Shown: positions 1 through 64,000 of the stretch, piece after piece
Layout of the letters: each line of letters starts with the position of its first letter
How positions within the stretch are numbered: position 1 is the first letter of the stretch
Assembly (NCBI GenBank): GCA_949299615.1
Contig: CASGBM010000001.1
Span: 8,280 to 72,279, forward strand
DNA from: an uncultured Eubacteriales bacterium
GTDB taxonomy: Bacteria > Bacillota > Clostridia > UBA1381 > UBA9506
DNA length: 64,000 nucleotides
Direction of reading: 5' to 3'
Translations under genes and position numbers: made by a program
The notes under the pieces: generated by a model
What the model was told of the DNA's origin: nothing
The model's input: the letters and a program-made list of their open reading frames with translations, nothing else
Database searches by the model: none

Positions 1-30
1 GAAGACGCAGATTCTAAAATCAAAGCGGAA

Positions 31-411
31 ATGGCAAAAGACACCTATATTACAGCCGATGGATGGTCTTTATATTCGCCCGATTTGGATACGGAAAATG
101 AGAAAATGTTATTTTACGATTTTTATTCGCAGCGGTATTTTACTTCTACTGCTGCGGCCGTGATTAACGCCCAGTATCATTTGAACCGGAATCTGATATT
201 AAAAGGCGTAGTTTGGTTAAACGATTACTATGAATTTTTAGGGATTGACCTCACAGAGCAAGGAGACACAGTTGGATGGAATATGGAAGATTTTTTAGAC
301 GACGGCATTCAGTGGCTGGATTTTGAGAACGAATATACGGTGCTGGAGGATGGGTTAAAATGCTGCATTATTTCTTTTGCTTTTGATCCGAAGCCTTTTG
401 ATGTCGAATGA
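31..411 (+). CDS. Phage hypothetical protein; C-terminal-domain paralog of 991..1815 and 3160..4107 (frame open to nt 1, possibly 5'-truncated by the window)
   Basis: VWLNDYYEFLGIDLTEQGDTVGWN aligns with ISLNDFYYEVGLGDTKMGDDLGWN (991..1815) and LFLNEVYERLGIPMTKAGQIVGWV (3160..4107). No stop between nt 1 and 31 in this frame. Confidence 0.6.
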   Translation: MAKDTYITADGWSLYSPDLDTENEKMLFYDFYSQRYFTSTAAAVINAQYHLNRNLILKGVVWLNDYYEFLGIDLTEQGDTVGWNMEDFLDDGIQWLDFENEYTVLEDGLKCCIISFAFDPKPFDVE

Positions 412-467
412 TAGGGAAGCAAAATACGCAAAAATTACAAGCTATATTATGAAAGGAGAAATGTTTT

Positions 468-632
468 ATGATAAATAAAAATTGGATTAAAGTGATTGGA
501 TTGGCGGCAACCGCAATCGGTTTTGGGGCAACGCTCTTAACGGATTGGGTGAACGACAAAAAAATGACGGAAGAAATTAATGTAAAAATCAGTGAAGCAT
601 TATCTAAGATAAGTGGGACAACGACGGATTGA
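468..632 (+). CDS. Small membrane protein (54 aa; below ORF-track cutoff)
   Basis: ATG 468 preceded by GAAAGGAG. MINKNWIKVIGLAATAIGFGATLL has one hydrophobic helix. Stop TGA 630-632. Confidence 0.45.
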   Translation: MINKNWIKVIGLAATAIGFGATLLTDWVNDKKMTEEINVKISEALSKISGTTTD

Positions 633-969
633 GCCGGGTGCATCGGCTCTTTCTTTTTGTTTTGGAGGCGGTAGTATCAACGAATTGGCTGCGGCAAAAC
701 TGGTCGGATTTATCGAAGAGCATTTATTTGCTCCGGAGGCGTCTTGGGACCAGCATCAATTTGAAAAAAGGTCTTATCAGAGGTGGGCCGCGTTTGAACT
801 GCTGGAAAGAATCATGGACCATCCGTTTGAAGAGCCGGAAATGCTGGTGGAAGAATTTATAATTACGGCGGGTTTCTATTCCGGTATGAACGCGGATTCC
901 AAAACAGGGTTTCTATTTGAAACGGCAAAGGAAACGGCGGAGGATATTTTACAATTATTTCATGCGTGA
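613..969 (+). CDS. Phage hypothetical protein (start codon uncertain)
   Basis: 118-aa ORF co-oriented in the early operon; no recognisable motif. Confidence 0.45.
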   Translation: MGQRRIEPGASALSFCFGGGSINELAAAKLVGFIEEHLFAPEASWDQHQFEKRSYQRWAAFELLERIMDHPFEEPEMLVEEFIITAGFYSGMNADSKTGFLFETAKETAEDILQLFHA

Positions 970-990
970 TAAAGAAAGGAGAAAGGAACA

Positions 991-1815
991 TTGGAAAAGT
1001 GGAACATGGCAAAGACGGTAAAAAATATTCGGCGTGCGGTCAGCAAGCACAGTCCGGAAATTTTAACGGGGATCGGGATCGCCGGGATGGTTACGACTGC
1101 TGTGATGGCGGTGCGGGCGACACCGAAAGCTCTTATTTTAATTGAAGAGGAAAAAGAAAGACAAAACGATGAGTTTTTAAGAGAGGCGTGTGAGAACGGG
1201 AAAGAAGAGTGCGCACGGATTGAGAAATTAAAACCGCTGGATTTAATAAAAACAACATGGGTCTGTTATATTCCTTCGGCGGTGGTAGGAGGATTGGCAA
1301 TCGCATGTCTGATCGGGGCAAGCTCTGCGAATTTAAGAAGGAACGCGGCGCTGGCAACCGCTTATGCCTTATCGGAATCAGCGCTGAAAGAGTATCAGGA
1401 AAAAGTGGTGAAAACGATCGGCGAGAAAAAAGAACAAGCGGTAAGGGATGAAATCGCAAAAGAGAAACTTCAGAAAAACCCGGTTGTCAATCAGGAGGTC
1501 ATTATCACCGAAAAAGGAAACACACTGTGCTTTGACGTGATTTCGGGCCGGTATTTTAAATCGGATATAGAAAAGCTAAGAAGGATTGAAAATGAATTAA
1601 ACAGGCAGATGCGCGATGAAATGTATATTTCCTTAAACGACTTTTATTATGAAGTCGGACTCGGCGATACGAAAATGGGGGACGATCTTGGGTGGAACAT
1701 CAATGAAGGATACATTGACTTGAGCTTCAGTTCCCAGCTGGCGGAAGACGGGACGCCTTGTCTCGTGCTCGATTACCGGATTGCGCCGAAATATGATTAC
1801 CGGGAATCGATATAA
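991..1815 (+). CDS. Membrane-anchored phage protein, paralog family member
   Basis: N-terminal KHSPEILTGIGIAGMVTTAVMAVRATPKA matches KHSPEILVVAGVAGTVVSAVMACRATTK of 3160..4107. The C-terminal LNDFYYEVGL..GDDLGW domain is shared. RBS AAGGAGAAAGG lies upstream of TTG 991. Confidence 0.65.
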   Translation: MEKWNMAKTVKNIRRAVSKHSPEILTGIGIAGMVTTAVMAVRATPKALILIEEEKERQNDEFLREACENGKEECARIEKLKPLDLIKTTWVCYIPSAVVGGLAIACLIGASSANLRRNAALATAYALSESALKEYQEKVVKTIGEKKEQAVRDEIAKEKLQKNPVVNQEVIITEKGNTLCFDVISGRYFKSDIEKLRRIENELNRQMRDEMYISLNDFYYEVGLGDTKMGDDLGWNINEGYIDLSFSSQLAEDGTPCLVLDYRIAPKYDYRESI

Positions 1816-1891
1816 TACGCGAAAAAAACAAGGTATTTAATGGAAGAACTAACTAATGAACATGATACATATTTGAAAGGAGAAAACAAAA

Positions 1892-2146
1892 ATGGAAGCA
1901 AATGAAAAAATGGTTAGCGAAGAGGTTTTAGAAACTGCGGAAGAAATGGTGACAACTAGTTCCGGAAAAGGGCTTAAAGTAGCTGCGGGGATCGGTTTGG
2001 TCGTACTTGCGGGCGTATTAGCTTATAAGTATGTGGCAAAACCGGTCATTGCAAAAATCAAAGCCAAGAAGGAAATGGAAATCTCCCATGTCAACGTGGT
2101 GGAAGCCGATGCTGATGATTTAGAAGAAGAACAGGAAGAACTCTAA
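1892..2146 (+). CDS. Small membrane protein with acidic C-terminus
   Basis: RBS AAAGGAGAAAAC; hydrophobic segment GLKVAAGIGLVVLAGVLAY; followed by a terminator. Confidence 0.55.
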   Translation: MEANEKMVSEEVLETAEEMVTTSSGKGLKVAAGIGLVVLAGVLAYKYVAKPVIAKIKAKKEMEISHVNVVEADADDLEEEQEEL

Positions 2147-2173
2147 TCAACAAAAACTAAGTTAGGAAAAAGG

Positions 2174-2212
2174 GAAGACGCTTAATACAAAGCGTTTTCT
2201 CTTTTATTTTTT
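2174..2212 (+). terminator. Rho-independent terminator
   Basis: 9-bp stem GAAGACGCT(2174-2182)/AGCGTTTTC(2191-2199), 8-nt loop, then a T-rich tail. Confidence 0.6.
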
Positions 2213-2223
2213 AAAAGGAGGCA

Positions 2224-2832
2224 ATGTGGATTGTGGAAGAATATAAATCAAACTCCCATAAAGCAAAAGAGGCAATGAGAGAAAAAGTCCCCGAAAAGAA
2301 AATTGAAAAAGTGATTACCGGAACGGCCCGCACAAGGAAGAAAAACGGCATTGAAAAATTGGCCCGGGTGTTTATGCCCGACGATGTGCAGGACGTGAAG
2401 TCTTATATTCTAATAGACGTGCTGGTTCCGATGATCAAGGACGCGGCGATTGATATTTTAAAAACCTTGTTTTATGGGGAATCCAGTTTAGGACGTAAAG
2501 GTTCTGCGGCTTCTAAAATATCCTACCGGAATTATTACGACCGTGAAAGCGACCGGAAAAGAAATTACAGCTCCTCTGCGCTGCGTTCCCGGTACGGCTA
2601 TGACGATATCGTATTGGACAGCCGGGGGGAAGCGGAAGAAGTTCTTCTGCGGATGGACGAGCTGATCGATTCGTACGGAGTGGCGAGTGTTGCGGATTTA
2701 TATGAACTGGTCGGAAAAACAGGGGACTTTACTCACAACAAGTATGGATGGACGGATATTCGCAGCGCGTCGGTTGTCCGCGTGAGAGACGGATATTTGC
2801 TGAAATTCCCGAAGGCAATGCCGCTGGACTAA
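2224..2832 (+). CDS. Phage hypothetical protein
   Basis: 202-aa ORF with RBS AAAGGAGG; no recognised motif. Confidence 0.55.
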   Translation: MWIVEEYKSNSHKAKEAMREKVPEKKIEKVITGTARTRKKNGIEKLARVFMPDDVQDVKSYILIDVLVPMIKDAAIDILKTLFYGESSLGRKGSAASKISYRNYYDRESDRKRNYSSSALRSRYGYDDIVLDSRGEAEEVLLRMDELIDSYGVASVADLYELVGKTGDFTHNKYGWTDIRSASVVRVRDGYLLKFPKAMPLD

Positions 2833-2848
2833 AGAATGGAGGGATTTT

Positions 2849-3163
2849 ATGAAAACAGAAGAGTTGGATAAATTTGCTAGGGCCTTTATAGCTGCAAGTG
2901 ATATTCCTACGTTTCCGGAAGAAGATCTTGTGAATCATCCGCCGCACTATAAATCGGAAACGGGATTGGAGACAATCGACGTGATCGAGGCGTTTACCTT
3001 TGATTTAAAAGGCATTGAAGCAACGGATACAGCGAACATCATCAAATATATTTGCCGGTGGAAAAAGAAAGACGGGATTCGTGATTTGGAAAAAATCTTA
3101 TGGTATACAAAGCACCTAATCAATCATCTGAAGAAAATGGAAAAGGAGAATGAAAAACAATGA
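2849..3163 (+). CDS. DUF3310-like phage protein
   Basis: VNHPPHYKS..GLETIDVIEAF...IIKYICRWKKKDGIRDLEKILWY matches my recollection of the DUF3310 pattern (HPxHY, IE.ID, KY..R..KK, DL.KA..Y). Confidence 0.65.
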   Translation: MKTEELDKFARAFIAASDIPTFPEEDLVNHPPHYKSETGLETIDVIEAFTFDLKGIEATDTANIIKYICRWKKKDGIRDLEKILWYTKHLINHLKKMEKENEKQ

Positions 3164-4107
3164 ATAAAATGGAGATAACAAACCGTTTGGGAAAGACATT
3201 CTATAAAGCAAAATTTATTTTACAAAAGCACAGCCCGGAAATATTAGTGGTTGCCGGGGTCGCCGGGACGGTTGTGAGCGCGGTGATGGCGTGCCGGGCG
3301 ACGACCAAGATAAACGGCATATTGGCGCAGACCAAGATAGAAGTGGATCAGATTCACGAAGCGGAAGAAACGCGTCCGGACGAGGAATATTCTGATGACG
3401 ACTGCAAAAAAGATCTGGCGATCGTTTACGTCCAGACCGGGATTAAATTTGCAAAGCTGTACGCCCCGTCCGTAATACTCGGGGCTTTGTCCATTACCGG
3501 GATTTTAGCGTCCAACAACATATTAAGAAAAAGAAATGTCGCGCTTGCCGCCGCGTACACCGTTGTGGACAAAGGCTTTAAGGAATACCGCAGCCGCGTG
3601 GTGGAACGGTTCGGCGAAGAAGTTGACAAAGAGCTGAAATATAACATCAAAGCAAAGAAATTTGAAGAAACGGTCATCGACGAGGGAAGCGGGAAAGAAA
3701 AGAAAGTGAAAAAAAGCGTAAATGTGGCCGACCCGAACGAGCACAGCGATTATGCGCGGTTCTTTGATGAAGCGAGCCGAAATTGGGAGAAAAACTCGGA
3801 GTACAATTTAATGTTCCTGCGCGCGGAGCAGAATTATGCAAACGACCGCCTGCGGGCAAGAGGATATTTATTCTTAAACGAAGTTTACGAACGTCTGGGG
3901 ATCCCGATGACAAAGGCCGGACAGATTGTCGGGTGGGTGTATAAACCGGATGATCCGGAATTTAAAGGCGATAATTATGTTGACTTCGGGATTTATGAGA
4001 TTGACCGGGAGAGGAACCGGGCGTTTGTGAACGGGTATGAGCGTTCCATCCTTTTGGACTTTAACGTGGACGGGCCGATCTTAGATTCCATACCGATGGA
4101 AAGATGA
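3160..4107 (+). CDS. Membrane-anchored phage protein, paralog family member
   Basis: Same N-terminal TM motif and C-terminal domain as 991..1815. Confidence 0.65.
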   Translation: MNKMEITNRLGKTFYKAKFILQKHSPEILVVAGVAGTVVSAVMACRATTKINGILAQTKIEVDQIHEAEETRPDEEYSDDDCKKDLAIVYVQTGIKFAKLYAPSVILGALSITGILASNNILRKRNVALAAAYTVVDKGFKEYRSRVVERFGEEVDKELKYNIKAKKFEETVIDEGSGKEKKVKKSVNVADPNEHSDYARFFDEASRNWEKNSEYNLMFLRAEQNYANDRLRARGYLFLNEVYERLGIPMTKAGQIVGWVYKPDDPEFKGDNYVDFGIYEIDRERNRAFVNGYERSILLDFNVDGPILDSIPMER

Positions 4108-4156
4108 ATCAATGATATTTTCCGGCGGCGGAAAAACTATATTTAAGCTGAAAGTA

Positions 4157-4169
4157 CCCCCCCCCCCCC
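4157..4169. repeat. C13 homopolymer tract (intergenic)
   Basis: 13 consecutive C, followed by ATCTTGTGGGCAGGGG, 43 nt upstream of the ATG at 4212. Confidence 0.95.
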
Positions 4170-4211
4170 ATCTTGTGGGCAGGGGCCGAAACGAGGAAGG
4201 AGTGAAAAACT

Positions 4212-4316
4212 ATGATGAGTAATATGCTGACTTTTGTATCCTGCGGGCTCGCAGCGATGGCAGGCATTTGCTTTGTCGGTGGAATCGCCGTTTTATCAGG
4301 AGGAAAGGAGAAATAA
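4212..4316 (+). CDS. Small hydrophobic peptide (34 aa; below ORF-track cutoff)
   Basis: RBS GGAAGGAG upstream; MMSNMLTFVSCGLAAMAGICFVGGIAVLSGGKEK; stop 4314-4316. Confidence 0.4.
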   Translation: MMSNMLTFVSCGLAAMAGICFVGGIAVLSGGKEK

Positions 4317-4319
4317 GAA

Positions 4320-4502
4320 GTGGACGGTTTGGAACATTTTATATATGCGATCGACAACATGCTTGACACCAAGAGAAAGCGGCACATTATCGGCGGTATT
4401 TTAATGAGCATTTCTACGCTTCTTGGCGGGCTGGCGATCACTGTGATGACAATTAGGAATGAAAACTATGAAGACGACGAGGAGTTGGAAGAGTATGAAT
4501 AA
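4320..4502 (+). CDS. Small membrane protein with acidic tail
   Basis: GTG start after AGGAGGAAAGGAG; TM segment HIIGGILMSISTLLGGLAITVMTI. Confidence 0.45.
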   Translation: MDGLEHFIYAIDNMLDTKRKRHIIGGILMSISTLLGGLAITVMTIRNENYEDDEELEEYE

Positions 4503-5064
4503 ATTCGGAAGCGTTGCCGCGTTTGTAATCGGGGCTGCGGCTGGGTCGGCCGTGACGTGGGTGTATGCAAAAAATAAATATGAAGCGCTCATTCAGGAAG
4601 AAATCGATTCGGTGAAAGAGCATTTTCAAAAAATGGAGCAGGAAAGAAAAGAAGAGGACAACCGGGAGGAAGAAGCGAACGGATATGTGAAAAAAGACGC
4701 CGGCGTGGTCGACTATATGAAAAAAATAGAGGAGAAAAAATATGGAGACGCGCTCGGCGGAAAGGAGGCGGAAACCGTGAACAAGCCTTATGTGATTTCT
4801 CCGGACGAATTCGGGGAAAAAGACGAGTATGAACAGATCAGCCTGACATATTATTCGGACGGGGTTTTGGCTGATGAGGACGACGAAATCGTGGAAGATG
4901 CAGACAGCGTGATCGGAGAAGATTCGCTGGAACGGTTCGGGGAGTATGAAGAGGATTCCGTATTCGTAAGGAACGACCGGCTAAAATGCGACTATGAAAT
5001 TTTAAAAGACCAGCGGAATTATCCCGGGCCTTTTTACAAACATACGGAACGGGTGGATGATTAA
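4495..5064 (+). CDS. Phage protein with YtxH-like N-terminal helix and acidic C-terminal half
   Basis: ATG 4495 overlaps the upstream stop (ATGAATAA). MNKFGSVAAFVIGAAAGSAVTWVY resembles YtxH-type N-termini. Confidence 0.5.
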   Translation: MNKFGSVAAFVIGAAAGSAVTWVYAKNKYEALIQEEIDSVKEHFQKMEQERKEEDNREEEANGYVKKDAGVVDYMKKIEEKKYGDALGGKEAETVNKPYVISPDEFGEKDEYEQISLTYYSDGVLADEDDEIVEDADSVIGEDSLERFGEYEEDSVFVRNDRLKCDYEILKDQRNYPGPFYKHTERVDD

Positions 5065-5612
5065 TGACGAAGAGCGAGTTGAACAACGAATATTTAGAAT
5101 GGATGTATCAGCTCGTATGTGATGAACGGTATGCAAAACGTCCGTCCTATCGGAAATTGTTTTCTTATCTGCACCATATTGATTTTACATATCGGATTGG
5201 GATGGATGGGAACCGGTCGGAAGATGGGATGGACCTTAGGTACCGTTTTGGTTATGAAAAATCATATAAGAGCCCTATGATTGCTGCTTTTCTTGATGAC
5301 CGGCCTTGCAGTGTTTTGGAAATGCTGATTGCGCTTTCCATCCGCTGCGAAGAGATCATGGCCGATTCAGATGTCGGCGACCGGGTTGGACAATGGTTTT
5401 GGAATATGATTGTAAATCTCGGTTTGGGTTCTATGAACGACTCAAAATTTGATAAGGGCTATGTAGACGAAGTGATATCTAAATTTCTGGACCGGCAGTA
5501 CAGCCCGACCGGAGAAGGCGGACTGTTTACGGTCAGGCATTCCAGATATGACATGAGGTCTGTCGAAATTTGGTATCAGATGTGCTGGTATTTAGATGAG
5601 ATATTGCAGTAA
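5064..5612 (+). CDS. Phage hypothetical protein
   Basis: 182-aa ORF, start overlaps the upstream stop (TAATGA). Confidence 0.55.
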   Translation: MTKSELNNEYLEWMYQLVCDERYAKRPSYRKLFSYLHHIDFTYRIGMDGNRSEDGMDLRYRFGYEKSYKSPMIAAFLDDRPCSVLEMLIALSIRCEEIMADSDVGDRVGQWFWNMIVNLGLGSMNDSKFDKGYVDEVISKFLDRQYSPTGEGGLFTVRHSRYDMRSVEIWYQMCWYLDEILQ

Positions 5613-5624
5613 CAGGAGGACGAT

Positions 5625-5831
5625 ATGGTACATTCAGAAGTTTATGAAGAGTTTACATCCATATTTGCAGATTTGGTGCATCGTGTGCAGGATTGGTACC
5701 CGAACGGGAAGAACAGCATCCGCATACAATGCGCGGACAAAAAAGAATATATTTTTTCAATCGAAAGCGAAGAAAATTGGAAATTTGAGACGGTGTCCAG
5801 TTTCATCAACAATCTGAAAGGGGGAATTTGA
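5625..5831 (+). CDS. Phage hypothetical protein
   Basis: RBS AGGAGG 8 nt upstream of the ATG. Confidence 0.5.
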   Translation: MVHSEVYEEFTSIFADLVHRVQDWYPNGKNSIRIQCADKKEYIFSIESEENWKFETVSSFINNLKGGI

Positions 5832-5832
5832 T

Positions 5833-6066
5833 ATGGATGAAATGATACGGTATGTGTTCAGGAACATGAAAGAAACCGATATGACTTTAAAAATGATGAA
5901 AAAAATCCTTGCGCGGCAATCGAAAATAAACAGCGCGGTCAATCTGTCCATTACGGCTTTTGCGGTCTGCCTCATCATCCTCGAACGGAAAAGGGCTGAG
6001 CAGGACAAAAGGATAGAAGCGCTGGAAAAAAAGATGAGGGAGCGAAAAACTGCGGAAGGAGCATAG
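5833..6066 (+). CDS. Small membrane/coiled-coil protein
   Basis: RBS GGGGGA; TM segment AVNLSITAFAVCLIIL. Confidence 0.5.
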   Translation: MDEMIRYVFRNMKETDMTLKMMKKILARQSKINSAVNLSITAFAVCLIILERKRAEQDKRIEALEKKMRERKTAEGA

Positions 6067-6073
6067 GATTTTG

Positions 6074-9000
6074 ATGATTGACTTTTTAATGATTGCGACG
6101 CGCAGTACGAAGCGTGATGTAATAGAAATCTATCCAAAATTCATTATCAAAAAAAGTTCCGACTTGATGATTCGGGGCGGCGACTTCTATGCGGTATGGT
6201 TGGAAGAACGCGGGTTGTGGTCGACGGATGAACAGGACGCATTGCAGCTGATTGACCGGGAACTGGACCGGTATGCGGAAGAAAACAGCCAAAAATTTGA
6301 ATCGGGGGTCCGCATTCTGCATATGTGGGATTCGGAATCCGGTATGATTGACCGGTGGCATAAATATTGCCAGAGCCAGATGCGGGATTCGTTTCATATG
6401 CTGGATGAGAAAATGATATTTTCAAACACCGAGACCAATAAAAAAGATTACGCAAGCAAGAGGCTCCCTTATCCTCTGGAAGCCGGGGAGATCGCCGCTT
6501 ACGATAAACTGATGTCGACTTTATATTCCGAGGAGGAACGGAGGAAAATCGAATGGGCGATCGGTGCTGTTGTAACCGGGGATTCGAAAAAGATACAGAA
6601 ATTTATGGTTTTATACGGAGCTGCCGGGACCGGTAAATCAACGGTCCTAAACATCATTCAGCAATTGTTTGAAGGATATTATTCCGTATTTGACGCGAAA
6701 GCGCTCGGCTCTACCAGCAACGCCTTTGCTTTGGAAGCGTTTAAAAGCAACCCGCTTGTGGCGATCCAGCATGATGGGGATTTGTCTAAAATTGAAGACA
6801 ACACGAGGCTCAACAGTTTGGTATCGCATGAGCTCATGACTGTGAATGAAAAATTCAGATCCACTTATTCCAACCGGTTTAAGTGTTTTTTATTTATGGG
6901 GACAAACAAGCCGGTAAAGATAACGGACGCAAAGTCCGGTTTGATCCGGAGACTGATCGACGTTTCGCCGTCCGGGAATAAACTGGGCCCGAAAGAATAC
7001 AAAAACATCATGAAACAGATCGGTTTTGAGCTCGGGGCGATTGCGTATCATTGCAGGGAGGTATATTTAAGCAATCCCGGGCAGTATGACGATTATATTC
7101 CGATCACAATGCTGGGCGCGTCAAACGATTTTTATAATTTTATCGTCGACTCGTATCATGTGTTTAAAAAAGAAGACGGAACCACATTAAAAGCCGCTTG
7201 GGAGATGTACAAAACGTACTGCGACGAAGCAAAGGTCGCCTATCCGTTTTCGCAAAGGGTGTTCAAAGAAGAACTGAAGAATTATTTTCTGGAATACAAA
7301 GAGCGGTTTAATCTTGACGACGGTACAAGGGTGCGAAGTTATTATTCCGGATTCCGCACAGAAAAATTTGAGCAGCCGGCAGACGAAAAAAAGGAAGAAC
7401 CGGCGGCGTTGATTCAGCTTGACAGTACGGGATCTATATTTGACAAAGAATGCGCCGGATGTTATGCGCAGTATGCAACAGAAAGGGAAACACCGTCAAA
7501 AAAATGGGGAAAAGTGACGACAAAGCTTTCTGATATAGATACATCCAAAATACATTATGTAAAAATACCGGAAAACCATATTGTTATTGATTTTGATATT
7601 CCGGATGAGAACGGAAATAAATCATTTCAAAAAAATATGGAAGAAGCGAGCAAATGGCCCCCTACCTATGCGGAGCTCAGCAAAAGCGGAAACGGGATCC
7701 ACCTGCATTATATTTATACAGGGGACGTATCAAAGCTGAGCCGGGTATACAGCGACCATATTGAAATAAAAGTGTTTACGGGGGAAAGCTCGCTTCGCCG
7801 GAAGCTGACAAAATGTAATCGCTTGCCGATTGCAAAAATCAGTTCAGGTCTGCCAACGAAAGGAGAAAATAAAATGGTTAATTTTGAAGGGGTGAAAAGC
7901 GAAAAGGCGCTTCGAACGCTGGTAAAAAGAAACTTGAATAAGGAAATACACCCCGCGACAAAACCGAGCGTCGATTTCATCTACAAAATTTTAGAAGACG
8001 CTTACGCGAGTACGCTGAAATATGATATTTCCGACATGCGGAACGCGGTACTTGCGTTTGCGGCGAGCAGTACACATCAGGCCGATTATTGCATTAAACT
8101 TGTAAATAAGATGCATTTTAAATCGGCAGAGTCGTCTGTTAGCGTAAAAAATGACGATTCCAAATTGGTCTTTTATGACGTGGAGGTTTTTCCAAACCTG
8201 TTTTTGGTGAACTGGAAAGTCGCTGAGGATTATTCGCCGAAAGATTTTCCAACTTGGGACGCATATATACATAAATTGCGGACGAATCATAAACCTATCG
8301 TACGGATGATTAACCCAAAGCCTGCGGAAATTGAAGAACTGATGCAGTTCCGTCTGGTTGGGTTTAACTGCCGGAGGTATGACAATCATATTCAGTATGC
8401 CAGACTGATGGGCTACACAAACGAACAGCTTTATTCGCTCTCGCAGAAAATAATATCACAGAGTGCCAACTGTTTTTTTGGAGAGGCATACAATGTCTCT
8501 TATACGGACGTTTACGATTTTTCAAGCGAGAAGCAGTCGCTGAAGAAATTCGAAATAGAGCTCGGCCTGCATCATAAAGAACTGGGGCTTCCATGGGACA
8601 AGCCGGTTCCGGAAGAACTGTGGACGAAAGTCGCCGAATACTGCGACAATGATGTTTTGGCGACGGAAGCAACATTTAATGCAAGAGAAGCTGATTTCAC
8701 AGCGAGGCAGATTCTGGCGGATGTGGCTGGGATGAGCGTCAACGATACGACAAATTCGCTGACAACGAGAATTATATTTGGCAAAAACCGGACGCCGCAA
8801 GATCAGTTCCGATATAGGAACATGGGGGCCTTTCCGGAAGACGGCCGGGTCTATCATTATACCACAACAAAAGATTTGGTGCTTTACGACCGCTTTGAAG
8901 AGGGGAATTACACCGTCTTTGACGAACATGGGAAACCGATCTTTCCGGGGTACAAATATGAAAACGGGAAATCGACGTACCGCGGAGAGGAAGTCGGAGA

Positions 9001-10291
9001 AGGCGGATATGTGTATGCGGAGCCGGGAATGTACAGTAACGTTGCTTTGCTGGATATTGCGTCCATGCATCCTTCCAGCATTGTGGCGGAAAACCTGTTC
9101 GGCGATACTTATACCAAACGGTTCAAAGAAATTTTGGACGCTAGGATCGCAATCAAGCACAAAGACTTTGACAAAGCGAAGAACATGCTGGGAGGGGCGC
9201 TGGCAAAATATTTGACGGACGAGAACGCTGCCGCTGATTTGGCGCAGGCGCTTAAGATCGCAATTAATTCTGTTTACGGCCTTACTTCAGCAAGTTTTGA
9301 AAACCCGTTCCGCGATAACCGGAACAAAGATAATATTGTTGCAAAACGAGGAGCCCTGTTTATGATCAACCTCAAGCACGAGGTGCAGAAACGGGGCTTT
9401 ACTGTTGCGCATATTAAAACGGACTCCATCAAGATACCGGATGCGACGCCGGAAATCATACAATTTGTCATGGATTACGGTCGTCAATACGGATATACGT
9501 TTGAACATGAGGCCACCTATGACAGAATGTGCTTGGTGAACGACGCCGTTTATATTGCAAAGTATAAAGACGGGAAACACGCCGGGGAATGGACGGCGAC
9601 GGGGACACAGTTCCAAGTTCCCTATGTATTCAAGAAACTGTTCAGCAAAGAACCGATTGAATTCAAGGATATGTGCGAAACGAAGTCGGTTACTACAGCT
9701 TTATATTTGGATATGAATGAGGCTTTGCCGGATGTGACTGTTTATGAGAAGGAATACGACAAGCTATGGAAGCAGGTCACGAACAAACGGAAGCTAAGTG
9801 AGCCGATGGAGGAAGAAACTCGGCGTATTGAGGAATTGTCCGAGCTCATCGCAAAAGGTCACAATTATATTTTCATTGGGAAAGTGGGACAGTTCTGCCC
9901 GATAAAACCCGGATGCGGCGGCGGACTTCTCATGCGTGAACAGAACGGAAAGTATAATTCTGCAACCGGGGCGAAAGGATACCGCTGGCTGGAATCCGAA
10001 ATGGTTCGGGAGCTTGGAAAAGAGGACGAAATTGACCGGTCTTATTACGACAAAATGGTGGACGATGCCGTTTCTGCTATTTCCGAATTCGGAGATTTTG
10101 AATGGTTTGTTTCGGACGACGCTTATGCCGACGAAAAGGATGAAAAAAGCCTGATGCCCTGCGGGGACGGAAAATACCGCACCTGTTTCGACTGCCCGAA
10201 ATTCCGTGACGAGCTTCCGCCGGACTGCGGACTTGGGTATGATATTTCTGATGTAATTGTAAAAATGCCTGACAAGAAAGGGGAAAAATAA
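6074..10291 (+). CDS. Fused replicase: P-loop (SF3/D5-like) helicase + AEP primase-polymerase + family-B DNA polymerase with 3'-5' exonuclease
   Basis: Walker [10 protein letters not shown] (6617-6643). AEP motifs IVIDFDIP (7580-7603) and SGNGIHLHY (7685-7711). PolB Exo[10 protein letters not shown] (8171-8197), ExoII-like FNCRRYDNH, Exo[13 protein letters not shown]. Motif [13 protein letters not shown] (9047-9082), motif [10 protein letters not shown] (9254-9280), motif C HIKTDSI (9410-9430). Confidence 0.8.
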
Positions 10292-10292
10292 G

Positions 10293-11132
10293 ATGAAACA
10301 AGAGGAAAAAAATTTAATGACCGTAGAACCGGTCACGGTATTAAACACAACGTTCAACATGTACGGAACGGTCGACGACCCGTTATTTTTAGCGGTTGAC
10401 GTTGCCGAGATGATTGAATATTCCGTTGATAAAACCCACCAGATGCTGGAGCTGGTGGACGACGATGAAAAGCTGACCGATACAATCTATCGGGGAGGTC
10501 AGAAACGCGAGATGTGGTTCCTGACGGAAAACGGGCTGTATGAACTTTTAATGCAGTCCAGAAAACCGCTTGCGAAACGCTTCAAGCTCGAGATCAAAAA
10601 TCTGCTGCGGCAAATGCGCAGAGGAGAGCTTCGGTATAACCGTGTGATAACGGACCGGGATAATTTGCTGATTATTGAGAATGCGCATATTTTGTTCCGG
10701 AATTTTTCCGGGGCGGAATCGAAATTCAACAGGGCCGGAGACCGGAATTTCTGTGTGCTGATAGACGACCCTAATCAGGCGCAGCGGCTCTCTGAGGATG
10801 GGTGGAATGTCAGGATTCTTGCTCCGAGGGACGAAGGGGATGAAGCACGGCATTATATTCAGGTGGCAGTAAGCTTTGAAAACATACCGCCAAAAGTGTT
10901 CATGCTGACGAAAAAGAAAAAGACGCCTTTGGATGAAGAATCGATCGGGACGCTTGATTTTGCGGATATTTCCAATGTGGATTTGACAATCAGGCCTTAT
11001 AATTGGGAAGTAAACGGAAAAACAGGAATCAAGGCGTATCTTAAGACCATGTATGTGACAATTCAGGAAGATGAATTTGCAGAGAAATATGCCGAGATAG
11101 ATGATGCGGACGAAATTCCGTGGAAGGAGTAA
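10293..11132 (+). CDS. Bro-N domain protein fused to a putative OB-fold ssDNA-binding domain
   Basis: The N-terminal half ([15 protein letters not shown]...[24 protein letters not shown]) fits the Bro-N pattern. The C-terminus ends in an acidic tail with aromatic tip [10 protein letters not shown], like the SSB DDDIPF tail. Confidence 0.5.
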
Positions 11133-11136
11133 AACG

Positions 11137-11256
11137 ATGGAAAAATTAAAGAAAATATCCTACGCGACTGGATATTTATTATCCATTGTGTTTATTGCGT
11201 CGATTGCGGTTGCGGTCGTCGCGTTATTGTTTCGATTTTTGATTTGGTTATTCTAA
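11137..11256 (+). CDS. Small membrane peptide (39 aa; below ORF-track cutoff)
   Basis: ATG 11137 after GGAAGGAG; MEKLKKISYATGYLLSIVFIASIAVAVVALLFRFLIWLF. Confidence 0.4.
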   Translation: MEKLKKISYATGYLLSIVFIASIAVAVVALLFRFLIWLF

Positions 11257-11431
11257 AAACAACGTGCGGGTGCCGGCTTTATACATGTCCGGTTAAATGT
11301 CCAGTAAGGTGCTTCGTTCAATGATTCCCAGTTTAGTAGTGTGGCTCTCGTGAACGGCTTAGGTCTGAGTGTACATAAGGACGGCAAAGAGGAAACAGCC
11401 CCCACCCACTTTATATGAAGAGGTTGGTATT

Positions 11432-12388
11432 ATGATATTTGGAAAAAGGAAACCAAAGAAGGAAAAGAAAGCAGTGCAAAAAAATGTGGTTGCTGTGAAA
11501 AAGAAACCACAAACGATGAAGCATGCACCGCATAAAGAACCTCCGAGAACAACTATAGAAGAAAAAGAACGTGAGGTTAAGCAAGAGGTTAAAAAAGAAG
11601 CAACACACGAAAAAAATGTCCCGGTTCGTGAAGACTATGTAAAAGATTTTCTTAAAACATTCGACAAACTAACGAGCACGCATAGAGCGTATGAGGTGTG
11701 GAACGACTTCATTCAAATGTTTGCATGCTCGATATCGAATCCGTTAGACAAAGCACATTTTGATGAACGCGAAGATATTTATTTACAAACCGTCAAGAAA
11801 TATAAAAAACAGGATCGTCTTCTATTTCCGGAACTTGCGGCTATTACCATTATGGCGATGGAAGAGAACCCTGAGCAGGATTTCTTGGGCAGTATTTTTA
11901 TGTCGTTGGAACTTGGCAACGATAAATCCGGGCAGTTTTTTACACCGTACAATATTTGTAGGATGACATCGGAAATGATAATCGGTGATGTGAAAAAACT
12001 AATTGATAAGCAAGGTTATATCACAATAAACGATCCATGCTGCGGAGGAGGGGCAATGCTGATTGCAGGGATTCATGAGGCAAAAAGGCAATTGGAAAAA
12101 GAGAATATTAATTTTCAAAACCACGTTTTTGTTGTGGGACAGGATATTGACAAAACGGTTGCCTTAATGTGCTACATACAATTATCGCTTCTTGGCGTAG
12201 CGGGTTTCGTAAAAATCGGAAATTCTCTGACAGAGCCGATTTCAGACGAAGATTCATTGGAAAATTATTGGTTTACGCCGATGTATTTTTCAAACGTTTG
12301 GGCGACAAGAAGAATTCTGAAAAATCTGGATGATATTTTGAAAGGAGACAAAAAGGTGAAAAAGGATGGCAGGGATCAATCTGTATGA
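11432..12388 (+). CDS. N6-adenine-methyltransferase-like protein lacking the catalytic (N/D)PP(F/Y) motif; Lys-rich N-terminus
   Basis: GQFFTP (11930-11947) and NDPCCGGG AdoMet motif I (12029-12052) as in HsdM-type MTases. No NPPF/NPPY/DPPY anywhere in the ORF. Likely start ATG 11432 after GAAGAGG. Confidence 0.55.
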   Translation: MIFGKRKPKKEKKAVQKNVVAVKKKPQTMKHAPHKEPPRTTIEEKEREVKQEVKKEATHEKNVPVREDYVKDFLKTFDKLTSTHRAYEVWNDFIQMFACSISNPLDKAHFDEREDIYLQTVKKYKKQDRLLFPELAAITIMAMEENPEQDFLGSIFMSLELGNDKSGQFFTPYNICRMTSEMIIGDVKKLIDKQGYITINDPCCGGGAMLIAGIHEAKRQLEKENINFQNHVFVVGQDIDKTVALMCYIQLSLLGVAGFVKIGNSLTEPISDEDSLENYWFTPMYFSNVWATRRILKNLDDILKGDKKVKKDGRDQSV

Positions 12389-13586
12389 CTATCAGCTGGA
12401 AGCTGTTGAAAAAATGAAAAACGGATGTATTTTATGCGGCGGCGTTGGCAGCGGAAAATCAAGAACGGCGCTCGCATATTATTATATACAGCAAAACGGC
12501 AAATTAAACACGGACAAATATGTCCGGATGGGCAATGCTCCGAAAGATCTGTACATTATCACGACGGCGAGAAAGCGCGATACGATGGAATGGGAAGGGG
12601 AACTTACTCCGTTTCTGCTATCTTCTCATCCGGAAGCGAATTTATATTCTAATAAAGTCGTCATAGACTCGTGGAACAATATTAAAAAGTATTCGGACGT
12701 GAAAGACGCGTTCTTTATATTTGACGAACAAAGGGTCGTTGGCTCCGGGGCTTGGGTGAAGTCATTTTTAAAGATTGCAAAATCAAACGACTGGATTTTA
12801 TTATCCGCCACGCCGGGCGACACTTGGCTGGATTATATTCCGGTGTTTCTCGCAAACGGCTTTTATAAAAACAGGACGGAGTTCATGCGGGAACATGTAG
12901 TGTTCAGCAGATTCAGCAAATTTCCAAAAGTGGACCGGTATATCGGCACCAGAAGATTAATACGTCTGAGGGATCGCATTCTTGTGAATATGGATTTCAA
13001 ACGGAATACAATATCCCATCATGAGGATATTTATGTACCATATGATATTTCAGCGTATAAAGACGCCGGGAAAAAGAGATGGGATCCGTATAAAAATGAG
13101 CCGATTACGAATGCCGGAGGACTGTGTTATGTATGGAGAAAAATCGTGAATTCGGATGAAGCCCGGCAGCTTGCGGTTTTGGAACTGTTTGAAAAGCACC
13201 CCCGGGCGATTATATTTTACAACTTTGACTACGAGCTGGATATTTTAAAAGGGCTTTGTTACGGAGATAAAGTTGAGACGGCAGAATGGAACGGTCATAA
13301 GCATCAGCCGGTTCCGAAGGGGAAAAGCTGGGTATATTTCGTTCAATACACCGCCGGGGCAGAAGGATGGAACTGTATCAAAACGGACACCATTATATTT
13401 TACAGCCAAAATTATTCTTACAAAGTGATGCAGCAGGCAGCCGGACGGATCGACAGACTTAACACCCCGTACACGGATTTATATTACTATCATATAAAAA
13501 GCCGGTCCGGCATTGACCTTGCAATCAGCAGGGCGCTGAAAAACAAGAAGAAATTTAATGAGAGCGGCTTTGTGAAGTGGGATTAA
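12366..13586 (+). CDS. SF2 (DEAD/SNF2-like) helicase
   Basis: YDYQLEAV, motif I GGVGSGKS, motif II FIFDEQ, motif III LLSATPG, motif VI QAAGRIDR; start overlaps the upstream gene. Confidence 0.8.
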   Translation: MAGINLYDYQLEAVEKMKNGCILCGGVGSGKSRTALAYYYIQQNGKLNTDKYVRMGNAPKDLYIITTARKRDTMEWEGELTPFLLSSHPEANLYSNKVVIDSWNNIKKYSDVKDAFFIFDEQRVVGSGAWVKSFLKIAKSNDWILLSATPGDTWLDYIPVFLANGFYKNRTEFMREHVVFSRFSKFPKVDRYIGTRRLIRLRDRILVNMDFKRNTISHHEDIYVPYDISAYKDAGKKRWDPYKNEPITNAGGLCYVWRKIVNSDEARQLAVLELFEKHPRAIIFYNFDYELDILKGLCYGDKVETAEWNGHKHQPVPKGKSWVYFVQYTAGAEGWNCIKTDTIIFYSQNYSYKVMQQAAGRIDRLNTPYTDLYYYHIKSRSGIDLAISRALKNKKKFNESGFVKWD

Positions 13587-13602
13587 CGGAAAGGAGAAAA
13601 AC

Positions 13603-13878
13603 ATGGCTAATAATAAGATTAAGATCGAAATTGAAACTCGAGGTTGTATAGTGAAAGGAGAGCCGGGATATTTTCATGTTTGGGAATTTTATTCAGTTCC
13701 TGTAGAAGCGAGCCCGTTGATTGGCGGTGCTCCTGCTGGCGTGTTTAGCAGAATATATGGTATTGTCGAGTTCTCGGATGGCGTCCGACGTGTGGAACCA
13801 ACGGATATCGTTTTCTGTGATGAGGAAAACAGTCATCTTTGTACTTTAAAAAAATTAAAGGAGAAAATGGATATATGA
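13603..13878 (+). CDS. Phage hypothetical protein
   Basis: RBS GAAAGGAG; 91-aa ORF. Confidence 0.5.
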   Translation: MANNKIKIEIETRGCIVKGEPGYFHVWEFYSVPVEASPLIGGAPAGVFSRIYGIVEFSDGVRRVEPTDIVFCDEENSHLCTLKKLKEKMDI

Positions 13879-14033
13879 ATAAAACCGAACCTACTTATAA
13901 AAAGCAAGCAATCAAAGCGGCGAAAGATTTACGCTATGGTGATGAAATTATTAAAAAATTGAAAGCCGCCAGCACCGACGGGGAAATTGAACGGATTATG
14001 ATCGGGGCCAGAAAGGAGATAAATGGAAAATGA
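13875..14033 (+). CDS. Small phage protein (52 aa)
   Basis: ATG 13875 overlaps the upstream stop (ATGA) and is preceded by AAAGGAG. Confidence 0.4.
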   Translation: MNKTEPTYKKQAIKAAKDLRYGDEIIKKLKAASTDGEIERIMIGARKEINGK

Positions 14034-14746
14034 TAAGATTTGAGAACCTTGAAATAGTGGGTTGGAAGCATGCGATCCGTGGGATGCGCAATCCAATGAA
14101 CTCTTGGGAAAAGAGTGATAGTTGTACGCAGGGTTGTGTTTGGTGTAACGAGTTCTGCGGAAAGCCTCTTCCTGGTTGCGATAAAGAAAGTGGCTTATAT
14201 CTTGGCCCGAACGACCTCGACCTGATGAAACGGTTGCGGAATGCCGGGACGGATCACCGGAAGTTCATGCGGATGATTACCGTGTATGTGGATATTACTG
14301 CTCCATTATATTGGTGGAAAGAGATGGACACATACCAAGTCGGCGTGGTAAAGAACTCTTGCTCAACTATGCATAAAATTCAGGCGAAGGAGTTTACGCT
14401 GGAGGATTTCTCGTGTGAGCATTTGACTGAGCAATCGAGGAATGTCTTAAACAAAATAATCGAGACGCTTAATATGTATCGCGCGTTGTACATCGCAAAG
14501 GACGATAAGAAAGTAGATATGTATAGCGTCATGTCTGATGAATGTTACGCAAAATACAAGAAAGATATTTGGTGGCAGATGATCCAGCTCCTCCCGAGCT
14601 CTTACAACCAGAGACGGACGGTAATGCTGAATTACGAAGTATTGGCGAATATTTACAAGGCTCGTAACATTCATAAACTCGATGAATGGGTTGAATTTTG
14701 TAAATGGATCGAGACTTTTCCATATAAAGAATTGATTACCGGTTGA
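14030..14746 (+). CDS. ThyX-like (flavin-dependent thymidylate synthase fold?) protein with Cys-rich insert; function uncertain
   Basis: GTDHRKFMRMITVYVDITAPLYWWKEMDTYQVGVVKNSCSTMH resembles the ThyX core (H..lEH..f.f.i.g.SR....q..RHR..S.qqS.RY), but the RHR/SxRY residues are replaced. Insert CTQGCVWCNEFCGKPLPGC. Confidence 0.3.
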   Translation: MIRFENLEIVGWKHAIRGMRNPMNSWEKSDSCTQGCVWCNEFCGKPLPGCDKESGLYLGPNDLDLMKRLRNAGTDHRKFMRMITVYVDITAPLYWWKEMDTYQVGVVKNSCSTMHKIQAKEFTLEDFSCEHLTEQSRNVLNKIIETLNMYRALYIAKDDKKVDMYSVMSDECYAKYKKDIWWQMIQLLPSSYNQRRTVMLNYEVLANIYKARNIHKLDEWVEFCKWIETFPYKELITG

Positions 14747-14794
14747 CACAAATAGCCTCGCATAATTTACACCTCCTATTATGGAAAGGAGGTA

Positions 14795-14992
14795 ATGGTT
14801 ATGGATCAATTCAAAGCCGTAAATGATAAGCAGCTAGGCGTTTGCTTGAGAATGCTTTATGCGGAAGGAATTCAACCGATTGTCAATGTTGTAATGAACG
14901 ACAAAGGCAAAATTGAATTTAATATCAGCATAGAGAAAGATCAGCAAACAGCGGAAGAGCTTAAAAAACGGTATGAGATTCTGATTTCATAA
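14795..14992 (+). CDS. Small phage protein
   Basis: RBS AGGAGG; 65-aa ORF followed by a terminator. Confidence 0.5.
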   Translation: MVMDQFKAVNDKQLGVCLRMLYAEGIQPIVNVVMNDKGKIEFNISIEKDQQTAEELKKRYEILIS

Positions 14993-15007
14993 ATCAGCTT
15001 CTTCCAG

Positions 15008-15042
15008 GTAAAAGGTCATTCGCGTGGCCTTTTACTTTTTTT
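15008..15042 (+). terminator. Rho-independent terminator (copy 1 of a duplicated module)
   Basis: 11-bp stem GTAAAAGGTCA/TGGCCTTTTAC, 6-nt loop, T7 run. Confidence 0.75.
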
Positions 15043-15059
15043 AAAAACTGTGTTATAAT
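15031..15059 (+). promoter_or_regulatory. Sigma-A-type promoter with extended -10 for the 15082 moron
   Basis: TTTACT (15031-36), 17-nt spacer containing TGT, TATAAT (15054-59). Confidence 0.5.
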
Positions 15060-15081
15060 ACATTTAAAGGAGGCGTGTTCT

Positions 15082-15333
15082 ATGAAAACTAATACCGGTG
15101 TTGAATATGAGGAAACAATTCATATTAAAGGGAAAATGGTCTGTCCGGTAAAACAGAAAAACGGAAGATGGACCACCATTATGGAAGATTACGAAGAAGA
15201 TATTCCGGATTTAGGACGAGAATATTTAATGTGTAATAAATGCGGGTGGTCAACATATCCCGAATGTATGAGTTGGTGTACAATAACAAAAACAACAAAA
15301 CGATGTGAATATGTCGCCGATGGGCTGAGGTAA
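15082..15333 (+). CDS. Cys-rich small protein (possible Zn-binding), moron
   Basis: RBS AAAGGAGG; 6 Cys including CNKC; own promoter and terminator. Confidence 0.55.
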   Translation: MKTNTGVEYEETIHIKGKMVCPVKQKNGRWTTIMEDYEEDIPDLGREYLMCNKCGWSTYPECMSWCTITKTTKRCEYVADGLR

Positions 15334-15350
15334 TACCTCGGCTCTTTTTT
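15322..15350 (+). terminator. Rho-independent terminator
   Basis: 9-bp stem GGGCTGAGG/CCTCGGCTC (2 G-U pairs), loop TAATA containing the stop codon, T6. Confidence 0.6.
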
Positions 15351-15396
15351 ATTGTTTATATTTAAGATTGCTGTTTTAATCGGCTATCTTATTTAT

Positions 15397-15443
15397 AAAA
15401 AATACGGGCTTCATACTACTTGCGATAGTACGATTGCCCGTAT
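15397..15443 (-). terminator. Minus-strand rho-independent terminator
   Basis: Arms ATACGGGC (15402-09) / GCCCGTAT (15436-43). The A6 run on the + strand is the T-run on the - strand, downstream of the minus-strand ORF. Confidence 0.5.
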
Positions 15444-15477
15444 AACTTTTCTCCTTTCATCTTTAACCACCTTTTAA

Positions 15478-15627
15478 TTAAACGGCGTTAAAACTGAGTG
15501 AAAAAGAACTTTTCCCACCATTTGACGTTGAGCTATACTTAATCGATAATCTGCTGAGTATAGCTTCGATCAAAAATTTGATAAGGTCAAAGATTTGATC
15601 CCTTAAAGATGATTGGCGATTACCCAT
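15478..15627 (-). CDS. Small protein (49 aa), the only convincing minus-strand gene in the phage part
   Basis: Minus strand reads GGGGAGGAGGCTGACAAAATG (strong RBS), then MGNRQSSLRDQIFDLIKFLIEAILSRLSIKYSSTSNGGKSSFSLSFNAV; stop at 15478-80. Confidence 0.45.
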   Translation of the reverse strand: MGNRQSSLRDQIFDLIKFLIEAILSRLSIKYSSTSNGGKSSFSLSFNAV

Positions 15628-15635
15628 TTTGTCAG

Positions 15636-15681
15636 CCTCCTCCCCAAGTTTTATAAATAAATTATAATTTGGGGTAGGAGG
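15636..15681. promoter_or_regulatory. Divergent control region: inverted repeat carrying both RBSs around an A+T-only core
   Basis: CCTCCTCCCCAA (15636-47) and TTGGGGTAGGAGG (15669-81) are inverted copies with a 1-nt indel. The core contains the perfect palindrome AAATTATAATTT (15659-70), which gives TATAAT in both orientations. Confidence 0.5.
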
Positions 15682-15759
15682 TTTGTCAAGGTGGCTTTAA
15701 ATTATGTCAAACAGACATCCAAGGTGAAATCAAAATTTTATAATCAACTTCTTACTACG

Positions 15760-15793
15760 GTAAAAGGTCATTCGTTTGGCCTTTTACTTTTTT
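15760..15793 (+). terminator. Terminator-like hairpin (copy 2 of the duplicated module), upstream of the 52-aa ORF
   Basis: GTAAAAGGTCATTCGTTTGGCCTTTTAC + T6; identical to copy 1 except for 2 loop bases. Confidence 0.6.
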
Positions 15794-15819
15794 ATTGCTT
15801 ATATTTAGGAGGAATATAT

Positions 15820-15978
15820 ATGTTTACAAAAGAATTGATGAAAAATAAAATAATGTCAATCATACTCATGGTGATAGGGGTATTAAGCATATTCATTGAG
15901 GGCGACGCAACATTTACTATATTCTCATTAATGATAGGATTACCGTTATTCTTCGCAAAGAAAAACTGGATCAATTGA
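15820..15978 (+). CDS. Small two-TM membrane peptide (52 aa)
   Basis: ATG 15820 after TAGGAGGA; MFTKELMKNKIMSIILMVIGVLSIFIEGDATFTIFSLMIGLPLFFAKKNWIN. Confidence 0.5.
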   Translation: MFTKELMKNKIMSIILMVIGVLSIFIEGDATFTIFSLMIGLPLFFAKKNWIN

Positions 15979-16054
15979 TGAAGTACATAGACCCGCTTTT
16001 TTAATCTAGGTTAAAACGGCGGGTCTTTTCACGCTCTGTAATAACGAAAAATAC

Positions 16055-16316
16055 GCCCACTTTTATTTTTCAAATTTGGGCTTTTGCCCACTTTTGATCG
16101 AATTTATAGTGATTCAGAAAGATATTTATCCTGAATTTTATGCATTTTGCCCACTTTTTCCGGGCTTTTGCCCACTTTTAAAAACAAAAGTGGGCTTGAA
16201 AAAATGCGATAGTGGTGCGGGTTTGCGGGTTTTTTGCCCACTTTCCCACTTTTTTTCCTTATTTAATCGCGATAAAAAAATTAAAAAAATATAATAATTG
16301 CGAAAAAAAAGTGGGC
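16055..16316. repeat. Iteron-like array: 8 copies of GCCCACTTT(T) (6 direct, 2 inverted)
   Basis: Direct copies at 16055, 16086, 16149, 16170, 16236 and (CCCACTTTT) 16245. Inverted AAAAGTGGGC at 16186 and 16307. Copies at 16170-79 and 16186-95 form a perfect 10-bp palindrome with a 6-nt spacer. Confidence 0.85.
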
Positions 16317-16390
16317 ATTTGGCCACAAACAATTTTTTGAAGAAAAATACGATTATATCTTCCCTTTTCTAGACAGGTGTGATATACTAA

Positions 16391-16518
16391 GTTTGCCACA
16401 CATTTTAATAATCATTTATTCGGGGAACACTTTGTGTAAAAGGTGTTTTCTCTCTTAACTTATACCCGAATACTTGGTTAAGATTGTGTGGCAACAATGA
16501 GGGATTGCACTTTTTATA
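16391..16518 (+). ncRNA. Structured 5' leader (three-way-junction fold), candidate cis-regulatory RNA; class not recognised
   Basis: P1 TTGCCACACA (16393-402) / TGTGTGGCAA (16485-94), perfect 10 bp. P2 16423-16450. P3 CTTAACT (16454-60) / GGTTAAG (16476-82). Confidence 0.35.
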
Positions 16519-16548
16519 GTGCGTCTCTTATTTGGGGCGCACTTTTTT
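16519..16548 (+). terminator. Leader terminator immediately upstream of the RBS of 16568
   Basis: Stem GTGCGTC/GGCGCAC (7 bp, one G-U), 10-nt loop, T6; RBS AAAGGAGGG follows at 16555. Confidence 0.5.
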
Positions 16549-16567
16549 AATTTTAAAGGAGGGTTAT

Positions 16568-17983
16568 ATGATGAAAAGAAAGACAATAATTAGTATCATT
16601 TTTATTTTAAGTTTGATGTGCACACAAGCGTTTGCGTCGGACATGGCAACCCCAACTTCTTCATCGGTATTTGTAAACGGATATGCAGTGACATTTGATG
16701 CGTATTTAATCGATGATAATAATTATTTTAAACTTCGTGATATCGCATATGTATTGAGTTATACGGAAAAACAGTTTGAGGTTGGATATGACGAAACATC
16801 AAATGCGATTTCTTTGACAAGTGGTCAATCATACACTTCTGTAGGAGGGGAACTGGCTTCTGGCGGTACGGAAGAAAAATCGTGTTCCGAAACTTCATCA
16901 AAAATATTGAAGGACGGAGTTGAAACTCAGTTTTCCGGATATTTAATAGATGGAAATAATTATTTTAAATTGCGTGACATAGGAGCGGCTTTCGATTTTA
17001 GCGTAGAATGGGATTCTTCCCAGAATGCAATCTTGATTGATACGTCGCGTGGATATATTTCCGAAAACGCATCGGCTAATAATGTTCCTTCTGGGTTTAC
17101 AAACGGTTATGAGCCGGCAGAGTTTTCAAAATATAATTCTCCTGCTTCTACCAACGGGCTCGGGGGAACGAATATATATATAGATGGCGTTATCTATCGA
17201 ACTAGTTTGGCGTCGGCTGGGGAATACGGTAATATTATTTTTGGTTATATTACGGACCATTCAGGGCATGATTGGGTCGCTATTCTTCACCATGATCTGG
17301 TCGTTTCTCAAAATGAATTTGATAGTATTATAGGAAAACCCATTGTTCTTTTGGGGTCATATGGAGGATTTTCCGAAACCGAAAAGATGCCTGTGATATA
17401 TATGTCCGAGTTGTGCTTAAAAGAAACCGGAGAAATAAAATACGGGATTCAAAAAATATTAGATTTAACAGATGATGAAACAAATAATACGAATGAAGCA
17501 GAAGATGGTAATACGGTCAATGAGGAATATGATTTATCAACGCCTTCTAAAATAACAAGTTATTTATCGGAACATTATGATTCCGTTGATACGGAAATGG
17601 GAACATGGAATTTTACGTTTTCTGTACTTGAAAATGATATGGAAATGTTCCCAAAAGATTATACGATTTGGGTCGAATATGATTTAGGTCAAATGAACGA
17701 TTTACAATATTCTAATAAATATTCGGAATCCCAAAAAGCGGAAACGAAACAGCAGTTAAAAGATTTTATGAAAACAATAGCCGACGACTTATTAAGTAAG
17801 ATCGACAATAAAAAAATAGAATGTTCATATCATTATAGTTATTATAAATATGAATATATTCAAGAAGGTTTGCAGGTACTTGAATATTGTACTTGGATTA
17901 ATTACGAGCCTGGTGGAAGTTACTCTGATACTCCAGTGTCCACGTTTAGATGGTACCCGGACTATGATGAGGAAATTTGGTAA
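16568..17983 (+). CDS. Secreted protein with two copper-amine-oxidase-N-terminal-like (stalk) repeats; moron
   Basis: Signal peptide MMKRKTIISIIFILSLMCTQAFAS. Repeats VFVNGYAVTFDAYLIDDNNYFKLRDIAYVL and ILKDGVETQFSGYLIDGNNYFKLRDIGAAF. Confidence 0.65.
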   Translation: MMKRKTIISIIFILSLMCTQAFASDMATPTSSSVFVNGYAVTFDAYLIDDNNYFKLRDIAYVLSYTEKQFEVGYDETSNAISLTSGQSYTSVGGELASGGTEEKSCSETSSKILKDGVETQFSGYLIDGNNYFKLRDIGAAFDFSVEWDSSQNAILIDTSRGYISENASANNVPSGFTNGYEPAEFSKYNSPASTNGLGGTNIYIDGVIYRTSLASAGEYGNIIFGYITDHSGHDWVAILHHDLVVSQNEFDSIIGKPIVLLGSYGGFSETEKMPVIYMSELCLKETGEIKYGIQKILDLTDDETNNTNEAEDGNTVNEEYDLSTPSKITSYLSEHYDSVDTEMGTWNFTFSVLENDMEMFPKDYTIWVEYDLGQMNDLQYSNKYSESQKAETKQQLKDFMKTIADDLLSKIDNKKIECSYHYSYYKYEYIQEGLQVLEYCTWINYEPGGSYSDTPVSTFRWYPDYDEEIW

Positions 17984-18015
17984 TTTATATATTTTTGTCA
18001 TATGGGGTGGTAACA

Positions 18016-18129
18016 ATGAGCAGAAAAAAGCGAAGCACATTAGGACTGATATTAGATTTTATTCTTGTTATTTGTACTGGCGGGCTGTGGCTGATTTGGA
18101 TTTTGATTCGGTATCTTAGAAATAGCTGA
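18016..18129 (+). CDS. Small membrane peptide (37 aa; below ORF-track cutoff)
   Basis: MSRKKRSTLGLILDFILVICTGGLWLIWILIRYLRNS; followed by a terminator. Confidence 0.4.
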   Translation: MSRKKRSTLGLILDFILVICTGGLWLIWILIRYLRNS

Positions 18130-18148
18130 TATAAATTGATATTTATTA

Positions 18149-18183
18149 GACAGAGATGCGTTTTTGCATCCCTGTCTTTTTTT
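18149..18183 (+). terminator. Rho-independent terminator closing the moron island
   Basis: Stem GACAGAGATGC/GCATCCCTGTC (one mismatch), 6-nt loop, T7. Confidence 0.7.
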
Positions 18184-18290
18184 GTGCGCGAAAAAAACAT
18201 TCCCTTTTATGAAGAGAGAATAAAAAAGTCATTTTTATAACATTCTCTTTTACTTTTATTGAACAACCACATGAAAGGAGGCCCATCCAG

Positions 18291-18581
18291 TTGCTGGAAC
18301 GAGATTTTCAAGCGAAACTCATCAAAGAATTAAAAACGAGATTTCCGAACTGCATTGTTGTGAAAAATGACGCGGAATATATTCAAGGGATTCCCGATCT
18401 AACGATTTTTTACAAAAATAAATGGGCCACTTTGGAATGTAAAAACAGTATGCGCGCAAAAAAGCAGCCCAACCAAGATTATTATGTGGAAACGATGAAT
18501 GAAATGTCTTTCTCAAGATTTATATATCCGGAAAATAAGGAGGAAATATTAAATGAACTTCAACAGGCATTCGAATCTTGA
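18291..18581 (+). CDS. VRR-NUC-like nuclease
   Basis: GIPDLTIFYKNKWATLECKNS fits the PD...(E)xK core of VRR-NUC; RBS GAAAGGAGG; TTG start. Confidence 0.55.
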   Translation: MLERDFQAKLIKELKTRFPNCIVVKNDAEYIQGIPDLTIFYKNKWATLECKNSMRAKKQPNQDYYVETMNEMSFSRFIYPENKEEILNELQQAFES

Positions 18582-19110
18582 AGGCCAACATGCTTTTCTA
18601 GGAGCAAGTAAATATCATTGGATCAATTACGACGAGCTGAAAGTTGCAGAATCATTTTCTAAATTTTTAGCAGTCCAAAAAGGAACGATACTTCATTCTT
18701 TCGCGGCGCAATGTATTTCACTCGGGCAGAAATTACCAAAGTCTAAAAAGACATTGAATATGTATGTAAACGATGCGATCGGATTTAAAATGACCCCCGA
18801 GCAAATTTTATATTACTCGGAAAATTGTTTTGGCACAGCGGATGCTATATGCTTTAGAAATGATTTTCTGAGAATTCATGATTATAAAAGTGGTGTCGTT
18901 CCGGCACACATGGAGCAGCTTGAAATTTATGCTGCTCTTTTTTGTTTGGAATATCATGTAAAACCGAATGATATTGAGACCGAGCTTCGCTTGTATCAAA
19001 ATGACGAAATATTATATCACCATCCAACGGCGGAAGATATTGTTCCGATTATGGATAAAATTATTACTTTCGATAAGATCATAAACAAAATAAAAGAACG
19101 GGAGGGTTAA
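18553..19110 (+). CDS. PD-(D/E)XK (Cas4/RecB-like) nuclease
   Basis: GTADAICF...LRIHDYKSG gives a D...D-x-K arrangement; RBS AAGGAGGA. Confidence 0.5.
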   Translation: MNFNRHSNLEGQHAFLGASKYHWINYDELKVAESFSKFLAVQKGTILHSFAAQCISLGQKLPKSKKTLNMYVNDAIGFKMTPEQILYYSENCFGTADAICFRNDFLRIHDYKSGVVPAHMEQLEIYAALFCLEYHVKPNDIETELRLYQNDEILYHHPTAEDIVPIMDKIITFDKIINKIKEREG

Positions 19111-19113
19111 ACT

Positions 19114-21789
19114 ATGAATCCTATAGCGGAAGATATTTTAATGCATTATGGAATGCCGAAACGTTCCGGAAGATATCCTTGGGGTTCTGGTGAAAACCCT
19201 TATCAGAGGAACGGGGATTTTTTAAGCAGGGTTGACGAACTAAAAAAGCAAGGCCTGAGCGAAACAGAAATCGCAAAATCCATGGGTCTTACTACCACGC
19301 AATATAGGACGCAAAAAGCCTTGGCTAAGGATGAACGAAGAGCTGTTGACGTCGCCACAGCAAAAGGCCTTAGGGAAAAAGGATATAGTTTGAACGAAAT
19401 CGCGAGCCAGATGGGCTATGCAAACGACTCTTCCGTCCGTTCTCTTTTAAACGAAGATTCAGAGGCCCGCATGAATCAGGCAAAAAAGACTGCCGAGTTT
19501 TTGAAAAAACAAATCGACGAAAAAGGTATGATCGATGTTGGGACCGGCGTCGAAAGAGAGCTCGGCATTTCAAAAGAAAAGCTGAATCAAGCACTTTATA
19601 TTTTGGAAATGGAAGGATATCCTGTTTATGGAGGAGGCGTTCCGCAGGTTACGAATCCCGGAAAGCAGACAAACATTAAAGTGATATGCCCTCCCGGAAC
19701 AGAACACAAAGAGATATATAATTTTGAAAATATTCATTCTGTCACAGATTATATTTCTCACGACGGCGGAGACACGTTTGATAAATTTGTATATCCTAAA
19801 AGCATGGATTCAAAAAGGATTAAAATCAGATATGCCGAAGATGGAGGAATACAAAAAGACGGAGTTGTTGAAATTCGTCGCGGTGTTGACGATCTTTCTT
19901 TAGGTGATTCACATTATGCTCAAGTCAGGATTCTCGTTGACGGTAAAAAATATATAAAAGGAATGGCTGTTTATTCTGATGATCTTCCTGATGGAGTCGA
20001 TTTGATATTTAATACCAATAAACCAAAAGGGACTCCGAAAGATGATGTTCTTAAAACAATAAAAGATGATCCTGATAACCCGTTTGGATCGCTGATAAAA
20101 GCGGGCGGACAAAGTTATTACATAGATAAAGACGGAAACCGGCAGCTTTCCTTAATCAATAAACGAGCAGAAGAAGGAGATTGGATGGATTGGTCGGATA
20201 AACTTCCCTCGCAGTTTTTATCGAAGCAAAGTATATCTTTGGTTAAAAAACAGCTCGACCTTACGGCAGCTGATAAAATTTCAGAGTTTGACGAGATTTG
20301 TTCCTTGACGAACCCGACAGTAAAAAAGGCTTTGCTAAAATCATTTTCTGACGACTGCGATGCTGCGGCGGTTCATTTGAAGGCGGCTGCTTTGCCAAGG
20401 CAGAAATACCAAGTTATTTTACCGATCACTTCCATGAAAGATAACGAAGTATATGCCCCCAATTATAAAAATGGCGAAACCGTTGCGCTTATCCGTTTTC
20501 CGCATGGAGGCACTTTTGAAATACCGATTTTAACTGTAAATAATAAGCATGGCGACGCTAAGAAAGCGTTGGGAAATGTAAAAGACGCGATCGGAATTAA
20601 CAGTAAAGTTGCCGAAAGATTGTCGGGTGCCGACTTTGACGGTGATGCCGTTATGGTGATACCTTGCAATTCTAGGAACAGCAAAGTTAAGATCACATCG
20701 CAGCCGCCGTTAAAAGGGCTTGAGGGTTTTGATCCTAAGATGGAATATCCGGAGCGTCCCGGAATGAAGTATATGAAAAATACACAGACGGAAATGGGTA
20801 TTATTTCAAACCTGATAACAGACATGACGTTAAAAGGAGCGAGTCAGGATGAACTGGCGCGAGCTGTTCGGCATAGCATGGTTGTTATCGATGCTGAAAA
20901 ACATAAGCTGAATTATAGACAAAGCGAAATCGATAACGGAATCGATTCTTTAAAAAGGAAGTATCAAGGGAGGATCGGTGAAGATGGCAAATACCATGAG
21001 GGCGCGTCGACGCTAATCTCCCGGTCTAAGTCGGAAGTGTCTGTAACGAAACGGCAAGGAAGCCCTATCATAGATAAGGAAACCGGTAAACAAACATGGA
21101 AAGAAGTAGACGAGCCAACTTATGTCGATAAGAGAACTGGCAAAGTGAAAAGAAGAACTCAGGCAAGCACGGCTATGGCTGAAACGAATGATGCACACAG
21201 CCTTTCTTCCGGACATCCGATAGAAGAGGTTTATGCGGATTATGCCAATAAGATGAAATCTTTAGGAAACAGAGCCAGAAAAGAGATGGTTACAACCGGT
21301 AAAATAGCCTATTCTGCTTCAGCAAAAGCGACATATCAGAAAGAAGTGGACTCCCTAAACTCGAAACTGAACATCTCTTTAAAAAATGCTCCACGAGAAA
21401 GACAAGCACAAACTATTGCTAATGCCGTAGTTGAAGCTAAAAAGCAGGACAATCCTGATATGACAAAAGGGGAAATTAAGAAGGTCAGCCAGCAAGCTTT
21501 AACCCAAGCAAGAATTAATGTTGGAGCTAAAAGAGAAACAATAAAGATTACAGATAGAGAATGGGAAGCGATACAAGCCGGAGCGATTAGTGAGAATAAA
21601 CTAACGCAGATCATAAACAATGTCGACATGGATGATTTAAGACAACGGGCTACGCCTCGTGCTAAAACTTCTTTGAGCACTGCAAAAATTAACAAGATCG
21701 CTGCAATGAACGCTTCTGGTTACAGTACCTCAGAAATAGCCGAAGCTCTTGGAATTTCTTCTTCTACTGTATCGAAACACTTGAGTTGA
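19114..21789 (+). CDS. Putative single-subunit two-barrel (YonO/RdRP/beta-prime-like) RNA polymerase with HTH segments
   Basis: VALIRFPHGGTFEIPILTV...AIGINSKVAERLSGADFDGDAVMVIP, with ADFDGD at 20629-20646. HTH-like segments: LSETEIAKSMGLTTTQY, YSLNEIASQMGYANDSSVRSLL and C-terminal GYSTSEIAEALGISSSTVSKHL. Confidence 0.5.
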   Translation: MNPIAEDILMHYGMPKRSGRYPWGSGENPYQRNGDFLSRVDELKKQGLSETEIAKSMGLTTTQYRTQKALAKDERRAVDVATAKGLREKGYSLNEIASQMGYANDSSVRSLLNEDSEARMNQAKKTAEFLKKQIDEKGMIDVGTGVERELGISKEKLNQALYILEMEGYPVYGGGVPQVTNPGKQTNIKVICPPGTEHKEIYNFENIHSVTDYISHDGGDTFDKFVYPKSMDSKRIKIRYAEDGGIQKDGVVEIRRGVDDLSLGDSHYAQVRILVDGKKYIKGMAVYSDDLPDGVDLIFNTNKPKGTPKDDVLKTIKDDPDNPFGSLIKAGGQSYYIDKDGNRQLSLINKRAEEGDWMDWSDKLPSQFLSKQSISLVKKQLDLTAADKISEFDEICSLTNPTVKKALLKSFSDDCDAAAVHLKAAALPRQKYQVILPITSMKDNEVYAPNYKNGETVALIRFPHGGTFEIPILTVNNKHGDAKKALGNVKDAIGINSKVAERLSGADFDGDAVMVIPCNSRNSKVKITSQPPLKGLEGFDPKMEYPERPGMKYMKNTQTEMGIISNLITDMTLKGASQDELARAVRHSMVVIDAEKHKLNYRQSEIDNGIDSLKRKYQGRIGEDGKYHEGASTLISRSKSEVSVTKRQGSPIIDKETGKQTWKEVDEPTYVDKRTGKVKRRTQASTAMAETNDAHSLSSGHPIEEVYADYANKMKSLGNRARKEMVTTGKIAYSASAKATYQKEVDSLNSKLNISLKNAPRERQAQTIANAVVEAKKQDNPDMTKGEIKKVSQQALTQARINVGAKRETIKITDREWEAIQAGAISENKLTQIINNVDMDDLRQRATPRAKTSLSTAKINKIAAMNASGYSTSEIAEALGISSSTVSKHLS

Positions 21790-21803
21790 AAGGAGTGAAC
21801 TGA

Positions 21804-22055
21804 ATGAATAGTTCTTACATGATAACCACATTTGACAATCCTTTTGATCCATTCGAACAGTTCACTCAGTGGTTCTTATTCGATGTGGAAAAAGGGTATA
21901 ACACTTGCTCCTATTTAGGAAGAATCGCTCGAACATCTGAACAGCTTTCAGAGGAAGAAAACGATTTGGAAATTGAAAGAGCAATTGACGAAATCATTAA
22001 ATACGACTTTAGGAACATCTACAAAAAAGTAAAGAAAAAAAGTTCTGCTGCGTAA
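21804..22055 (+). CDS. Phage hypothetical protein
   Basis: RBS GAAAGGAG; TTFDNPFDPFEQFTQWFLFDVEKGYNTCSYLGRIA looks like a conserved Firmicute-phage small protein of unknown function (recollection only). Confidence 0.55.
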   Translation: MNSSYMITTFDNPFDPFEQFTQWFLFDVEKGYNTCSYLGRIARTSEQLSEEENDLEIERAIDEIIKYDFRNIYKKVKKKSSAA

Positions 22056-22211
22056 AACACTTCGTTGAATTCGATAAAACAACATTAATTTTGTACTGTA
22101 TAGGCTTTGTTATCTATTTTACGATACATAAGTTTGAAAAAATGTTATCAATTGATGATTTAACTCATGTAAAAAGAAGGTTTTTTGCTTCTTCCCATAT
22201 ATGGACGTATA

Positions 22212-22256
22212 TTGATACACGGGGAGGGGGTACTAAAATACCACCCCCCCTCTTGT
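22212..22256 (+). promoter_or_regulatory. Candidate sigma-A promoter overlapping a G-run/C-run hairpin (possible late promoter and/or cos-region element)
   Basis: TTGATA (22212-17), 16-nt spacer, TAAAAT (22234-39). GGGGAGGGGG (22221-30) pairs with CCACCCCCCC (22241-50). TCTTGT follows. Confidence 0.35.
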
Positions 22257-22545
22257 ATCGCGGCGGTCTTCAAAAATTCTCCGGGGGTAAATTTTTAGAG
22301 GCGTTTTATAGGTGGTAAAGTGTTTAGACGAGCTTACTAGGTTAGCCGGGATTGATCAAGCCAATCTTCTTTCATTTTTATTTCTCCTTTCGGTGAATGA
22401 AAAGCCTAATTTGGTAAGCTCTTTTAAATACTTTACCATTATTAAAAGAAGAGAAAACCATAAGGATACAGATAGAGACCTAGAATGTAATTATGTTGAA
22501 CCGAACTGAAAACTGCGAAGAACAATTAGAGAGGAGGCAGGAAGT

Positions 22546-22887
22546 ATGGCAAAAAGAAAATCTGCAAACTCTTCTGATTCTTTAAAAAAAATAAAACCGG
22601 CTTTATCTCCGGAAGCGAGAGAAAATCAGTTGATTTCTTTGGCCGTCGACCTTGCTGAAAAACAGTTGCTCGAAGGAACTGCTTCTTCTCAGGTAATATC
22701 GCATTTTTTAAAACTCGGCTCTACAAAGGAAAGAATCGAAAAAGAAATTTTAGAGAAGCAGAAAGAGTTGATAGAAGCAAAGACGCAGAATTTGCAATCG
22801 GCAAAACGGATCGAAGAATTATATGCAAATGCGCTTGAAGCAATGCGAAGTTATGGCGGAGGAAAAAATGATCGTGAAGAATATTAA
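22546..22887 (+). CDS. Terminase small subunit (putative)
   Basis: Position upstream of HNH and terL; RBS GAGGAGG; conserved-looking ENQLISLAVDLAEKQLLEGTASSQVISHFLKLGS. Confidence 0.55.
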   Translation: MAKRKSANSSDSLKKIKPALSPEARENQLISLAVDLAEKQLLEGTASSQVISHFLKLGSTKERIEKEILEKQKELIEAKTQNLQSAKRIEELYANALEAMRSYGGGKNDREEY

Positions 22888-23293
22888 AACATATTCCGAA
22901 TTGGTAAAGCTATCGAGTTTTAAAGAACGTTATAACTATCTGAAACTGAACGGAGCTGTCGGAAAAGAAACGTTTGGATTTGATAGGTTCATCAATCAAA
23001 ACTTTTACAGATCAAGCAAGTGGAAAAAAATTCGGGATTATGTAATCATCCGGGACAACGGGTGCGACTTGGGGATGGACGGATATATGATTTACGGAAA
23101 AATTATTATACATCATATGAATCCAATTTCCATTAACGATATTATGGAAAACAGCGAGTTTTTAACAGATCCCGAATATTTAATTTCAACCGTTCATGCT
23201 ACGCATAATGCGATCCATTACGGAGATGAAAATTTTATCATGTCTTTTCCTATGGAGAGAACAAAACATGACACATGTCCGTGGAAAAGGTGA
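22868..23293 (+). CDS. HNH endonuclease (packaging-associated)
   Basis: DNGCDLG...IIHHMNPIS...HATHNAIH; ATG 22868 after GGCGGAGGA. Confidence 0.75.
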   Translation: MIVKNIKTYSELVKLSSFKERYNYLKLNGAVGKETFGFDRFINQNFYRSSKWKKIRDYVIIRDNGCDLGMDGYMIYGKIIIHHMNPISINDIMENSEFLTDPEYLISTVHATHNAIHYGDENFIMSFPMERTKHDTCPWKR

Positions 23294-23311
23294 AAAGGGA
23301 GGAAAGTTCAA

Positions 23312-23581
23312 ATGAATGAACGAATTAAATCTGGCGATTTACTTTATTCCGATTCGGAATTAAAAAAAGAACCGATATTTAGAATCGGAGTTGTTACTGA
23401 TTGTGATCGTTTAAACATTCTTGAATGTCCGAAACCGGATGCGGAGATTATTTGTAAAATAACAGCCCTTTCTGAATTAATGATCGACGACAGCAAGTCA
23501 AGCGGCGAATGGTTAAGCGTTTGTACGGAAGCCGGATTGGAAGGGTTTTGTTTGAGAAAATTCGTAGCGGTTCGGCAGTAA
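23312..23581 (+). CDS. Phage hypothetical protein (SH3-like?)
   Basis: RBS AAGGGAGG; 89 aa. Confidence 0.45.
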   Translation: MNERIKSGDLLYSDSELKKEPIFRIGVVTDCDRLNILECPKPDAEIICKITALSELMIDDSKSSGEWLSVCTEAGLEGFCLRKFVAVRQ

Positions 23582-23592
23582 AGGAGATCGAT

Positions 23593-23961
23593 ATGGAAAG
23601 TATACTGATATCAATAAAAAAACTTCTTGGTATCGCGGAAGAATATGAGCATTTCGATAGCGATATTATGATCCACATTAACTCGGTGTTTTCAATTTTA
23701 AATCAGCTTGGAGTTGGTCCGGAAGAAGGCTTCGCGATAAAAGACAAAACGGCCGCGTGGTCTGACTTTATTCAAGGTGAGCGAAACATTGAATCTGTTA
23801 GATCCTATGTTTATCTGAAAGTAAAACTTCTTTTCGATCCTCCTTTAAGTTCTGCTGTTATGGAATCTATTAATCGGTCGATTAGCGAATTGGAATGGAG
23901 ATTACACGTTGCTGTGGATACGAAAAACATGGACCAAGAGGAGGTAATTCAAAATGAATGA
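23593..23961 (+). CDS. gp6-like head-tail connector / DNA-packaging protein (putative)
   Basis: ILISIKKLLGIAEEYEHFDSDIMIHINSVFSILNQLG resembles the N-terminal helix pattern of gp6-like connectors; ATG 23593 after AAGGAG. Confidence 0.4.
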   Translation: MESILISIKKLLGIAEEYEHFDSDIMIHINSVFSILNQLGVGPEEGFAIKDKTAAWSDFIQGERNIESVRSYVYLKVKLLFDPPLSSAVMESINRSISELEWRLHVAVDTKNMDQEEVIQNE

Positions 23962-24325
23962 TGAATTAAAACATTATGGAATTTTGGGAATGCGCTGGGG
24001 TGTACGACGAACCCCTGAACAATTGTCTCGGGACAGGCATAGCCGCAAAAAGAAAGATCGTTCGGAAAACGAACATGAGGATTACAAAAAAGCGCATACA
24101 TCCAACAGTGTGAAATCAATGAGTGATTCTGAATTAAGAAGCAGAATTAATCGCCTTCAGATGGAAAAACAATATTCACAATTGACCTCTAAGGAAAAAT
24201 CAGCCGGGGCAAAATTTGTATCGGACGTTTTGAGGGAAGCGGCTAAAAATACGGCAAGCAAGTATGTATCTCAATATATGTCTAAAGGCGTAGAATCATT
24301 GATAAAATCTGCGATGAAAAGATAG
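23954..24325 (+). CDS. Lys-rich small protein with N-terminal HYGxLGMxWGVR motif
   Basis: KHYGILGMRWGVRR (23969-24010); RBS GAGGAGG. Confidence 0.55.
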   Translation: MNDELKHYGILGMRWGVRRTPEQLSRDRHSRKKKDRSENEHEDYKKAHTSNSVKSMSDSELRSRINRLQMEKQYSQLTSKEKSAGAKFVSDVLREAAKNTASKYVSQYMSKGVESLIKSAMKR

Positions 24326-24334
24326 GTGGATGTT

Positions 24335-26080
24335 ATGGCGTTATCGAATACTGCTGTTCCTAAATATTACGGCATGTTTCGAGATGCCGTAATGCGTGGA
24401 GAAATTCCGGTTAACAAAGAAATCTCGATGGAAATGAACCGAATCGACGATCTTATTGCGAATCCGGGAGTCTATTATGACGGTGAAGCGGTGGAAGGCT
24501 GGATCCGGTTCTGCGAAAACGAATTAACTTTGACTGATGGATCTGATCTGCATCTGCTTGATAGTTTCAAACTCTGGGGCGAGCAGGTTTGGGGGTGGTA
24601 TTACTTCATTGAAAGAAGCGTGTATGAACCAAACCCGGACGGACATGGCGGACGTTATGTGAATAAGAGAATTAAACAGCGGCTTATTAAAAAACAATTT
24701 TTAATTGTTGGAAGAGGTGCTTCAAAGTCTTTATATGAATCATGTAATCAAATTTATGTCGCAACCGTCGACACAAGTACCACACATCAGATTACAACTG
24801 CTCCGACGATGAAACAAGCCGAAGAAGTTATGGGGCCCATTAAAACTGCGATTATCAGATCAAGAGGACCACTGTTTCAATTCCTGACAGAAGGCTCTTT
24901 GCAGAACACTACGGGTTCAAGGGCAAACCGGGTTAAACTTACGTCGACGAAAAAAGGAATTGAAAATTTTTTGACGGGTTCACTGATTGAAATACGTCCC
25001 ATGAGTATTGATAAGCTTCAGGGGCTTCGCTGCAAGGTGGCGACAATTGACGAATGGCTTTCCGGAGATACTAGGGAAGACGTCGTTGGCGCTATTGAAC
25101 AGGGTGCTTCTAAAAACGATGATTATTTAATCATAGCGGTAAGTTCAGAAGGAACGGTGAGAAACGGAGCCGGCGATACAATCAAAATGGAATTGATGGA
25201 CATTTTAAAAGGGGAATATATTAACCCGCATGTTTCTATCTGGTGGTACAAGCTCGACTCAATTGATGAAATTGCATATCCGGAATTGTGGGTAAAAGCG
25301 AATCCCAATTTGGGTAAAACCGTTAGTTATGAAACATACCAATTAGAGGTTGAGCGTGCAGAAAAAGCGCCTGCTACAAGAAACGATACTTTGGCAAAAC
25401 GGTTCGGAATCCCGATGGAAGGATATACATATTATTTCACTTATGAAGAAACACTTCCTCATAAGAAGCGGGATTACTGGCAGATGCCGTGCTCTTTAGG
25501 CGCAGACCTTTCGCAGGGAGATGATTTCTGCGCATTTACATTTTTGTTTCCTTTGCCGAGGGGTGCTTTTGGTGTAAAAACGAGGAATTATATTTCATCG
25601 CTTACGCTCATGAAATTGCCGGCAGCTATGAGAATTAAGTACGACCAATTCATGGCTGAGGGAAGTCTGATTGTTTTGGAAGGCGCTGTTTTGGACATGA
25701 CACAGGTATATGATGATATTGATAACCATATAAGCCAGTACGGTTATGACGTCCGCTGTTTTGGATACGACCCTTACAATTCTAAGGAATTTGTAGAAAG
25801 ATGGGAAGCTGAAAACGGCCCGTTCGGAATAGAAAAAATCATACAGGGTGCAAAAACAGAGTCCGTTCCTTTGGGAGAGTTAAAAAAACTTTCCGAAGAA
25901 CGGATGCTTTTATTTGATGAAGAATTAATGACGTTTGCTATGGGCAATTGCGTTGTGATGGAAGACACAAACGGAAACAGAAAATTGTATAAAAAACGGC
26001 ACGAAGCGAAAATCGACGCAGTTTCTGCGATGATGGACGCATATGAGGCCTATAGAAGAAATAAAGACGCGTTTGAATAA
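24335..26080 (+). CDS. Terminase large subunit
   Basis: 581 aa; Walker-A-like LIVGRGASKS, Walker-B-like VATIDEW, C-terminal nuclease-like region; located between terS/HNH and portal. Confidence 0.8.
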   Translation: MALSNTAVPKYYGMFRDAVMRGEIPVNKEISMEMNRIDDLIANPGVYYDGEAVEGWIRFCENELTLTDGSDLHLLDSFKLWGEQVWGWYYFIERSVYEPNPDGHGGRYVNKRIKQRLIKKQFLIVGRGASKSLYESCNQIYVATVDTSTTHQITTAPTMKQAEEVMGPIKTAIIRSRGPLFQFLTEGSLQNTTGSRANRVKLTSTKKGIENFLTGSLIEIRPMSIDKLQGLRCKVATIDEWLSGDTREDVVGAIEQGASKNDDYLIIAVSSEGTVRNGAGDTIKMELMDILKGEYINPHVSIWWYKLDSIDEIAYPELWVKANPNLGKTVSYETYQLEVERAEKAPATRNDTLAKRFGIPMEGYTYYFTYEETLPHKKRDYWQMPCSLGADLSQGDDFCAFTFLFPLPRGAFGVKTRNYISSLTLMKLPAAMRIKYDQFMAEGSLIVLEGAVLDMTQVYDDIDNHISQYGYDVRCFGYDPYNSKEFVERWEAENGPFGIEKIIQGAKTESVPLGELKKLSEERMLLFDEELMTFAMGNCVVMEDTNGNRKLYKKRHEAKIDAVSAMMDAYEAYRRNKDAFE

Positions 26081-26096
26081 GAGGATGTAATTATTT

Positions 26097-26558
26097 ATGT
26101 GGGAGTATAATGAAACATGTCCAACGGAACTTTGTCATTACGGAGTGCTTGGCATGAAATGGGGCGTCCGGAAGAGTCGTAAGAAAAATGCCAGCGGAGG
26201 GAATGAATCGCATAATAAGAAGCGTGCGGAAAATAGAAATTCAGAATCTGCGAAAAAAACGGCAGTTCGAGATTACGGGAAAAAATATGATAAAGCATCG
26301 AAAGCTTCAGATTTGGCTGATAAGAAATGGAACGAAGTAAGCGAGCAATATAAAGCGTTGGGAAAAAATAAAATTTCTAGAATTATTGCTGCGGCTAAAA
26401 ATCAATCGAAAGCGGCTAAAGCGTATAACAAAAATTATGAAACTGCTTCAAAAATGTCCGACGCTGCGGATCGATTATGGGGAGAAGCTTCTGCTGCCTA
26501 TAAAAAGATTGGCAGAAATAGGGTAGAAAGAATGATAAATTACGCTAAATATAGATAA
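26097..26558 (+). CDS. Lys-rich helical protein with N-terminal HYGxLGMxWGVR motif
   Basis: CHYGVLGMKWGVRK (26133-26174). Confidence 0.55.
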   Translation: MWEYNETCPTELCHYGVLGMKWGVRKSRKKNASGGNESHNKKRAENRNSESAKKTAVRDYGKKYDKASKASDLADKKWNEVSEQYKALGKNKISRIIAAAKNQSKAAKAYNKNYETASKMSDAADRLWGEASAAYKKIGRNRVERMINYAKYR

Positions 26559-26600
26559 ATTTTTAGTTATTATTCTTTTATAAATGTGCATAACGCATAC

Positions 26601-26625
26601 GAACCGCTTCGGCGGTTCTTTTTTT
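26601..26625 (+). terminator. Rho-independent terminator
   Basis: GAACCGC-TTCG-GCGGTTC followed by T7. Confidence 0.75.
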
Positions 26626-26649
26626 ATGCTATTTTTGGGGAGGTGGTGA

Positions 26650-27921
26650 ATGAAAATGGGTTTTATAAACAGGCTTCAGCATGGCTGGAATGCTTTTTTA
26701 AACAGAGATCCGACGGATTATTTCAAAGACATTGGCATGGGATATACCCATCGTCCGGATAGGCCGAGACTCACTAGGGGGAATGAAAAGTCGATCATTA
26801 ATTCCGTATATAACCGCATCGCTTTAGACGTTTCGTCCATTAGTATCCAACATGTAAGATTGGATGATAATGGACGATTTCTTTATGCGATGGATTCCGG
26901 ATTAAACAGATGCCTTACTGTCGAAGCAAATATCGATCAGACAGGCCGGGCGTTTATGCAGGATATCGTGATATCGATGTTCGATGAAGGATGCGTTGCT
27001 GTTGTGCCTATTGATACAACATTAAATCCGGAAATTACCGGGGCGTATGACATTGATTCGATGCGGACCGGAAGGATCCTCGAATGGTATCCAAACCATG
27101 TAAAGATACGGTTGTATGACGAAAGAGACGGAACGAAAAAAGACATTCGGCTGCCAAAGAAAATGGTGGGTATTATTGAAAATCCATTATATTCAGTGAT
27201 TAATGAACCGAATTCAACTTTGCAGCGCCTCATAAGAAAATTAAATATTCTTGATGCGATTGATGAGCAAAGCGGTTCCGGAAAGCTGGATTTGATAATT
27301 CAATTGCCGTATACCATTAAAACGGAAGCGAGACGTCAGCAGGCTGAAAAACGGCGTAAAGACATGGAGACACAATTAACAGGTTCGAAATACGGAATCG
27401 CTTACGCGGATGCAACGGAGCGTATTACACAGCTGAACCGTCCAGTCGAAAACAATCTAATGAAACAGATCGAATACCTGACGAGTATGCTGTACAGCCA
27501 GTTAGGGATTACGCAGAGTATATTAGATGGAACGGCGGACGAAAAGACAATGCTGAACTATTATAACCGTACGATTGAGCCGATTATTTCTGCCGTCGCT
27601 GATGAAATGAAACGGAAATTTCTAACAAAGACGGCGCTGGCGCAGCTTCAGTCGATTACGTTTTTTAGAGATCCGTTTAAGCTGGTTCCCGTTTCCGAGC
27701 TTTCTGAAATTGCCGATAAGTTTACAAGAAACGAAATCATGACTTCAAATGAGATAAGGCAGATTATAGGAATGAAACCATCGGACAATCCGGAGGCAGA
27801 CGAATTAAGAAACAAAAATTTAAACAAGTCGCCCGAAGAACCTTTACAAAAAGGCAACGTGGACGGCGAAGCAAAAAATGTGAATACAGAGAAGGAGGAA
27901 ATTCAAAATGGAGAAATTTGA
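26650..27921 (+). CDS. Portal protein (putative)
   Basis: 423 aa, positioned between terL and the protease-capsid gene; acidic C-terminal tail. Confidence 0.6.
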   Translation: MKMGFINRLQHGWNAFLNRDPTDYFKDIGMGYTHRPDRPRLTRGNEKSIINSVYNRIALDVSSISIQHVRLDDNGRFLYAMDSGLNRCLTVEANIDQTGRAFMQDIVISMFDEGCVAVVPIDTTLNPEITGAYDIDSMRTGRILEWYPNHVKIRLYDERDGTKKDIRLPKKMVGIIENPLYSVINEPNSTLQRLIRKLNILDAIDEQSGSGKLDLIIQLPYTIKTEARRQQAEKRRKDMETQLTGSKYGIAYADATERITQLNRPVENNLMKQIEYLTSMLYSQLGITQSILDGTADEKTMLNYYNRTIEPIISAVADEMKRKFLTKTALAQLQSITFFRDPFKLVPVSELSEIADKFTRNEIMTSNEIRQIIGMKPSDNPEADELRNKNLNKSPEEPLQKGNVDGEAKNVNTEKEEIQNGEI

Positions 27922-29629
27922 TTTTAGTGGCTGGGCCACTAGAAACGATTTACTTTGTTCTGACGGAAGAACCATTCGAAAAGACGCGTTTAAAAACAAC
28001 GATGGACAAATTGTTCCGTTGGTTTGGGAGCATCAGCATTCCAATCCGGAGAATGTATTGGGGCATGCGCTGCTTGAAAACAGGGATGAAGGAGTTTATG
28101 CGTATTGCAGCTTTAACGACAGCGAATCCGGAATGGCTGCGAAAAAACTTGTTCAGCACGGGGATGTGAAATCCCTGTCCATATACGCCAACAAACTGAA
28201 ACAAACGGGTTCGGATGTGCTGCATGGAACGATTCGGGAAGTAAGTCTGGTTCTTGCCGGAGCGAATCCCGGAGCTTTTATTGATTCTGTAATGGCTCAT
28301 GGAGACGATGGCGAAACAGGGATTATTTTGGGCTACGATGAAAATATTATGCTGTATCATTCGGAAGCAAAAACTGCTGAAAAAGATTCCGGCGAAAAGA
28401 ACGAGGAAACCGTTGCAGATGTGTTCAACACCTTAAGCGAGAAACAGAAAACAGTAGTGTATGCGATGATTGGACAGGTTCTGGAAGAGAACGATGACCC
28501 CGGCGACGAGGAGGAAGAACCTGAAACAAATAAAAAAGAGGATTCTAAAGGAGGAAATGAAACTATGAAACACAACGTATTTGACAACTTTGACAATGAT
28601 GCCGAGAAGAATGATATTTTAAGTCACTCGGAAATGGCTGCAATTTTCAGCGACATGAAGCGGTACGGCAGTTTAAAGGACAGCGTTATGGCACATGGCA
28701 TCGAACAGATCGATTATTTGTTCCCGGACGCGAAAAATGTAACCACTACGCCTCAGTTCATCCAGAGGGACATGTCTTGGGTTCAGAAGGTTATGAACGC
28801 AACGCATAAGACGCCGTTTTCCCGTATTAAATCGATTCTTGCAGATATTACAGAAGACGATGCAAGAGCAAAAGGTTATATTAAAGGCAAACTTAAGAAA
28901 GAGGAAGTATTTTCACTTCTGAAGCGTACTACAACGCCTACGACTATTTACAAGAAACAGAAAATAGACCGCGATGATGTAGTAGACATTACCGATTTCG
29001 ATGTTGTTACATGGATTAAGGCTGAAATGAGGATGATGCTGGACGAGGAAATTGCGAGAGCTGTTTTAGTCGGAGACGGAAGGTTGTCCTCAAGCGATGA
29101 CAAGATTAACGAACAGAATATTCGCCCGGTATGGACTGACGAAGATCTTTATACGGTAAAAGCTTTGGTTGAAGTTGGAAGCAGCGCGACTGCTGACGAA
29201 ACGGCCAAAGCTTTTATTCGTTCGGCTATTAAAGCGCGTAAGAATTATAAGGGTTCCGGTTCCCCGACTTTATACACCACGGAAGATATTCTTACGGATT
29301 GCCTGTTGATCGAAGACACGACCGGAAGGGTAATTTACGATTCTGTTGAAAAATTGGCCACTGCGTTAAGGGTGAAAGAAATTGTAACCGTACCGGTAAT
29401 GGAAGGACTTACAAGAACCGACACGACGAATGGTAAAGTAAATCTGATGGGTATTATCGTGAACCTCGCAGATTATAATGTCGGCGCTGACAAAGGCGGA
29501 GCGGTTAACATGTTCGATGATTTCGACATTGATTACAATGCGCAGAAGTACCTTATCGAAACCCGTTGCTCCGGCGCTTTGATTAAACCGTATTCTGCGA
29601 TCGCTCTGGAATCTAAAGTAAACCCTTAA
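27908..29629 (+). CDS. Prohead protease (HK97/S78-like) fused to major capsid protein
   Basis: N-terminal part VPLVWEHQHSNPENVLGHALLENRDEGVYAYCSF...GTIREVSLVLAGANPGAFI fits the prohead serine protease pattern. An acidic linker is followed by a ~350-aa capsid-sized C-terminal part. Confidence 0.7.
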   Translation: MEKFDFSGWATRNDLLCSDGRTIRKDAFKNNDGQIVPLVWEHQHSNPENVLGHALLENRDEGVYAYCSFNDSESGMAAKKLVQHGDVKSLSIYANKLKQTGSDVLHGTIREVSLVLAGANPGAFIDSVMAHGDDGETGIILGYDENIMLYHSEAKTAEKDSGEKNEETVADVFNTLSEKQKTVVYAMIGQVLEENDDPGDEEEEPETNKKEDSKGGNETMKHNVFDNFDNDAEKNDILSHSEMAAIFSDMKRYGSLKDSVMAHGIEQIDYLFPDAKNVTTTPQFIQRDMSWVQKVMNATHKTPFSRIKSILADITEDDARAKGYIKGKLKKEEVFSLLKRTTTPTTIYKKQKIDRDDVVDITDFDVVTWIKAEMRMMLDEEIARAVLVGDGRLSSSDDKINEQNIRPVWTDEDLYTVKALVEVGSSATADETAKAFIRSAIKARKNYKGSGSPTLYTTEDILTDCLLIEDTTGRVIYDSVEKLATALRVKEIVTVPVMEGLTRTDTTNGKVNLMGIIVNLADYNVGADKGGAVNMFDDFDIDYNAQKYLIETRCSGALIKPYSAIALESKVNP

Positions 29630-29664
29630 TTGCTCTCACGGTTGAGCCCGAATCCGGTGAGAGC
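29620..29664 (+). promoter_or_regulatory. -1 programmed frameshift signal (slippery heptamer + hairpin) at the capsid stop codon
   Basis: A_AAC_CCT (29620-26) directly before TAA. Hairpin GCTCTCAC (29632-39) / GTGAGAGC (29657-64) starts 5 nt downstream. Confidence 0.7.
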
Positions 29665-30021
29665 GAACTCTTCGGGAAACCAGTTGCTGATTTACAGGAA
29701 AACGTGATTGTCGGAAGCGATTCTATTTCCGGTAATTTAAAATATGTGACCGGCTATACCGGGTTCAGCAGCAAGGTTTCCGAACAAAGCGGAAATTATC
29801 TGGCTTTGAAGATTGCAACGGTTCCTTCTGAAAATGTGACAACGACTGTGGAAGTGGTCGGAGGAACGAAAGGGCCTGTGAAACTTGATTCCGATATGAA
29901 CATCGTGCTTCGTATTGCGAATAAGGACACGCAAAGCATCAAGGTGGTTTCCACAATGGGCGATAAATCCGTAGAGAAATTGTATCGGCTGACCGATCTT
30001 ACAATGGAATCTGCGGGCTGA
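29626..30021 (+). CDS. -1 frame extension of the capsid protein (131-aa decoration domain; ORF-track 29704..30021 is its 3' part)
   Basis: -1 frame open from 29617 to 30021; homologous to the tail extension from the first post-shift codon (PLIALTVEPESGE.. vs PLIALSVMPEDGE..). Confidence 0.65.
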   Translation, partial: LIALTVEPESGESELFGKPVADLQENVIVGSDSISGNLKYVTGYTGFSSKVSEQSGNYLALKIATVPSENVTTTVEVVGGTKGPVKLDSDMNIVLRIANKDTQSIKVVSTMGDKSVEKLYRLTDLTMESAG

Positions 30022-30047
30022 AAACAAACAAGGGAGGAAAATTCAAA

Positions 30048-30365
30048 ATGGCGAAATTTTATGGACTCATCGGATATGTCGAGACGAAAGAAATCCGCCC
30101 GGGAGTATGGGAAGAAGTAGTAACAAAACTTCCGTACTACGGCGATCTAATTCGAAACACGAGGAAATTGCAGGGATCAGAAAAAGTCAATGACGATATC
30201 AGCATTGCTAATGAGATCAGTATATTAGCCGATCCATACGCCAATGAGAATTTTCATTCGATGAGATATGTTGAATTTATGGGTGCTAAATGGAAAATTA
30301 CAGATGTTGAAGTTCAGTATCCGAGACTAATATTGACAGTCGGAGGAGTGTATCACGATGAATAA
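30048..30365 (+). CDS. Head-tail joining protein (putative)
   Basis: 105 aa between the capsid and tail tube genes; RBS AAGGGAGG. Confidence 0.4.
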   Translation: MAKFYGLIGYVETKEIRPGVWEEVVTKLPYYGDLIRNTRKLQGSEKVNDDISIANEISILADPYANENFHSMRYVEFMGAKWKITDVEVQYPRLILTVGGVYHDE

Positions 30366-30675
30366 ATTCGAAACGAAAAGGCTTGAACTGCATGAAATGC
30401 TATGCGGAATTTTAGAAAGCCGAAACGTCTATTTTCAGCCTCCGGAGTCGATAAAAATGAAATACCCCGCGATCGTATATTCAAGATCTGATATCAGGAA
30501 TACGTTTGCGGATGACAGTGTTTATAAACAGTCAAACGTTTATCAAATAACCGTAATTGATAAAAATCCGGACAGCAATATTGTCGAAAAGATATCGTCT
30601 CTTCCGGCCTGCCGGTATGACCGGCACTTTGCAACGGATCATTTAAATCATGATGTTTTTTATATTTATTATTAA
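30358..30675 (+). CDS. Tail completion / head-tail joining protein (putative)
   Basis: 105 aa, overlapping start, position only. Confidence 0.35.
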   Translation: MNKFETKRLELHEMLCGILESRNVYFQPPESIKMKYPAIVYSRSDIRNTFADDSVYKQSNVYQITVIDKNPDSNIVEKISSLPACRYDRHFATDHLNHDVFYIYY

Positions 30676-30689
30676 AGGAGGCCACTTAA

Positions 30690-31361
30690 ATGAGTAAACT
30701 GATATGGGATAAAACCGGTGAAAGACTTTATGAAGCAGGTGTAAAACAAGGGGTATTATACATACGCGATAATCTTGGCGCTTATTCGACTGGCGTTGCG
30801 TGGAATGGCTTAACCGCCGTTACGGAATCCCCGTCCGGGGCAGAAGCTACTCCTCTTTATGCCGATGATATTAAATATTTAAATTTGGTTTCGGCAGAAG
30901 AATTTGGCTGCACCATCGAAGCTTATACTTATCCTGACGAATTCGCGGAGTGTGATGGGTCTGCGTCGTTGTCGGAAGGGGTTGTCATCGGCCAGCAGAA
31001 AAGAAAGACATTTGGAATGTGCTACAAAACCTCAATCGGAAACGATGTTGACGATTTAGATCACGGCTATAAGCTCCATCTGATCTACGGAGCGGTCGCT
31101 TCTCCTTCGGAAAAAGCATATGCCACGATCAATGAATCTCCGGAAGCAATTACCTTTTCATGGGAAGTAACGACAACGCCGGTCGAGGTAAGCGGTTTTA
31201 AACCGACGGCGTCACTCACGATCGATTCCACAAAAGCAGATCCCGAGAAATTGCAAGAGTTGGAAGGAATTTTATACGGAACCGATGGAGAAGAACCGGC
31301 AGGAACCGACCCGAGACTTCCGCTTCCTGACGAAATATGCGAATTATTTACAAACCCTTAA
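30690..31361 (+). CDS. Major tail (tube) protein
   Basis: IWDKTGERLYEAGVKQGVLY...VAWNGLTAVTESPSGAE..LYADD fits major tail proteins of Firmicute siphophages; position upstream of chaperones and TMP. Confidence 0.65.
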   Translation: MSKLIWDKTGERLYEAGVKQGVLYIRDNLGAYSTGVAWNGLTAVTESPSGAEATPLYADDIKYLNLVSAEEFGCTIEAYTYPDEFAECDGSASLSEGVVIGQQKRKTFGMCYKTSIGNDVDDLDHGYKLHLIYGAVASPSEKAYATINESPEAITFSWEVTTTPVEVSGFKPTASLTIDSTKADPEKLQELEGILYGTDGEEPAGTDPRLPLPDEICELFTNP

Positions 31362-31394
31362 TAGCCCTTTCCGTTATGCCTGAAGATGGAGAGG
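31352..31394 (+). promoter_or_regulatory. -1 programmed frameshift signal at the tail-tube stop codon
   Basis: Identical heptamer A_AAC_CCT (31352-58) followed by TAA. Hairpin CCTTTCC (31366-72) / GGAGAGG (31388-94) starts 7 nt downstream. Confidence 0.7.
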
Positions 31395-31744
31395 CCGTTT
31401 TATTTGGCAAAAAAGTAAACGATTTGCAAACAGGAATTACAATAAATGAGAACAACATTACCGGGACACTGAATTATGTAACCGGATATACCGAGTTTAG
31501 CAGTAATGTTTCGGAACAAAGCGGGAATTATTTAGCGTTAAAAGTAGATTTTACGCCGGCCGATGCTGTTACAACGGTAGAAGTAGTTGGCGGAACAAAA
31601 GGTGCCGTAACGCTTGATGAAGACAAAAACATTGTGCTGCTGATTAAGAATACAACACAGAGTGTAAAAGTTATCACAAGCAAGGACGGCGCGCAGAAAG
31701 AAAAAACGTATACACTTTCCGGATTGACTTTAAAAACGGAATAG
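31358..31744 (+). CDS. -1 frame extension of the tail tube protein (128-aa decoration domain)
   Basis: Paralogous to 29626..30021: ITGTLNYVTGYTEFSSNVSEQSGNYLALKV..VTTVEVVGGTKGAVTLDEDKNIVL vs ISGNLKYVTGYTGFSSKVSEQSGNYLALKI..VTTTVEVVGGTKGPVKLDSDMNIVL. Confidence 0.65.
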   Translation, partial: LIALSVMPEDGEAVLFGKKVNDLQTGITINENNITGTLNYVTGYTEFSSNVSEQSGNYLALKVDFTPADAVTTVEVVGGTKGAVTLDEDKNIVLLIKNTTQSVKVITSKDGAQKEKTYTLSGLTLKTE

Positions 31745-31761
31745 TAAAATAATCGATTTAT

Positions 31762-31797
31762 GAGGGACGTTTCACATGCGTCCCTCTTTTATTTTTT
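31762..31797 (+). terminator. Rho-independent terminator
   Basis: GAGGGACG/CGTCCCTC stem followed by TTTTATTTTTT. Confidence 0.7.
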
Positions 31798-31812
31798 GAA
31801 AGGAGAAAGACA

Positions 31813-32214
31813 ATGATAAAAAAAACGATTACTTATACGGATTACAACGGGAACGAAAGGACGGAAGATTTTTACTTCCATTTAAATAGAGCGGAACTTA
31901 TGGAAATGGAATTGTCACAGCGCGGCGGTTTGATTGCTATGATCGACAGGATCGTGGCCGATCAGGACGGGGAGAAAATCATCAATGTCTTTAAAGACCT
32001 GATTTTGCGGTCGTACGGCGTAAAAACGCCGGACGGAAAACGGTTTATAAAAAGTGAAGAACTGCGCCGGGAGTTTGAACAAACAGAAGCGTACAGTATT
32101 CTGTTTACAGAACTTGCGACGAACACAGAAGAGGCGATCGCGTTCTTTAATAAAATCATTCCGGAAACGGAATCTGGGGAATCGAAAGAATTGCCGGTCA
32201 ATTCGAGTAATTAA
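31813..32214 (+). CDS. Tail assembly chaperone (putative)
   Basis: 133-aa acidic protein between the tube and TMP genes. Confidence 0.45.
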   Translation: MIKKTITYTDYNGNERTEDFYFHLNRAELMEMELSQRGGLIAMIDRIVADQDGEKIINVFKDLILRSYGVKTPDGKRFIKSEELRREFEQTEAYSILFTELATNTEEAIAFFNKIIPETESGESKELPVNSSN

Positions 32215-32234
32215 AAATAAGGAGGAAAACGGGG

Positions 32235-32780
32235 ATGCTTGAAATTACGATACCGGAAGTCGAACAGTTCGACGAGGAAAAAGAAGAATTCGTGACAGCA
32301 AAAGCACAGACCATAAAACTTGAGCATTCCCTTGTTTCCCTTTCAAAATGGGAATCAAAGTGGTGCAAACCATTTTTGTCAAAAGAAGAAAAAAGCATGG
32401 CTGAAATGATAGATTATATTCGTTGCATGACGATTACGCAAAACGTGGATCCATCTGTTTATGACAGGATCAATATGGATTTTGACCTTCTATATCGTGT
32501 AAGGCAGTACATTGACGAACCTATGACAGCCACTACATTTTCTAATTTACAAAAATCGCAGGGACGAAGAGTCGTGACGGCAGAATTAATTTATTACTGG
32601 ATGATTGCGTTAAACATCCCTTTTGAATGTCAGAAATGGCATCTAAATCGTTTGATCACATTGATTACCGTATGCAATATTGAAAACCAACCGAAAAAAA
32701 AGATGGGAAGAAACGCACAATTGAGCAGAAACGCTAGATTAAATGCCGCCAGAAGACGGCAGCTCAATACAAAAGGATAA
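32235..32780 (+). CDS. Tail assembly chaperone-like / Gp15-like protein (putative)
   Basis: Position upstream of TMP; basic C-terminus. Confidence 0.35.
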   Translation: MLEITIPEVEQFDEEKEEFVTAKAQTIKLEHSLVSLSKWESKWCKPFLSKEEKSMAEMIDYIRCMTITQNVDPSVYDRINMDFDLLYRVRQYIDEPMTATTFSNLQKSQGRRVVTAELIYYWMIALNIPFECQKWHLNRLITLITVCNIENQPKKKMGRNAQLSRNARLNAARRRQLNTKG

Positions 32781-32803
32781 CGAAATAAAAAGGAGGGGGA
32801 CGC

Positions 32804-33181
32804 GTGATAACCATAAAACAGAAAGGCGATTTTAAAAATACAGAACGTTTTTTGAAACGTGCTTCAAAACTGGATATCAGTAAAATCTTAAAGCGGTATG
32901 GGGAAAAAGGCGTGGCCGCCCTCGCTGCGGCAACTCCGTCCGATACCGGAAACACGGCTGGTTTATGGAATTACGAAGTACGGGTTACAAAAAATACGGC
33001 TTCTATTTCATGGACGAATTCAAAAATGGCCGGGAGCGTCCCTCTTGTAATTCTTCTTCAATATGGGCATGGCACAGGAACAGGCGGGTATGTACAGGGC
33101 AGGGATTTTATAAACCCGGCTGTGCGCCCTATTTTTGACGATATTTTGCGTGAAGCGTGGAAGGAGGTTACGAATCTATGA
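32804..33181 (+). CDS. HK97 gp10-like tail component (putative)
   Basis: GEKGVAALAAATPSDTGNTAGLWNYEV fits the gp10-family TP.DTG.TA.sW pattern; GTG start after AAAGGAGGGGG. Confidence 0.4.
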   Translation: MITIKQKGDFKNTERFLKRASKLDISKILKRYGEKGVAALAAATPSDTGNTAGLWNYEVRVTKNTASISWTNSKMAGSVPLVILLQYGHGTGTGGYVQGRDFINPAVRPIFDDILREAWKEVTNL

Positions 33182-36100
33182 GCTCGGAAGTCGATCAAAG
33201 AATAGTTGAAATGCAGTTTAATAACCGTCAGTTTGAGTCCGGTGCGCAGGAAACCATATCAACGCTTGACAAGCTGAAAAAAAGTCTGGATTTGAAGGGT
33301 GCCTCAAAAGGACTTGAGTCGGTAAGCGACGCTGCAAAAAAGTGTGATATGTCAGTTCTTCAATCGGCGGTAGAATCCGTGCGAAATAAATTTTCCGCGC
33401 TGGAAGTTATGGGGATAACGGCCCTTGCCAATATTACCAATTCTGCGGTGGATGCCGGAAAAAGGATTGCTTCTGCGCTTACGATTGACCCGATTAAAAC
33501 TGGCTTTGACGAGTATGAGACAAAAATAAATTCAATTCAGACAATCATGTCTAACACGGCCAGCAAGGGGACGACGATGGAAGACGTCACCCGTGTTATT
33601 GACGAACTGAATACATATGCGGATAAGACGATTTATAATTTCTCAGAAATGACCCGTAATATCGGGACGTTTACGGCTGCCGGCGTTGGTTTGGAAGAAT
33701 CGGCAAAAGCGATTCAAGGCATTGCAAATTTGGCAGCTGCTTCCGGTTCCAATTCGCAGCAGGCGTCAACCGCAATGTATCAGCTTTCGCAGGCTCTTGC
33801 CGCCGGAACGGTAAAACTTATGGACTGGAATTCCGTTGTGAACGCCGGAATGGGCGGCGAGAAATTTCAGGAAGCTTTAAAGCAGACGGCGAGAGAACAC
33901 GGCGTTGCGGTAGACGATATGATAGAAAAGAACGGTTCGTTTAGAGACTCGTTGCAGGAAGGCTGGTTATCGGCTGACGTTCTAAACGAAACTTTAAATA
34001 AATTTACGGTTGACGGCGCAACAAATTATGCAAAAAGCATGGTCGAGTCCGGTAAATGGACGCAGGAACAAGCTGACGCGTTGATTTCAGAAGCGCAGGC
34101 AATGGAAGATGCTGCAACAAAGGTTAAAACGTTTAGTCAGCTATGGAGCACGCTGCAAGAGTCTGTACAATCTGGATGGGGTAAAACATGGGAGATTGTA
34201 ATCGGCGACTTTGAAGAAGCAAAAAGCCTTTTTACAGAATTCAGCGATACACTTGGTAATGTTGTAAATGCCTCTGCTGATTCTAGAAATGAAATGCTGC
34301 AAACGTGGAAAGATTTGGGCGGAAGGACAGCAATTGTCGAATCTCTTAGAAATTCTTTTGAAGGGCTAGTAACCATACTAAAACCAATTAAAGAAGCATT
34401 TAGAGAAGTTTTTCCGCCGATTACAGGTGAACAGCTTGCTGATATTAGTAATAAGATCAAAGAGCTGACGGAAAATTTCAAAATAAGTGAAGCCACGGCC
34501 TCAAAAATTAAAGATACCTTTAAAGGCCTGTTTTCAATTATCAGTATTGGTAAAGAAGTTTTATCTTCTCTTATTTCAGCTCTCGGAAAAGTTGTTAAAA
34601 GCCTTATTCCAGCGGGCAACGGTATTTTAGAAATTACTTCGTCCTTGGGCGGATTTGTTACCGGGATCGATAAGGCTGTTAAGGAGACCGGAATTTTCCA
34701 AACTGTTTTCGGCGGACTTGCGAAGGCGCTCAGTTTGGCGGCAAAAGGTATCTCTCTTGCCGTTAACACAATCGCAAAAGGGTTTGGGAAGCTTGGCGAT
34801 GTTGATTTCAGCTTGTTTGAAATGTTGGAAAAGACCGCAAATGCGGTTTCAAAAGCCTTTGGTAAGTTAAAAGAGGTTTTTGGAAATGTGATGGGCGGGC
34901 TGGGTTTTGATAATATTTTTGACGTTATTAACGGCGGTGTGCTTACGGCTGTTTTACTTGGCGTCAAAAAATTTATATCTTCGTTGACGGAAATTACGTC
35001 CGGCGGCTCCGGAATACTGAATAATATTAAAGCTCTTCTGGACGGTGTCAAAGGATCTTTAGAAGCTTGGCAGTCATCCATACAGGCGAATACGATTCTT
35101 AAAATCGGAGCCGCGATCGGAATACTTGCCGCTTCTATTTTAGTCCTCTCGACCATTGATCCGGTGGCAATAACCACTTCGCTGGGCGCAATAACCGGTT
35201 TGTTTGTGGAATTATTCGGTTCGATGGTTATATTTGAAAAAATTATGAACGGCAATGGAATTAAATCCGTCGGTAAAGTTTCGGTTGCTATGATCAGCTT
35301 GTCAACGGCCGTATTAATTTTGTCAAGCGCTTTAAAAAACTTGTCGGAGCTGAACTGGTCTCAGGTGGCAAGCGGCTTGACGGCGGTCGGGGTTCTGATG
35401 GGTGAGCTGATTGCAACCTCCGTTATTATGGATAAAAACTCTGCCGGAATGGTAAAAGGCTCTGCCGGATTGATCCTGTTTTCTACCTCACTTGTCATCC
35501 TTTCAAACGCCGTAAAAAGCCTTGGCGAGCTTCCGCTGGAACAGATAGGAAAAGGCTTGCTTGGCGTTGGGGCTTTGCTGGGATCATTGGCTGTCTTTTT
35601 CAAAATGGCTGATTTTGACGGGCTCGGCATATCAAAAGGAACCGGAATTCTGTTGCTGGCCACATCGATTCAAACCCTATCGAAATCTGTTTCGACTTTT
35701 TCCGAAATGGATGTTGGAAAAATGATACAAGGCCTTTCCGCTGTCGGGACGCTTTTGGCTGAGCTTGCTATATTTACAAAAGTGACTGCGAATGCTGGAA
35801 GCGTATTATCAACTGCGGTATCGATGAATGTCTTAGGGACGGCGATGCTTCTCTTTGCCTCATCAGTTAGCTCTTTTTCTGAAAAATCATGGGACGAACT
35901 CGGAAGAGGCCTGCTGGGCTTTGCATCATCCCTTGCGGCAGTTGTCGCGGCAATGCGGCTGCTTCCTAAAAATATGGCTGGTTCCGCAGTTTCATTGGTC
36001 GCGGTATCATCAGCAATGGTGATTCTTTCGAAAGCGCTTGGGAATATGGGCGACATGAATCTGGCTCAAATAGCAAAAAGCCTGATCTCCTTAGCAGGTT

Positions 36101-39100
36101 CTTTGGGCATTATTGTTGGCGCAATGAAATTGATGACGGGAACTCTTCCGGGAGCAGCTGCGTTATTAGTAGTTTCATCGTCACTAATGGCGTTAACTCC
36201 GGTCTTGCTTGCTTTGGGGACTATGTCGCTTAGCAGTATAGCGACGTCGCTGATTGTTTTGGCGGGCTCGTTTACTGTGATAGGTGCGGCGGGATTAGCT
36301 CTTTCTCCTATTACGCCTGCGCTGATTGGTTTGAGTGCAGCAATTGCACTGGTTGGCGCCGGCTGTCTTGCCGCAGGAGCAGGTGTTTTAGCGTTTTCAA
36401 CGGGGCTTACGGCGCTTGCGGTGGCCTTTACAGCAAGCGGGGCTGCAATTGTAACCGGAATAAAAGAACTTCTGAATTTGATTCCGCTGCTGGCTGAAAA
36501 CATTGGAAAAGGAATTGTCGCAATGGCAACGGCGATTGGCAACGGCTCGGAAGCAATCGGAGAAGCGTTTAAAAAAATAGTTTTAAGTATAACGGCTTCA
36601 CTTACCGAGTGCATCCCTGCTATTGCAGAAGGGGTTCTAAAAATCATTACAGAAGTTCTAACGTCGCTCGCCGCGCATACGCCCCAGATTGTTGACTCTA
36701 TATTTGAGTTTCTCATCGGGATTTTGGAAGGGGTTGCCAGAAACCTGCCCAGTCTCATTCAGTCTGCTGTGAATGTTCTGATGTCATTTTTCACCGGTAT
36801 TGTGGATGCGATTAAAAGCATTGACACAAGCGCCTTATTAAAAGGGATTGCCGGAATTGGATTAATGGCCGGGATCATGGCTGCTCTCGGGGCTGTTGCT
36901 GGATTAATTCCGGGAGCAATGGTCGGCGTTTTGGGGATGGGCGCTGTAATTGCTGAATTAGCGCTTGTGCTGGCCGCTGTCGGAGGGCTCGCGCAGATCC
37001 CCGGATTATCTTGGCTGATTGACGAAGGAGGAAAACTTCTTCAGGGAATCGGTACGGCGATTGGATCATTTGTAGGCGGAATTGTAGGCGGGTTTATGGG
37101 CGGTATTTCAAGCCAGTTCCCGCAGATTGGGGCTGATTTGTCCGCCTTTATGACGAATGCCCGTCCGTTTATTGAAGGGGTAAGCAGTATTGATTCATCT
37201 GTTATGTCCGGAATGGCTTCTTTGGCCGGAGCTATTTTAACCCTCACAGCGGCGAATGTTTTAGAAGGTCTTACGTCTTGGTTCACAGGAGGAACTTCTT
37301 TGGCCGCATTTGGGTCGGAGCTCGCCGCATTTGCTCCATATTTTAAAGCATACTACGATTCTATTAACGGGATTGACGGTTCAGTCGTAGAAGCTTCTGC
37401 GAACGCTGCGCTCGCTCTGGCCGAATTCGCATCAAAAATCCCCAATAGCGGAGGACTTGCATCGGTATTGGCGGGAGAAAACAGCTTATCTGCGTTTGCC
37501 GATGAATTGATCGTATTCGGCCCTAAATTAAAGGCTTATGCAGACAGCGTTTCTGGGCTCAATGCAGATGTAGTTACAAATTCTGCGAATGCGGCTCTTG
37601 CTTTAGCTGAATTCGCGTCTAAGCTTCCGAACAGCGGAGGGGCTGTCAGTTGGTTCGCCGGGAACAACGATTTATCAGAATTCGCAGAAGAATTATGTAA
37701 ATTTGGCCCGAGTCTTAAAAAATATGCAGACAGCGTATCCGGACTTAATGGAGATGTGGTTAAAAACTCCGCAAATGCAGCTTCTGCGCTTGCCGAACTT
37801 GCCAACAACCTTCCGAACAGCGGCGGTGTTGTCAGTTGGTTTACGGGTGATAATAACATAGATGAATTTGGATCACAGCTTGCGGCTTTCGGCTCTAAAT
37901 TTAAAGAATATGCGGATAATATATCCGGGCTTGACGCGGGGGTAGTGACGAATTCTGCAAATGCGGCTTCTGCGCTTGCCGCGTTTGCTAACAGTTTGCC
38001 AAATAGCGGCGGACTCACCGGCCTGATATTCGGAGATAACGATATTGCGGAATTTGGAGAAAGCTTATCGTCGTTTGGCATGTGTCTTAAACTCTATTAC
38101 GATCAAATTTCTGGGGTCGATGTGTCTCAATTATCTGCCGCGACCAATGAACTTTCCCATCTGTCTAGTGTTCTGAGTGGGATAGGAACCATTAACTCGG
38201 ACGCTGTGAGCTCATTCGGAAAGGCGCTCAGTTCCATCGCCGATAGCGGCGTTAAATCATTTATCGCATCGATTAACAACGCAACGTCTCAAGTACGACA
38301 GGCTGCATCAGATCTTATTACGGCCTTTGTGAATGCGGTAAACGCAAAAAAAGATACCGTCACTTCAACATTCAGCGAAGTAACATCTTCTATCATAACT
38401 ACGATGAACGCAAGCAAGTCGTCGTTTACCACAGTCGGCGACAACATTGTAAAAGGCGTTGCCAACGGAATTACCGACACCACATTTTATGCAGAAGCAA
38501 AGGCCAGAGCAATGGCGCGGGCAGCATATAATGCGGCATGTGAGGAACTTGGTATTCGTTCGCCTTCATTGGAATTCCAATACATCGGTGAAATGATCGG
38601 AAAAGGTTTGGAAAAAGGCATTGTCAAAAGCGGGCAAGATGCGATAGATGCATCCACAGACGTCGCGGACACGCTTACTTCCGCCAGCGAAAAATCTTAT
38701 GACGATTTGACAAAATGGATCAGCGACAATGAATATTTCGGTAAAATTTCCCTCGACGAGGAACTTTATGTTTGGCGCAAGTTTCAATCGCGGTACGAAC
38801 AAGGGACAGACGAGCGCATGAAGGCCGACAAAGAAATCTACAGACTGATACAGGAAATTTCGAAAGCGGATTATCAGCATTCCATGGACTGGATTTCCGA
38901 TCAAAAAAGCAAAAATGAATTATCTCTGCAAGAGGAATTGGCGGCGTATGAACGGATGCAGTCCAGATTTGAATGGGGATCTGAAGAGCGGAAAAACATT
39001 GACAAAGAAATATACCGTTTGAGAAACGAGCTTGTCACGGAATCTTATCAACATTCCTTAGACTGGATAGAAAACGAAAAATATCATAACCGCCTTAGCT

Positions 39101-40785
39101 TGGAAGAGGAACTGGCGGCTTATGAGCGGATGCAATCGAGATATGAATGGGGGTCTGAAGAGAGGAAACAGATCGACAAAGAGATATACCGTTTGAGAAA
39201 CGAACTGATTGCCGAGTCGTATCAGAACTCCATGGATTGGATCGAGGAAGAAAAATATTATAACCGTATGAGCCTTGCCGACGAATTAGCCGCCTATACA
39301 CGCGTTCAGCAGCGGTATGACAAAGGGACGGAAGAGCGCAAAAAGATGGACCGCGAGGTTTACAGAGTGCAGCAGGAAATATATGAAGCGCGCAAGAACT
39401 ACGAAGACGAGCTCAGCCGCATTCAGGAAGAGGCCGGCGAGAAACGCTTGCAGCTGGAACAGGAGTATGCTGATAAAACAAAAGAAATTAACGATCAGCT
39501 TGCTCAGGATATACAGGCGGCGGAGGATAAGTACACCAGCGCTTTGGAGTCTAGGACAGATGCTCTGTATGATTCTTATGGTTTGTTTGACGAAGTTACA
39601 AAGAAAGACCCTGTAAGCAGTTCTGATTTAATGGACAATTTACAGCAGCAGGTAGACGAATTTTCAGATTGGCAGAAAGAGCTGGATCTGTTGTCGTCGA
39701 AAGGCTTAAACGAGGGTTTAATCGAAGAACTGCGGAAAATGGGGCCGTCGGCGATCGAAGAGATTAAAGCGCTTAATTCTATGACCGATTCCCAGCTGTC
39801 CCAATATGCGTCATTGTGGGCAACGAAACATAAACTGGCGAAAGATCAGGCAAAAAGCGAACTGGAAAATCTGCGGCTTGAGACACAGTCCGAGATTGAA
39901 ATGCTTCAAAATGAAGCCGATGACAAGCTGGAAGAATATCGCGAAACGTGGGAACAGCAGATGGAGGATCTTGAAGAGACCACAACAAAACAGACGAGAG
40001 AGCTCGCTGAAAATTTCCTGAAAGAAGTCGGTGTCATCAAACCGAGTACAGAGGAAATTATGAAAGAAACAACGGAAACGGCGAAAGATGTCCTGTTAAA
40101 TGCCGGATGGAGCGATACCGGTCAGAAAATAATGGACGGATTAACCGCCGGTGTGAGAACCGGTGCTTCGTCTTTTGTAAAAACGCTTCTTGATGTCGTA
40201 AACGATGCGACCGATAGGGTAAGCGGTCCTGACGGAATTGATGCACATTCCCCGTCAAAAGTGTATGAAAAATTGGGGCGGTATATGGATGAAGGACTGA
40301 TTGTGGGTATCAAAAAGTACGGTAAAAAAGTGGCGTCGGAAAGTGTAAAGATCGGAAAAGGTGCCGTGGCTGCTATGCTGGGTTCGCTGTCGTTGATTTC
40401 GGATATCGCATCCGGCAATATTAACATATCGCCAAGGATTCGTCCTATTTTAGAAATGGATGACGTGGTAAAAAAGATTAGTTACATGGATCATTCATTT
40501 CGTGCAGAACGAAGTCTTGCGCTGAGTGCCGCTGTTGGTGTTAGCTATCAAAATGAAATAGAGCGTTCGGAAGCACTCATTCAGAAAATCGGCGACATCA
40601 CGGCAGCGTCAAATGAAAAAGTAGTTTCGGCAATTGATTCGCTAAAAGACGACTTTGCGGATCTTTTAAGCCGGTTTGAACAACTCAAACTGGTTATGGA
40701 TACCGGCGCATTAGTTGGGGCACTGGCCTCTGACATGGATGCGGCATTAGGAAATATTGCAGTAATGAATGAGAGGGGAGTATGA
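33178..40785 (+). CDS. Tape measure protein (2535 aa)
   Basis: Typical N-terminus VDQRIVEMQFNNRQFESG, long Ala/Gly/Leu-rich hydrophobic core, two internal tandem-repeat families, located upstream of Dit/Tal. Confidence 0.9.
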   Translation: MSSEVDQRIVEMQFNNRQFESGAQETISTLDKLKKSLDLKGASKGLESVSDAAKKCDMSVLQSAVESVRNKFSALEVMGITALANITNSAVDAGKRIASALTIDPIKTGFDEYETKINSIQTIMSNTASKGTTMEDVTRVIDELNTYADKTIYNFSEMTRNIGTFTAAGVGLEESAKAIQGIANLAAASGSNSQQASTAMYQLSQALAAGTVKLMDWNSVVNAGMGGEKFQEALKQTAREHGVAVDDMIEKNGSFRDSLQEGWLSADVLNETLNKFTVDGATNYAKSMVESGKWTQEQADALISEAQAMEDAATKVKTFSQLWSTLQESVQSGWGKTWEIVIGDFEEAKSLFTEFSDTLGNVVNASADSRNEMLQTWKDLGGRTAIVESLRNSFEGLVTILKPIKEAFREVFPPITGEQLADISNKIKELTENFKISEATASKIKDTFKGLFSIISIGKEVLSSLISALGKVVKSLIPAGNGILEITSSLGGFVTGIDKAVKETGIFQTVFGGLAKALSLAAKGISLAVNTIAKGFGKLGDVDFSLFEMLEKTANAVSKAFGKLKEVFGNVMGGLGFDNIFDVINGGVLTAVLLGVKKFISSLTEITSGGSGILNNIKALLDGVKGSLEAWQSSIQANTILKIGAAIGILAASILVLSTIDPVAITTSLGAITGLFVELFGSMVIFEKIMNGNGIKSVGKVSVAMISLSTAVLILSSALKNLSELNWSQVASGLTAVGVLMGELIATSVIMDKNSAGMVKGSAGLILFSTSLVILSNAVKSLGELPLEQIGKGLLGVGALLGSLAVFFKMADFDGLGISKGTGILLLATSIQTLSKSVSTFSEMDVGKMIQGLSAVGTLLAELAIFTKVTANAGSVLSTAVSMNVLGTAMLLFASSVSSFSEKSWDELGRGLLGFASSLAAVVAAMRLLPKNMAGSAVSLVAVSSAMVILSKALGNMGDMNLAQIAKSLISLAGSLGIIVGAMKLMTGTLPGAAALLVVSSSLMALTPVLLALGTMSLSSIATSLIVLAGSFTVIGAAGLALSPITPALIGLSAAIALVGAGCLAAGAGVLAFSTGLTALAVAFTASGAAIVTGIKELLNLIPLLAENIGKGIVAMATAIGNGSEAIGEAFKKIVLSITASLTECIPAIAEGVLKIITEVLTSLAAHTPQIVDSIFEFLIGILEGVARNLPSLIQSAVNVLMSFFTGIVDAIKSIDTSALLKGIAGIGLMAGIMAALGAVAGLIPGAMVGVLGMGAVIAELALVLAAVGGLAQIPGLSWLIDEGGKLLQGIGTAIGSFVGGIVGGFMGGISSQFPQIGADLSAFMTNARPFIEGVSSIDSSVMSGMASLAGAILTLTAANVLEGLTSWFTGGTSLAAFGSELAAFAPYFKAYYDSINGIDGSVVEASANAALALAEFASKIPNSGGLASVLAGENSLSAFADELIVFGPKLKAYADSVSGLNADVVTNSANAALALAEFASKLPNSGGAVSWFAGNNDLSEFAEELCKFGPSLKKYADSVSGLNGDVVKNSANAASALAELANNLPNSGGVVSWFTGDNNIDEFGSQLAAFGSKFKEYADNISGLDAGVVTNSANAASALAAFANSLPNSGGLTGLIFGDNDIAEFGESLSSFGMCLKLYYDQISGVDVSQLSAATNELSHLSSVLSGIGTINSDAVSSFGKALSSIADSGVKSFIASINNATSQVRQAASDLITAFVNAVNAKKDTVTSTFSEVTSSIITTMNASKSSFTTVGDNIVKGVANGITDTTFYAEAKARAMARAAYNAACEELGIRSPSLEFQYIGEMIGKGLEKGIVKSGQDAIDASTDVADTLTSASEKSYDDLTKWISDNEYFGKISLDEELYVWRKFQSRYEQGTDERMKADKEIYRLIQEISKADYQHSMDWISDQKSKNELSLQEELAAYERMQSRFEWGSEERKNIDKEIYRLRNELVTESYQHSLDWIENEKYHNRLSLEEELAAYERMQSRYEWGSEERKQIDKEIYRLRNELIAESYQNSMDWIEEEKYYNRMSLADELAAYTRVQQRYDKGTEERKKMDREVYRVQQEIYEARKNYEDELSRIQEEAGEKRLQLEQEYADKTKEINDQLAQDIQAAEDKYTSALESRTDALYDSYGLFDEVTKKDPVSSSDLMDNLQQQVDEFSDWQKELDLLSSKGLNEGLIEELRKMGPSAIEEIKALNSMTDSQLSQYASLWATKHKLAKDQAKSELENLRLETQSEIEMLQNEADDKLEEYRETWEQQMEDLEETTTKQTRELAENFLKEVGVIKPSTEEIMKETTETAKDVLLNAGWSDTGQKIMDGLTAGVRTGASSFVKTLLDVVNDATDRVSGPDGIDAHSPSKVYEKLGRYMDEGLIVGIKKYGKKVASESVKIGKGAVAAMLGSLSLISDIASGNINISPRIRPILEMDDVVKKISYMDHSFRAERSLALSAAVGVSYQNEIERSEALIQKIGDITAASNEKVVSAIDSLKDDFADLLSRFEQLKLVMDTGALVGALASDMDAALGNIAVMNERGV
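37288..38175 (+). repeat. TMP internal tandem repeat, ~5 units of 186 bp (62 aa)
   Basis: P-N-S-G-G landmarks at 37444, 37630, 37816 and 38002 (spacing exactly 186). Unit approximates NSGG..S.F.G.N.L.EFA.EL..FG..LK.YADSVSGL..DVV.NSANAA.ALAEFA..LP. Confidence 0.9.
38701..39405 (+). repeat. TMP internal tandem repeat, 4 units of 174 bp (58 aa)
   Basis: (K/D)W(I) landmarks at 38713, 38887, 39061 and 39235. Unit approximates DWI..EKY.N.LSLEEELAAYERMQSRYEWGSEERK.IDKEIYRLRNEL..ESYQ.S. Confidence 0.9.
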
Positions 40786-41537
40786 TGATTCAATCAATTA
40801 CATTTGGAGACAAAAACACATGGGATGATTGGAAAATCCTCCCTGTCAAACGGCCGGTGTTTGCGCCTCCGAAACAAAAAACGACATACATAGATATTCC
40901 GGGAGGGAATGGGGCTCTTGATTTATCGGAGTCCCTCTCCGGATATCCGATTTTTAACAACCGAACAGGATCGTTTCAGTTCCGTGTGATGAACGGGTAT
41001 AAACCGTGGGCGGAAAGATATTCTGAAATTATGGAATACTTACACGGAAAAGCAATGAATGCGGTTTTAGCAGATGATCCGGATTGGTTTTATATTGGAC
41101 GATTTTCTGTAGATGGATGGGATTCGGGTGATACATGGTCTTTGATTACGATAGGGTATAACGTAGAGCCGTATAAATGGTCGGTTTTATCCTCAACAGA
41201 TCCGTGGAAATGGGATCCGTTTAATTTTGAGTACGGCGTTATCTTAGAGCCGACATTTACGAATATCGTAATCGATAGTCCGGAAAGTTGGACGGATAAC
41301 ATATTCGACGGGGTCCTTTTTGGTTCTGCGCCGAACAGTCTCGTGTTTGACGTTTCGGAATCCAGTAATTTAAGCGTGCGGTTTGTAAACGATTTTCTCT
41401 GTATTGACAAAATTTCCGAGCTGAAAGACGGAAAAAATGAAATGCCGCAGTTTGTTCTTTACGGACAGGAAGAATACAACATCATGTTTAAAGGGGCCGG
41501 GACGGTATCTATCGAATTCAGACGAGGGAGGTTGTAA
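40782..41537 (+). CDS. Distal tail protein (Dit)
   Basis: ITFGDKNTWDDWKILPVKRPVFAPPKQKTTYIDIPGGNGALD fits the siphovirus tail-component N-terminus; follows TMP. Confidence 0.7.
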   Translation: MMIQSITFGDKNTWDDWKILPVKRPVFAPPKQKTTYIDIPGGNGALDLSESLSGYPIFNNRTGSFQFRVMNGYKPWAERYSEIMEYLHGKAMNAVLADDPDWFYIGRFSVDGWDSGDTWSLITIGYNVEPYKWSVLSSTDPWKWDPFNFEYGVILEPTFTNIVIDSPESWTDNIFDGVLFGSAPNSLVFDVSESSNLSVRFVNDFLCIDKISELKDGKNEMPQFVLYGQEEYNIMFKGAGTVSIEFRRGRL

Positions 41538-41541
41538 TTAG

Positions 41542-43611
41542 ATGTATAGCGTGTATGGAGACGGAGTGTGCATTTATGACGACCTTCATATGTCAAAGAA
41601 TGTAAGTGCGGTTACTCCGAAACTCAAAATGGCGGATAATTCCGCAGGATCATTCGAAATTACTCTTCCGGTGGGAAACGCCGGCTACGACATACTGGAA
41701 CGGCTAAGTTCCGAAATTGTGATAAAGCAATTCGACGAAGAGATTTGGTCAGGGAGAATTATTGAAGAAAAAAAGAATTTTCAGAACAGCCGTATTCTGA
41801 CATGCGAAGGGGAACTCGCATATTTGAATGACACGACGCAGCCGCCGGCAGAATATGAGGAAATGGAAGTTTATGATTTTTTGCTCGAGCTTTTGAATAA
41901 ACATAACGAAAAAGCCGGCGACAACCGTCAATTTACAATCGGCGCCGTAACGGTTCATGAGTCGTGTGCGAGGACTACAAACGACGAAACAACCATGGAA
42001 GTGATTAATACGCAGCTTGTAAAAAAGCTGGGAGGGCATATCCGTGTCAGAAAAACCGACGGCGTTCGATATTTAGATTATCTGGAAGACTATCCGAATA
42101 CGAATGCGCAGGAGATACGGTTCGGGGAAAATCTGCTGGATCTTACTCAAAACTGGGATGCAACAAAGCTTGCTACGGTCATTGTCCCAAGAGGCGCGAA
42201 ACTGGACGAATCTCCGTTTGACTCGTTAGATGCATATTTGGATGTTTCCAGCGTGAACGGAGGCAGCCGGTACGTCACAAATGAAGAAGCGATCGCGGTA
42301 CGCGGATGGGTGGAAAAAGTGGTGGACTGGAACGATATTACCGATCCGGCGGAGCTTTTAACAAAAGCAAAAGCATATTTGGAAGAAGAACAGTTTGACG
42401 AAATGGTAATAAAGGCGTCCGCTGTTGATTTAAGATACGTTACAGAAGACGCGGTATCCATCCATCTTCTGGATCGGGTCCGATGCGTCTCAAGGCCTCA
42501 CGGTATGGACAAAATATTCCCCGTTACAGAACTTTCCATTCAGCTTGATAAGCCGGACAATTCGACATACACCCTCGGCGATAAGGTGAAAACCAATACA
42601 TTGACCGGGGCATCGAAAGCTGCGAATGATGAAATTAAGGAAAAAATATCGAAAATTCCAGATGAAAAATCGATCCTTGACAAAGCGGCGGATAACGCAT
42701 CTGAGATATTAAATCTTGCTATGCACGGTTATGTAACGATCGTAAAAAATGATTCAGGTTCCGAGGCTCTTGCAATATCGGATACGATGACCTATGATCC
42801 CCAGACGGATAAATGGTCCCCACAGACGAGGCTTTGGCGATGGAACATAAACGGGCTTGGATATTCCAAGGACGGGGGGCGGACGTTCACGAATGCTGCG
42901 ATTACGATGGACGGGCAAATTGTTGCTAATTTCATCACTACCGGCACAATGCAGGCGGAACGGATACGCAGCGGTATTTTACAGGACGATAAGAATAATG
43001 TTAACTGGAACCTGACAACCGGGGTTCTGACAATGAAAAAGGGTTCCATTACACTCGGAATTTCTTCCTCATTCCCCAATGGACGTTTCTCAGTTGACGA
43101 CTATGGATATTTAACTGCGCAGCACGGGACAATCGGAGGATTTACAATCACCGCCGGCGATATTCACAACGATGTCATCAATCTCAATTCGTACGGCTTG
43201 GAGTTTTATGAAAGCGGCGATGCGCTGGGCAATTATGGCACCGGATATTGGAAGAAAAATCCTTCCGTGCAGGGAATGACCGTGAGCTTAGAGCCGAACA
43301 CCGGTTATATTTCGTGGGGCTACCGGGAATCTGAAAGCGCAAATACATATACGACAAAACTGATGTATACATCGGTTGATCTTTTAGGCGACGACGGAGA
43401 TACATGGGTTGGTGACAGGATACATTTGGGCTGTGATTTGGACGGGCATAATTGGCTGGCGTATAACTTTTTTATTGATCCTCTTACCGGGGGATGCAAC
43501 GATGGGGCCAACCATAGAAATGTGAAAATCCCGTTTAGAATATCATCGGACGGCACTATTAGTTCGTACATCGAATGCGATCTTCAAAATGGATTTTTGG
43601 CGGCGCGCTGA
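41542..43611 (+). CDS. Tail-associated lysin-like / baseplate hub protein (Tal; phage minor structural protein N-terminal region)
   Basis: NSAGSFEITLPVGNAGYDILERLSSEIVIKQFDEEIWSGRIIEEKKNF...LTCEGELAYLNDT matches the prophage-tail N-terminal pattern. Confidence 0.75.
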   Translation: MYSVYGDGVCIYDDLHMSKNVSAVTPKLKMADNSAGSFEITLPVGNAGYDILERLSSEIVIKQFDEEIWSGRIIEEKKNFQNSRILTCEGELAYLNDTTQPPAEYEEMEVYDFLLELLNKHNEKAGDNRQFTIGAVTVHESCARTTNDETTMEVINTQLVKKLGGHIRVRKTDGVRYLDYLEDYPNTNAQEIRFGENLLDLTQNWDATKLATVIVPRGAKLDESPFDSLDAYLDVSSVNGGSRYVTNEEAIAVRGWVEKVVDWNDITDPAELLTKAKAYLEEEQFDEMVIKASAVDLRYVTEDAVSIHLLDRVRCVSRPHGMDKIFPVTELSIQLDKPDNSTYTLGDKVKTNTLTGASKAANDEIKEKISKIPDEKSILDKAADNASEILNLAMHGYVTIVKNDSGSEALAISDTMTYDPQTDKWSPQTRLWRWNINGLGYSKDGGRTFTNAAITMDGQIVANFITTGTMQAERIRSGILQDDKNNVNWNLTTGVLTMKKGSITLGISSSFPNGRFSVDDYGYLTAQHGTIGGFTITAGDIHNDVINLNSYGLEFYESGDALGNYGTGYWKKNPSVQGMTVSLEPNTGYISWGYRESESANTYTTKLMYTSVDLLGDDGDTWVGDRIHLGCDLDGHNWLAYNFFIDPLTGGCNDGANHRNVKIPFRISSDGTISSYIECDLQNGFLAAR

Positions 43612-43729
43612 TTAATGAAAGGGGAAGGATAAATGGAAAAGCAGAGAAAACAGCATGTTCATACGCTGAAAAAAGGCCCTGTGAAACCGAAAAAAATTTT
43701 AGAGGAAGTAACGACCGGAGGAGAGAAAA

Positions 43730-44101
43730 ATGAAATACAAAAATTTAGAAATGGAGAAAATGCTGGAGACGCTGAAACCGATCCTTCCGCATAGGGATAA
43801 AATTGGTTATGTAGCGGCCCGCAACACAAGGATACTCAAAAATACACTTACGGAATATTTTGCATTTAAGCAATCATTGATTCAAAAATACGGAGAAGTC
43901 GATAAAGATGAGAACGGAAAGGAACTCCATACGATTACCGTTCATCCTGATTCTCCAAATTTTAAGCTTTTTTCAGAAGAGTTTGACACGATTAAAGACA
44001 TTGAACATGATGTGGAATTGATGACGATTCCTTATGAAGATGTCATAGGCCTATTAAACGGAGAAGAAATTTTGAAACTTGACTGGATGTTTACGGAATA
44101 G
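43730..44101 (+). CDS. Phage hypothetical protein (tail region)
   Basis: RBS GGAGGAG; 123 aa. Confidence 0.5.
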   Translation: MKYKNLEMEKMLETLKPILPHRDKIGYVAARNTRILKNTLTEYFAFKQSLIQKYGEVDKDENGKELHTITVHPDSPNFKLFSEEFDTIKDIEHDVELMTIPYEDVIGLLNGEEILKLDWMFTE

Positions 44102-44112
44102 GAGGGATCGCG

Positions 44113-46731
44113 TTGGCAGATATAGCAAAATCTTTGCAGGTCATTAAAAACGCCGTTTACGGACAAGATATGCGCGGCGCAATCCACGACAGCATAAAGG
44201 CGGTAAACGATGATGTAAAATTCCGGCAGAAAGCGATTGTGGGAAATGCGCAGGGAACTAGTATCACTGTTTCGGATGCCTATCCAGATCTGCCGTTTGA
44301 TATAACGGTATACGGAAAAAATCGGGAATCGATTGGGACCGTAATGAAATACACGAAAGCGTTTGACGCTGGGGGGAAATTGATTGAAAAAAATATTCCC
44401 GTGAAAGCGAACAGGACATATAAAGTAAAATTTGAATCGGCCGGGAGCACCGAAGCAAAGGAACTTTGTATATTAACCTGCCCGGTCGCCTTTCCGTATG
44501 AGGATTCTAACCACAATAATATGTATGTATTTTGTGTAACCAATAACGGAGGGCGGCAGTTTACCGTTATAACGAGTCAGGAATTTGAATTTACAACAAC
44601 GGGAACGGAGAAATATATTAATATTACTACCGGCAACACTGCAAATGATGACGGGTCAAAGATATGGACGGAGATTTCAGTGCGTCCGGCAGAAAAAAGC
44701 ATTAATCAGCCGTCGTCGGTGATCGGAATTGGCGAGTGCGGAGACTTTTCGATTTCGGTCACGGACGGAGAAGAAACCAAAACGAAAGCGGTAGCACTTT
44801 CTGCCCCTCTTTATGAATTGAAAAAATTGGACGGTTCACTGTATCGAAGGGACTCCGTTGATACTGCTTATGGTGTTATCGACCGTCAAATTGGAGTAAT
44901 GCAGTTTGACGGGACGGAAGAATGGTATGAAAACGGCAAAGATACGGAAAAGAAACTGATAAAATATTTTGTTGGCGGTGAATTGTTTGATGGAAGAATG
45001 GACGCGATTAACGGCCCAAGGGTGCATATATGCTCGCATTTTACTTATGGGGATGATGATGCTAATTGGTTTGTTTTAGACAATTCTGTTTTTTATACGT
45101 TCGCCTCGAACCGGTCTGCGTGGTTCGGCGTGTGCGTATCATCGGAAACATATCCAACCGTGGAGAGTTTTAAGACATGGGTTGCCGGGCAGAACGGTGT
45201 CGGGACACCGCTGACTTTATGGTACCCGATTGCGCCGGTTGAGGAGGATATTGAATCGACAATTTTCTCGTCGAAACAGCCAATGACTGCGTATAATAAT
45301 GAAGATGCGGAAATGCTGATCAAATACAGCAGAGATTTGAATTTATTTTTGGAGAACGAAAGAGAAACGTTCAACCCGCTCTATGCCAATGCAATTTTGG
45401 GGAGCGTGGAGGGGAACAATATTACGATAGACGGCGCGGTGGAAGGCACCCCGCTTTCCCTTTCTTTGTACGGGAAATGCACGGAGACACTGACGGATCC
45501 GGAGGCGGAGAAAAGCCCGGACAACCCGGCGGAAATAACGGGGATCGGCGAAAGCGGCAGCGTGACCGTGACGCAGATCAAGGGAAAAAATTTGTTTGAC
45601 GCGGATACGCTGTGTAACAGGATGCGTGCACAGGCGGCGAAGAATGGGTATGATCCTACTTATGTTGCGGACGATAACGTCAGCTTTGACGGGCGCACTT
45701 GCGTAAGGTGCAATCAGCTTGGGACTGCGTTCGGAACGCCCTTTTTTGAAAACGGGAAGCCAAACGTACAATATACATTCACAATGTGGGTTTATACTAA
45801 CCACGACACAGGCGGGATCATGGTCAACGCAGAGTATACAGATGGCACAACAACTTATACCCAAATTACCAAGCATAAAGAATGGGAGCAGCACACCCTG
45901 ACAACTACGGCGGGAAAGACGGTAAAAAGGATTTATTTGTCATATACTGCTGCGGCTATTACGCTTTTTGACAAGAACGGCATGATGTTAAACGAAGGTG
46001 CGCAGCCGCTTGCGTATGAGGCATATGACGGGGAGGATATTGTTATTCCGCTTTCTGAGCCGCTGTATGGAATAAAACATCCGGATACTGGAGAATGGCT
46101 AGCTCGGGATGAAATTCGCGTGGAAAATGGGAAGGTTTCCTTAATCAGAAACATTGATAAAGTGCGGGTAACGGAAAATCCAGTTTCTAGCACAGCAAAT
46201 AATGACGCCACATATTCATATGCTTATGTTGTTACAGATTGGACAACGTATGATAAAATCTACAGCCCTTCTAAACCCGCCGATCCATACAGACTTGCTA
46301 TCCTGTCCGCATTGTTGAAAACGGGAGCAAACTCCGGGTCTACTACTCCCGAGGATTTGGCTATTGGATACCCCGGAGGATATGTGAAGCAGTTTGCTAT
46401 GCGATTCCTTAATACTGTTCTTGGTGTAACATCAGAATCAACAGACGACGAAGTGGAAGCGGCATTTAAAACATGGGTGGCAAATTACAACAGCACACAC
46501 GATATTAAATTTGACGTTTATTACTTGCTGGGAAACGCTGAAATCACGGACATTACGGACACGGAAGCAGGGCAGGCGCTGCTTGCGCTAACTTCTAAGA
46601 ACGGGGCTACATACTCAAACAGTGAGGGCGCGGATATGAAGATCGAGTATAACCGGGATCTAAACAAGGCCTTAGAAGAGCTGCAAAATGCGATTGCGGC
46701 CCTAAGTGCTGCAACAGTCGATAATATTTAG
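44113..46731 (+). CDS. Tail fibre / receptor-binding protein with two duplicated modules
   Basis: N-terminus IKNAVYGQDMRGAIHDSIKAVND is typical of Firmicute phage fibre anchors. Both modules end in ..KTWVA...AEMLIKYSRDLN (45331) / ..KTWVA...ADMKIEYNRDLN (46653). Confidence 0.7.
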   Translation: MADIAKSLQVIKNAVYGQDMRGAIHDSIKAVNDDVKFRQKAIVGNAQGTSITVSDAYPDLPFDITVYGKNRESIGTVMKYTKAFDAGGKLIEKNIPVKANRTYKVKFESAGSTEAKELCILTCPVAFPYEDSNHNNMYVFCVTNNGGRQFTVITSQEFEFTTTGTEKYINITTGNTANDDGSKIWTEISVRPAEKSINQPSSVIGIGECGDFSISVTDGEETKTKAVALSAPLYELKKLDGSLYRRDSVDTAYGVIDRQIGVMQFDGTEEWYENGKDTEKKLIKYFVGGELFDGRMDAINGPRVHICSHFTYGDDDANWFVLDNSVFYTFASNRSAWFGVCVSSETYPTVESFKTWVAGQNGVGTPLTLWYPIAPVEEDIESTIFSSKQPMTAYNNEDAEMLIKYSRDLNLFLENERETFNPLYANAILGSVEGNNITIDGAVEGTPLSLSLYGKCTETLTDPEAEKSPDNPAEITGIGESGSVTVTQIKGKNLFDADTLCNRMRAQAAKNGYDPTYVADDNVSFDGRTCVRCNQLGTAFGTPFFENGKPNVQYTFTMWVYTNHDTGGIMVNAEYTDGTTTYTQITKHKEWEQHTLTTTAGKTVKRIYLSYTAAAITLFDKNGMMLNEGAQPLAYEAYDGEDIVIPLSEPLYGIKHPDTGEWLARDEIRVENGKVSLIRNIDKVRVTENPVSSTANNDATYSYAYVVTDWTTYDKIYSPSKPADPYRLAILSALLKTGANSGSTTPEDLAIGYPGGYVKQFAMRFLNTVLGVTSESTDDEVEAAFKTWVANYNSTHDIKFDVYYLLGNAEITDITDTEAGQALLALTSKNGATYSNSEGADMKIEYNRDLNKALEELQNAIAALSAATVDNI

Positions 46732-46743
46732 GAGGGTTTAGCA

Positions 46744-47124
46744 ATGTTTGAAATTATTAAAAACGTTATTAAAGAAGGGCGCTACAACCTTACGGAGCTG
46801 CTTGTAAAAATTGATACCCTTTGGGTTCAAGGCAGTCTGACGGATGAACAAAAAAGTGAATTGGTACTTGCAGCACAGACTAACGCTGATTTTGGGAACA
46901 GCCTTGATATAATTGCAAAAATTGAAGAATTGGACGCGAGGGTCAGGGCGTTGGAAGGGGAAGAACCGGGCGGTGAAATGGAAGAATATGTACCGGGCAA
47001 ATGGTATTATAACGGGGACAAGGTGTCCTTTAACGGTAAAATTTATGTATGTATTGCCCCGGAAGGCCAGGTTTGCACATGGTCGCCCGCTGAGTATCCT
47101 GCGTATTGGGAAGAAACAGAATAG
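46744..47124 (+). CDS. Small protein with CBM5/12-like carbohydrate-binding C-terminus
   Basis: GKWYYNGDKVSFNGKIYVCIAPEGQVCTWSPAEYPAYWE fits the Y..GD.V...G..Y.C.....W.P...P..W pattern. Confidence 0.45.
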   Translation: MFEIIKNVIKEGRYNLTELLVKIDTLWVQGSLTDEQKSELVLAAQTNADFGNSLDIIAKIEELDARVRALEGEEPGGEMEEYVPGKWYYNGDKVSFNGKIYVCIAPEGQVCTWSPAEYPAYWEETE

Positions 47125-47168
47125 AGGGATTTTTGTCAAAGGCTTCCGATAGTGGAAGGAGGGAAAAT

Positions 47169-47888
47169 ATGAAGATATTTATAGACGCCGGACATAATTA
47201 CAGCGGTTCTGACACAGGGGCGTCGGGATATGGTTTAAAAGAAGAAATCGTAACGTTCGAAATTTCTTATTATTTAAGCACTTTTCTGCGCGATGCCGGA
47301 TATGAGGTCAAAATGAGCCGAAACAAAGTGACGGATATTTTAGGCAATTCAGTAAGTGAAAGCATTAACAGACGTGCGGAGCTGTCAAATAGCTGGGGTG
47401 CGGATCTGTTTATTTCTATTCACTGCAACGCTTATGATGGGACGGCACACGGTACGGAAACGCTGATTTTTTCCAGCCAAAGCAGGGCGCAGCGATATGC
47501 GGAACGAATTTTGGAAAGCATCGTTTCAAAAATCGGTACATATAACAGAGGCGTGAAAGAACGCAGGGATTTGGGAGTGCTCCATCTGACCGCTTGTCCC
47601 GCCGTTTTAGTAGAGACAGCTTTTATTGACAACATGGACGATAACTGGGCGTTAAAAACAAAAACAGAGGACATCGCAAAAGCGATTTTTGAAGGGGTTA
47701 CGGGACAGTCTTCCGGAAACGAAACGAAAGAATTGACGGACGTTGGTGATATTGTCTGGGAATATTCTCATCGTGGGATCGTTTTGGATTCTGACGGAAT
47801 GGTAAATGAAATGAAAGAACATCCGGACGGAAGGCTGTATTGGCTGGCGAGAAAGGCGCTTAAATATATGAGGGAGCGTGATATTTAA
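47169..47888 (+). CDS. N-acetylmuramoyl-L-alanine amidase (Amidase_3-type endolysin)
   Basis: MKIFIDAGHNYSGSDTGASGYGLKEE...DLFISIHCNAYDGTAHGTETL; RBS GGAAGGAGGG. Confidence 0.85.
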   Translation: MKIFIDAGHNYSGSDTGASGYGLKEEIVTFEISYYLSTFLRDAGYEVKMSRNKVTDILGNSVSESINRRAELSNSWGADLFISIHCNAYDGTAHGTETLIFSSQSRAQRYAERILESIVSKIGTYNRGVKERRDLGVLHLTACPAVLVETAFIDNMDDNWALKTKTEDIAKAIFEGVTGQSSGNETKELTDVGDIVWEYSHRGIVLDSDGMVNEMKEHPDGRLYWLARKALKYMRERDI

Positions 47889-48772
47889 TGCCAAAAGGAT
47901 TTGGAGCAAGAGAACGGAAATCACATTTATTGGATTACTGCGGGGCGTTCCGTACGGGAGTAGAAAATCTTCCGGAGAAATTCATGCTGGATGATTCGCA
48001 GATTCCGGACGTGCGCGATCAGGGCTCTGTTAATTCCTGCGTAGGATACGCTGCGACAGGGATCATGCAGATCATGAATTATTTGGAAACCGGAAAGCGG
48101 GACAGGTTTTCAGCAGGATATTTTTACGGGAAATTTCGTGAGGAAGGCGACGAATACGAAGGGATGATCGTGGAAGATGCGCTGGATATCTGGCGAAAGA
48201 CGGGCGTCTGCTTTGAAAATGATTTCCCTTACAATGAAGAAGTGACAAAGATCATTGATCTGGTAAATGAAAAACCAGAACTGGAAGAAACTGCTGAGCC
48301 GTACAAAATCAGCGGGTATGAGATTTATTCCAGTGCAGTGAAAAAGACAAAATACCATATGATAAAACAGGCGTTATTTACGCACAACATCCCGGTGCTG
48401 GCAACGACTGACTATTTTGGCGGCAGTCATGCGATTTGTGTGATTGGCTGGGACGATTCGACGGAGAAATTTGCAATTCTAAATTCGTGGGGAAAAGACT
48501 GGGGCAACTGCGGAACCGGAACCGTTCCATACAAATATATAAAAAGGGGGTATTTGATTATGGACTCGAAAAACGGGGATTTGATGCCGTTTACCGATGT
48601 GGCGGAGGACAAATGGTATCATGATGCAGTAAAGCATGTGTATAACGCTGGGCTGATGAACGGGACAAGTGATACAACATTTGATCCGGAGAAGCCCATG
48701 ACGAGGGCTGAATTAGCGCAGGTGCTTGTAAACCTTTGCAAAAAGCTGGATGGACAGGAGGAGAATAAATGA
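47888..48772 (+). CDS. Papain-like (C1) cysteine peptidase with C-terminal SLH domain
   Basis: DQGSVNSCVGYA (Cys), GGSHAICVIGWD (His), NSWGKDWG (Asn). SLH-like FTDVAEDKWYHDAVKHVYNAGLMNGTSDTTFDPEKPMTRAELAQVL. Confidence 0.75.
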   Translation: MPKGFGARERKSHLLDYCGAFRTGVENLPEKFMLDDSQIPDVRDQGSVNSCVGYAATGIMQIMNYLETGKRDRFSAGYFYGKFREEGDEYEGMIVEDALDIWRKTGVCFENDFPYNEEVTKIIDLVNEKPELEETAEPYKISGYEIYSSAVKKTKYHMIKQALFTHNIPVLATTDYFGGSHAICVIGWDDSTEKFAILNSWGKDWGNCGTGTVPYKYIKRGYLIMDSKNGDLMPFTDVAEDKWYHDAVKHVYNAGLMNGTSDTTFDPEKPMTRAELAQVLVNLCKKLDGQEENK

Positions 48773-49029
48773 ATGAATACAGACAGATTCGTCCGGAGTG
48801 CAAGGAAGAATTTGAGAAATTGCACCGGCGTATAGACAAACGGGACAGAATGCTAAACGAGCAGGATGACGAGCTCAAAGCACATAGCGTGATGATTGCA
48901 AAAATTAGTGAGGACGTGGCGCATGTGACAAAGAGTATGAATAGCCTGACGAAAGCCCTGTGGGGTCTTGCGGGTTCGCTGTTGGTGACATTGTTGGGAT
49001 TCGTGTTTTGGTATATTCAAAGCTTATAG
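48769..49029 (+). CDS. XhlA-like lysis-associated membrane protein
   Basis: Coiled-coil N-terminus plus a single C-terminal TM (LWGLAGSLLVTLLGFVFWYI); located upstream of the holin. Confidence 0.5.
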   Translation: MNEYRQIRPECKEEFEKLHRRIDKRDRMLNEQDDELKAHSVMIAKISEDVAHVTKSMNSLTKALWGLAGSLLVTLLGFVFWYIQSL

Positions 49030-49043
49030 GAGGAGGGTATGCG

Positions 49044-49343
49044 ATGTATGATTTATTGAAAGAGTTTATTAAGCCAGAGCTTCTGATTCTGGTTCCGGTT
49101 TTATATTTAATTGGCGTGGCGTTGAAAAAATCAGCAGTTACGGATAAGCATATTCCGTGGATTTTAGGATCGGTTGGAATTATATTTAGTTTTATCTGGA
49201 TCGCCGCATCAACTCAAATTGGAGATTGGAAAGGAATTTTACTGGCAGTTTTTACTGGGTTTGTACAAGGCGTACTTACTGCCGGAGCTAGCGTGTATGT
49301 AAACCAATTAATTAAGCAAAAGCATAAAACAGATAAGACGTGA
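49044..49343 (+). CDS. Holin (Hol44/phage_holin_5-like)
   Basis: MYDLLKEFIKPELLILVPVLYLIGVALKKS...IPWILGSVGIIFSFIW; RBS AGGAGGAGGG. Confidence 0.7.
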   Translation: MYDLLKEFIKPELLILVPVLYLIGVALKKSAVTDKHIPWILGSVGIIFSFIWIAASTQIGDWKGILLAVFTGFVQGVLTAGASVYVNQLIKQKHKTDKT

Positions 49344-49360
49344 TACATAGCATACAGTAG

Positions 49361-49400
49361 TGTAGGAAATTGGTGTATTCATTGATTATTCCTACATTTT
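49361..49400 (+). terminator. Weak terminator after the lysis cassette
   Basis: TGTAGGAA/TTCCTACA 8-bp stem, 20-nt loop, T4. Confidence 0.35.
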
Positions 49401-49460
49401 GAAAAATAAACCCGATAATAAACAAATTTTAAATTTTTCATAACAAAATGCAAAAAAAGA

Positions 49461-49489
49461 TTGAAAAATCCTTGCATAAATAGTATGAT
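49461..49489 (+). promoter_or_regulatory. Sigma-A-type promoter upstream of ddl
   Basis: TTGAAA (49461-66), 17-nt spacer, TATGAT (49484-89). A second TGGTATAAT extended -10 lies at 49504-12. Confidence 0.45.
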
Positions 49490-49619
49490 TATATAATATA
49501 GATTGGTATAATGGGTTTGGACTGTCCGCAGTTTTCCTTTGCGGCAGTTCGGTACCAACCGCCGTAGCCGGGACGCTTCAGCGGAACCTGAAAATTTGTT
49601 CCCAAGAAAGGGCAGAACT

Positions 49620-50705
49620 ATGAAAAAAACGGTATGTATTATTTTCGGCGGCCGCTCTTCAGAACATGAAGTTTCTTGTATGTCAGCGGCAAACATCATC
49701 AGTTACATAGATAAAGAACAATATCATATAGTCACAGTGGGCATCAGCAAAGAAGGACATTGGTTTTTATATGACGGAGACTGGGATCGTATCCGCGATG
49801 CCTCATGGATCCAACATCCTGGCAAAGCGTGCATTCTTTCTCCCGATCCAAAATATCACGGGCTTTTGGTCTTTAATAAAAACGGCGATATGTCTGTGAC
49901 CCATGTGGATGTAATTTTTCCGGCGCTTCACGGCAAAAACGGAGAAGACGGGACCATCCAGGGGCTGTTTGAATTGTCCGATATCCCATACGTGGGCTGC
50001 GGGGTCCTTTCTTCCTCTGCCTGTATGGATAAGGTAACCACAAAGAAATTGCTGTCGGAGGCACAAATCCCCGTGACCGATGGCTTTGATATTGATTGCT
50101 ACCAAGAGGCGCGCGATCTTGCGGCGGTGCAGGAGAAGATCCAGCGTGAGCTGGGCTATCCGGTTGTAATCAAACCATCTAATGCGGGCTCGTCGGTTGG
50201 AATTACGCTGGTAAAAGAGGAGAAAGATCTGGCAGCGGCATTAAAGCTGGCTGCAGAAAATGACCGGCGGATTTTGATTGAGCGCGGCATGGATATCCGG
50301 GAATTGGAGTGCGCGGTTTTAGGCGATTATCGAAAAGCGCAGGCGGCTTGTGTCGGAGAAATTGTGAAAAAAACAGAAATGTATGATTATGATACCAAAT
50401 ACGTTACGGATACGACTGAATTGGTAATTCCGGCGCAGATCAGCAAAGAACAGGCAGAGCAAATCCGTGCAATGGCTATAAAGGCATTTCAGACTTTGGA
50501 TTGTTTTGGGCTCGCGCGCGTTGATTTCTTTATGGATAAAAAAACAGGTCAAATTTTACTCAATGAAATTAACACTCTGCCGGGCTTTACCAATATCAGC
50601 ATGTATCCCATGCTGTGGGAAAAGTGCGGGGTAGCGAACAAGGAACTGATTACGCAGCTCATTGAACTTTCATCAAAACGCAGTGGGAGTGAAGCAATTG
50701 GATAA
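49620..50705 (+). CDS. ddl: D-alanine--D-alanine ligase
   Basis: MKKTVCIIFGGRSSEHEVS..., ATP-grasp core, C-terminal LLNEINTLPGFT. Confidence 0.9.
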   Translation: MKKTVCIIFGGRSSEHEVSCMSAANIISYIDKEQYHIVTVGISKEGHWFLYDGDWDRIRDASWIQHPGKACILSPDPKYHGLLVFNKNGDMSVTHVDVIFPALHGKNGEDGTIQGLFELSDIPYVGCGVLSSSACMDKVTTKKLLSEAQIPVTDGFDIDCYQEARDLAAVQEKIQRELGYPVVIKPSNAGSSVGITLVKEEKDLAAALKLAAENDRRILIERGMDIRELECAVLGDYRKAQAACVGEIVKKTEMYDYDTKYVTDTTELVIPAQISKEQAEQIRAMAIKAFQTLDCFGLARVDFFMDKKTGQILLNEINTLPGFTNISMYPMLWEKCGVANKELITQLIELSSKRSGSEAIG

Positions 50706-51531
50706 CAGAGCAATCGGCGTGTTTGATTCCGGATTGGGCGGATTAACGGCGGTAAAAGAATTGATGCGTTTGCTGCCGGAGGAATCTATTGTCTATTTTG
50801 GAGATACCGGACGCGTGCCGTACGGGACAAAATCCAACGAGACCATCATTCGGTACACCATGGGTGACATTCGGTTTTTGAACACGTTTGATTTAAAGGC
50901 GATTATTATTGCCTGCGGCACAGCCAGCGCCATTGCGCTTCCGGCGGTGCGCGGCAAATGCAGCGTTCCGCTGGTGGGGGTTGCAGCGCCGGCGGCGCGT
51001 GCCGCTGTGCGTGCGACAAAAAATAAAAAAATTGGGATTATCGGCACGCCGGGGACCATCCGGTCCGGTGCGTATGAAACATTAATTCATAAACAGGATG
51101 CGTCTATTGCCACCATATCGCAGGCATGCGCCTTATTTGTGCCTTTGGTGGAAGCGGGATGGACAGAGAATGAAGTGGCCCGCCTCACCGCACAGCAATA
51201 TTTGCAGCCAATGATAGAGGCGGGGGTAGACACCCTCATCATGGGCTGTACGCACTATCCGCTGCTTGTGCGGACAATTGCCCGGGTCATGGGCGACCGT
51301 GTGACGCTGATTGATCCCGGAGCGGAAACAGCGCGGGAGGTAAAAGACAGCCTGCAGAAAAATGACATGCTGTCTGCCGGTGCGGAAAAAGAGCAATACC
51401 GCTTTTTTTCCAGCGATTGCGTAGATGGTTTTACGGAGCTCGGCTCCCGGTTTTTAGAGCGGCCGATTGCAGGCCATGTACAGAGAATTGATATAGACCA
51501 ATATACCCCAAAAGAAGAAACACAGAGGTAA
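50698..51531 (+). CDS. murI: Glutamate racemase (start uncertain: TTG 50698 or ATG 50662)
   Basis: IGVFDSGLGGLT, FGDTGRVPYG, ACGTAS, GCTHYPLL. Confidence 0.9.
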   Translation: MDNRAIGVFDSGLGGLTAVKELMRLLPEESIVYFGDTGRVPYGTKSNETIIRYTMGDIRFLNTFDLKAIIIACGTASAIALPAVRGKCSVPLVGVAAPAARAAVRATKNKKIGIIGTPGTIRSGAYETLIHKQDASIATISQACALFVPLVEAGWTENEVARLTAQQYLQPMIEAGVDTLIMGCTHYPLLVRTIARVMGDRVTLIDPGAETAREVKDSLQKNDMLSAGAEKEQYRFFSSDCVDGFTELGSRFLERPIAGHVQRIDIDQYTPKEETQR

Positions 51532-51546
51532 TGCGGAGGAAAAAAC

Positions 51547-52008
51547 ATGGAAAATAACGCTTTGATTGTTTTAACCGGCAAACAGGTGGTTGACGGGGAA
51601 GAAAACAGCTATGAATTGACAACCATGGGCAACTATACCAAAAAAGGCGATAAATATTACATATCTTATGAAGGCAGTGAGATTACGGGATATGAAAACT
51701 CCCGAACCACACTGAAAGTAAAGGAAGATTATATATCGATGATCCGTTTCGGAAAAGCGTCCGCTCAAATGATTTTTGAGAAGGGTAGCAAGTATTCCGG
51801 CTTTTATAACACGCCTTTCGGCGGAATGTCCGTGGATGTAACCACCAAAGACATTCAGGTAGATATTGATGAAAACGGCGGGGAATTTCGCTTGGATTAT
51901 TATGTTCAGTTTAACCACGATACACCCGTTCGAAACGGTATGCATGTAAAAATCAGGAAGGTAGGGGACGAAATTGACAGTGTACGAACTGACAAAGAAT
52001 ACGCTTAA
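51547..52008 (+). CDS. DUF1934 (YwiB-like) protein
   Basis: Small beta-rich protein directly upstream of argS, as in other Firmicutes. Confidence 0.6.
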   Translation: MENNALIVLTGKQVVDGEENSYELTTMGNYTKKGDKYYISYEGSEITGYENSRTTLKVKEDYISMIRFGKASAQMIFEKGSKYSGFYNTPFGGMSVDVTTKDIQVDIDENGGEFRLDYYVQFNHDTPVRNGMHVKIRKVGDEIDSVRTDKEYA

Positions 52009-53665
52009 GGGCTGGATCAATGAGGCGCTTGCGGCGGCAAAGGAAAAGGGAGAGCTTGCCTTTTCTTCCATCCCGGATTATGTGATAGAAGAACCGAGAG
52101 AAAAAGAGTTTGGCGATTTTGCAGCAAATGCCGCCATGCTTATGGCAAAAGAAGCGCGCATGGCGCCGAGAAAAATTGCGGAAATCATTGTGTCCAACCT
52201 GAAAACCGAAGGCACATTTATCCGGGAAATCCATGTGGCAGGCGCTGGATTTATTAATTTTAGGCTGGACGGCTCCCAGTTGGTAAAAGTGTTGGAAATG
52301 ATTGATGAACAAAAAGAAAACTATGGCCGTATTGATATGGGAAAAGGCGAAAAAGTGATGGTTGAGTTTGTCAGCGCCAATCCCACCGGTCCGATGCACA
52401 TGGGCAATGCCCGCGGCGGCGCCCTGGGTGACTGCCTGGCAAGTGTGCTCGATTGGGCGGGGTTTGATGTGTGCCGCGAGTTTTATATCAATGATGCCGG
52501 CAATCAGATAGAAAAGTTTGCAAATTCTCTGGAGGCGCGTTACATCCAGGAACTCAAAGGGGAGGACGCCGTAGAATTTCCGGAGGACGGCTACCATGGC
52601 GAGGATATTCGGGTGCACGCAAAAAACTTTATTGGGCTTTATGGCGACAGCTATTTGGACAAGCCTTCGGAAGAACGGAAAAAAGCCTTGGTCGATTATG
52701 CGCTTAAAATTAATATTGATGCGCTGAAAACAGATCTGGAAAAATACCGTATTTATTATGACGTATGGTTTCATGAAAGCACTTTACATGAAAACGGCAA
52801 GGCCCGTGAGGTAGTGGATGAGCTAACGGCGCGTGGCTGTACCTATGAAAAAGACGGCGCCGTTTGGTTTAAAGCCACGGATTTTGGAGAAGAAAAAGAT
52901 GAAGTTTTGGTGCGGGCAAACGGCTTTTTGACCTATTTTGCAGTGGATGTTGCCTACCACCGCAACAAGTTAATTGACCGCGGTTTTCAAACGGCAATTA
53001 ATATCTGGGGAGCCGACCACCACGGACATGTGGCGCGCTTAAAAGCGGCAATGGCAGCGCTGGGAATCGACCCGAACCGGCTGGAAGTTATCTTAATGCA
53101 GCTGGTGCGGCTGGTGCAGGGCGGTGAGGTTGTACGCATGTCTAAAAGAACCGGAAAATCCATAACGCTCAATGATTTGCTGGAAGAAACCAGCATTGAT
53201 GCGGCGCGGTTTTTCTTTAATATGCGGCAGGCAAACAGCCATTTTGATTTTGATTTGGATCTTGCCGTGGAGCAAAGCAATGATAACCCAGTGTTTTATG
53301 TGCAGTATGCGCATGCGCGTATCTGCAGTATCCTGCGGCTTTTGGCGCAGGAAAATATTGCAGTAAAAGCGGCAAAAGAGGTTGATCTTACGCTGCTTAA
53401 AGAAGAACAGGAAGTGGATTTGATGAAACTCTTGGCAAGGTTTCCGGAGGAAATCCGCTCAGCGGCTATTGCTCGGGAGCCCAGCAGGATCACGCGTTAT
53501 GTAATGGATCTTGCGGCGGGATTTCATACTTTTTATGGAGCATGCCGCGTAAAGACAGAGGATATGGCATTGATGGACGCGCGGCTGGTTTTGGTTGCAG
53601 CAACGAAAACGGTGCTGAAAAATGCGTTGTCGGTGCTTTCCATTGAAGCGCCGGAACATATGTAA
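51974..53665 (+). CDS. argS: Arginine--tRNA ligase
   Basis: SANPTGPMHMGNARGGALGD (HIGH region), MSKRTGKSITL (KMSK), C-terminal anticodon-binding domain. Confidence 0.92.
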   Translation: MTVYELTKNTLKGWINEALAAAKEKGELAFSSIPDYVIEEPREKEFGDFAANAAMLMAKEARMAPRKIAEIIVSNLKTEGTFIREIHVAGAGFINFRLDGSQLVKVLEMIDEQKENYGRIDMGKGEKVMVEFVSANPTGPMHMGNARGGALGDCLASVLDWAGFDVCREFYINDAGNQIEKFANSLEARYIQELKGEDAVEFPEDGYHGEDIRVHAKNFIGLYGDSYLDKPSEERKKALVDYALKINIDALKTDLEKYRIYYDVWFHESTLHENGKAREVVDELTARGCTYEKDGAVWFKATDFGEEKDEVLVRANGFLTYFAVDVAYHRNKLIDRGFQTAINIWGADHHGHVARLKAAMAALGIDPNRLEVILMQLVRLVQGGEVVRMSKRTGKSITLNDLLEETSIDAARFFFNMRQANSHFDFDLDLAVEQSNDNPVFYVQYAHARICSILRLLAQENIAVKAAKEVDLTLLKEEQEVDLMKLLARFPEEIRSAAIAREPSRITRYVMDLAAGFHTFYGACRVKTEDMALMDARLVLVAATKTVLKNALSVLSIEAPEHM

Positions 53666-53726
53666 GAGGTTGTGAAAAGTCAGAGAGTTGGCGGTTATGA
53701 ACAAATTCCAACAGGAGGCTTTAGGT

Positions 53727-55205
53727 ATGAAACATATGAGAAAAAGAATTTTAGGATTTTTCTTGGCTTTTGCACTCATCGTAAGTTCCTGCATGCCTGC
53801 ATTTGCAGAGGACAGCGCACGTCCGGAAGAAAATCTCCAGGCGCGCTACATTAAAGATATTGTGCGGGAAGTGGCAAAGCAATATCGGTTTGATGTGTCA
53901 GAGTCAGAACTTTATGAAGCGTTTACCGCTTATGTGATGAATGAACATCCGGAACTGCTCGAAGGGGCAATCCGGGCGGTCACGAGTGACCTGGATCCTT
54001 TCTCCGGCTATTACAGCCGGGACGAGCTGGTCGGGTTTGGGCAGTTTATTGAACCAAACTATGTCGGAATCGGGATTGAAATTACGCGTGCGGTGGGCTG
54101 TCTGGAAATTACGGGCGTCACACCGGGAAGTCCGGCAGAAGCAGCCGGAATTAAGGCAGGAGATCAAATCGCGACGATTAACGGAGAAGATGCGACCCAT
54201 TTTAATATCGACATGGCGGCAGAACGGGTTCGCGGCGAAGAAGGAACCACGGTTAATCTAGGTATTTTGCGTGAGGACCAGCTGCTTTCTTTTACGGTAA
54301 CAAGAGCGAATATTGCTTCCATCACCGTAACCTATGAGACGGTTGATGGTATAGGATATATGAAAATTTCCCAGTTTAATTCCACAACACCGGATGATGT
54401 CAAAGCTGCGCTCTCGTCGTTTGATTCACAAGGAGTAAAGCAAATCATTGCAGATGTGCGGGACAATCCGGGAGGAGAATTAAACAGCGTGCTCAAAGTG
54501 TTATATCAAATCGTACCGGAGGGTATGCCGCTTACTACCATTGACTACAATGGAGAAGAAAGAGACGTCACGTTCTGTTCCAATGCAAAATTTAAAGAAA
54601 CAGACCGGACATTTGTTGTTCTTATTAATGAAAATACAGCCAGCGCGGCAGAGCTTTTTGCCGGGGCTATCCGGGAAAATAAAGTCGGCATCACCATGGG
54701 CGTCCGTTCCTACGGGAAAGGAACGGTTCAGGAGTTTATGGGTTTAAACAGTTTAGGCGGGGAAAAACTGGGAGATATTAAGCTGACGGTGGCAGAATAC
54801 ACAATGCCGAGCGGAGAAAGCATCCATAAAAAAGGAGTTGAACCGGATATTGAGGTGAAAAACCAATACACGCCGTTTGAAACAGAAGATTTGGCACCGA
54901 TGGTATTTGAAGGAAAATATACGGTGGGCGACAGCGGCGACGGAGTTTTGGCCATTGAACAGCGTTTAGACGGTTTGGGTTATCAGGCAGGAGAATTGGA
55001 CGGGGTTTTTGACGAAGAACTGGAACTTGCCGTTTACAGTTTCCAGTCCGATGCCGGACTTTATCCTTATGGTGTTATGGACATTACCACACAGACATAT
55101 TTAAAAAATGTATGTGCTGAAATGAAGGTGCTGCACGATTTACAAATAGAAGCCGCATGGGATTATTTTAAAGATAAGGCAGGGACGCAGAATGATCAGA
55201 ACTAA
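53727..55205 (+). CDS. S41 C-terminal processing peptidase with PDZ and C-terminal peptidoglycan-binding domain
   Basis: Signal/TM MKHMRKRILGFFLAFALIVSSCMPAFA; PDZ PGSPAEAAGIKAGDQI; VRDNPGGEL; NENTASAAE; YGKGTVQ; PG_binding_1-like GDSGDGVLAIEQRLDGLGY. Confidence 0.85.
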   Translation: MKHMRKRILGFFLAFALIVSSCMPAFAEDSARPEENLQARYIKDIVREVAKQYRFDVSESELYEAFTAYVMNEHPELLEGAIRAVTSDLDPFSGYYSRDELVGFGQFIEPNYVGIGIEITRAVGCLEITGVTPGSPAEAAGIKAGDQIATINGEDATHFNIDMAAERVRGEEGTTVNLGILREDQLLSFTVTRANIASITVTYETVDGIGYMKISQFNSTTPDDVKAALSSFDSQGVKQIIADVRDNPGGELNSVLKVLYQIVPEGMPLTTIDYNGEERDVTFCSNAKFKETDRTFVVLINENTASAAELFAGAIRENKVGITMGVRSYGKGTVQEFMGLNSLGGEKLGDIKLTVAEYTMPSGESIHKKGVEPDIEVKNQYTPFETEDLAPMVFEGKYTVGDSGDGVLAIEQRLDGLGYQAGELDGVFDEELELAVYSFQSDAGLYPYGVMDITTQTYLKNVCAEMKVLHDLQIEAAWDYFKDKAGTQNDQN

Positions 55206-56379
55206 AGTCATATCTCTTTGTCTGGCGGGGACGCTTTTGTTATCCTGTTCTCTATTGTCCGCCGGTTCTCGCAAGGTGTACGGAACTTCTGTCCAGGACA
55301 GAATTAACCAGGCAACAAAGGACAAACAAGAGGCGCTGGAAAAATTAAATGAAAGCAAAGAGAAAAAAGAGACAGAACTGGCAAAAAAAGAAAAACTGGA
55401 TCATGAGATTGATTTGCTGGAGTCAGAACTTTCGGAGATTGATGCCATCATCAATGAGGCGGAGCAGGAGATTGCGGTAAAAGAGCAGGAAATTGCTGGT
55501 TATGAGGCAGAAATTGAGAGTGATGAGCAGGATTTCCGCCAGCGGCTGAGAGCAATGGATGAAACAAATGCCGCCAGTTATATTGATCTTTTGCTCAATT
55601 CTCAAAGCTTCAGCGACTTTTTTGCAAGAATTGAGACCATTCGCGAAATATCGGAGCACGATCAGGAAATTATTGATCAAATGATCGCCCTGAAAAAAGG
55701 TGTAGAAGATAGCAAAAATGTGCTGGTGTTAAAGCGGGATGAACAAAAAGAGGCTCGCTCTCTTGTAGATGGCAAGAAAAGTGAGCTTGATGCCAAAATG
55801 GCAGAACAAAATCAATTGATAGAGTCTATCAATAATGATATCGCATTGCAGGAAGAAATGTATGAAGAATCCACGAAGCTGGAGCAGGAACTAAAAGACA
55901 GTATTCGGTCAAGTTTGTCTTCGTCAAATTCTTCGGTGAATTCTACGACGCCTTCCGGACAGACATTGCGCTATAGCGGCGGTCCGTTCGCATTTCCTGC
56001 GCCCAGCCTAATATATGTCTCCTCAAATTATGGCTACCGCACCCACCCAATTACCGGTCAGCCGTATAAATTCCATTCAGGGGTTGACCTTGCTGCACCG
56101 CAGGGAAGCAATACCGTGGCGGCAGAAGCAGGAGTTGTCCGCATGGCAGGCTGGAACGGAGGCTATGGCAACTGCGTCATTATTGACCATGGAAGCGGCG
56201 TGGCAACTCTTTATGGGCATAACTCCAAACTTTTGGTATCGGCAGGCCAGACGGTCAGCAAGGGACAGGTGATTGCAAAAGTAGGGTCGACCGGCAATTC
56301 AACCGGACCACACCTGCACTTTGAAGTGCTGATCAATGGGTCAACAACCGATCCGGCGCCCTATATTGGGCTTGGCTAA
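55192..56379 (+). CDS. M23 metallopeptidase with N-terminal coiled coil
   Basis: HSGVDLAAPQGS...DHGSGVATLYGHNS...GSTGNSTGPHLHFEV. Confidence 0.88.
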   Translation: MIRTKVISLCLAGTLLLSCSLLSAGSRKVYGTSVQDRINQATKDKQEALEKLNESKEKKETELAKKEKLDHEIDLLESELSEIDAIINEAEQEIAVKEQEIAGYEAEIESDEQDFRQRLRAMDETNAASYIDLLLNSQSFSDFFARIETIREISEHDQEIIDQMIALKKGVEDSKNVLVLKRDEQKEARSLVDGKKSELDAKMAEQNQLIESINNDIALQEEMYEESTKLEQELKDSIRSSLSSSNSSVNSTTPSGQTLRYSGGPFAFPAPSLIYVSSNYGYRTHPITGQPYKFHSGVDLAAPQGSNTVAAEAGVVRMAGWNGGYGNCVIIDHGSGVATLYGHNSKLLVSAGQTVSKGQVIAKVGSTGNSTGPHLHFEVLINGSTTDPAPYIGLG

Positions 56380-56431
56380 TGGGTAAGACTGCTAACCAAA
56401 AATTTCTCAGGCAAATTACTTAAAGAACATT

Positions 56432-57640
56432 TTGATATATAGGGAGATGCAGGCTTTGTATAACAAAAAACATCTGGTATTGACAGCGGCGGTTACTGCT
56501 GTAGTGGTTTTTCTGTCTACTTCTGCGTTTTTTATTGGAGAAGGAGGAATGACAGGGGAAAAACTGGTAAAAGCAAGAAAAATGATTGTTGATAATTATG
56601 TGGACCCATTGTCGCAGGAACAGCAGGAAAGAATGGATGATGCAGCCATCAGCGCCATGGTGGACAGCCTAGGCGACCCATACAGCCGGTATCTGAACGA
56701 GCAGGATTTTGCTGATTATCAGGAAGAGAATGAGGAAGAGTATGTTGGAATCGGAATCTCTGTAACCTTTACTCCTGAGGATAATACGCTGACAGTAATG
56801 TCTCCGTATGACAATTCCCCTGCGCAGAAAGCGGGAATTTTGCCCGGGGACCGCATTGTGCGCGTAGACGGCGTGGAAGTTACGGCAGAGACATACAATG
56901 ACGTCATTAACCATATTAAAGATGAGAATGCAAAAGAGGGAGAGCAAATCGTTCTGTCCATAGAACGCGGAGAAGAGAACGAACAATTGGATATTACGGT
57001 AAAGCGCGGTCATGTTGACATTCAAACGATTACTACAAAAATGTTTGGAAATTCCATCGGATATATTCGAATAGCGCAGTTTATTAACCGAACCGAGGAA
57101 GATTTTAAAGCAGGTTTAGAACAGCTGAAAGCTGATGGGATGAAAGGGCTGATCATCGATCTTAGGAATAATCCGGGCGGCTATGCGCATACGGTTCTTT
57201 CCATGGCGGATATGCTGCTGCCGGAGGGGACCATTGCATACCTTGAGGATAACAAGGGCAGACGGGAATATTTTGAGTCAGATGCAGAAGAATTGGGACT
57301 TGATATGGTGGTTTTAATTAACGGCGGAACTGCCAGCGCGGCAGAACTTTTAGCAGGCAGCATCCAGGCATATGGCTTGGGGACCTTGGTTGGAGAAAAA
57401 AGTTTTGGAAAGGCTGTAGGGCAATCGCCGCTTGCACTGACAAAAAATTCGGCAATTTATTTGACCAACGCAAGATATTACACGCCAAAGGGTGAGTGTA
57501 TCGATAAAAAAGGGATTGAACCGGACGAGGTAGTGGAGCTTGCTCCGGAATTATACAGCAGGCTCACGCTTTTAACATTAGAGGAAGATACTCAGCTTTC
57601 CAGGGGAATCGAAATTCTGACAGAGAAAATCGGCGCATAG
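56432..57640 (+). CDS. S41 C-terminal processing peptidase (second copy; start uncertain)
   Basis: TM anchor, PDZ NSPAQKAGILPGDRI, LRNNPGGY, NGGTASAAE, FGKAVGQ. Confidence 0.85.
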   Translation: MIYREMQALYNKKHLVLTAAVTAVVVFLSTSAFFIGEGGMTGEKLVKARKMIVDNYVDPLSQEQQERMDDAAISAMVDSLGDPYSRYLNEQDFADYQEENEEEYVGIGISVTFTPEDNTLTVMSPYDNSPAQKAGILPGDRIVRVDGVEVTAETYNDVINHIKDENAKEGEQIVLSIERGEENEQLDITVKRGHVDIQTITTKMFGNSIGYIRIAQFINRTEEDFKAGLEQLKADGMKGLIIDLRNNPGGYAHTVLSMADMLLPEGTIAYLEDNKGRREYFESDAEELGLDMVVLINGGTASAAELLAGSIQAYGLGTLVGEKSFGKAVGQSPLALTKNSAIYLTNARYYTPKGECIDKKGIEPDEVVELAPELYSRLTLLTLEEDTQLSRGIEILTEKIGA

Positions 57641-57687
57641 ATTGCTGCCATTAACAAGTTCTTTTGGGGAAAATCCAATGCGTAAAA

Positions 57688-57741
57688 AACGGGAATGCCT
57701 GCAAACGAAATGGGAATGTCTCGGACACTCCCGTTTTGTTT
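57688..57741 (+). terminator. Rho-independent terminator
   Basis: AACGGGA...TCCCGTT outer stem with inner GGGAATGTC/GACACTCCC, then TTTTGTTTG. Confidence 0.6.
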
Positions 57742-57798
57742 GTATGATTCAATGGAAATGAGAGATACTGTATTTTAGAAAACACCGGGAGGAATCCG

Positions 57799-60700
57799 AT
57801 GAATTACCTTATTTTATTTACTATGCTTTATGCTGCGCTTTTCCTTTTGTTGTCGATTTCTGCGATATGTGTGCCTGCAAAAAAAGGGATAGGGAAGCAA
57901 TATACGTGGAAGGATTATTTTCCATATGCAGCGGGGCTGGTCGCCATTTTTATTCTTCAATTGCTTGTTTGTGCGATCCTTCCAGGTCATAAGCAGGACA
58001 GCGGCCTATTTCAAGCGTGGACCTCATTTGGGTTGGAGCATAAAATGTCGGAGTATTATACCACAGATCTGTATGTGGATTATCCGCCGGTTTATTTAAG
58101 CCTTTTGTATGGGATTGGTAAAATAGCTGCGCTTTTTGGAATCGATCCGGGGACAGGCGGCTATATTGTCATGATCAAACTGATTCCTATTTTATGTGAC
58201 TCGGTGTTTACGGTGTTTTTGTTCCTGTTGGCAAAAGAAAAGTTTGGGCTGCAAAAAGCCGGCGTGCTGGCTCTTTTAACGGCGGTCAATCCGGCAATGA
58301 TTCTCAATTCTACGATTTGGGGTCAGGTGGACAGCTTTGTATTTTTGCTGACGCTTGCAATGCTGTTTACGCTATATAGCAAACAATATGTGCTGTCTTG
58401 TGGCTTGTTTGCGTTTAGTTTTTTAACCAAACCGCAAATGATTATCTTTGCGCCGCTGGTTGGCTTTACAATTTTATCGGACTTTATATCTTGTTTTCAG
58501 GACAAAGCACTGAGAAACCATATGATTAGGCAGCTGGCGCTTTCGATTCTGGCAATAGTGGTTGTGCTCTTGGTGGTTCCTCTTCCGATTACAGGGCTGC
58601 GGTATGAGCTTTTATATGAGCGCTATTTAAACGCCGTTGGCTTGTATCCTTATGCAACGATAAATGCTGCCAATTTATACGGCGCTTTCGGGCTCAATTG
58701 GGCAGAGAGCTCACAAAAGTTTTTATTTTTAAGCTATCAGCAATGGGGCTTTGTGTTTATTGTGATTATGTCACTCATTATTGGAGCGGCTAGTTTTAGG
58801 ATAAAAGACAGGAAACGCATTTTTTACCTTGCCGCTTTTACAGTGGCAACGATATTTATGTTTGCCCACACGATGCACGAACGGTATCTTTACAGCCTGC
58901 TGCCGCTGCTTCTCATCCTTTTCGTCATTTCCGGGGATAAGCGGATGCTCTTTTTGTATGGCGCCTTTTCGCTGACGCAGTTTTTAAATGCCGGTCAAGT
59001 GCTGGTTTTAAACCTAAAAGATGATTTCATATATGGGGATAATGTGTTTTTTATCCTTCTTTCCTGGACACAATTGATACTGTATGCCATCATGGTTTGG
59101 TCATGGTATCAGATGTTAGTGAAACAAAAGATAAAAGACAGCCTGTGCCATGTAAGCACAGGACATTCTTCTTCTTTTAAAAATAAATCAAAGAAGGGAA
59201 CAGAGACGGTGAAAAAGAAATGGGAAATGGCAATCCAGCCAAGGGCAAAAGAAGTTCGTCTGGAGCGAAAAGATGTGTTGATCATGGTTGTACTCAGCTT
59301 GTTTTACGCTGTTTTTGCCTTTTGGAATTTGGGGTCACATTCTGTGCCGGAAAACGGGTGGTATGTTGAGGAAAAAGAGGAACGGGCGGTAATTGATTTA
59401 GGGCAGGTCTGCGATTTAAAACAAATTTATGCATATGCCGGCTGGATTGACCGCCGGGAATCGGACAGCGAAGTGGCGCGCGATATTGACTTGGAAGTTT
59501 CTACGGACGGGACGGTATGGAAAAAATTAAACAAAGACATGAAGCTGACCGACGTTTGGCGCTGGAATGTTACTTCTGTGGATGCAAGGGCACGCTATAT
59601 TTGTCTTACGGCAGATGACGGGCGGTTTTATATTAACGAGCTGGCGTTTTACGGGGAGACGGAAGAAGAGCGATATCAACCGGTCAGAGCATATAGCTTG
59701 TCGGGAAATGACACCACTGAATTTTTGATTGATGAACAGGACCGCGTAGTGTATGATTTTAGCTGGTATGACGGAACGTATTTCGATGAAATTTATCATC
59801 CTCGCACTGCTTACGAAAACCTTACCCACCGGTATCCGTATGAGAATACGCATCCGCCTTTGGGAAAATTGATCATCGCAGGCGGCATTGCACTGTTTGG
59901 CATGAATCCGTTTGGGTGGCGCTTTTTTGGAACGCTTTGCGGCGTTTTGATGGTGCCGCTGGCATATATGATGGGTAAAAAAATGTTCAAAAGCAGCTTT
60001 TTTGCCTTTTGTGCAGCATTTTTATTTACCTTTGACTTTATGCATTTGTCCCAAACCCGCCTGGCAACCATTGACTCTTATACAACGCTTTTTGTAATGG
60101 GCATGTATTATTTTATGTATTTATACCTGCAAAAAAGTTTCTATCAATATCGTTTAAGAGAAACACTTTTGCCCCTTTTGCTCAGCGGAATTTGTTTTGG
60201 ATTGGGTGCGGCGACAAAATGGCAGGGAATTTATGCGGGTACGGGTCTTGCTTTCCTGTTTTTTGCCAGCCTGGTGCGGCGGTATTTGGAATACCGCAAA
60301 GCCTGCCGTACGGCAAATCCGGACAAACAAATGCGCCATATCATCGAAAGCTTTGTTCCTATGACGCTAAAAACAGTTCTGTTTGCAACGCTGTTTTTTG
60401 TTGTTGTGCCGGGAGTAATTTATTTTCTCTCTTATATTCCGGCAATGATGACGCCGTCAACGGGATTGGAATTTTTCTTTACGAACCAGCCATCGATGTA
60501 TGAATATCACAGCGGTTTACAAGATGATCACCCGTATGGCTCGGCGTGGTGGAGCTGGCCGCTTGATCTGCGCCCGCTTTATGCGTATTCGCCAAACCGG
60601 AGCTTTGTGCCTGAAGGGACGTCGATGGGGATTTCCTCCTTTGGAAACCCGTTTATCTGGTGGCTGACAATTCCTGTAATTATCGGAGGAGTTGTGCAGG

Positions 60701-61020
60701 TAATCAGAAAAAAAGGCAGTCGGGAACTGACGGTGATTTTAATTGGCTTTGCGTCTATGTATCTCCCATGGGTGCTGGTGCCCCGCGTGGCTTTTATTTA
60801 CCATTTCTTTCCCTGTGTGATTTTTGTGGTGTTAGGGATTGTGTATTTTATGAAACAAATAGTAGAAAAAGACCCAAAAGAGAAAAAGTATATTTATGTA
60901 TATCTTGCGGCAGTGTTCCTTTTGTTTATCATGTTTTATCCGGTTTTGACCGGAATTGCTGTACCAACGGCGTATGTAGAGACGTGCCTGAAATGGCTGC
61001 CGACATGGGTATTGGGTTAA
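57799..61020 (+). CDS. Polytopic membrane glycosyltransferase: N-terminal GT-C-like half + discoidin-like domain + C-terminal PMT/GT39-like half
   Basis: DYPPVYLSLLY in the N-terminal TM bundle; central soluble segment (..DLEVSTDGTVWKKL..YINELAFYG); C-terminal FDEIYHPRTAYE..HPPLGKLIIAGG, a PMT-type motif. Confidence 0.65.
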   Translation: MNYLILFTMLYAALFLLLSISAICVPAKKGIGKQYTWKDYFPYAAGLVAIFILQLLVCAILPGHKQDSGLFQAWTSFGLEHKMSEYYTTDLYVDYPPVYLSLLYGIGKIAALFGIDPGTGGYIVMIKLIPILCDSVFTVFLFLLAKEKFGLQKAGVLALLTAVNPAMILNSTIWGQVDSFVFLLTLAMLFTLYSKQYVLSCGLFAFSFLTKPQMIIFAPLVGFTILSDFISCFQDKALRNHMIRQLALSILAIVVVLLVVPLPITGLRYELLYERYLNAVGLYPYATINAANLYGAFGLNWAESSQKFLFLSYQQWGFVFIVIMSLIIGAASFRIKDRKRIFYLAAFTVATIFMFAHTMHERYLYSLLPLLLILFVISGDKRMLFLYGAFSLTQFLNAGQVLVLNLKDDFIYGDNVFFILLSWTQLILYAIMVWSWYQMLVKQKIKDSLCHVSTGHSSSFKNKSKKGTETVKKKWEMAIQPRAKEVRLERKDVLIMVVLSLFYAVFAFWNLGSHSVPENGWYVEEKEERAVIDLGQVCDLKQIYAYAGWIDRRESDSEVARDIDLEVSTDGTVWKKLNKDMKLTDVWRWNVTSVDARARYICLTADDGRFYINELAFYGETEEERYQPVRAYSLSGNDTTEFLIDEQDRVVYDFSWYDGTYFDEIYHPRTAYENLTHRYPYENTHPPLGKLIIAGGIALFGMNPFGWRFFGTLCGVLMVPLAYMMGKKMFKSSFFAFCAAFLFTFDFMHLSQTRLATIDSYTTLFVMGMYYFMYLYLQKSFYQYRLRETLLPLLLSGICFGLGAATKWQGIYAGTGLAFLFFASLVRRYLEYRKACRTANPDKQMRHIIESFVPMTLKTVLFATLFFVVVPGVIYFLSYIPAMMTPSTGLEFFFTNQPSMYEYHSGLQDDHPYGSAWWSWPLDLRPLYAYSPNRSFVPEGTSMGISSFGNPFIWWLTIPVIIGGVVQVIRKKGSRELTVILIGFASMYLPWVLVPRVAFIYHFFPCVIFVVLGIVYFMKQIVEKDPKEKKYIYVYLAAVFLLFIMFYPVLTGIAVPTAYVETCLKWLPTWVLG

Positions 61021-61035
61021 AACGGGGGAGTGAAA

Positions 61036-61788
61036 ATGCAGACAGAAGGGAAAAATACCATCGAGGGCCGCAATCCTGTGTGGGAAGCGCTTCGAGCTGG
61101 AGCGGCGCTGGATAAAATACTGGTGAGTGAAACAGCGCGGCGCGAATCGATTGGAAAAATCATTGCGGAAGCAAAAAAACAGGGGATCCCGGTACAGACA
61201 GTGCATCCGCAAAAACTGGAAGAACTTGCGGAAACACAAGCGTGCCAAGGAGTGATTGCCTTGTGTGCGGAGGTAAAATATGCTTCGCTCGAAGATTTGT
61301 TTGCCCACGCGGGAAAAAAGGGACAGCCGCCGTTTTTTATCCTTGCGGATGAAATTACGGACCCGCATAATCTGGGAGCAATTATCCGTACGGCAAATGC
61401 CGCCGGAGCGGATGGTGTGATCATTGCTAAAAACCGTTCTGCAGGAGTGAATGCTATCGTGGCAAAAACGTCTGCGGGAGCGGTGCACTACACACCGATT
61501 GCCCGCGTGACGAATTTGGGGCAGACGATCGATCGGCTGAAAGAGAGAGGTGTTTGGGTGACTGGCGCGGATATGAGCGGCGAGACCAGCTTGTTTCAAA
61601 GCGATTTGAAAGGGCCTATTACCCTGGTTGTAGGATCGGAAGGCAAAGGAATCAGCCGACTGATACGTGAAAAATGCGATTTTTTGGTGCAGATTCCAAT
61701 GTTTGGGGAAATTAATTCACTAAATGCATCGGTTGCGGCTGCTGTTTTTATGTATGAAATTGTCCGGCAAAGAACCGGTCAAAAATAG
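61036..61788 (+). CDS. rlmB: TrmH/SpoU-family 23S rRNA 2'-O-methyltransferase (RlmB-like)
   Basis: EGRNPVWEAL, DEITDPHNLGAIIRTANAAGADGVI, VVGSEGKGIS, INSLNASVAAAV. Confidence 0.75.
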   Translation: MQTEGKNTIEGRNPVWEALRAGAALDKILVSETARRESIGKIIAEAKKQGIPVQTVHPQKLEELAETQACQGVIALCAEVKYASLEDLFAHAGKKGQPPFFILADEITDPHNLGAIIRTANAAGADGVIIAKNRSAGVNAIVAKTSAGAVHYTPIARVTNLGQTIDRLKERGVWVTGADMSGETSLFQSDLKGPITLVVGSEGKGISRLIREKCDFLVQIPMFGEINSLNASVAAAVFMYEIVRQRTGQK

Positions 61789-61821
61789 AATGCAGGAAGA
61801 GAAAGAAAGGATTGTGTAAAT

Positions 61822-62775
61822 ATGTATCTTGGTGTGGATTTAGGTGGAATCAATATTGCGGTTGGCTTGGTAGATGATAATTATCAGATTATTCAGAAGG
61901 AATCTGTTCCAACAGGCAGACTCCGTTCATTTGAAGAAATTATGAAAGACATGGCAGATTTGTGCCGAAAAGTAACCGAGGATGCGGGCTATTCCATGTC
62001 AGACGTAAAAAGCATCGGAATCGGCAGCCCGGGGACTCCGGATGTTGTGAACAAGCGGATTGTTTACACCAATAACATTGTGAATTTTGTGGATGTATAC
62101 CTGGAAAAAGAGCTGCAGAAATATTTTCCGAACATGACCGTTTATGTGGAAAACGATGCCAATGCAGCAGCATATGGAGAAATTATCGCAGGCGCGGCAA
62201 AAGAATTTTCAACAGCGGTCGTTGTGACGCTCGGCACAGGCGTTGGGGGCGGCGTGATTATTGATAATAAGATTTATGCCGGATTCAATCATGCCGGAAG
62301 CGAAGTGGGGCATATGGTGATTGTAAAGGACGGCGTGGGATGTACTTGCGGGCGTCGGGGCTGTTTTGAAGTCTATGCTTCGGCAACGGCTTTGATCCGC
62401 GAAACAGCGGAAATAATCGAGCAGTACCCGGACAGTATTATTCATGAAATGATTGAGCATGATCCGGAAAAAATAAGCGGAAAATCGGCATTTATTGCGG
62501 CGAGACAGGGGGATGCAGCCGGTCAGAAAATTGTGGATCAATATGTGGAATATCTTGGCACAGGGATTGCCAACTTGATTAACATTTTCCAGCCGGAGGC
62601 TGTGGTTATCGGCGGCGGAATCAGCAAAGAAGGGGAAAATCTCTTGGTTCCGCTTCGGGAGTATACGAAAAAGAACTGCTACACCCGGGGCGTGGAGCAG
62701 TCACAGATTATAAAAGCTAAGCTGGGCAATGACGCCGGCATTATCGGTGCGGCTATGCTCTGGCAGCAACAGTAA
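61822..62775 (+). CDS. glcK: ROK-family glucokinase
   Basis: LGVDLGGINIAVG, ENDANAAAYGE, GHMVIVKDGVGCTCGRRGCFEVYAS. Confidence 0.8.
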   Translation: MYLGVDLGGINIAVGLVDDNYQIIQKESVPTGRLRSFEEIMKDMADLCRKVTEDAGYSMSDVKSIGIGSPGTPDVVNKRIVYTNNIVNFVDVYLEKELQKYFPNMTVYVENDANAAAYGEIIAGAAKEFSTAVVVTLGTGVGGGVIIDNKIYAGFNHAGSEVGHMVIVKDGVGCTCGRRGCFEVYASATALIRETAEIIEQYPDSIIHEMIEHDPEKISGKSAFIAARQGDAAGQKIVDQYVEYLGTGIANLINIFQPEAVVIGGGISKEGENLLVPLREYTKKNCYTRGVEQSQIIKAKLGNDAGIIGAAMLWQQQ

Positions 62776-62804
62776 TTCTTCATCTTTGACGCTGAACATA
62801 AAAT

Positions 62805-62838
62805 AAACCCGTCTGGGCATCCAGGCGGGTTTATTTTA
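62805..62838 (+). terminator. Rho-independent terminator
   Basis: AAACCCGTCTGG-GCAT-CCAGGCGGGTTT, then ATTTTAT. Confidence 0.8.
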
Positions 62839-63170
62839 TGGGTTAAATTTACAAATAAATTACAAATGTTCGGGGTATTATTACACAGCAGTTAAGATTG
62901 TAATAAATATAGCCTATTTACTTGATTTCATATTCATGGAAATTTATAATAACAGTATAGAAATAGCATACAAGAATATACGGTCTGATGATTGATGAAT
63001 GAGGAGAAAATAAGAATGAAACCAATTGTCCCGTCATACATAATATAAAATACATGTGCAATAACAAGCAATTTCCAAAGACTTTTAATCTGCGTCGGCA
63101 GAACGTAATCACGTAGGAAATTGCTTTTCGCTCTGCGCGCGTTGTTGCGGTAAGGAGGAGAAAAGTTATT

Positions 63171-63839
63171 ATGGGTTTGCTGGAATCGTATTCCTGGAAC
63201 GATTTTTCAAATCTTGTGATTCAAAAATCCAAGCAATACCATCATGTTGCCGCGCGGCGCAAAAGGATACAGATAGACACGCAGGAAGCTTATCAAATGC
63301 TCTTGAATCAACCGGAACTGCAGATGGCATTGGGAGAATCGTGCAAAAAAAACAGCCTGATACAAAATGTTTACTACTTGCCGTCATCACCGCAGATTGA
63401 GGATGAGAATATGGCATTGTTATTCTTTCTTTACGAACGGGTTGCCTATCTAAAAAATGATGCAGATGTCATTTGTGGGTTTGGCCTGCAAGGGATTTGC
63501 AAAGAAGGCATTTGCATGCTGGAGACATTAAAGGAGCGTGGAGCATATAACCCTTATGTGAGCCTGTTTTTCCGGAACAAAGAAATTCCGCAAGACAACC
63601 GAAACGTCAATCTGTACCGGATGAAAGGGAGCGGCAAAGAACAAAGAGCGGAACCGTTTTTATCTTATTTGCAAAACGCTGCTGCGCTGGCAGGAGTCTA
63701 TACAATTCCTTTATCCGGTTACGCGCCGGAAGAATTTTTCGAAAATTCACAGCTGCTAGAACTCCTAACATGCGTTAAGGAAACATATGTGATGTTTTGC
63801 CAGAATAGCTCTGTCAGCGCGTATCTGCTGCAAACCTAA
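63171..63839 (+). CDS. Hypothetical protein
   Basis: RBS TAAGGAGGAG; 222 aa; no motif recognised. Confidence 0.55.
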   Translation: MGLLESYSWNDFSNLVIQKSKQYHHVAARRKRIQIDTQEAYQMLLNQPELQMALGESCKKNSLIQNVYYLPSSPQIEDENMALLFFLYERVAYLKNDADVICGFGLQGICKEGICMLETLKERGAYNPYVSLFFRNKEIPQDNRNVNLYRMKGSGKEQRAEPFLSYLQNAAALAGVYTIPLSGYAPEEFFENSQLLELLTCVKETYVMFCQNSSVSAYLLQT

Positions 63840-63885
63840 AGAGCAGTTACAGGCATAAACACCACACAAATATTATACTGTTATG

Positions 63886-63925
63886 TACCGGATGCCGGCA
63901 TTGCCGGTATCCGGTATAATTTTTT
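63886..63925 (+). terminator. Rho-independent terminator
   Basis: Long hairpin TACCGGATGCCGGCA / TGCCGGTATCCGGTA, then TAATTTTTT. Confidence 0.7.
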
Positions 63926-64000
63926 ACGTCTGGATGCTTCCCCCTGCGGTTCGTTTTTGGAGGCTTGGGTTGCTGCTAAAAAGCTGCGTGCGGATTCTGC

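Follow-up and report, generated by a model that had tools for sequence, protein, structure and literature searches.

Origins of replication that combine iterons with an unwinding element include the lambda ori, the oriV of theta plasmids and the SaPI ori. In the last of these an initiator that is an SF3 helicase binds two sets of short iterons, which lie to either side of an A+T-rich region. Octamer iterons, both direct and inverted, also make up the ori and crr of phage P4, where they are bound by the alpha primase-helicase, while RHH proteins bind repeat arrays of another kind, represented by omega of pSM19035 and by the Arc and Mnt operators of P22. Here we analysed a dense array of short repeats in a prophage of an uncultured Eubacteriales bacterium and compared it with these systems.

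The array most resembles the iteron origins, the SaPI ori especially, in its 4-9 phased sites in both orientations, in the A+T core that these bracket, in its single non-coding copy and in the SF3 helicase-primase that the phage encodes. Unlike those origins it lies ∼6 kb from the replicase gene and no initiator domain covaries with the repeat, and the origin role is in our case inferred from sequence. With the P4 ori and crr it shares an asymmetric site of 8-10 bp used in both orientations and a helicase of the related D5/P4-alpha-like family (DUF5906). However, P4 alpha has a C-terminal origin-binding domain, whereas no such variable domain is seen here, and the sites form one cluster rather than two. 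The likeness to RHH-bound arrays comes from relatives such as L043, L017 and L026, which have an RHH gene beside 4-10 direct or inverted repeats at the same locus; the phage in our sequence, in contrast, lacks an RHH gene and has a different motif. What we describe is a family-wide array of iteron or operator type that is absent from the literature we searched, which included the preprint in which the Actinobacteria-Firmicutes supercluster and its polymerase were defined (10.1101/842583), the YonO paper (PMC5467207) and the Arthrobacter and Gordonia cluster papers; the motif of phage Vardy concerns a different region.

The prophage and its repeat array

The window, by which we mean the whole 64-kb stretch of DNA analysed, contains an integrated prophage of the 1706 / FP_oengus / actinophage supercluster. 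Its tyrosine integrase gene (C1:3261-4544; the protein carries an N-terminal zinc ribbon) adjoins host LacI and fucose isomerase genes, and on the far side the holin gene ends near position 49343 of the window and is followed by host ddl, a racemase gene and argS. The left part of the window holds three DUF6353 paralogues and small conserved genes. The original prediction had credited the phage with a complete replicase, and this is borne out: the gene at 6071-10291 encodes a 1406-aa helicase-primase-PolB fusion, with an SF3 helicase at ∼aa 120-440 (DUF5906), an AEP-type primase at ∼aa 500-620 (motifs HIVIDFDI and SGNGIHLHY) and then a family B polymerase. Since the phage encodes its own AEP-type primase, RNA polymerase is not required for priming. 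Genes for an annealing protein, a methyltransferase, an SF2 helicase and ThyX (14030-14746) follow the replicase, and past ThyX lies a variable A+T-rich zone that holds the array and a gene for a secreted 483-aa protein. The conserved downstream operon spans 18291..21789 and ends with a polymerase gene that lies 2.8 kb downstream of the array. After the small gene that follows the polymerase there is a non-coding gap (22060-22540) that contains GGGGAGGGGG..CCACCCCCCC and precedes genes for a small Lys-rich protein, an HNH endonuclease and the large terminase; this gap is likely the cos region. Scans with Pfam, PHROGs and NCBIfam revealed no recognisable CI/Cro-type repressor in the prophage (G000:C1:3261-8280, window 1-6070 and the rest), and domain scans found no ParA/ParB or other partition genes in it.

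The features of the array and of its surroundings are as follows.

15989..16026, + strand: likely terminator, an inverted repeat (19-nt arms, 84% complementary, no gap) with a T run
16055..16064, + strand: site 1, GCCCACTTTT
16086..16095, + strand: site 2, GCCCACTTTT, within a GGGCTTTTGCCCACTTTT context, 31 bp from site 1
16149..16158, + strand: site 3, GCCCACTTTT
16170..16179, + strand: site 4, GCCCACTTTT, 21 bp from site 3, left arm of a palindrome
16186..16195, - strand: site 5, in inverted orientation (top strand AAAAGTGGGC), the palindrome's right arm
16236..16253, + strand: tandem double site GCCCACTTT/CCCACTTTT with a 9-bp offset, left border of the conserved core module
16254..16306, strand not applicable: A+T-rich core of ∼55 bp, ∼90% A+T over 40 bp
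16307..16316, - strand: inverted site AAAAGTGGGC, bordering the core module on the right, with the double site 72 bp away
16319..16327, - strand: degenerate second copy TTGGCCACA, 8 bp past the inverted site
18183..18218, + strand: GCGCGAAAAAAACATTCCCTTTTATGAAGAGAG, a conserved element in non-coding DNA that precedes the VRR-NUC start by about 75-110 nt
18291-18581, + strand: VRR-NUC endonuclease gene, first of the conserved downstream operon
18553-19110, + strand: Cas4-like exonuclease gene of the same operon
19114-21789, + strand: gene for a YonO/QDE-1-like two-barrel RNA polymerase of 891 aa with three HTH modules

When both strands were counted, GCCCACTTT occurred seven times in the 64-kb window, and all seven copies lay inside 16055-16316 (+ strand starts at 16055, 16086, 16149, 16170 and 16236; - strand copies at 16187-16195 and 16308-16316), whereas shuffled versions of the window contained a mean of 0.56 and a maximum of 4 copies. 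The 8-mer CCCACTTT also catches the abutting copy at 16245, and its only other matches in the window are at 9881 and 11405. The array therefore totals seven GCCCACTTT sites and one CCCACTTTT site, at offsets of 0 (+), 31 (+), 94 (+), 115 (+), 132 (-), 181 (+), 189 (+) and 253 (-) bp from the first; short spacings are most often 8-9 bp, and one site in four is inverted. Motif and repeat scans thus agree with the original prediction on the 10-mer copies, on both GGGCTTTTGCCCACTTTT contexts, on all eight site positions and on the lack of the motif elsewhere in the window. The perfect 10-bp palindrome with a 6-nt spacer that it had described is likewise present (16170-16179 / 16186-16195), and its dismissal of the ORFs across the array as repeat artefacts was correct (16076-16294, for example, reads FCPL over and over). 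The core holds TCGCGA (16267-16272) and, after a 17-nt spacer, TATAAT (16290-16295), and is a candidate for either an unwinding element or a weak promoter.

The inverted repeat at 15989..16026 ends the upstream gene for a 52-aa membrane protein (15820-15978) and probably shields the array from upstream transcription; a simple terminator scan did not return it. The first gene downstream of the array in the window is a variable moron with its own candidate promoter and structured leader, and the array sits between this promoter and leader and the likely terminator. An Rfam scan of the array region gave only noise and no family match, and when window positions 15000-17000 were compared with GenBank phages by DNA similarity there was no match. 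A structured RNA was rejected on the Rfam result and because the RNA fold z-score of -5 merely reflects the inverted copies.

The original prediction had also proposed counting the motif across the host genome. Two further matches to the 11-mer TGCCCACTTTT were found in the 2.39-Mb assembly (on C46 and C118), neither of them near mraZ, which rules out a dispersed host repeat of the REP type.

Conservation in relatives and helical phasing

We collected relatives through the ThyX homologue and an exact-pattern scan, taking as an array at least four CCCACTT sites within 450 bp. This yielded 48 distinct arrays, each of them located between the ThyX/variable (moron) zone and the VRR-NUC / exonuclease / polymerase operon. 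The distance to VRR-NUC ranges from 214 bp, where no gene intervenes (L143, L035 and L172), to 3 kb with varied inserted genes. The comparison with related prophages that the original prediction had suggested therefore has a clear outcome, in that the position of the array is kept while the morons vary or are absent. Clustering is also a feature of the complete relatives, in which 8 of 12 (G009), 6 of 8 (G013) and 9 of 11 (G015) CCCACTT matches fall in one cluster, as do 5 of the 6 G[GC]CCACTT matches in phage Cheesy.

Across the arrays, 316 sites gave the consensus W-W-W-T-GCCCACTTTT. The right end of the element is constant and consists of a double site, GCCCACTT(T)[G/C]CCCACTTTT, an A+T-rich core of ∼55 bp with (TA)n and an inverted site. 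The tandem double site is present in most of 40 related modules, and the inverted site, 64-72 bp from it, is often doubled; relatives show AAGTGGGCAAGTGGGCAG or GGGCATTTGGCCA where the window has its degenerate copy (16319..16327). The upstream sites, in contrast, differ in number, spacing and orientation even among close relatives, and site orientation relative to the genes is not fixed, being entirely + in L010 and nearly all - in L035. In many relatives a gene with a ribosome-binding site begins 15-40 nt past the inverted site.

The same layout, with a motif that is identical or slightly shifted, was found in Faecalibacterium phage FP_oengus (TGGCCAAAAACCCACTT), in Cheesy and Makai of Arthrobacter (AAAAGTGGGCA and AAGTGGCCA), in Curtobacterium phage Yotsuba and Streptomyces phage Popy (AAAAGTGGCA) and in a pair of phages that come from human saliva (AGTGGG[C/A/T] and AAAACTGGCA). 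Strictly lytic actinophages without an integrase also have the motif. Other members keep the layout with unrelated repeats, namely HotFries (GTGAAATCT), Secretariat (CAGATTC-type), Lactococcus phage P078 (CCCGGATTTT), L023 (TTACATATA) and L043 (TGTATTACA). L017 and L026 have 20-bp repeats plus a few GCCCAT sites, and in phages of the L026 type these 20-bp (RHH-type) repeats stand on both sides of a GCCCA-type module.

Three further observations were made on these genomes. Gene 88 of Makai (L214 2673-3020), annotated 'hypothetical protein', runs through the AAAAGTGGGCA and TTGTGGGCA sites and is probably a repeat artefact, like the window ORF at 16076-16294. The 77,324-bp IMG/VR contig behind L023 and L072 (G001) holds two related phage segments, each with ThyX, VRR-NUC and the polymerase, one with a TTACATATA array and the other with a GCCCACTTT array; either a chimeric assembly or two phages in tandem might account for this. 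The variable zone of L055 includes a sequence (8040-8190, GGTTCGAGTCCACCCGGCTCGCC) that looks like the T-arm of a tRNA.

Adjacent sites on the same strand are spaced 8-11, 19-23, 29-31, 62-66 or 72-75 bp apart. At a period of 10.5-10.7 bp the Rayleigh R was 0.62-0.67 (99th percentile of the null, 0.22), a value drawn from 30 site maps that are partly related and so yield no clean probability. The phasing is visible in the window alone (+ sites at 0, 31, 94 and 115), while sites of opposite orientation show none. Same-orientation sites lie on one face of the helix, which points to their binding in one cooperative higher-order nucleoprotein complex. We propose that one sequence-specific protein binds the ∼10-bp site (A)AAAGTGGGCA(AAA). 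The original prediction had listed sites for a single DNA-binding protein among its readings, and the description of the array as a dense cluster of such predicted sites, rather than a host repeat, holds on the strength of its uniqueness in the genome, its conservation in relatives and its helical phasing.

Candidate functions and candidate binders

Judging from sequence features and gene context, the element is most likely a replication origin or a master control site. The array would form the cis-acting centre of a control region conserved throughout the supercluster, and the best explanation, which we put forward tentatively, is that it is the phage replication origin. The iterons would be the phased sites, and the helicase-primase-PolB protein would be loaded at the A+T core, serving as the unwinding element; proteins bound at the sites would interact, wrapping or looping the DNA and so stressing or opening the core, and replication would proceed from the array. 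This reading fits the single copy per genome, the universal, syntenic position in lytic and temperate members, the phased sites in both orientations, the bracketed A+T core and the insulation from transcription of the gap that holds the element, where the replication module ends. The sites are unique in the window and, apart from the two 11-mer matches, in the genome, they form one cluster in complete relatives, and both the position (48 arrays) and the core module are conserved whatever genes have been inserted. The repeated sites adjoin an A+T-rich element that ranks in the top five of the prophage's 40-mers for ease of melting; that it does not rank first counts against an origin. Free orientation of the sites relative to the genes fits binding sites rather than promoters, the core carries no sigma-A promoter signal beyond its A+T richness, and the downstream operon has a conserved promoter-like element of its own. 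Finally, a phage that encodes an SF3 helicase, an AEP primase and PolB needs an origin. Against this, the array is not adjacent to the replicase gene, no protein covaries with the motif and the N-half of the helicase-primase-PolB protein has no swapped domain in relatives with other repeats. The RHH and XRE genes beside arrays of other repeats, moreover, look like operator-regulator cassettes, and those relatives in which a gene starts 15-40 nt past the inverted site need a promoter in or near the module.

These last points favour a second reading, somewhat less probable, in which the sites are operators or upstream sites for a looping or wrapping regulator at an early promoter in or just past the core. 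Such a regulator would govern the VRR-NUC / exonuclease / polymerase operon and hence the lytic programme, and in a prophage the array would serve as the master off-switch. The polymerase operon comes directly after the array in every relative, and phased sites with inverted pairs are typical of looping repressors. The window core has TCGCGA-17-TATAAT with sites at about -66 to -49 and +5 to +14, the closely following genes of many relatives are suitably placed, and the prophage has no recognisable CI-like repressor that would account for its silencing. In relatives with other repeats an RHH gene lies just upstream and an XRE-HTH gene just downstream. RHH-like genes end just upstream of the array in L043 (8984-9130), L017 (11850-12032), L026 (8838-9020) and L084 (10604-10819), and an XRE-HTH gene (∼135 aa, C-terminal HTH; for example L026 9300-9701 and L043 9441-9839) closely follows the array at 16 or more loci, which include both motif classes. 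The window phage, however, has no regulator gene beside its array. What it does have, at 5625-5831, is a 68-aa ORF that lacks the HTH and whose homology (E = 1.7e-4) is to the N-domain of the XRE-type protein of these relatives. The promoter-likeness of the core is no higher than that of shuffled cores (mean 9.09 versus 9.05 in 16 diverse modules), with the + strand not significantly above the - strand, and terminator and promoter scans in three relatives brought out no single promoter position for the downstream gene. Control by the array is also harder to reconcile with retention of the motif in strictly lytic actinophages that lack an integrase, with the operon's own conserved promoter-like element, which is nearer to VRR-NUC, and with a first downstream gene in the window that is a variable moron with its own candidate promoter and leader. 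An origin and an operator array are not mutually exclusive, and we place the operator reading close behind the origin. The narrower suggestion in the original prediction, that the array is an operator for the adjacent morons, is unlikely as stated since the array is conserved while morons vary or are absent.

We looked for the binder by asking which phage proteins track the motif, and found none. In 17 phages the N-terminal half of the replicase (helicase/primase) showed no domain swap in relatives with other repeats, and no change at its C-terminus (PolB) tracked the motif. Gene presence and absence in complete relatives (among them one contig, G001, that holds two phage segments) did not track it either, and every core protein common to the window phage and Cheesy is also encoded by the L043-type phage, which is without GTGGGC sites. 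Pfam, PHROGs and NCBIfam scans assigned no DNA-binding domain to the small conserved proteins, and the model that AlphaFold built for the phrog_4678 protein from its sequence alone was too poor to use (pLDDT 44). The Bro-N domain that the annealing protein carries was rejected as the binder of the family because it is unique to the window phage.

With no phage protein tracking the motif, a host factor might be considered. Whatever the element does, its binder could be host MraZ, a nearly universal division regulator, and its sites MraZ boxes, which would explain why an AAGTGG core is common to phages of Firmicutes and Actinobacteria; we regard this as improbable. MraZ boxes are GTG(G/T) repeats with a 10-bp period and A-rich 5' flanks, and the Mycoplasma genitalium box is AAAGTGG (PMC12957436). 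The window site AAAAGTGGGC has the same GTG(G/T) core and A-rich 5' flank, and the host has an mraZ gene with upstream boxes AAAAGTGG, TTGTGGA and GAAGTGGGG at distances of 10 and 21 bp. With a weight matrix derived from 116 Firmicutes boxes, five of the eight window sites scored 10.9-14.1 bits, on a scale where genuine boxes have a mean of 14.1 (sd 4.0) and all GTGG occurrences in the window have a mean of 1.2 and a 95th percentile of 11.4. Three or four direct sites at 9-11 bp spacing occur in L162, L175, L141, L172 and L143. Compared with the MraZ operator at the mraZ/dcw promoter, then, the array is alike in its AAAGTGG core, A-rich flanks, ∼10-bp phasing and matrix scores in the genuine range. 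It is unlike that operator in its fixed G-C-A flank, in its inverted copies, in its spacings of 8-9, 21 and 31 bp and in not being at a dcw promoter. The phage sites fix G-C-A after GTGG, whereas C at that position is seen in 2% of genuine boxes (116-173 boxes), the usual letters being T-G and, in the host clade, T or G followed by G. The window also lacks three boxes at 10 bp. Furthermore, relatives use CTGGCA, CCCGGATTTT, GTGAAATCT, TTACATATA and TGTATTACA in the same layout, which one invariant host factor does not explain. An extension of this idea, to which we give as little weight, is that phages of two phyla mimic the MraZ operator in their key control or origin element, so that MraZ rings on phased boxes round the core would couple phage replication or the start of lytic growth to the state of cell division; in some lineages the role would have passed to phage-encoded RHH proteins with repeats of their own.

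Less probable still is that the array sites are promoters or loading sites of the phage two-barrel RNA polymerase, read by its HTH modules. The enzyme has three such modules and is encoded nearby, and YonO of SPbeta, which initiates the late operon at one site, offers a precedent for a single-site start (PMC5467207). However, the sites keep no constant direction with respect to the genes, the phage has the motif in one cluster only, and phages with wholly different array motifs have almost the same recognition helices in all three HTH modules; on these grounds of free orientation, single cluster and lack of covariation we rejected the sites as promoters of the polymerase. A better candidate is the sequence CGCGAAAAnnACA-N(5-8)-TATTATGA, which is multi-copy, on the coding strand and upstream of genes. 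The strongly conserved element at 18183..18218 (TTCGCGAAAAAAACATnnnnTTTTATGA, TTCGCGAAAAAAACATnnnnTTTTATGAagagag) is present 80-100 nt ahead of VRR-NUC in relatives of every repeat class (L009 10123, L023 11287, L026 9977, L035 10740 and many others). In some complete relatives many genes have a relaxed copy (CGCGAAAAnnACA, 5-8 nt, TATTATGA) upstream on the coding strand, with 10 hits in G013 and 8 in G009. The spacing of the element does not fit a sigma-A -35/-10 promoter. Because its copies lie on the coding strand ahead of many genes in some complete relatives, and because the HTH modules of the polymerase are equally invariant, we consider this element a candidate promoter through which the two-barrel polymerase may transcribe the VRR-NUC / exonuclease / polymerase operon.

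Two remaining proposals can be dismissed briefly. A partition site (parS or centromere) in a phage-plasmid, raised in the original prediction, does not fit an integrated prophage that has a tyrosine integrase, is flanked by host genes and contains neither ParA/ParB nor any other partition gene that domain scans could find. A cos/pac site does not fit the position of the array, since genome ends in related actinophages lie just after the polymerase gene and, in the window, the gap ahead of the HNH and terminase genes is ∼6 kb from the array.

Significance for the supercluster

The supercluster to which this prophage belongs comprises >250 isolated phages (of Arthrobacter, Gordonia, Streptomyces, Lactococcus and Faecalibacterium) and hundreds of gut viral contigs, and the array is the most conspicuous conserved non-coding element of its genomes. 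Such an array occupies this locus in hundreds of relatives, whose hosts are Clostridia of the gut and Actinobacteria of soil. The identity of the binder would reveal either the origin and initiator of a replicon driven by a helicase-primase-PolB protein or the switch that activates the phage polymerase. For that family of single-chain polymerases, not yet studied biochemically, the CGCGAAAA-type motif provides a testable promoter candidate. Cloned phage origins protect dairy lactococci, and a multicopy clone of the array could titrate its binder and block the phage.

Follow-up and report, generated by a model that had tools for sequence, protein, structure and literature searches.

An 891-aa ORF in a prophage raises the question of whether a phage can carry, in one polypeptide, both an RNA polymerase and the means of placing it on promoters. 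The window, that is the whole 64,000-nucleotide stretch of DNA analysed, contains an element integrated in a Clostridia-type chromosome, with host genes from ~49.5 kb. A first-pass annotation had read the ORF as a two-barrel RNA polymerase fused to helix-turn-helix (HTH) modules and had taken this architecture to be undescribed. The evidence supports a single-chain polymerase built on two double-psi beta-barrels (DPBBs), with HTH modules at both ends. The claim to novelty fell, since PHROG 4291, the RefSeq labels and two publications (Ruprich-Robert and Thuriaux 2010; Koert et al. 2021) all precede it.

The ORF is an ordinary member of the already recognised phage 1706/PHROG 4291 family. It matched phrog_4291 ("RNA-dependent RNA polymerase") over aa 4-890 of 891 (E=0, 1368 bits), and full-length homologues with 40-54% identity were found in 249 phage records; the family comprises at least 8000 clusters at 90% identity and at least 1288 representatives at 50%. 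There was no near-identical phage in the collection searched. Ruprich-Robert and Thuriaux (2010) recognised five YonO-like families; the phage 1706 type is one of them and is kept apart from that of SPbeta. Koert et al. (2021) reported an RdRP-like core with a DxDGD motif (HHpred probability 95.7% to PF05183) and HTH domains at both protein ends. We found no biochemical study of any family member in the literature. RefSeq homologues are labelled 'RNA-dependent RNA polymerase', whilst the commonest annotation in phage records is 'helix-turn-helix DNA-binding domain protein'; both labels are probably misleading for the family.

Three relatives serve as references: orf75 of Lactococcus phage 1706, AUV56548.1 of Faecalibacterium phage FP_oengus and gp94 of Arthrobacter phage Mudcat, all PHROG 4291 proteins within the same 40-54% full-length range. 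They share the domain order of the protein studied here (N-terminal tag, HTHs, two barrels, helical C-terminal region, C-terminal HTH) and its neighbours (endonuclease, Cas4-like exonuclease, polymerase, small ORF, cos). These phages are mostly lytic with defined cos ends, whereas the element in the window is integrated in a chromosome.

Table 1. Coordinates of the polymerase gene, its predicted domains and associated features within the window.
Feature	Position	Strand	Remarks
Polymerase gene	19114..21789	+	891 aa plus stop codon
Disordered N-terminal peptide, aa 7-28	19132..19197	+	DILMHYGMPKRSGRYPWGSGEN; candidate targeting tag, DUF7211-like
N-terminal HTH 1, aa 47-66	19252..19311	+	GLSETEIAKSMGLTTTQYRT; helices 50-56, 61-88 in model
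N-terminal HTH 2, aa 90-112	19381..19449	+	GYSLNEIASQMGYANDSSVRSLL; helices 93-100, 105-112 in model
Possible winged-helix module, aa 143-191	19540..19686	+	helices 146-150, 154-166, then strands 171-177, 185-191
Beta-like barrel DPBB-B, aa 236-353	19819..20172	+	candidate active-site D249, R272, K282 (YAQVR...YIKG)
Beta-prime-like catalytic barrel DPBB-A, aa 431-517	20404..20664	+	R461-F-P463-H464 and S504-GADFDGD-511 invariant
ADFDGD	20629..20646	+	predicted Mg-binding loop; D507 117/118; D509, D511 118/118
Helical segment	20782..20964	+	helices 557-573, 578-597, 601-607, 610-617 (model)
C-terminal HTH, aa 854-891	21673..21786	+	sigma region 4/LuxR/HTH_38 type; helices 856-867, 872-879, 883-890
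Small conserved ORF, 83 aa	21804..22055	+	phrog_4303, E=1.2e-36; always 3' neighbour of the polymerase gene
cos junction	about 22221..22289	.	G-run/C-run inverted repeat, then ATCGCGGCGGTCT followed by TCAAAAATTCTCCGGGGG; predicted cut near 22269/22270
DUF7211 ORF just upstream of TerL	23954..24325	+	PF23847 E=1.9e-10, 40.4 bits (cut-off 27); N-terminus MNDELKHYGILGMRWGVRR, related tag
Second DUF7211 ORF, between TerL and portal	26097..26558	+	PF23847 E=1.9e-10; N-terminus contains TELCHYGVLGMKWGVRK (motif scan)

Predicted fold and catalytic residues

The first-pass annotation had proposed a two-barrel fold, and structure prediction bore this out. The best PDB matches to the full-length AlphaFold2 model (pLDDT 80) were QDE-1 (E=1.2e-8), RDR2 (1.1e-5 and 1.5e-4) and the crAss-like phage protein gp66 (0.03), with beta-prime and Rpb1 chains ranking after gp66 as weak matches. 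A model of the core only (pLDDT 85, pTM 0.77) gave 22 Foldseek matches at E<=1e-3, every one a two-barrel RNA polymerase. These included QDE-1 (E=1.2e-9, TM up to 0.51), RDR2 (1.2e-6) and the non-virion polymerases of the P23-45 family, gp64 (7e-8) and gp62 (3.8e-6). The QDE-1 alignments ran to 442-567 columns for a 401-aa core query, enough to take in most of the core, in which both barrels lie.

The hexamer ADFDGD lies at aa 506-511, exactly where it had been reported, and residues 457-517 are identical to those quoted at the time. The D.DGD pattern is expected 0.025 times by chance in a protein of the same size and composition, and it occurs four times in the six-frame translation of the window. 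The motif alone is thus insufficient; its conservation together with the predicted fold takes it beyond chance. The loop S504-GADFDGD-511 sits within the strand-rich domain at aa 431-517 of the AlphaFold2 model. Conservation was scored over 118 homologues (50-93% identity) from phages of Firmicutes and Actinobacteria: R461 and P463, like D509 and D511, are kept in every sequence, and the sole departure from DFDGD is ANFDGD in P0005. An invariant Arg/Pro pair upstream of the aspartate loop is known from Rpb1 (R446/P448) and QDE-1 (R962/P964) (Ruprich-Robert and Thuriaux 2010). The spacing here is 2 residues from R to P and 44 from P to the first D; for QDE-1 (R962, P964, D1007) the values are 2 and 43. 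Downstream of the loop, the predicted helical segment carries a further invariant series, M561 G562 S565 N566 L567 D570 M571 ... H587 S588 M589 I592 D593 K596 H597.

A second barrel of the beta type had been expected N-terminal of aa 450, and the model supports one, predicted at aa 236-353 from strands 236-239, 251-255, 268-275, 279-288, 297-300, 333-337 and 343-353. Within it, D249, R255, R272, K282, D296, K303 and K314 do not vary among the 118 homologues. From motif spacing, D249, R272 and K282 are candidate counterparts of QDE-1 D709, R738 and K743. The local pattern YAQVR...YIKG is reminiscent of GDK...GxKG in the beta subunit. D249, R272 and K282 are also invariant, together with R461, P463, D507, D509 and D511, in a set of 11 phages from Firmicutes and Actinobacteria (43-54% identity).

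This degree of conservation bears on whether the protein is instead an HTH transcription regulator in which a catalytically dead, polymerase-like core acts only as a scaffold. Most phage records annotate the homologues as HTH DNA-binding domain proteins, and the HTH matches alone exceed Pfam cut-offs. However, the putative magnesium- and substrate-binding residues are invariant across phages of two bacterial phyla, DFDGD departs in just that one sequence, and identity in the core (56-72%) is higher than over the full length (43-54%), which makes the core better conserved than the HTH regions. We consider a dead core very improbable indeed.

Placement among the known two-barrel enzymes is less direct. 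The proposed likeness to YonO of the Bacillus prophage SPbeta stood for architecture and gene position: both are prophage-borne, with both barrels in one polypeptide encoded just upstream of the late/structural operon, and both show R-x-P-H followed by D-x-D-G-D (RSPH...DNDGD in YonO, RFPH...DFDGD here). It failed in profile comparison, in which hhalign gave probabilities of 0.4% and 2.6% and only the catalytic barrel aligned, insignificantly; by this measure the protein falls outside the YonO family in the strict sense. QDE-1 of Neurospora and plant RDR2 are the best structural matches, but identity is 12-16%, and these are eukaryotic enzymes without HTH modules that act in RNA silencing. By Pfam, the protein is not a eukaryote-type RdRP: although the fold-level match is strong, PF05183 scored 16.5 bits (E=0.0036, aa 498-599 only) against a gathering cut-off of 23.8. 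The Thermus phage P23-45 non-virion polymerase gp64 and its relatives (PDB 8f72, 8f5m; TM 0.44-0.47) are likewise small, single-chain two-barrel transcriptases, but are ~590 aa long, have 11-12% identity and show no HTH fusions.

DNA-binding modules and proposed working

Three HTH-like segments had been noted, and all three are present, with different standing. The C-terminal one scored above Pfam cut-offs as HTH_38 (E=7.3e-10, 38.9 bits against a cut-off of 27), Sigma70_r4_2 (32.0 against 25.7) and GerE (25.5 against 23.5). The two N-terminal ones remained sub-threshold in Pfam: the first matched Sigma70_r4_2 (16.8 bits), HTH_3 and HTH_23, with G47, I53 and A54 conserved, and the second matched HTH_38 (18.2 bits), HTH_7 and HTH_18, with S92 invariant and G90, I96, S106 and R109 at least 90% conserved. 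Both fold as a helix-turn-helix in the AlphaFold2 model. Beyond these, aa 143-191 is a possible winged helix in the model, with weak z-alpha and PafC-HTH matches. The N-terminal ~230 aa are present in nearly all of the best 150 representatives listed. The protein is not itself a sigma-70 factor, as it has a region 4-like HTH alone (aa 854-891), with no Pfam match to sigma-70 region 2 among 25 of 43 families listed nor in the N-terminal fragment.

Our preferred reading, held tentatively, is of a self-contained phage transcriptase, guided by its HTHs and perhaps loaded into the virion. The active site would lie between the two barrels of one chain, with aa 431-517 giving the DFDGD magnesium site and the R-x-P motif, and aa 236-353 giving conserved basic residues, probably R272 and K282. 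The core would be flanked by sequence-specific DNA-binding modules, namely two HTHs and a possible winged helix on the N-terminal side and a sigma-region-4/LuxR-type HTH on the C-terminal side. Most likely, these modules would bring the enzyme to phage promoters with no need of a sigma factor, after which the core would transcribe phage DNA without relying on the host polymerase. The characterised phage relatives of the fold (YonO; P23-45 gp64 and gp96) are DNA-dependent transcriptases, which counts for a transcriptase; against it stands that QDE-1 and RDR2, the nearest enzymes in structure, can also use RNA or single-stranded DNA as template.

The YonO paper (Forrest et al. 2017, PMC5467207) nowhere mentions a helix-turn-helix and states that promoter finding is unknown, whilst P23-45 gp64 is proposed to initiate at its own GC-rich promoter motif. 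In the prophage, no repeated promoter-like motif was found, which counts against the preferred reading.

Gene neighbourhood and the cos site

The gene position is as had been described, with genes for a VRR-NUC-like endonuclease and a Cas4-like exonuclease before the polymerase gene and HNH, TerL, portal and protease genes after it. The polymerase gene starts 3 nt after the exonuclease gene, with no further large gene following it in the replication/nuclease block. The synteny is conserved in 11 phages, where the endonuclease and exonuclease genes always adjoin that of the polymerase. On the other side, the phrog_4303 neighbour also occurs in FP_oengus, P118, Mudcat, Crocheter, RavenPuff, Rima, Pippin15, pSt2402, Caterpillar, ReqiPepy6 and 1706. 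The cos site is placed between the polymerase gene and the packaging genes. Its block is the only one conserved in an alignment of the intergenic DNA from the window, L014, L016 and FP_oengus, and it matches both the physical right end and the left end of Mudcat; the 3' overhang of Giantsbane is CGCCGGCCT.

It is quite possible that the enzyme is a non-virion polymerase, made with the early/middle genes, which in the manner of YonO in SPbeta expresses the operon for packaging, structure and lysis. Its HTHs would read a late promoter located after the small ORF and before the first head-side ORF. YonO, a single polypeptide with two barrels, is required for the 37 SPbeta late genes, and its own gene is likewise found immediately before the late operon (yonO, yonN, yonK, on to terminase and portal). 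The position of the polymerase gene at the end of its block agrees with such a role. So does the lack of another candidate: as the first-pass annotation had observed, a regulator of the sigma, RinA or ArpU type is missing among the ~30 ORFs scanned (mostly those of 90 aa or more). All genes are on one strand, and after circularisation a late transcript could begin just past the polymerase gene. However, strong conservation within the 490-bp intergenic DNA is confined to one block, which is cos and not a promoter, and the sequence relationship with YonO is not significant. A late-operon role also leaves an invariant, disordered N-terminal tag unexplained, and it sits uneasily with the 'structural protein' label of the homologue in phage 1706 (below).

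The same neighbours could be taken to indicate a replication or recombination enzyme, which would synthesise RNA from templates of RNA or single-stranded DNA in the manner of QDE-1 (primers, or R-loops at an HTH-recognised origin), or would be a true RNA-dependent RNA polymerase as the databases label it. Besides QDE-1 and RDR2 being the best structural matches, the gene always adjoins the two nuclease genes and falls within the 'replication module' of Koert et al., and a passage in PMC9508822 describes QDE-1 as active on both DNA and RNA. Nonetheless, the phage already has genes for a helicase and for a 1406-aa protein that combines primase-like and DNA polymerase regions, and those phage enzymes of the fold that have been characterised are transcriptases. 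Three or four HTH modules also suit recognition of promoters or double-stranded DNA better than RNA templates, and we know of no role for RNA-templated RNA synthesis in tailed dsDNA phages. We regard this explanation as improbable.

Possible virion delivery and what it would mean

The case for loading of the proposed HTH-guided transcriptase into the virion starts from its N-terminal peptide. The first 28 residues are disordered in the AlphaFold2 model (pLDDT <50), yet H11 Y12 G13 S18 G19 R20 G24 S25 G26 are invariant in all 118 sequences. In a search with an HMM of this peptide, four DUF7211 ORFs ranked right after the polymerases, with weak E-values (0.011-0.34). Conversely, Pfam DUF7211 (PF23847) gave no match to polymerase aa 1-45 at E<=1, against 40.4 bits for two head-module ORFs. 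The first of these has its positional equivalent in phage 1706 orf7, also a DUF7211 protein, and phage 1706 orf75 and orf7 both carry an H[YR]G...WG tag. Both are entered as 'structural protein' in the original GenBank record of phage 1706, where the label is selective among ORFs; it is reportedly based on mass spectrometry.

Taken together, the structural label in phage 1706 and the likeness of the HYG...WGSG peptide to DUF7211 suggest that the polymerase may be packaged in the virion. On timing, we prefer by a narrow margin that capsids are loaded via the invariant N-terminal peptide; the enzyme would then enter the cell with the DNA and begin transcribing this genome. Enzyme synthesised in the cell could act in later phases too, and after induction of a prophage it would need to. 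The missing Pfam DUF7211 match and the weak HMM E-values count against delivery in the virion. So does placement inside the replication/recombination block, which suggests early/middle co-expression, and for an element that is integrated and presumably temperate it would be unusual to inject a polymerase. The more specific proposal, that LxHYG...SGRYPWGSG is a capsid/portal-targeting tag related to DUF7211 and that this phage group packages and injects a two-barrel polymerase finding promoters via its own HTHs, is on present evidence somewhat unlikely.

If the enzyme is packaged, it would follow the same packaged-and-injected logic as the virion polymerases phi14:2 gp66, P23-45 gp96 and N4 vRNAP; the phage 1706 annotation is the only indication of presence in the virion. 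Of these, gp66 and gp96 share the two-barrel fold, and N4 vRNAP has an unrelated, T7-like fold. The known virion polymerases differ in being very large or fusions and in being encoded among structural genes: gp66, for which crystal structures are reported, has 2166 residues (6vr4) and gave a weak structural match (E=0.013-0.03), and gp96 forms the N-terminal portion of a tape measure protein of 5,002 residues.

The window adds no new kind of system; its interest lies in the family. All cells use two-barrel polymerases for transcription, and the minimal single-chain versions are studied as stand-ins for the ancestral enzyme. How enzymes of this minimal kind find promoters could be tested directly in the PHROG 4291 family, which has DNA-binding modules in the polymerase chain itself, is abundant and includes members from readily cultured phages of Arthrobacter, Gordonia, Streptomyces and Lactococcus. 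If the proposal of a tagged, packaged and HTH-guided enzyme is right, this would be the smallest known virion RNA polymerase, and for no two-barrel polymerase before it would promoter recognition without a separate factor have been shown. DUF7211 would gain a function, and a packaged polymerase would extend across a very large phage group, from those of gut Clostridia and Lactococcus to those of many Actinobacteria.

Catalytic residues and predicted fold of the polymerase

The ORF at 19114-21789 (+ strand) encodes 891 aa, as the first-pass annotation gave it, with ADFDGD at aa 506-511 (nt 20629-20646) as claimed; the segment aa 457-517 and the three HTH-like segments quoted there also agree with the sequence. 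For D.DGD, the expectation in a protein with this composition is 0.025 occurrences, and a six-frame translation of the window contains four. On its own the motif is weak evidence, so conservation and fold are needed as the test.

Across 11 diverse homologues from phages (43-54% identity), both R461-x-P463-H464 and S504-GADFDGD-511 are unchanged. D509, D511, R461 and P463 are each present in 118/118 sequences and D507 in 117/118. The sole exception is a metagenomic protein (P0005, 84% identical to the window protein) with ANFDGD, N replacing D507; this may reflect an error in sequencing or a rare copy that is inactive. Eight residues are common to all two-barrel polymerases (Ruprich-Robert and Thuriaux), in the Neurospora RdRP QDE-1 D709, R738, K743, R962, P964, D1007, D1009 and D1011. 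The spacing R461 to P463 to D507 is 2 and 44, which we judged to match the 2 and 43 of QDE-1. In the other barrel, the likely equivalents, judged by order and local pattern, are D249, R272 and K282, all of them invariant. Loss of the three aspartates had been named beforehand as evidence against a polymerase; their retention favours one, and a catalytically dead scaffold seems very improbable.

A full-length AlphaFold2 model built from the 118-sequence alignment had a mean pLDDT of 80 and a pTM of 0.62, with pLDDT <50 confined to aa 1-28 and 850-852 (domains in the table). Foldseek matched it in the PDB to QDE-1 (E=1.2e-8), the plant RdRP RDR2 (1.1e-5 and 1.5e-4) and crAss-like phage gp66 (0.03), and more weakly to many beta-prime and Rpb1 chains. 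A core-only model (pLDDT 85, pTM 0.77) gave 22 PDB matches at E<=1e-3, every one a two-barrel RNA polymerase. They include QDE-1 (E=1.2e-9, TM reaching 0.51), RDR2 (1.2e-6) and, from the P23-45 phage group, non-virion polymerases (7e-8 and 3.8e-6, TM 0.44-0.47); the AR9 polymerase, Pol IV and the double-psi barrel of the p97 N domain rank next. In a viral structure library the matches were phage "RdRP" models and crAss-like polymerase segments. Neither of the two structural outcomes that the first-pass annotation regarded as refuting, a missing double-psi barrel or homology to a non-polymerase family, was found: a two-barrel fold is predicted, and the significant core-model matches are all two-barrel polymerases. 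The fold assignment is well supported by these models, and the protein is very probably a two-barrel phage polymerase whose catalytic residues are intact and whose chain includes DNA-binding modules. A PolD-type DNA polymerase was also considered and dropped; no PolD chain appeared in the top 50 structural matches, and the phage encodes its own DNA polymerase.

Features of the polymerase (aa) and of the surrounding window (nt)
Feature	Position	Description	Peptide	Basis
N-terminal helices		two HTH units and a possible winged helix		AlphaFold2 model
First beta-rich domain	aa 236-353			AlphaFold2 model
Connector helices		between the two beta-rich domains		AlphaFold2 model
Second beta-rich domain	aa 431-517	DFDGD loop at its end		AlphaFold2 model
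Helical segment	aa 557-617	very conserved		AlphaFold2 model
Small beta domain, helical C-terminal region	after the helical segment			AlphaFold2 model
Three-helix HTH	C-terminal end			AlphaFold2 model
DUF7211 ORF 1	23954-24325	just upstream of TerL	KHYGILGMRWGVRR	Pfam E=1.9e-10
DUF7211 ORF 2	26097-26558	between TerL and portal	CHYGVLGMKWGVRK	Pfam E=1.9e-10
1406-aa ORF	6071-10291	primase-like region (aa 120-440) and DNA polymerase region		phrog_4210, E=0
Fusion ORF	10293-11132	Ant-like anti-repressor N-terminal domain fused to single-strand annealing protein domain		phrog_4787
Hairpin 1	15007-15041	terminator-like		
Hairpin 2	15759-15793	terminator-like		
483-aa ORF	16532-17983	N-terminal hydrophobic stretch, internal repeats		
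573-aa ORF	27908-29629	probable protease-major capsid fusion		full-length match to phrog_3270 ('head maturation protease')
2542-aa ORF	33157-40785	presumed tape measure protein; tandem repeats 186 nt x3 (37516-38012) and 174 nt x2 (38927-39274)		
Endolysin	47106-47888			
Holin	48960-49343			
D-Ala-D-Ala ligase	at 49539	chromosomal		

A widespread family outside that of YonO

The protein matches PHROG 4291 ("RNA-dependent RNA polymerase") over its whole length (E=0). Pfam cut-offs were passed only by the C-terminal HTH (HTH_38, 38.9; Sigma70_r4_2, 32.0; GerE, 25.5 bits), with PF05183, the eukaryote-type RdRP family, at 16.5 bits over aa 498-599, under its cut-off of 23.8. PDB chains searched by sequence and by profile yielded HTH proteins only, save for a very weak match (E=0.3) to the aspartate-loop region of gp96 from Thermus phage P23-45; primary sequence by itself does not connect the family with polymerases of solved structure.

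By tblastn, 250 of 50,697 phage records have a match, near full-length in 249 of them at 40-54% identity; the phages infect Arthrobacter, Gordonia, Streptomyces, Curtobacterium, Microbacterium, Rhodococcus, Lactococcus (1706 group) and Faecalibacterium. At least 8000 clusters of the family (90% identity) are present in a large protein collection. Searches of it yielded nothing beyond an abundant gut clade (78-99% identity), which took up all candidate places; diverse sequences came from a profile that excludes this clade. Queried with the core alone (aa 225-625), an exhaustive search gave 1288 representatives (50% level), of which 691 reach E<=1e-30; among the 150 listed, most span 890-1040 aa and place the core at the same offset. 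Across phyla the gene order is kept: VRR-NUC-like endonuclease, Cas4-like exonuclease, polymerase, a small ORF (phrog_4303) and the genome end.

The first-pass annotation knew of no characterisation of this architecture, but the idea of an unknown architecture is not supported. It had been described in Streptomyces cluster BI phages and relatives (Koert et al., bioRxiv 10.1101/842583), with an HHpred match of 95.68% to PF05183, the DxDGD loop and HTHs at either end; the same authors give the annotation in Faecalibacterium phage FP_oengus as "putative RNA polymerase", and RefSeq labels many members "RNA-dependent RNA polymerase". No biochemical or structural study of the phage 1706-type lineage turned up in literature searches. 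The architecture is therefore known from computation, and the window polymerase belongs, as an ordinary member, to a family that is known and widespread but neglected by experiment. Labels within the family are inconsistent (HTH protein, RdRP, hypothetical protein, tail fiber). The homologue at 301-2961 of Siphovirus contig89 (KF594186) is annotated 'gp106, tail fiber protein', which may derive from the naming of phage 1706 orf75 as a 'structural protein'.

YonO, the single-chain two-barrel polymerase of the SPbeta prophage, was compared by hhalign as a single sequence from the SPbeta record; the result was insignificant (probability 2.6% and 0.4%). The sole aligned stretch was the catalytic barrel, with RFPH...DFDGD opposite RSPH...DNDGD of YonO. 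The likeness to YonO drawn earlier holds for architecture and gene position and fails for sequence homology as judged against that one sequence. The window polymerase lies outside the strict YonO family, in agreement with the 2010 review of Ruprich-Robert and Thuriaux, where the 1706 type is a family separate from that of YonO.

The cos junction and the prophage

In the 490-bp gap after the small ORF there is one sharply conserved block, 22221-22289, which even FP_oengus shares. It consists of a G-run/C-run inverted repeat followed by ATCGCGGCGGTCT | TCAAAAATTCTCCGGGGG, and equals the physical ends of Arthrobacter phage Mudcat (right ...GGGGGAGGGGGTCTCGCAAAAGGTACCCCCCCTCTGCATCGCCGGCCT, left CCCCAAAAAATCCCCGGGGG...); the 3' overhang reported for Giantsbane is CGCCGGCCT. 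The block is the prophage cos site, with a predicted cut near 22269/22270, and is conserved from gut Clostridia prophages to Mudcat. The right arm of the packaged genome therefore ends with the polymerase gene and the small ORF, and what had been read as an early/late gene junction is, on the match to the Mudcat ends, the cos junction.

The G/C-rich element was considered as a hairpin promoter and dropped, as it coincides with the Mudcat physical genome ends. A search of the prophage for a repeated promoter-like motif (direct repeats) returned only terminator-like hairpins and ribosome-binding contexts; a promoter scan used a sigma-70 model and is uninformative for a phage polymerase. The two hairpins in the table are 94% identical (GGTAAAAGGTCATTCG..TGGCCTTTTAC, then a T-run), and both overlap a sigma-70-like promoter match. 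They lie with small ORFs, and with the 483-aa ORF, in a stretch of low GC (0.35-0.38) at ~14-18 kb that looks like a moron region.

The phage lysis genes immediately precede chromosomal genes that start at ~49.5 kb (D-Ala-D-Ala ligase, racemase, arginyl-tRNA synthetase and Ctp/M23 peptidases); the phage is thus an integrated prophage, with its right boundary at 47106-49600. No near-identical phage was found in the phage collection. The probable protease-major capsid fusion would be the one described for Arthrobacter clusters AM and AU and for 1706 orf10. The DNA primase/polymerase gene is among the few with conserved nucleotide sequence in cluster BI phages (Koert et al.).

The N-terminal peptide and the timing of action

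Polymerase residues 7-28 are disordered in the model, and H11, Y12, G13, S18, G19, R20, G24, S25 and G26 are invariant in the family. This N-terminus is similar to the 25-residue N-terminal DUF7211 motif, HYG[IV]LGM[RK]WGV, of two head-module ORFs; the corresponding motifs are LAHYGVVGMKWGRRK in Mudcat gp7 and LAHYGILRKSGRYPWGSG in actinophage polymerases. When an HMM of the polymerase peptide was run against 1518 six-frame ORF stretches, four DUF7211 ORFs ranked right behind the polymerases (E=0.011-0.34), and the Pfam DUF7211 model did not match the polymerase. The resemblance is real but weak. We hypothesise that the two peptides could be a common tag for capsid incorporation.

In the original GenBank entry for phage 1706, both orf7 and orf75, the homologue of the polymerase, are called "structural protein". 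This label is selective, adjacent ORFs being "unknown", and the ReqiPepy6 record gives it for 1706_gp75 as well. Orf7 carries two DUF7211 motifs and is the counterpart of the head-module DUF7211 ORFs in the window. The structural proteins of phage 1706 were reportedly identified by SDS-PAGE and LC-MS/MS.

By analogy with its characterised phage relatives, YonO and the P23-45 enzymes, the polymerase would probably transcribe phage DNA from promoters that it recognises itself; that the enzyme serves replication or RNA-templated synthesis we consider unlikely. For the timing, the YonO analogy and the gene position favour an enzyme acting only in late transcription, the putative role in the first-pass annotation, and this may be so. 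The phage 1706 annotation and the candidate tag point instead to an enzyme that is packaged and injected, a reading that we tentatively and slightly prefer. Delivery of the polymerase in the virion is a serious competitor to the late-transcription role.

Follow-up and report, generated by a model that had tools for sequence, protein, structure and literature searches.

The gene for a prohead protease::major capsid protein fusion in the 64-kb stretch of DNA analysed here (the window) very likely ends in a programmed -1 ribosomal frameshift site, at which a domain of 131 residues would be appended to the capsid protein beyond its stop codon, and a second site of the same kind is predicted at the end of the tail-tube gene (Table 1). 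The pair is very probably a well-supported new example of a type of recoding already known from phages such as A2, and the element is real but unannotated, the domain having no entry in Pfam and the RNA element none in Rfam. The reading of a frameshift at the capsid stop, put forward in an earlier note on this DNA, is supported by the frame, the motifs, a covarying hairpin, natural in-frame fusions, the loss of hairpin and motif, and the missing Shine-Dalgarno (SD) sequences, as detailed below.

Table 1. Features of the capsid and tail junctions, in window coordinates.
Feature	Position	Strand	Basis or remarks
Prohead protease::major capsid protein fusion gene, 573-aa 0-frame short product	27908..29629	+	Pfam, PHROG, actinophage homologues
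TAA closing the -1 frame upstream	29614..29616	+	Sequence reading
Slippery motif A_AAC_CCT	29620..29626	+	X_XXY_YYZ register correct; core tetramer C_CCT 29623-26
0-frame stop TAA, abutting the motif on its 3' side	29627..29629	+	Sequence
-1-frame extension, 131 codons, TTA 29626 to TGA 30019-21; beta-sandwich domain, phrog_31690	29626..30021	+	Sequence, PHROG, AlphaFold2, L014 alignment
Putative stimulatory hairpin, capsid site	29630..29666	+	Core arms GCUCUCAC 29632-39 / GUGAGAGC 29657-64, perfect pairing
Major tail (tube) protein gene, 223 aa	30690..31361	+	phrog_2645, E 5e-107
Second A_AAC_CCT copy, at the tail-gene stop (TAA 31359-61)	31352..31358	+	Sequence
-1-frame tail extension, 128 codons, domain family shared with the capsid extension	31358..31744	+	Sequence, PHROG, alignments
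Hairpin after the tail site	31364..31396	+	Core arms 31366-75 / 31385-94; register that of the family helix

The identity of the capsid gene is indicated by a Pfam match to Peptidase_S78 (residues 21-126, E 1e-5), a weak one to Phage_capsid (residues 312-563), a full-length match to phrog_3270 (E 1e-228), and by actinophage homologues that bear the annotation 'major capsid and protease fusion protein'. Its 0-frame 3' end reads GAA TCT AAA GTA AAC CCT TAA, while the -1 frame after the shift point reads AAA CCC TTA ATT GCT and stays open to the TGA that ends the extension. As the upstream TAA closes the -1 frame, the extension frame can be entered only within 29617-29626, a 10-nt overlap of the two ORFs inside which the slippery motif is located, and the earliest canonical start codon in the extension frame is a GTG at 29704. 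Recounting gives the short and long products as 573 and 704 (573 + 131) aa, the lengths that had been claimed for them, and the positions reported earlier for the stop, the heptamer, the closure of the -1 frame and the open extension all hold in the sequence. By itself the heptamer is not enriched in the 64-kb window (10 copies versus 9.15 expected); the 11-mer AAACCCTTAAT, versus an expectation of 0.05, occurs exactly twice, at the capsid junction and at the stop of the tail-tube gene, 1.7 kb downstream. At the latter, the motif is likewise within the overlap of two ORFs and in the 0-frame register, and the predicted trans-frame product is of 351 aa. Aligned over 131 residues, the capsid and tail extensions share 59% identity (E = 8e-49), bearing out the earlier statement that the residues encoded between the shift point and GTG 29704 have a homologous counterpart after the tail gene. 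A lambda-style G/GT frameshift was sought at the tail-chaperone gene (31813-32214) and was not found.

The comparison set consists of 90 related loci with approximately 106 junctions, which are phylogenetically non-independent, so that the junction counts overstate replication. At all of the approximately 106 non-fused junctions the domain is in the -1 frame, and at none in the +1 frame. A Z_ZZN motif is found at the junction position in about 101 of the 106, with the last sense codon nearly always contained in C_CCT, C_CCC, T_TTT or A_AAA (the latter within C_CCA_AAA or T_TTA_AAA), and in five the CCC run is broken by a C to T change. The motifs occupying this register are A_AAC_CCT, A_AAC_CCC, C_CTC_CCT, ACT_TTT, C_CCA_AAA and T_TTA_AAA, and near-universally the motif abuts the stop. 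The description of the site as a canonical heptamer needs a qualification: A_AAC_CCT does fit the X_XXY_YYZ register, but relatives with C_CTC_CCT conserve only the C_CCU/C tetramer, which is therefore the conserved core, leaving tandem slippage on the full heptamer as a candidate. In three loci (L022, L089 and L090) the heptamer is positioned one codon ahead of the stop, and there a tandem slip would be needed. All the in-register variants end in tetramers that are frameshift-prone in Escherichia coli (C_CCU, C_CCC, U_UUU and A_AAA; Sharma et al., 2014, PMC4066793), while A_AAC_CCU is outside the high-efficiency bacterial heptamers, its relative A_AAC_CCA being below threshold in E. coli (PMC4066793).

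The motif is present where a shift is needed and absent where it is not. One related locus (L014) encodes capsid and domain as a single ORF, whose product aligns with the predicted 704-aa protein (55.5% over 807 columns), and three others (L008, L081 and L012) encode tail and domain as a single ORF, with 63-65% over 350 columns to the 351-aa product; these alignments run contiguously across the junction, end to end. The fused loci carry AAG CCT or other non-slippery codons at the junction position. Among the 32 homologous capsid and tail loci that have no downstream domain, none possesses a Z_ZZN motif, the genes ending in non-slippery codons followed by an SD sequence and ATG.

Of a stimulator one expects a stable RNA structure that starts some 5-9 nt beyond the motif and shows covariation, and a structure of this kind is present here. 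The 8-bp perfect hairpin noted previously after the capsid heptamer is part of a minimum free energy stem (29630-41 / 29654-66) with a dG of -16.9 kcal/mol (z = -3.35 versus dinucleotide shuffles), giving a length of 8-12 bp at this site, and the hairpin at the tail site has a dG of -12.1 (z -2.68). Motif and stem are separated by 3-5 nt at the window sites and by 5-8 nt among the relatives. Across the related loci, a family-wide helix of 12 bp is 93.8% paired, versus 47-59% in slid controls, compensatory double changes are seen at 7 of the 12 pairs, and the covariation score is 0.464 versus 0.09-0.16 in the slid controls. In the loci with in-frame fusions the hairpin is lost, only 4-7 of the 12 positions being able to pair. 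No match was obtained in Rfam within 29400-31900. We also considered an upstream SD-like stimulator, as in dnaX; many of the related capsid loci do have a GAGGA 8 nt upstream, but neither the window nor the tail sites have it, and such a stimulator is therefore not claimed.

As to the appended domain, its homologues show 57-84% identity with 35 invariant positions, and the AlphaFold2 model of the capsid extension is an all-beta sandwich (pLDDT 90). The residues upstream of GTG 29704 include the invariant K20, L25 and Q26 and form strands E5-10 and E26-31 of this model. PHROG places the domain in phrog_31690, flagged as of unknown function, with the match starting at extension residue 25. In Pfam neither extension has a match even at E <= 1, Big_2 (PF02368) included, and no meaningful match emerged when PDB sequences were searched with a profile. 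The best Foldseek matches in PDB are Ig domains, weak ones (E 0.007-0.03, TM about 0.4), so that the predicted beta-sandwich resembles Ig domains only weakly, and the Ig-like label used earlier needs to be toned down to that extent. Three uncharacterised phage proteins were matched in a structure search of BFVD, and a single record, unannotated, carries the domain in the INPHARED phage collection.

It could be argued that the extension is encoded separately, as a gene for a free decoration protein translated by internal initiation (at GTG 29704, or at ATG 31337 or 31376 in the case of the tail) or by termination-reinitiation at the AUN codon that overlaps the stop, and this is how gene callers and PHROG handle the domain, as do the database entries of 105-151 aa. 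A weak AGGA is present 4 nt upstream of GTG 29704, and most tail junctions of the relatives read TAATG, so that termination-reinitiation at an AUG overlapping the stop could contribute in those loci. However, the codon overlapping the stop in the window is AUU at the capsid and AUA at the tail site, thus no AUG, GUG or UUG is available at the stop for coupling, and the majority of unique junctions in the relatives have ATC, ATA, ATT, ACA or ACT as this codon. The SD duplexes of the genuine genes of the module are at -9.7 to -15.2 kcal/mol, versus -4.3 to +1.3 for the candidate starts, none of which is preceded by an SD sequence, the putative reinitiation site is covered by the stable hairpin, and a start at the GTG would remove two beta-strands and several invariant residues. 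The earlier suspicion that the 105-aa GTG ORF is a miscall is well founded on these grounds: it has no SD sequence, and the residues upstream are conserved and within the predicted fold. Separate translation would also leave unexplained the Z_ZZN motif, its in-register alternatives and the natural in-frame fusions, and we consider it improbable.

Less probable still is a decaying fusion, in which ancestral in-frame capsid::domain and tail::domain genes were hit by a 1-nt indel, the downstream ORF being now silent or expressed at noise level. In-frame homologues do exist, the motif is broken at a few junctions, and one tail copy is deleted N-terminally, but the identical -1 offset, codon, slip-prone motif and covarying hairpin recur in some 100 junctions, in divergent lineages and in two genes, the domain ORFs are maintained open and conserved, and the hairpin occurs specifically where the frame is broken. 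RNA polymerase slippage needs runs of 8-9 nt or more, and the runs here are merely AAA and CCC; as to a sequencing or assembly error, homopolymer indels are common among such errors, with nothing pointing to one specifically at this position, but the identical junction is present in independent assemblies. A long form of either of these origins is the most improbable of the explanations considered.

In the frameshift reading preferred here, most of the ribosomes on the protease::capsid mRNA would end at the UAA, giving the 573-aa protein, while a minority would be delayed by the hairpin, and tRNA-Pro on CCU, probably with tRNA-Asn on AAC, would slip one base back to CCC (and AAA), so that UUA would be read next and translation would go on to the end of the extension. 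The resulting 704-aa product (...ESKVNP-LIALTVEPE...) would carry a C-terminal beta-sandwich of about 130 residues, and the signal at 31352-61 would likewise give the long, 351-aa tail-tube form, with VNPLIALTVEPESGESELFGKPVADLQ... and ...ELFTNPLIALSVMPEDGEAVLFGK being the junction peptides predicted for the window phage. While motif, frame relation, covarying hairpin, homology to natural fusions and lack of an independent start are directly demonstrated, slippage itself is inferred, and with it how efficient it would be, whether one or two tRNAs would slip and whether the adjacent stop would contribute. The minimal module may be even simpler, C_CCU, UAA and hairpin, with a single tRNA-Pro slipping by -1 at a slowly decoded stop; this is a tentative proposal, in our view rather doubtful, with which the C_CTC_CCT TAA variants, lacking an XXX run, and the position of the motif, which abuts the stop near-universally, are consistent. 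If true, the module would mirror, in the -1 direction, the +1 CCC_UGA sites known from Listeria phages and SPP1. In the preferred reading as a whole, long and short forms would co-assemble, so that the domain would be exposed at the virion surface on a set fraction of both capsid and tail subunits, where it may have an adhesin-like role.

The closest known system is Lactobacillus phage A2, for which gp5A/gp5B of the head and gp10A/gp10B of the tail are described, in outline, by Garcia et al. (2004, J Bacteriol 186:1714) and Rodriguez et al. (2005, J Bacteriol 187:8201); as proposed for the window phage, a single siphophage has a -1 shift at the 3' ends of both genes. The A2 signals, taken directly from record NC_004112, are identical on the two genes, C_CCA_AAA GCG followed by TAA or TAG, and both extensions match Big_2 in Pfam (E 3.5e-7 and 1.6e-17). 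The sharing of signal and domain by capsid and tail, which the earlier note had singled out as the unusual part, thus has a precedent in A2, and two window relatives, L089 and L090, use A2's own C_CCA_AAA GCG TAA. The differences are that the window has A_AAC_CCT abutting the stop, a domain of about 130 aa without a Pfam family (versus 80 aa and Big_2 in A2) and a protease::capsid fusion, and that its frameshifts are predicted ones. Another example is presented by the Listeria phages A118, A500 and PSA, whose Cps and Tsh have long forms (Zimmer, 2003; Dorscht, 2009; as cited in Atkins et al., 2016, PMC5009743), with similar C-terminal extension of capsid and tail-shaft proteins through recoding at a proline codon beside a stop or RNA structure. 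However, the Listeria tails shift by +1 at CCC_UGA, and PSA cps is likewise of the +1 type, whereas both predicted window shifts are -1, at C_CCU_UAA. In Bacillus phage SPP1 the tail-tube protein is also extended by a frameshift, gp17.1 and gp17.1* co-assembling at about 3:1 (Auzat, 2008; as reviewed in PMC8718954), and the extension domain, of the Ig fold (FN3), is described in that review as dispensable and as a proposed binder of cell-wall carbohydrates; unlike in the window, the shift is +1, the domain is FN3 and the tail alone is concerned. The 10A/10B proteins of T3/T7 result from a -1 shift close to the 3' end of the gene for the major capsid protein, with a minor, longer capsid protein (PMC5009743), but T3 and T7 are podophages, their slippery site is a different one, and the tail has no corresponding event. 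Ig-like domains of phage structural proteins have been outlined as promiscuous beta-sandwiches, fused or added by frameshifting (Fraser et al., 2006, J Mol Biol 359:496), and the fused, frameshifted and absent states of the family analysed here fit this picture, although the window domain, negative for Big_2 in Pfam, is outside the three Ig families (I-set, FN3 and Big_2) that this survey is outlined as covering.

The phages bearing the domain reside as prophages in Clostridia of the human gut, among them Hungatella, Enterocloster, [Ruminococcus] torques and Cuneatibacter, with H. hathewayi WAL-18680, [Ruminococcus] torques ATCC 27756, C. caecimuris DSM 29486 and E. lavalensis as cultured lysogens, and a literature search on this phage group and frameshifting found nothing relevant. 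More than 1,300 homologues of the domain (roughly 1,355) are present in databases, called as stand-alone hypothetical proteins of 105-151 aa whose starts are arbitrary or whose N-termini contain out-of-frame junk, and these entries ought to be annotated as extending capsid and tail proteins at the C-terminus. While the general understanding of recoding is unchanged by these sites, a beta-sandwich exposed on a set fraction of head and tail subunits alike would be a candidate adhesin, with glycans of the host envelope or of mucus as targets, and since the domain occurs in nature frameshifted, fused or not at all, the importance of partial occupancy can be tested directly. If the single-tRNA module were true, this large and naturally varied family would offer a ready-made system for testing how recoding sets the stoichiometry of decoration.

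The 3' end of the capsid gene is very probably a site of -1 programmed ribosomal frameshifting stimulated by a 3' hairpin, as the earlier note proposed, with support from the reading frame at related junctions, a covarying hairpin, natural gene fusions and weak Shine-Dalgarno (SD) sequences. All the sequence features claimed for the site are present (ORF end, heptamer, -1 frame, GTG, hairpin arms; table). The capsid ORF ends in GAA TCT AAA GTA AAC CCT TAA, and the -1 frame past the site reads AAA CCC TTA ATT GCT... without a stop until a TGA. The tail-tube gene ends in ACA AAC CCT TAA TAG, and the extension peptides that follow the two genes in the -1 frame are homologous, as claimed (59% identity, E = 8e-49). 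By itself the heptamer shows no enrichment across the window (10 copies versus 9.15 expected); the 11-mer AAACCCTTAAT occurs exactly twice, both times at the junctions (0.05 expected).

Features of the capsid and tail sites and neighbouring genes (positions in the window), and broken motifs at related loci
Feature	Position	Detail
Capsid ORF	27908-29629	573 codons
TAA in -1 frame, upstream of capsid heptamer	29614-16	from sequence
Slippery heptamer A_AAC_CCT	29620-26	X_XXY_YYZ register, from sequence
0-frame capsid stop TAA	29627-29	from sequence
Hairpin arms	29632-39 / 29657-64	perfect complementarity
MFE stem, capsid site	29630-41 / 29654-66	dG -16.9 kcal/mol, z = -3.35
GTG in -1 frame	29704	earliest ATG/GTG/TTG after the upstream TAA
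TGA closing capsid -1 frame	30019-21	
Gene directly 3' of capsid extension	30048-30365	
Tail-tube gene	30690-31361	-1 frame extends to 31744
Tail assembly chaperone gene	31813-32214	-1 frame closed at 32208-10
Gene next after tail chaperone	32235-32780	phrog_4338, unknown function
Tape-measure ORF	33157-40785	2,542 aa
C->T-broken motif, L027 and L061 (tail)		AAC CTT TAA
C->T-broken motif, L051		AAC TCT TAA
C->T-broken motif, L060		CTC TCT TAA
C->T-broken motif, L043 (tail)		CTC CTT TAA

Judging from its profile matches, the capsid ORF is a prohead-protease::major-capsid fusion: it matches Pfam Peptidase_S78 at residues 21-126 and, weakly, Phage_capsid at 312-563, phrog_3270 covers its full length (E 1e-228), and its actinophage homologues are annotated as 'major capsid and protease fusion protein'. 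The product of the tail-tube gene matches phrog_2645 (E 5e-107) and is a major tail protein. With genes for terminase, portal, tail chaperone and tape measure on their flanks, the two genes belong to a siphophage structural module. The gene directly 3' of the capsid extension, identical copies of which on other contigs carry Pfam DUF7253, probably encodes a head-tail connector component. The tail chaperone gene matches just positions 1-123 of 178 in Pfam Phage_TAC_17, a search there for a lambda-type G/GT slippery site found none, and the gene that follows has its own strong SD. The very long tape-measure ORF contains internal repeats (NSANAA.ALAEFA..PNSGG about 4-5 times, EELAAYERMQSRYEWGSEERK..DKEIYRL about 3 times); as its listed GTG start has no SD, the true start is probably an ATG about 21 nt downstream.

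Both extensions match phrog_31690, marked as of unknown function, whose profile starts only at extension residue 25, since internal starts were used in calling its members. The extension was modelled by AlphaFold2 as an eight-strand beta-sandwich, for which Foldseek returned weak Ig-domain matches in the PDB (E 0.007-0.03, TM ~0.4) and three uncharacterised phage proteins in BFVD. The domain is thus plausibly Ig-like, as claimed, on the strength of the model and these matches; Pfam has no match to either extension, and a profile search of PDB sequences gave nothing credible. Membership in Big_2 is ruled out by the Pfam test, in which this family was not matched.

A protein search with the extension produced 1,355 homologues, the best 120 of which are all stand-alone calls of 104-151 aa, named 'hypothetical protein' where the source names them. 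Some of the 16 sequences inspected start at an arbitrary caller Met (MSLSV, MINLTV, MPESGE, MLLGK or MFGK), and in others about 20 out-of-frame junk residues precede ...GKPLI. Every domain copy was then mapped in 13 genome loci (Hungatella, Enterocloster, [Ruminococcus] torques, Cuneatibacter and further Clostridia), 76 viral-contig loci and one phage record (individual loci carry L handles below). At non-fused junctions the domain lies in the -1 frame in all of ~106 cases, and in the +1 frame in none. The expectation that relatives keep AAACCCT plus stop holds for the majority, which end in A_AAC_CCT TAA at capsid and tail genes alike, while others carry alternative slip-prone motifs: A_AAC_CCC TAA, C_CTC_CCT TAA, ACT_TTT TAA, A_AAC_CCC TCC TAA (L022), C_CCA_AAA GCG TAA (L089 and L090) or T_TTA_AAA TAA (L001). 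At five junctions a single C->T breaks the CCC run; these could be assembly errors or inactivated sites, and at four of them an ATG overlaps the stop and may permit reinitiation. The encoded C-terminal residues vary by motif class (ENP, VNP, DLP, ETF, NPS, PKA, LK), so what is conserved is the slip-prone run, not the peptide. The terminal tetramers, C_CCU, C_CCC, U_UUU and A_AAA, all belong to the six tetramers that proved frameshift-prone in E. coli (Sharma et al., PMC4066793).

Several loci deserve separate mention. In many capsid relatives (L016-L061) a GAGGA lies 8 nt 5' of the heptamer and resembles the Shine-Dalgarno-like dnaX stimulator; neither the window nor the tail sites have it. 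The tail junction of L025 (~5730-6090; GAA AAT CAG TAA ATG) is a deletion variant missing motif, hairpin and first strand, its domain match beginning only at residue 19, and may be a decayed or an independently initiated truncated copy. L091 (ena:ERZ28752572 contig_8102) carries a copy of the module in which the extension ORF is 100% identical, the capsid gene is cut down to 285 aa and transposase genes of the rve family are inserted on either side; it looks like a decaying prophage.

The domain also occurs fused in a single ORF, with the tail protein in 24 loci and with the capsid in one, L014. The predicted 704-aa trans-frame capsid aligns with the L014 ORF at 55.5% over 807 columns, and the predicted 351-aa tail product with the fused ORFs of L081, L008 and L012 at 63-65% over 350 columns, both alignments unbroken through the junction (for example, ...PLPDEICELFTNPLIALSVMPEDGEA versus ...PLPEEVIQLLKPSVAVTASPESADA). 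Homologues without a downstream domain (27 capsid, 5 tail) have non-slippery 3' ends, such as GCC GGT TAA, GGC GGC TAA, GCA GCA TAA and AGC GAG TAA, leading directly into the SD and ATG of the next gene. Given both fused and domain-less homologues, the domain is a movable C-terminal module with three states (absent, fused, frameshifted), and the slippery motif and hairpin go with the frameshifted state only. One locus with the tail fusion, L013 (CAKXAF010000002.1), is binned as 'uncultured thaumarchaeote'; it carries a Clostridia-type phage module whose tail-gene start and domain junction are identical to those of L012, an Oscillospiraceae MAG, and the archaeal assignment is probably a binning artefact.

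On folding, each junction gives a stem of ~12 bp with a 9-nt loop, starting 5 nt past the motif. In an alignment of 23 distinct junctions the 12-bp helix is 93.8% paired, 7 of its 12 pairs are changed on both sides, and its covariation score is 0.464, versus 0.09-0.16 and 47-59% paired for partners slid by 1-3 columns; none of 500 shuffles matched the observed values. As the arms encode a conserved peptide (ALTV / GESE), the pairing could in part be a by-product of coding, but the fused loci, a natural control, argue against this, since just 4-7 of 12 pairs are possible at the same codon positions, versus 11-12 in most frameshift-type loci.

As for independent initiation of the extension, for example at the GTG, the SD duplexes of the candidate starts (capsid: GTG 29704, -4.3, and ATT 29629, -3.3; tail: ATG 31337, -0.3, ATA 31361, -0.9, and ATG 31376, +1.3 kcal/mol) are much weaker than those of neighbouring genes (-9.7 to -15.2 kcal/mol). 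At the window's capsid site a start farther upstream is impossible, as a stop shuts the -1 frame 4 nt ahead of the heptamer. Nor is a start codon conserved at the stop overlap, the overlapping codon being ATC in most capsid junctions and ATG, ATA, ATT or ACA in tail junctions (ATT and ATA, respectively, in the window). The residues upstream of the GTG include the invariant K20, L25 and Q26, and a GTG start would truncate the predicted fold, as in the AlphaFold2 model (pLDDT-90) strand 5-10 precedes and strand 26-31 spans its position. Transcriptional slippage as a source of the long form is implausible, as runs at the slip site are just 3 nt long. As to how a ribosomal -1 frameshift would proceed, the window heptamer would allow tandem re-pairing (AAC to AAA, CCU to CCC); alternatively, a single tRNA-Pro might slip with UAA standing in the A site, which is possible because the C_CTC_CCT class has no XXX run and most motifs abut the stop. 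The description of the site as a canonical heptamer accordingly fits the window but not this class. At L022, L089 and L090 the shift, one codon ahead of the stop, calls for a tandem slip or a slip in the A site. In the window, tandem and single-tRNA slippage would both yield the same peptide, ...VNP-LIAL....

Ig-like domains appended by frameshifting to phage capsid and tail proteins are well established, as in T3/T7 10B, A2, A118/A500, PSA and SPP1 gp17.1* (PMC5009743; PMC8718954; PMC5221750). The sharing of one signal and one domain by capsid and tail, which the earlier note considered unusual, is already found in Lactobacillus phage A2, whose genome reads ACC CCA AAA GCG TAA at the end of the capsid gene and GCC CCA AAA GCG TAG at the end of the tail gene, both -1 extensions being Pfam Big_2 domains; Garcia 2004 and Rodriguez 2005, according to their titles, demonstrated both frameshifts. 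The arrangement in the window is thus a further instance of the A2 pattern, from which it differs in its heptamer (A_AAC_CCT), in its uncharacterised domain family and in the protease::capsid fusion that hosts the domain. Its value is chiefly corrective, in that over 1,300 ORFs are mis-called and the domain and RNA element lack a Pfam or Rfam entry, and it offers a natural series for experiments on why partial decoration is selected for.
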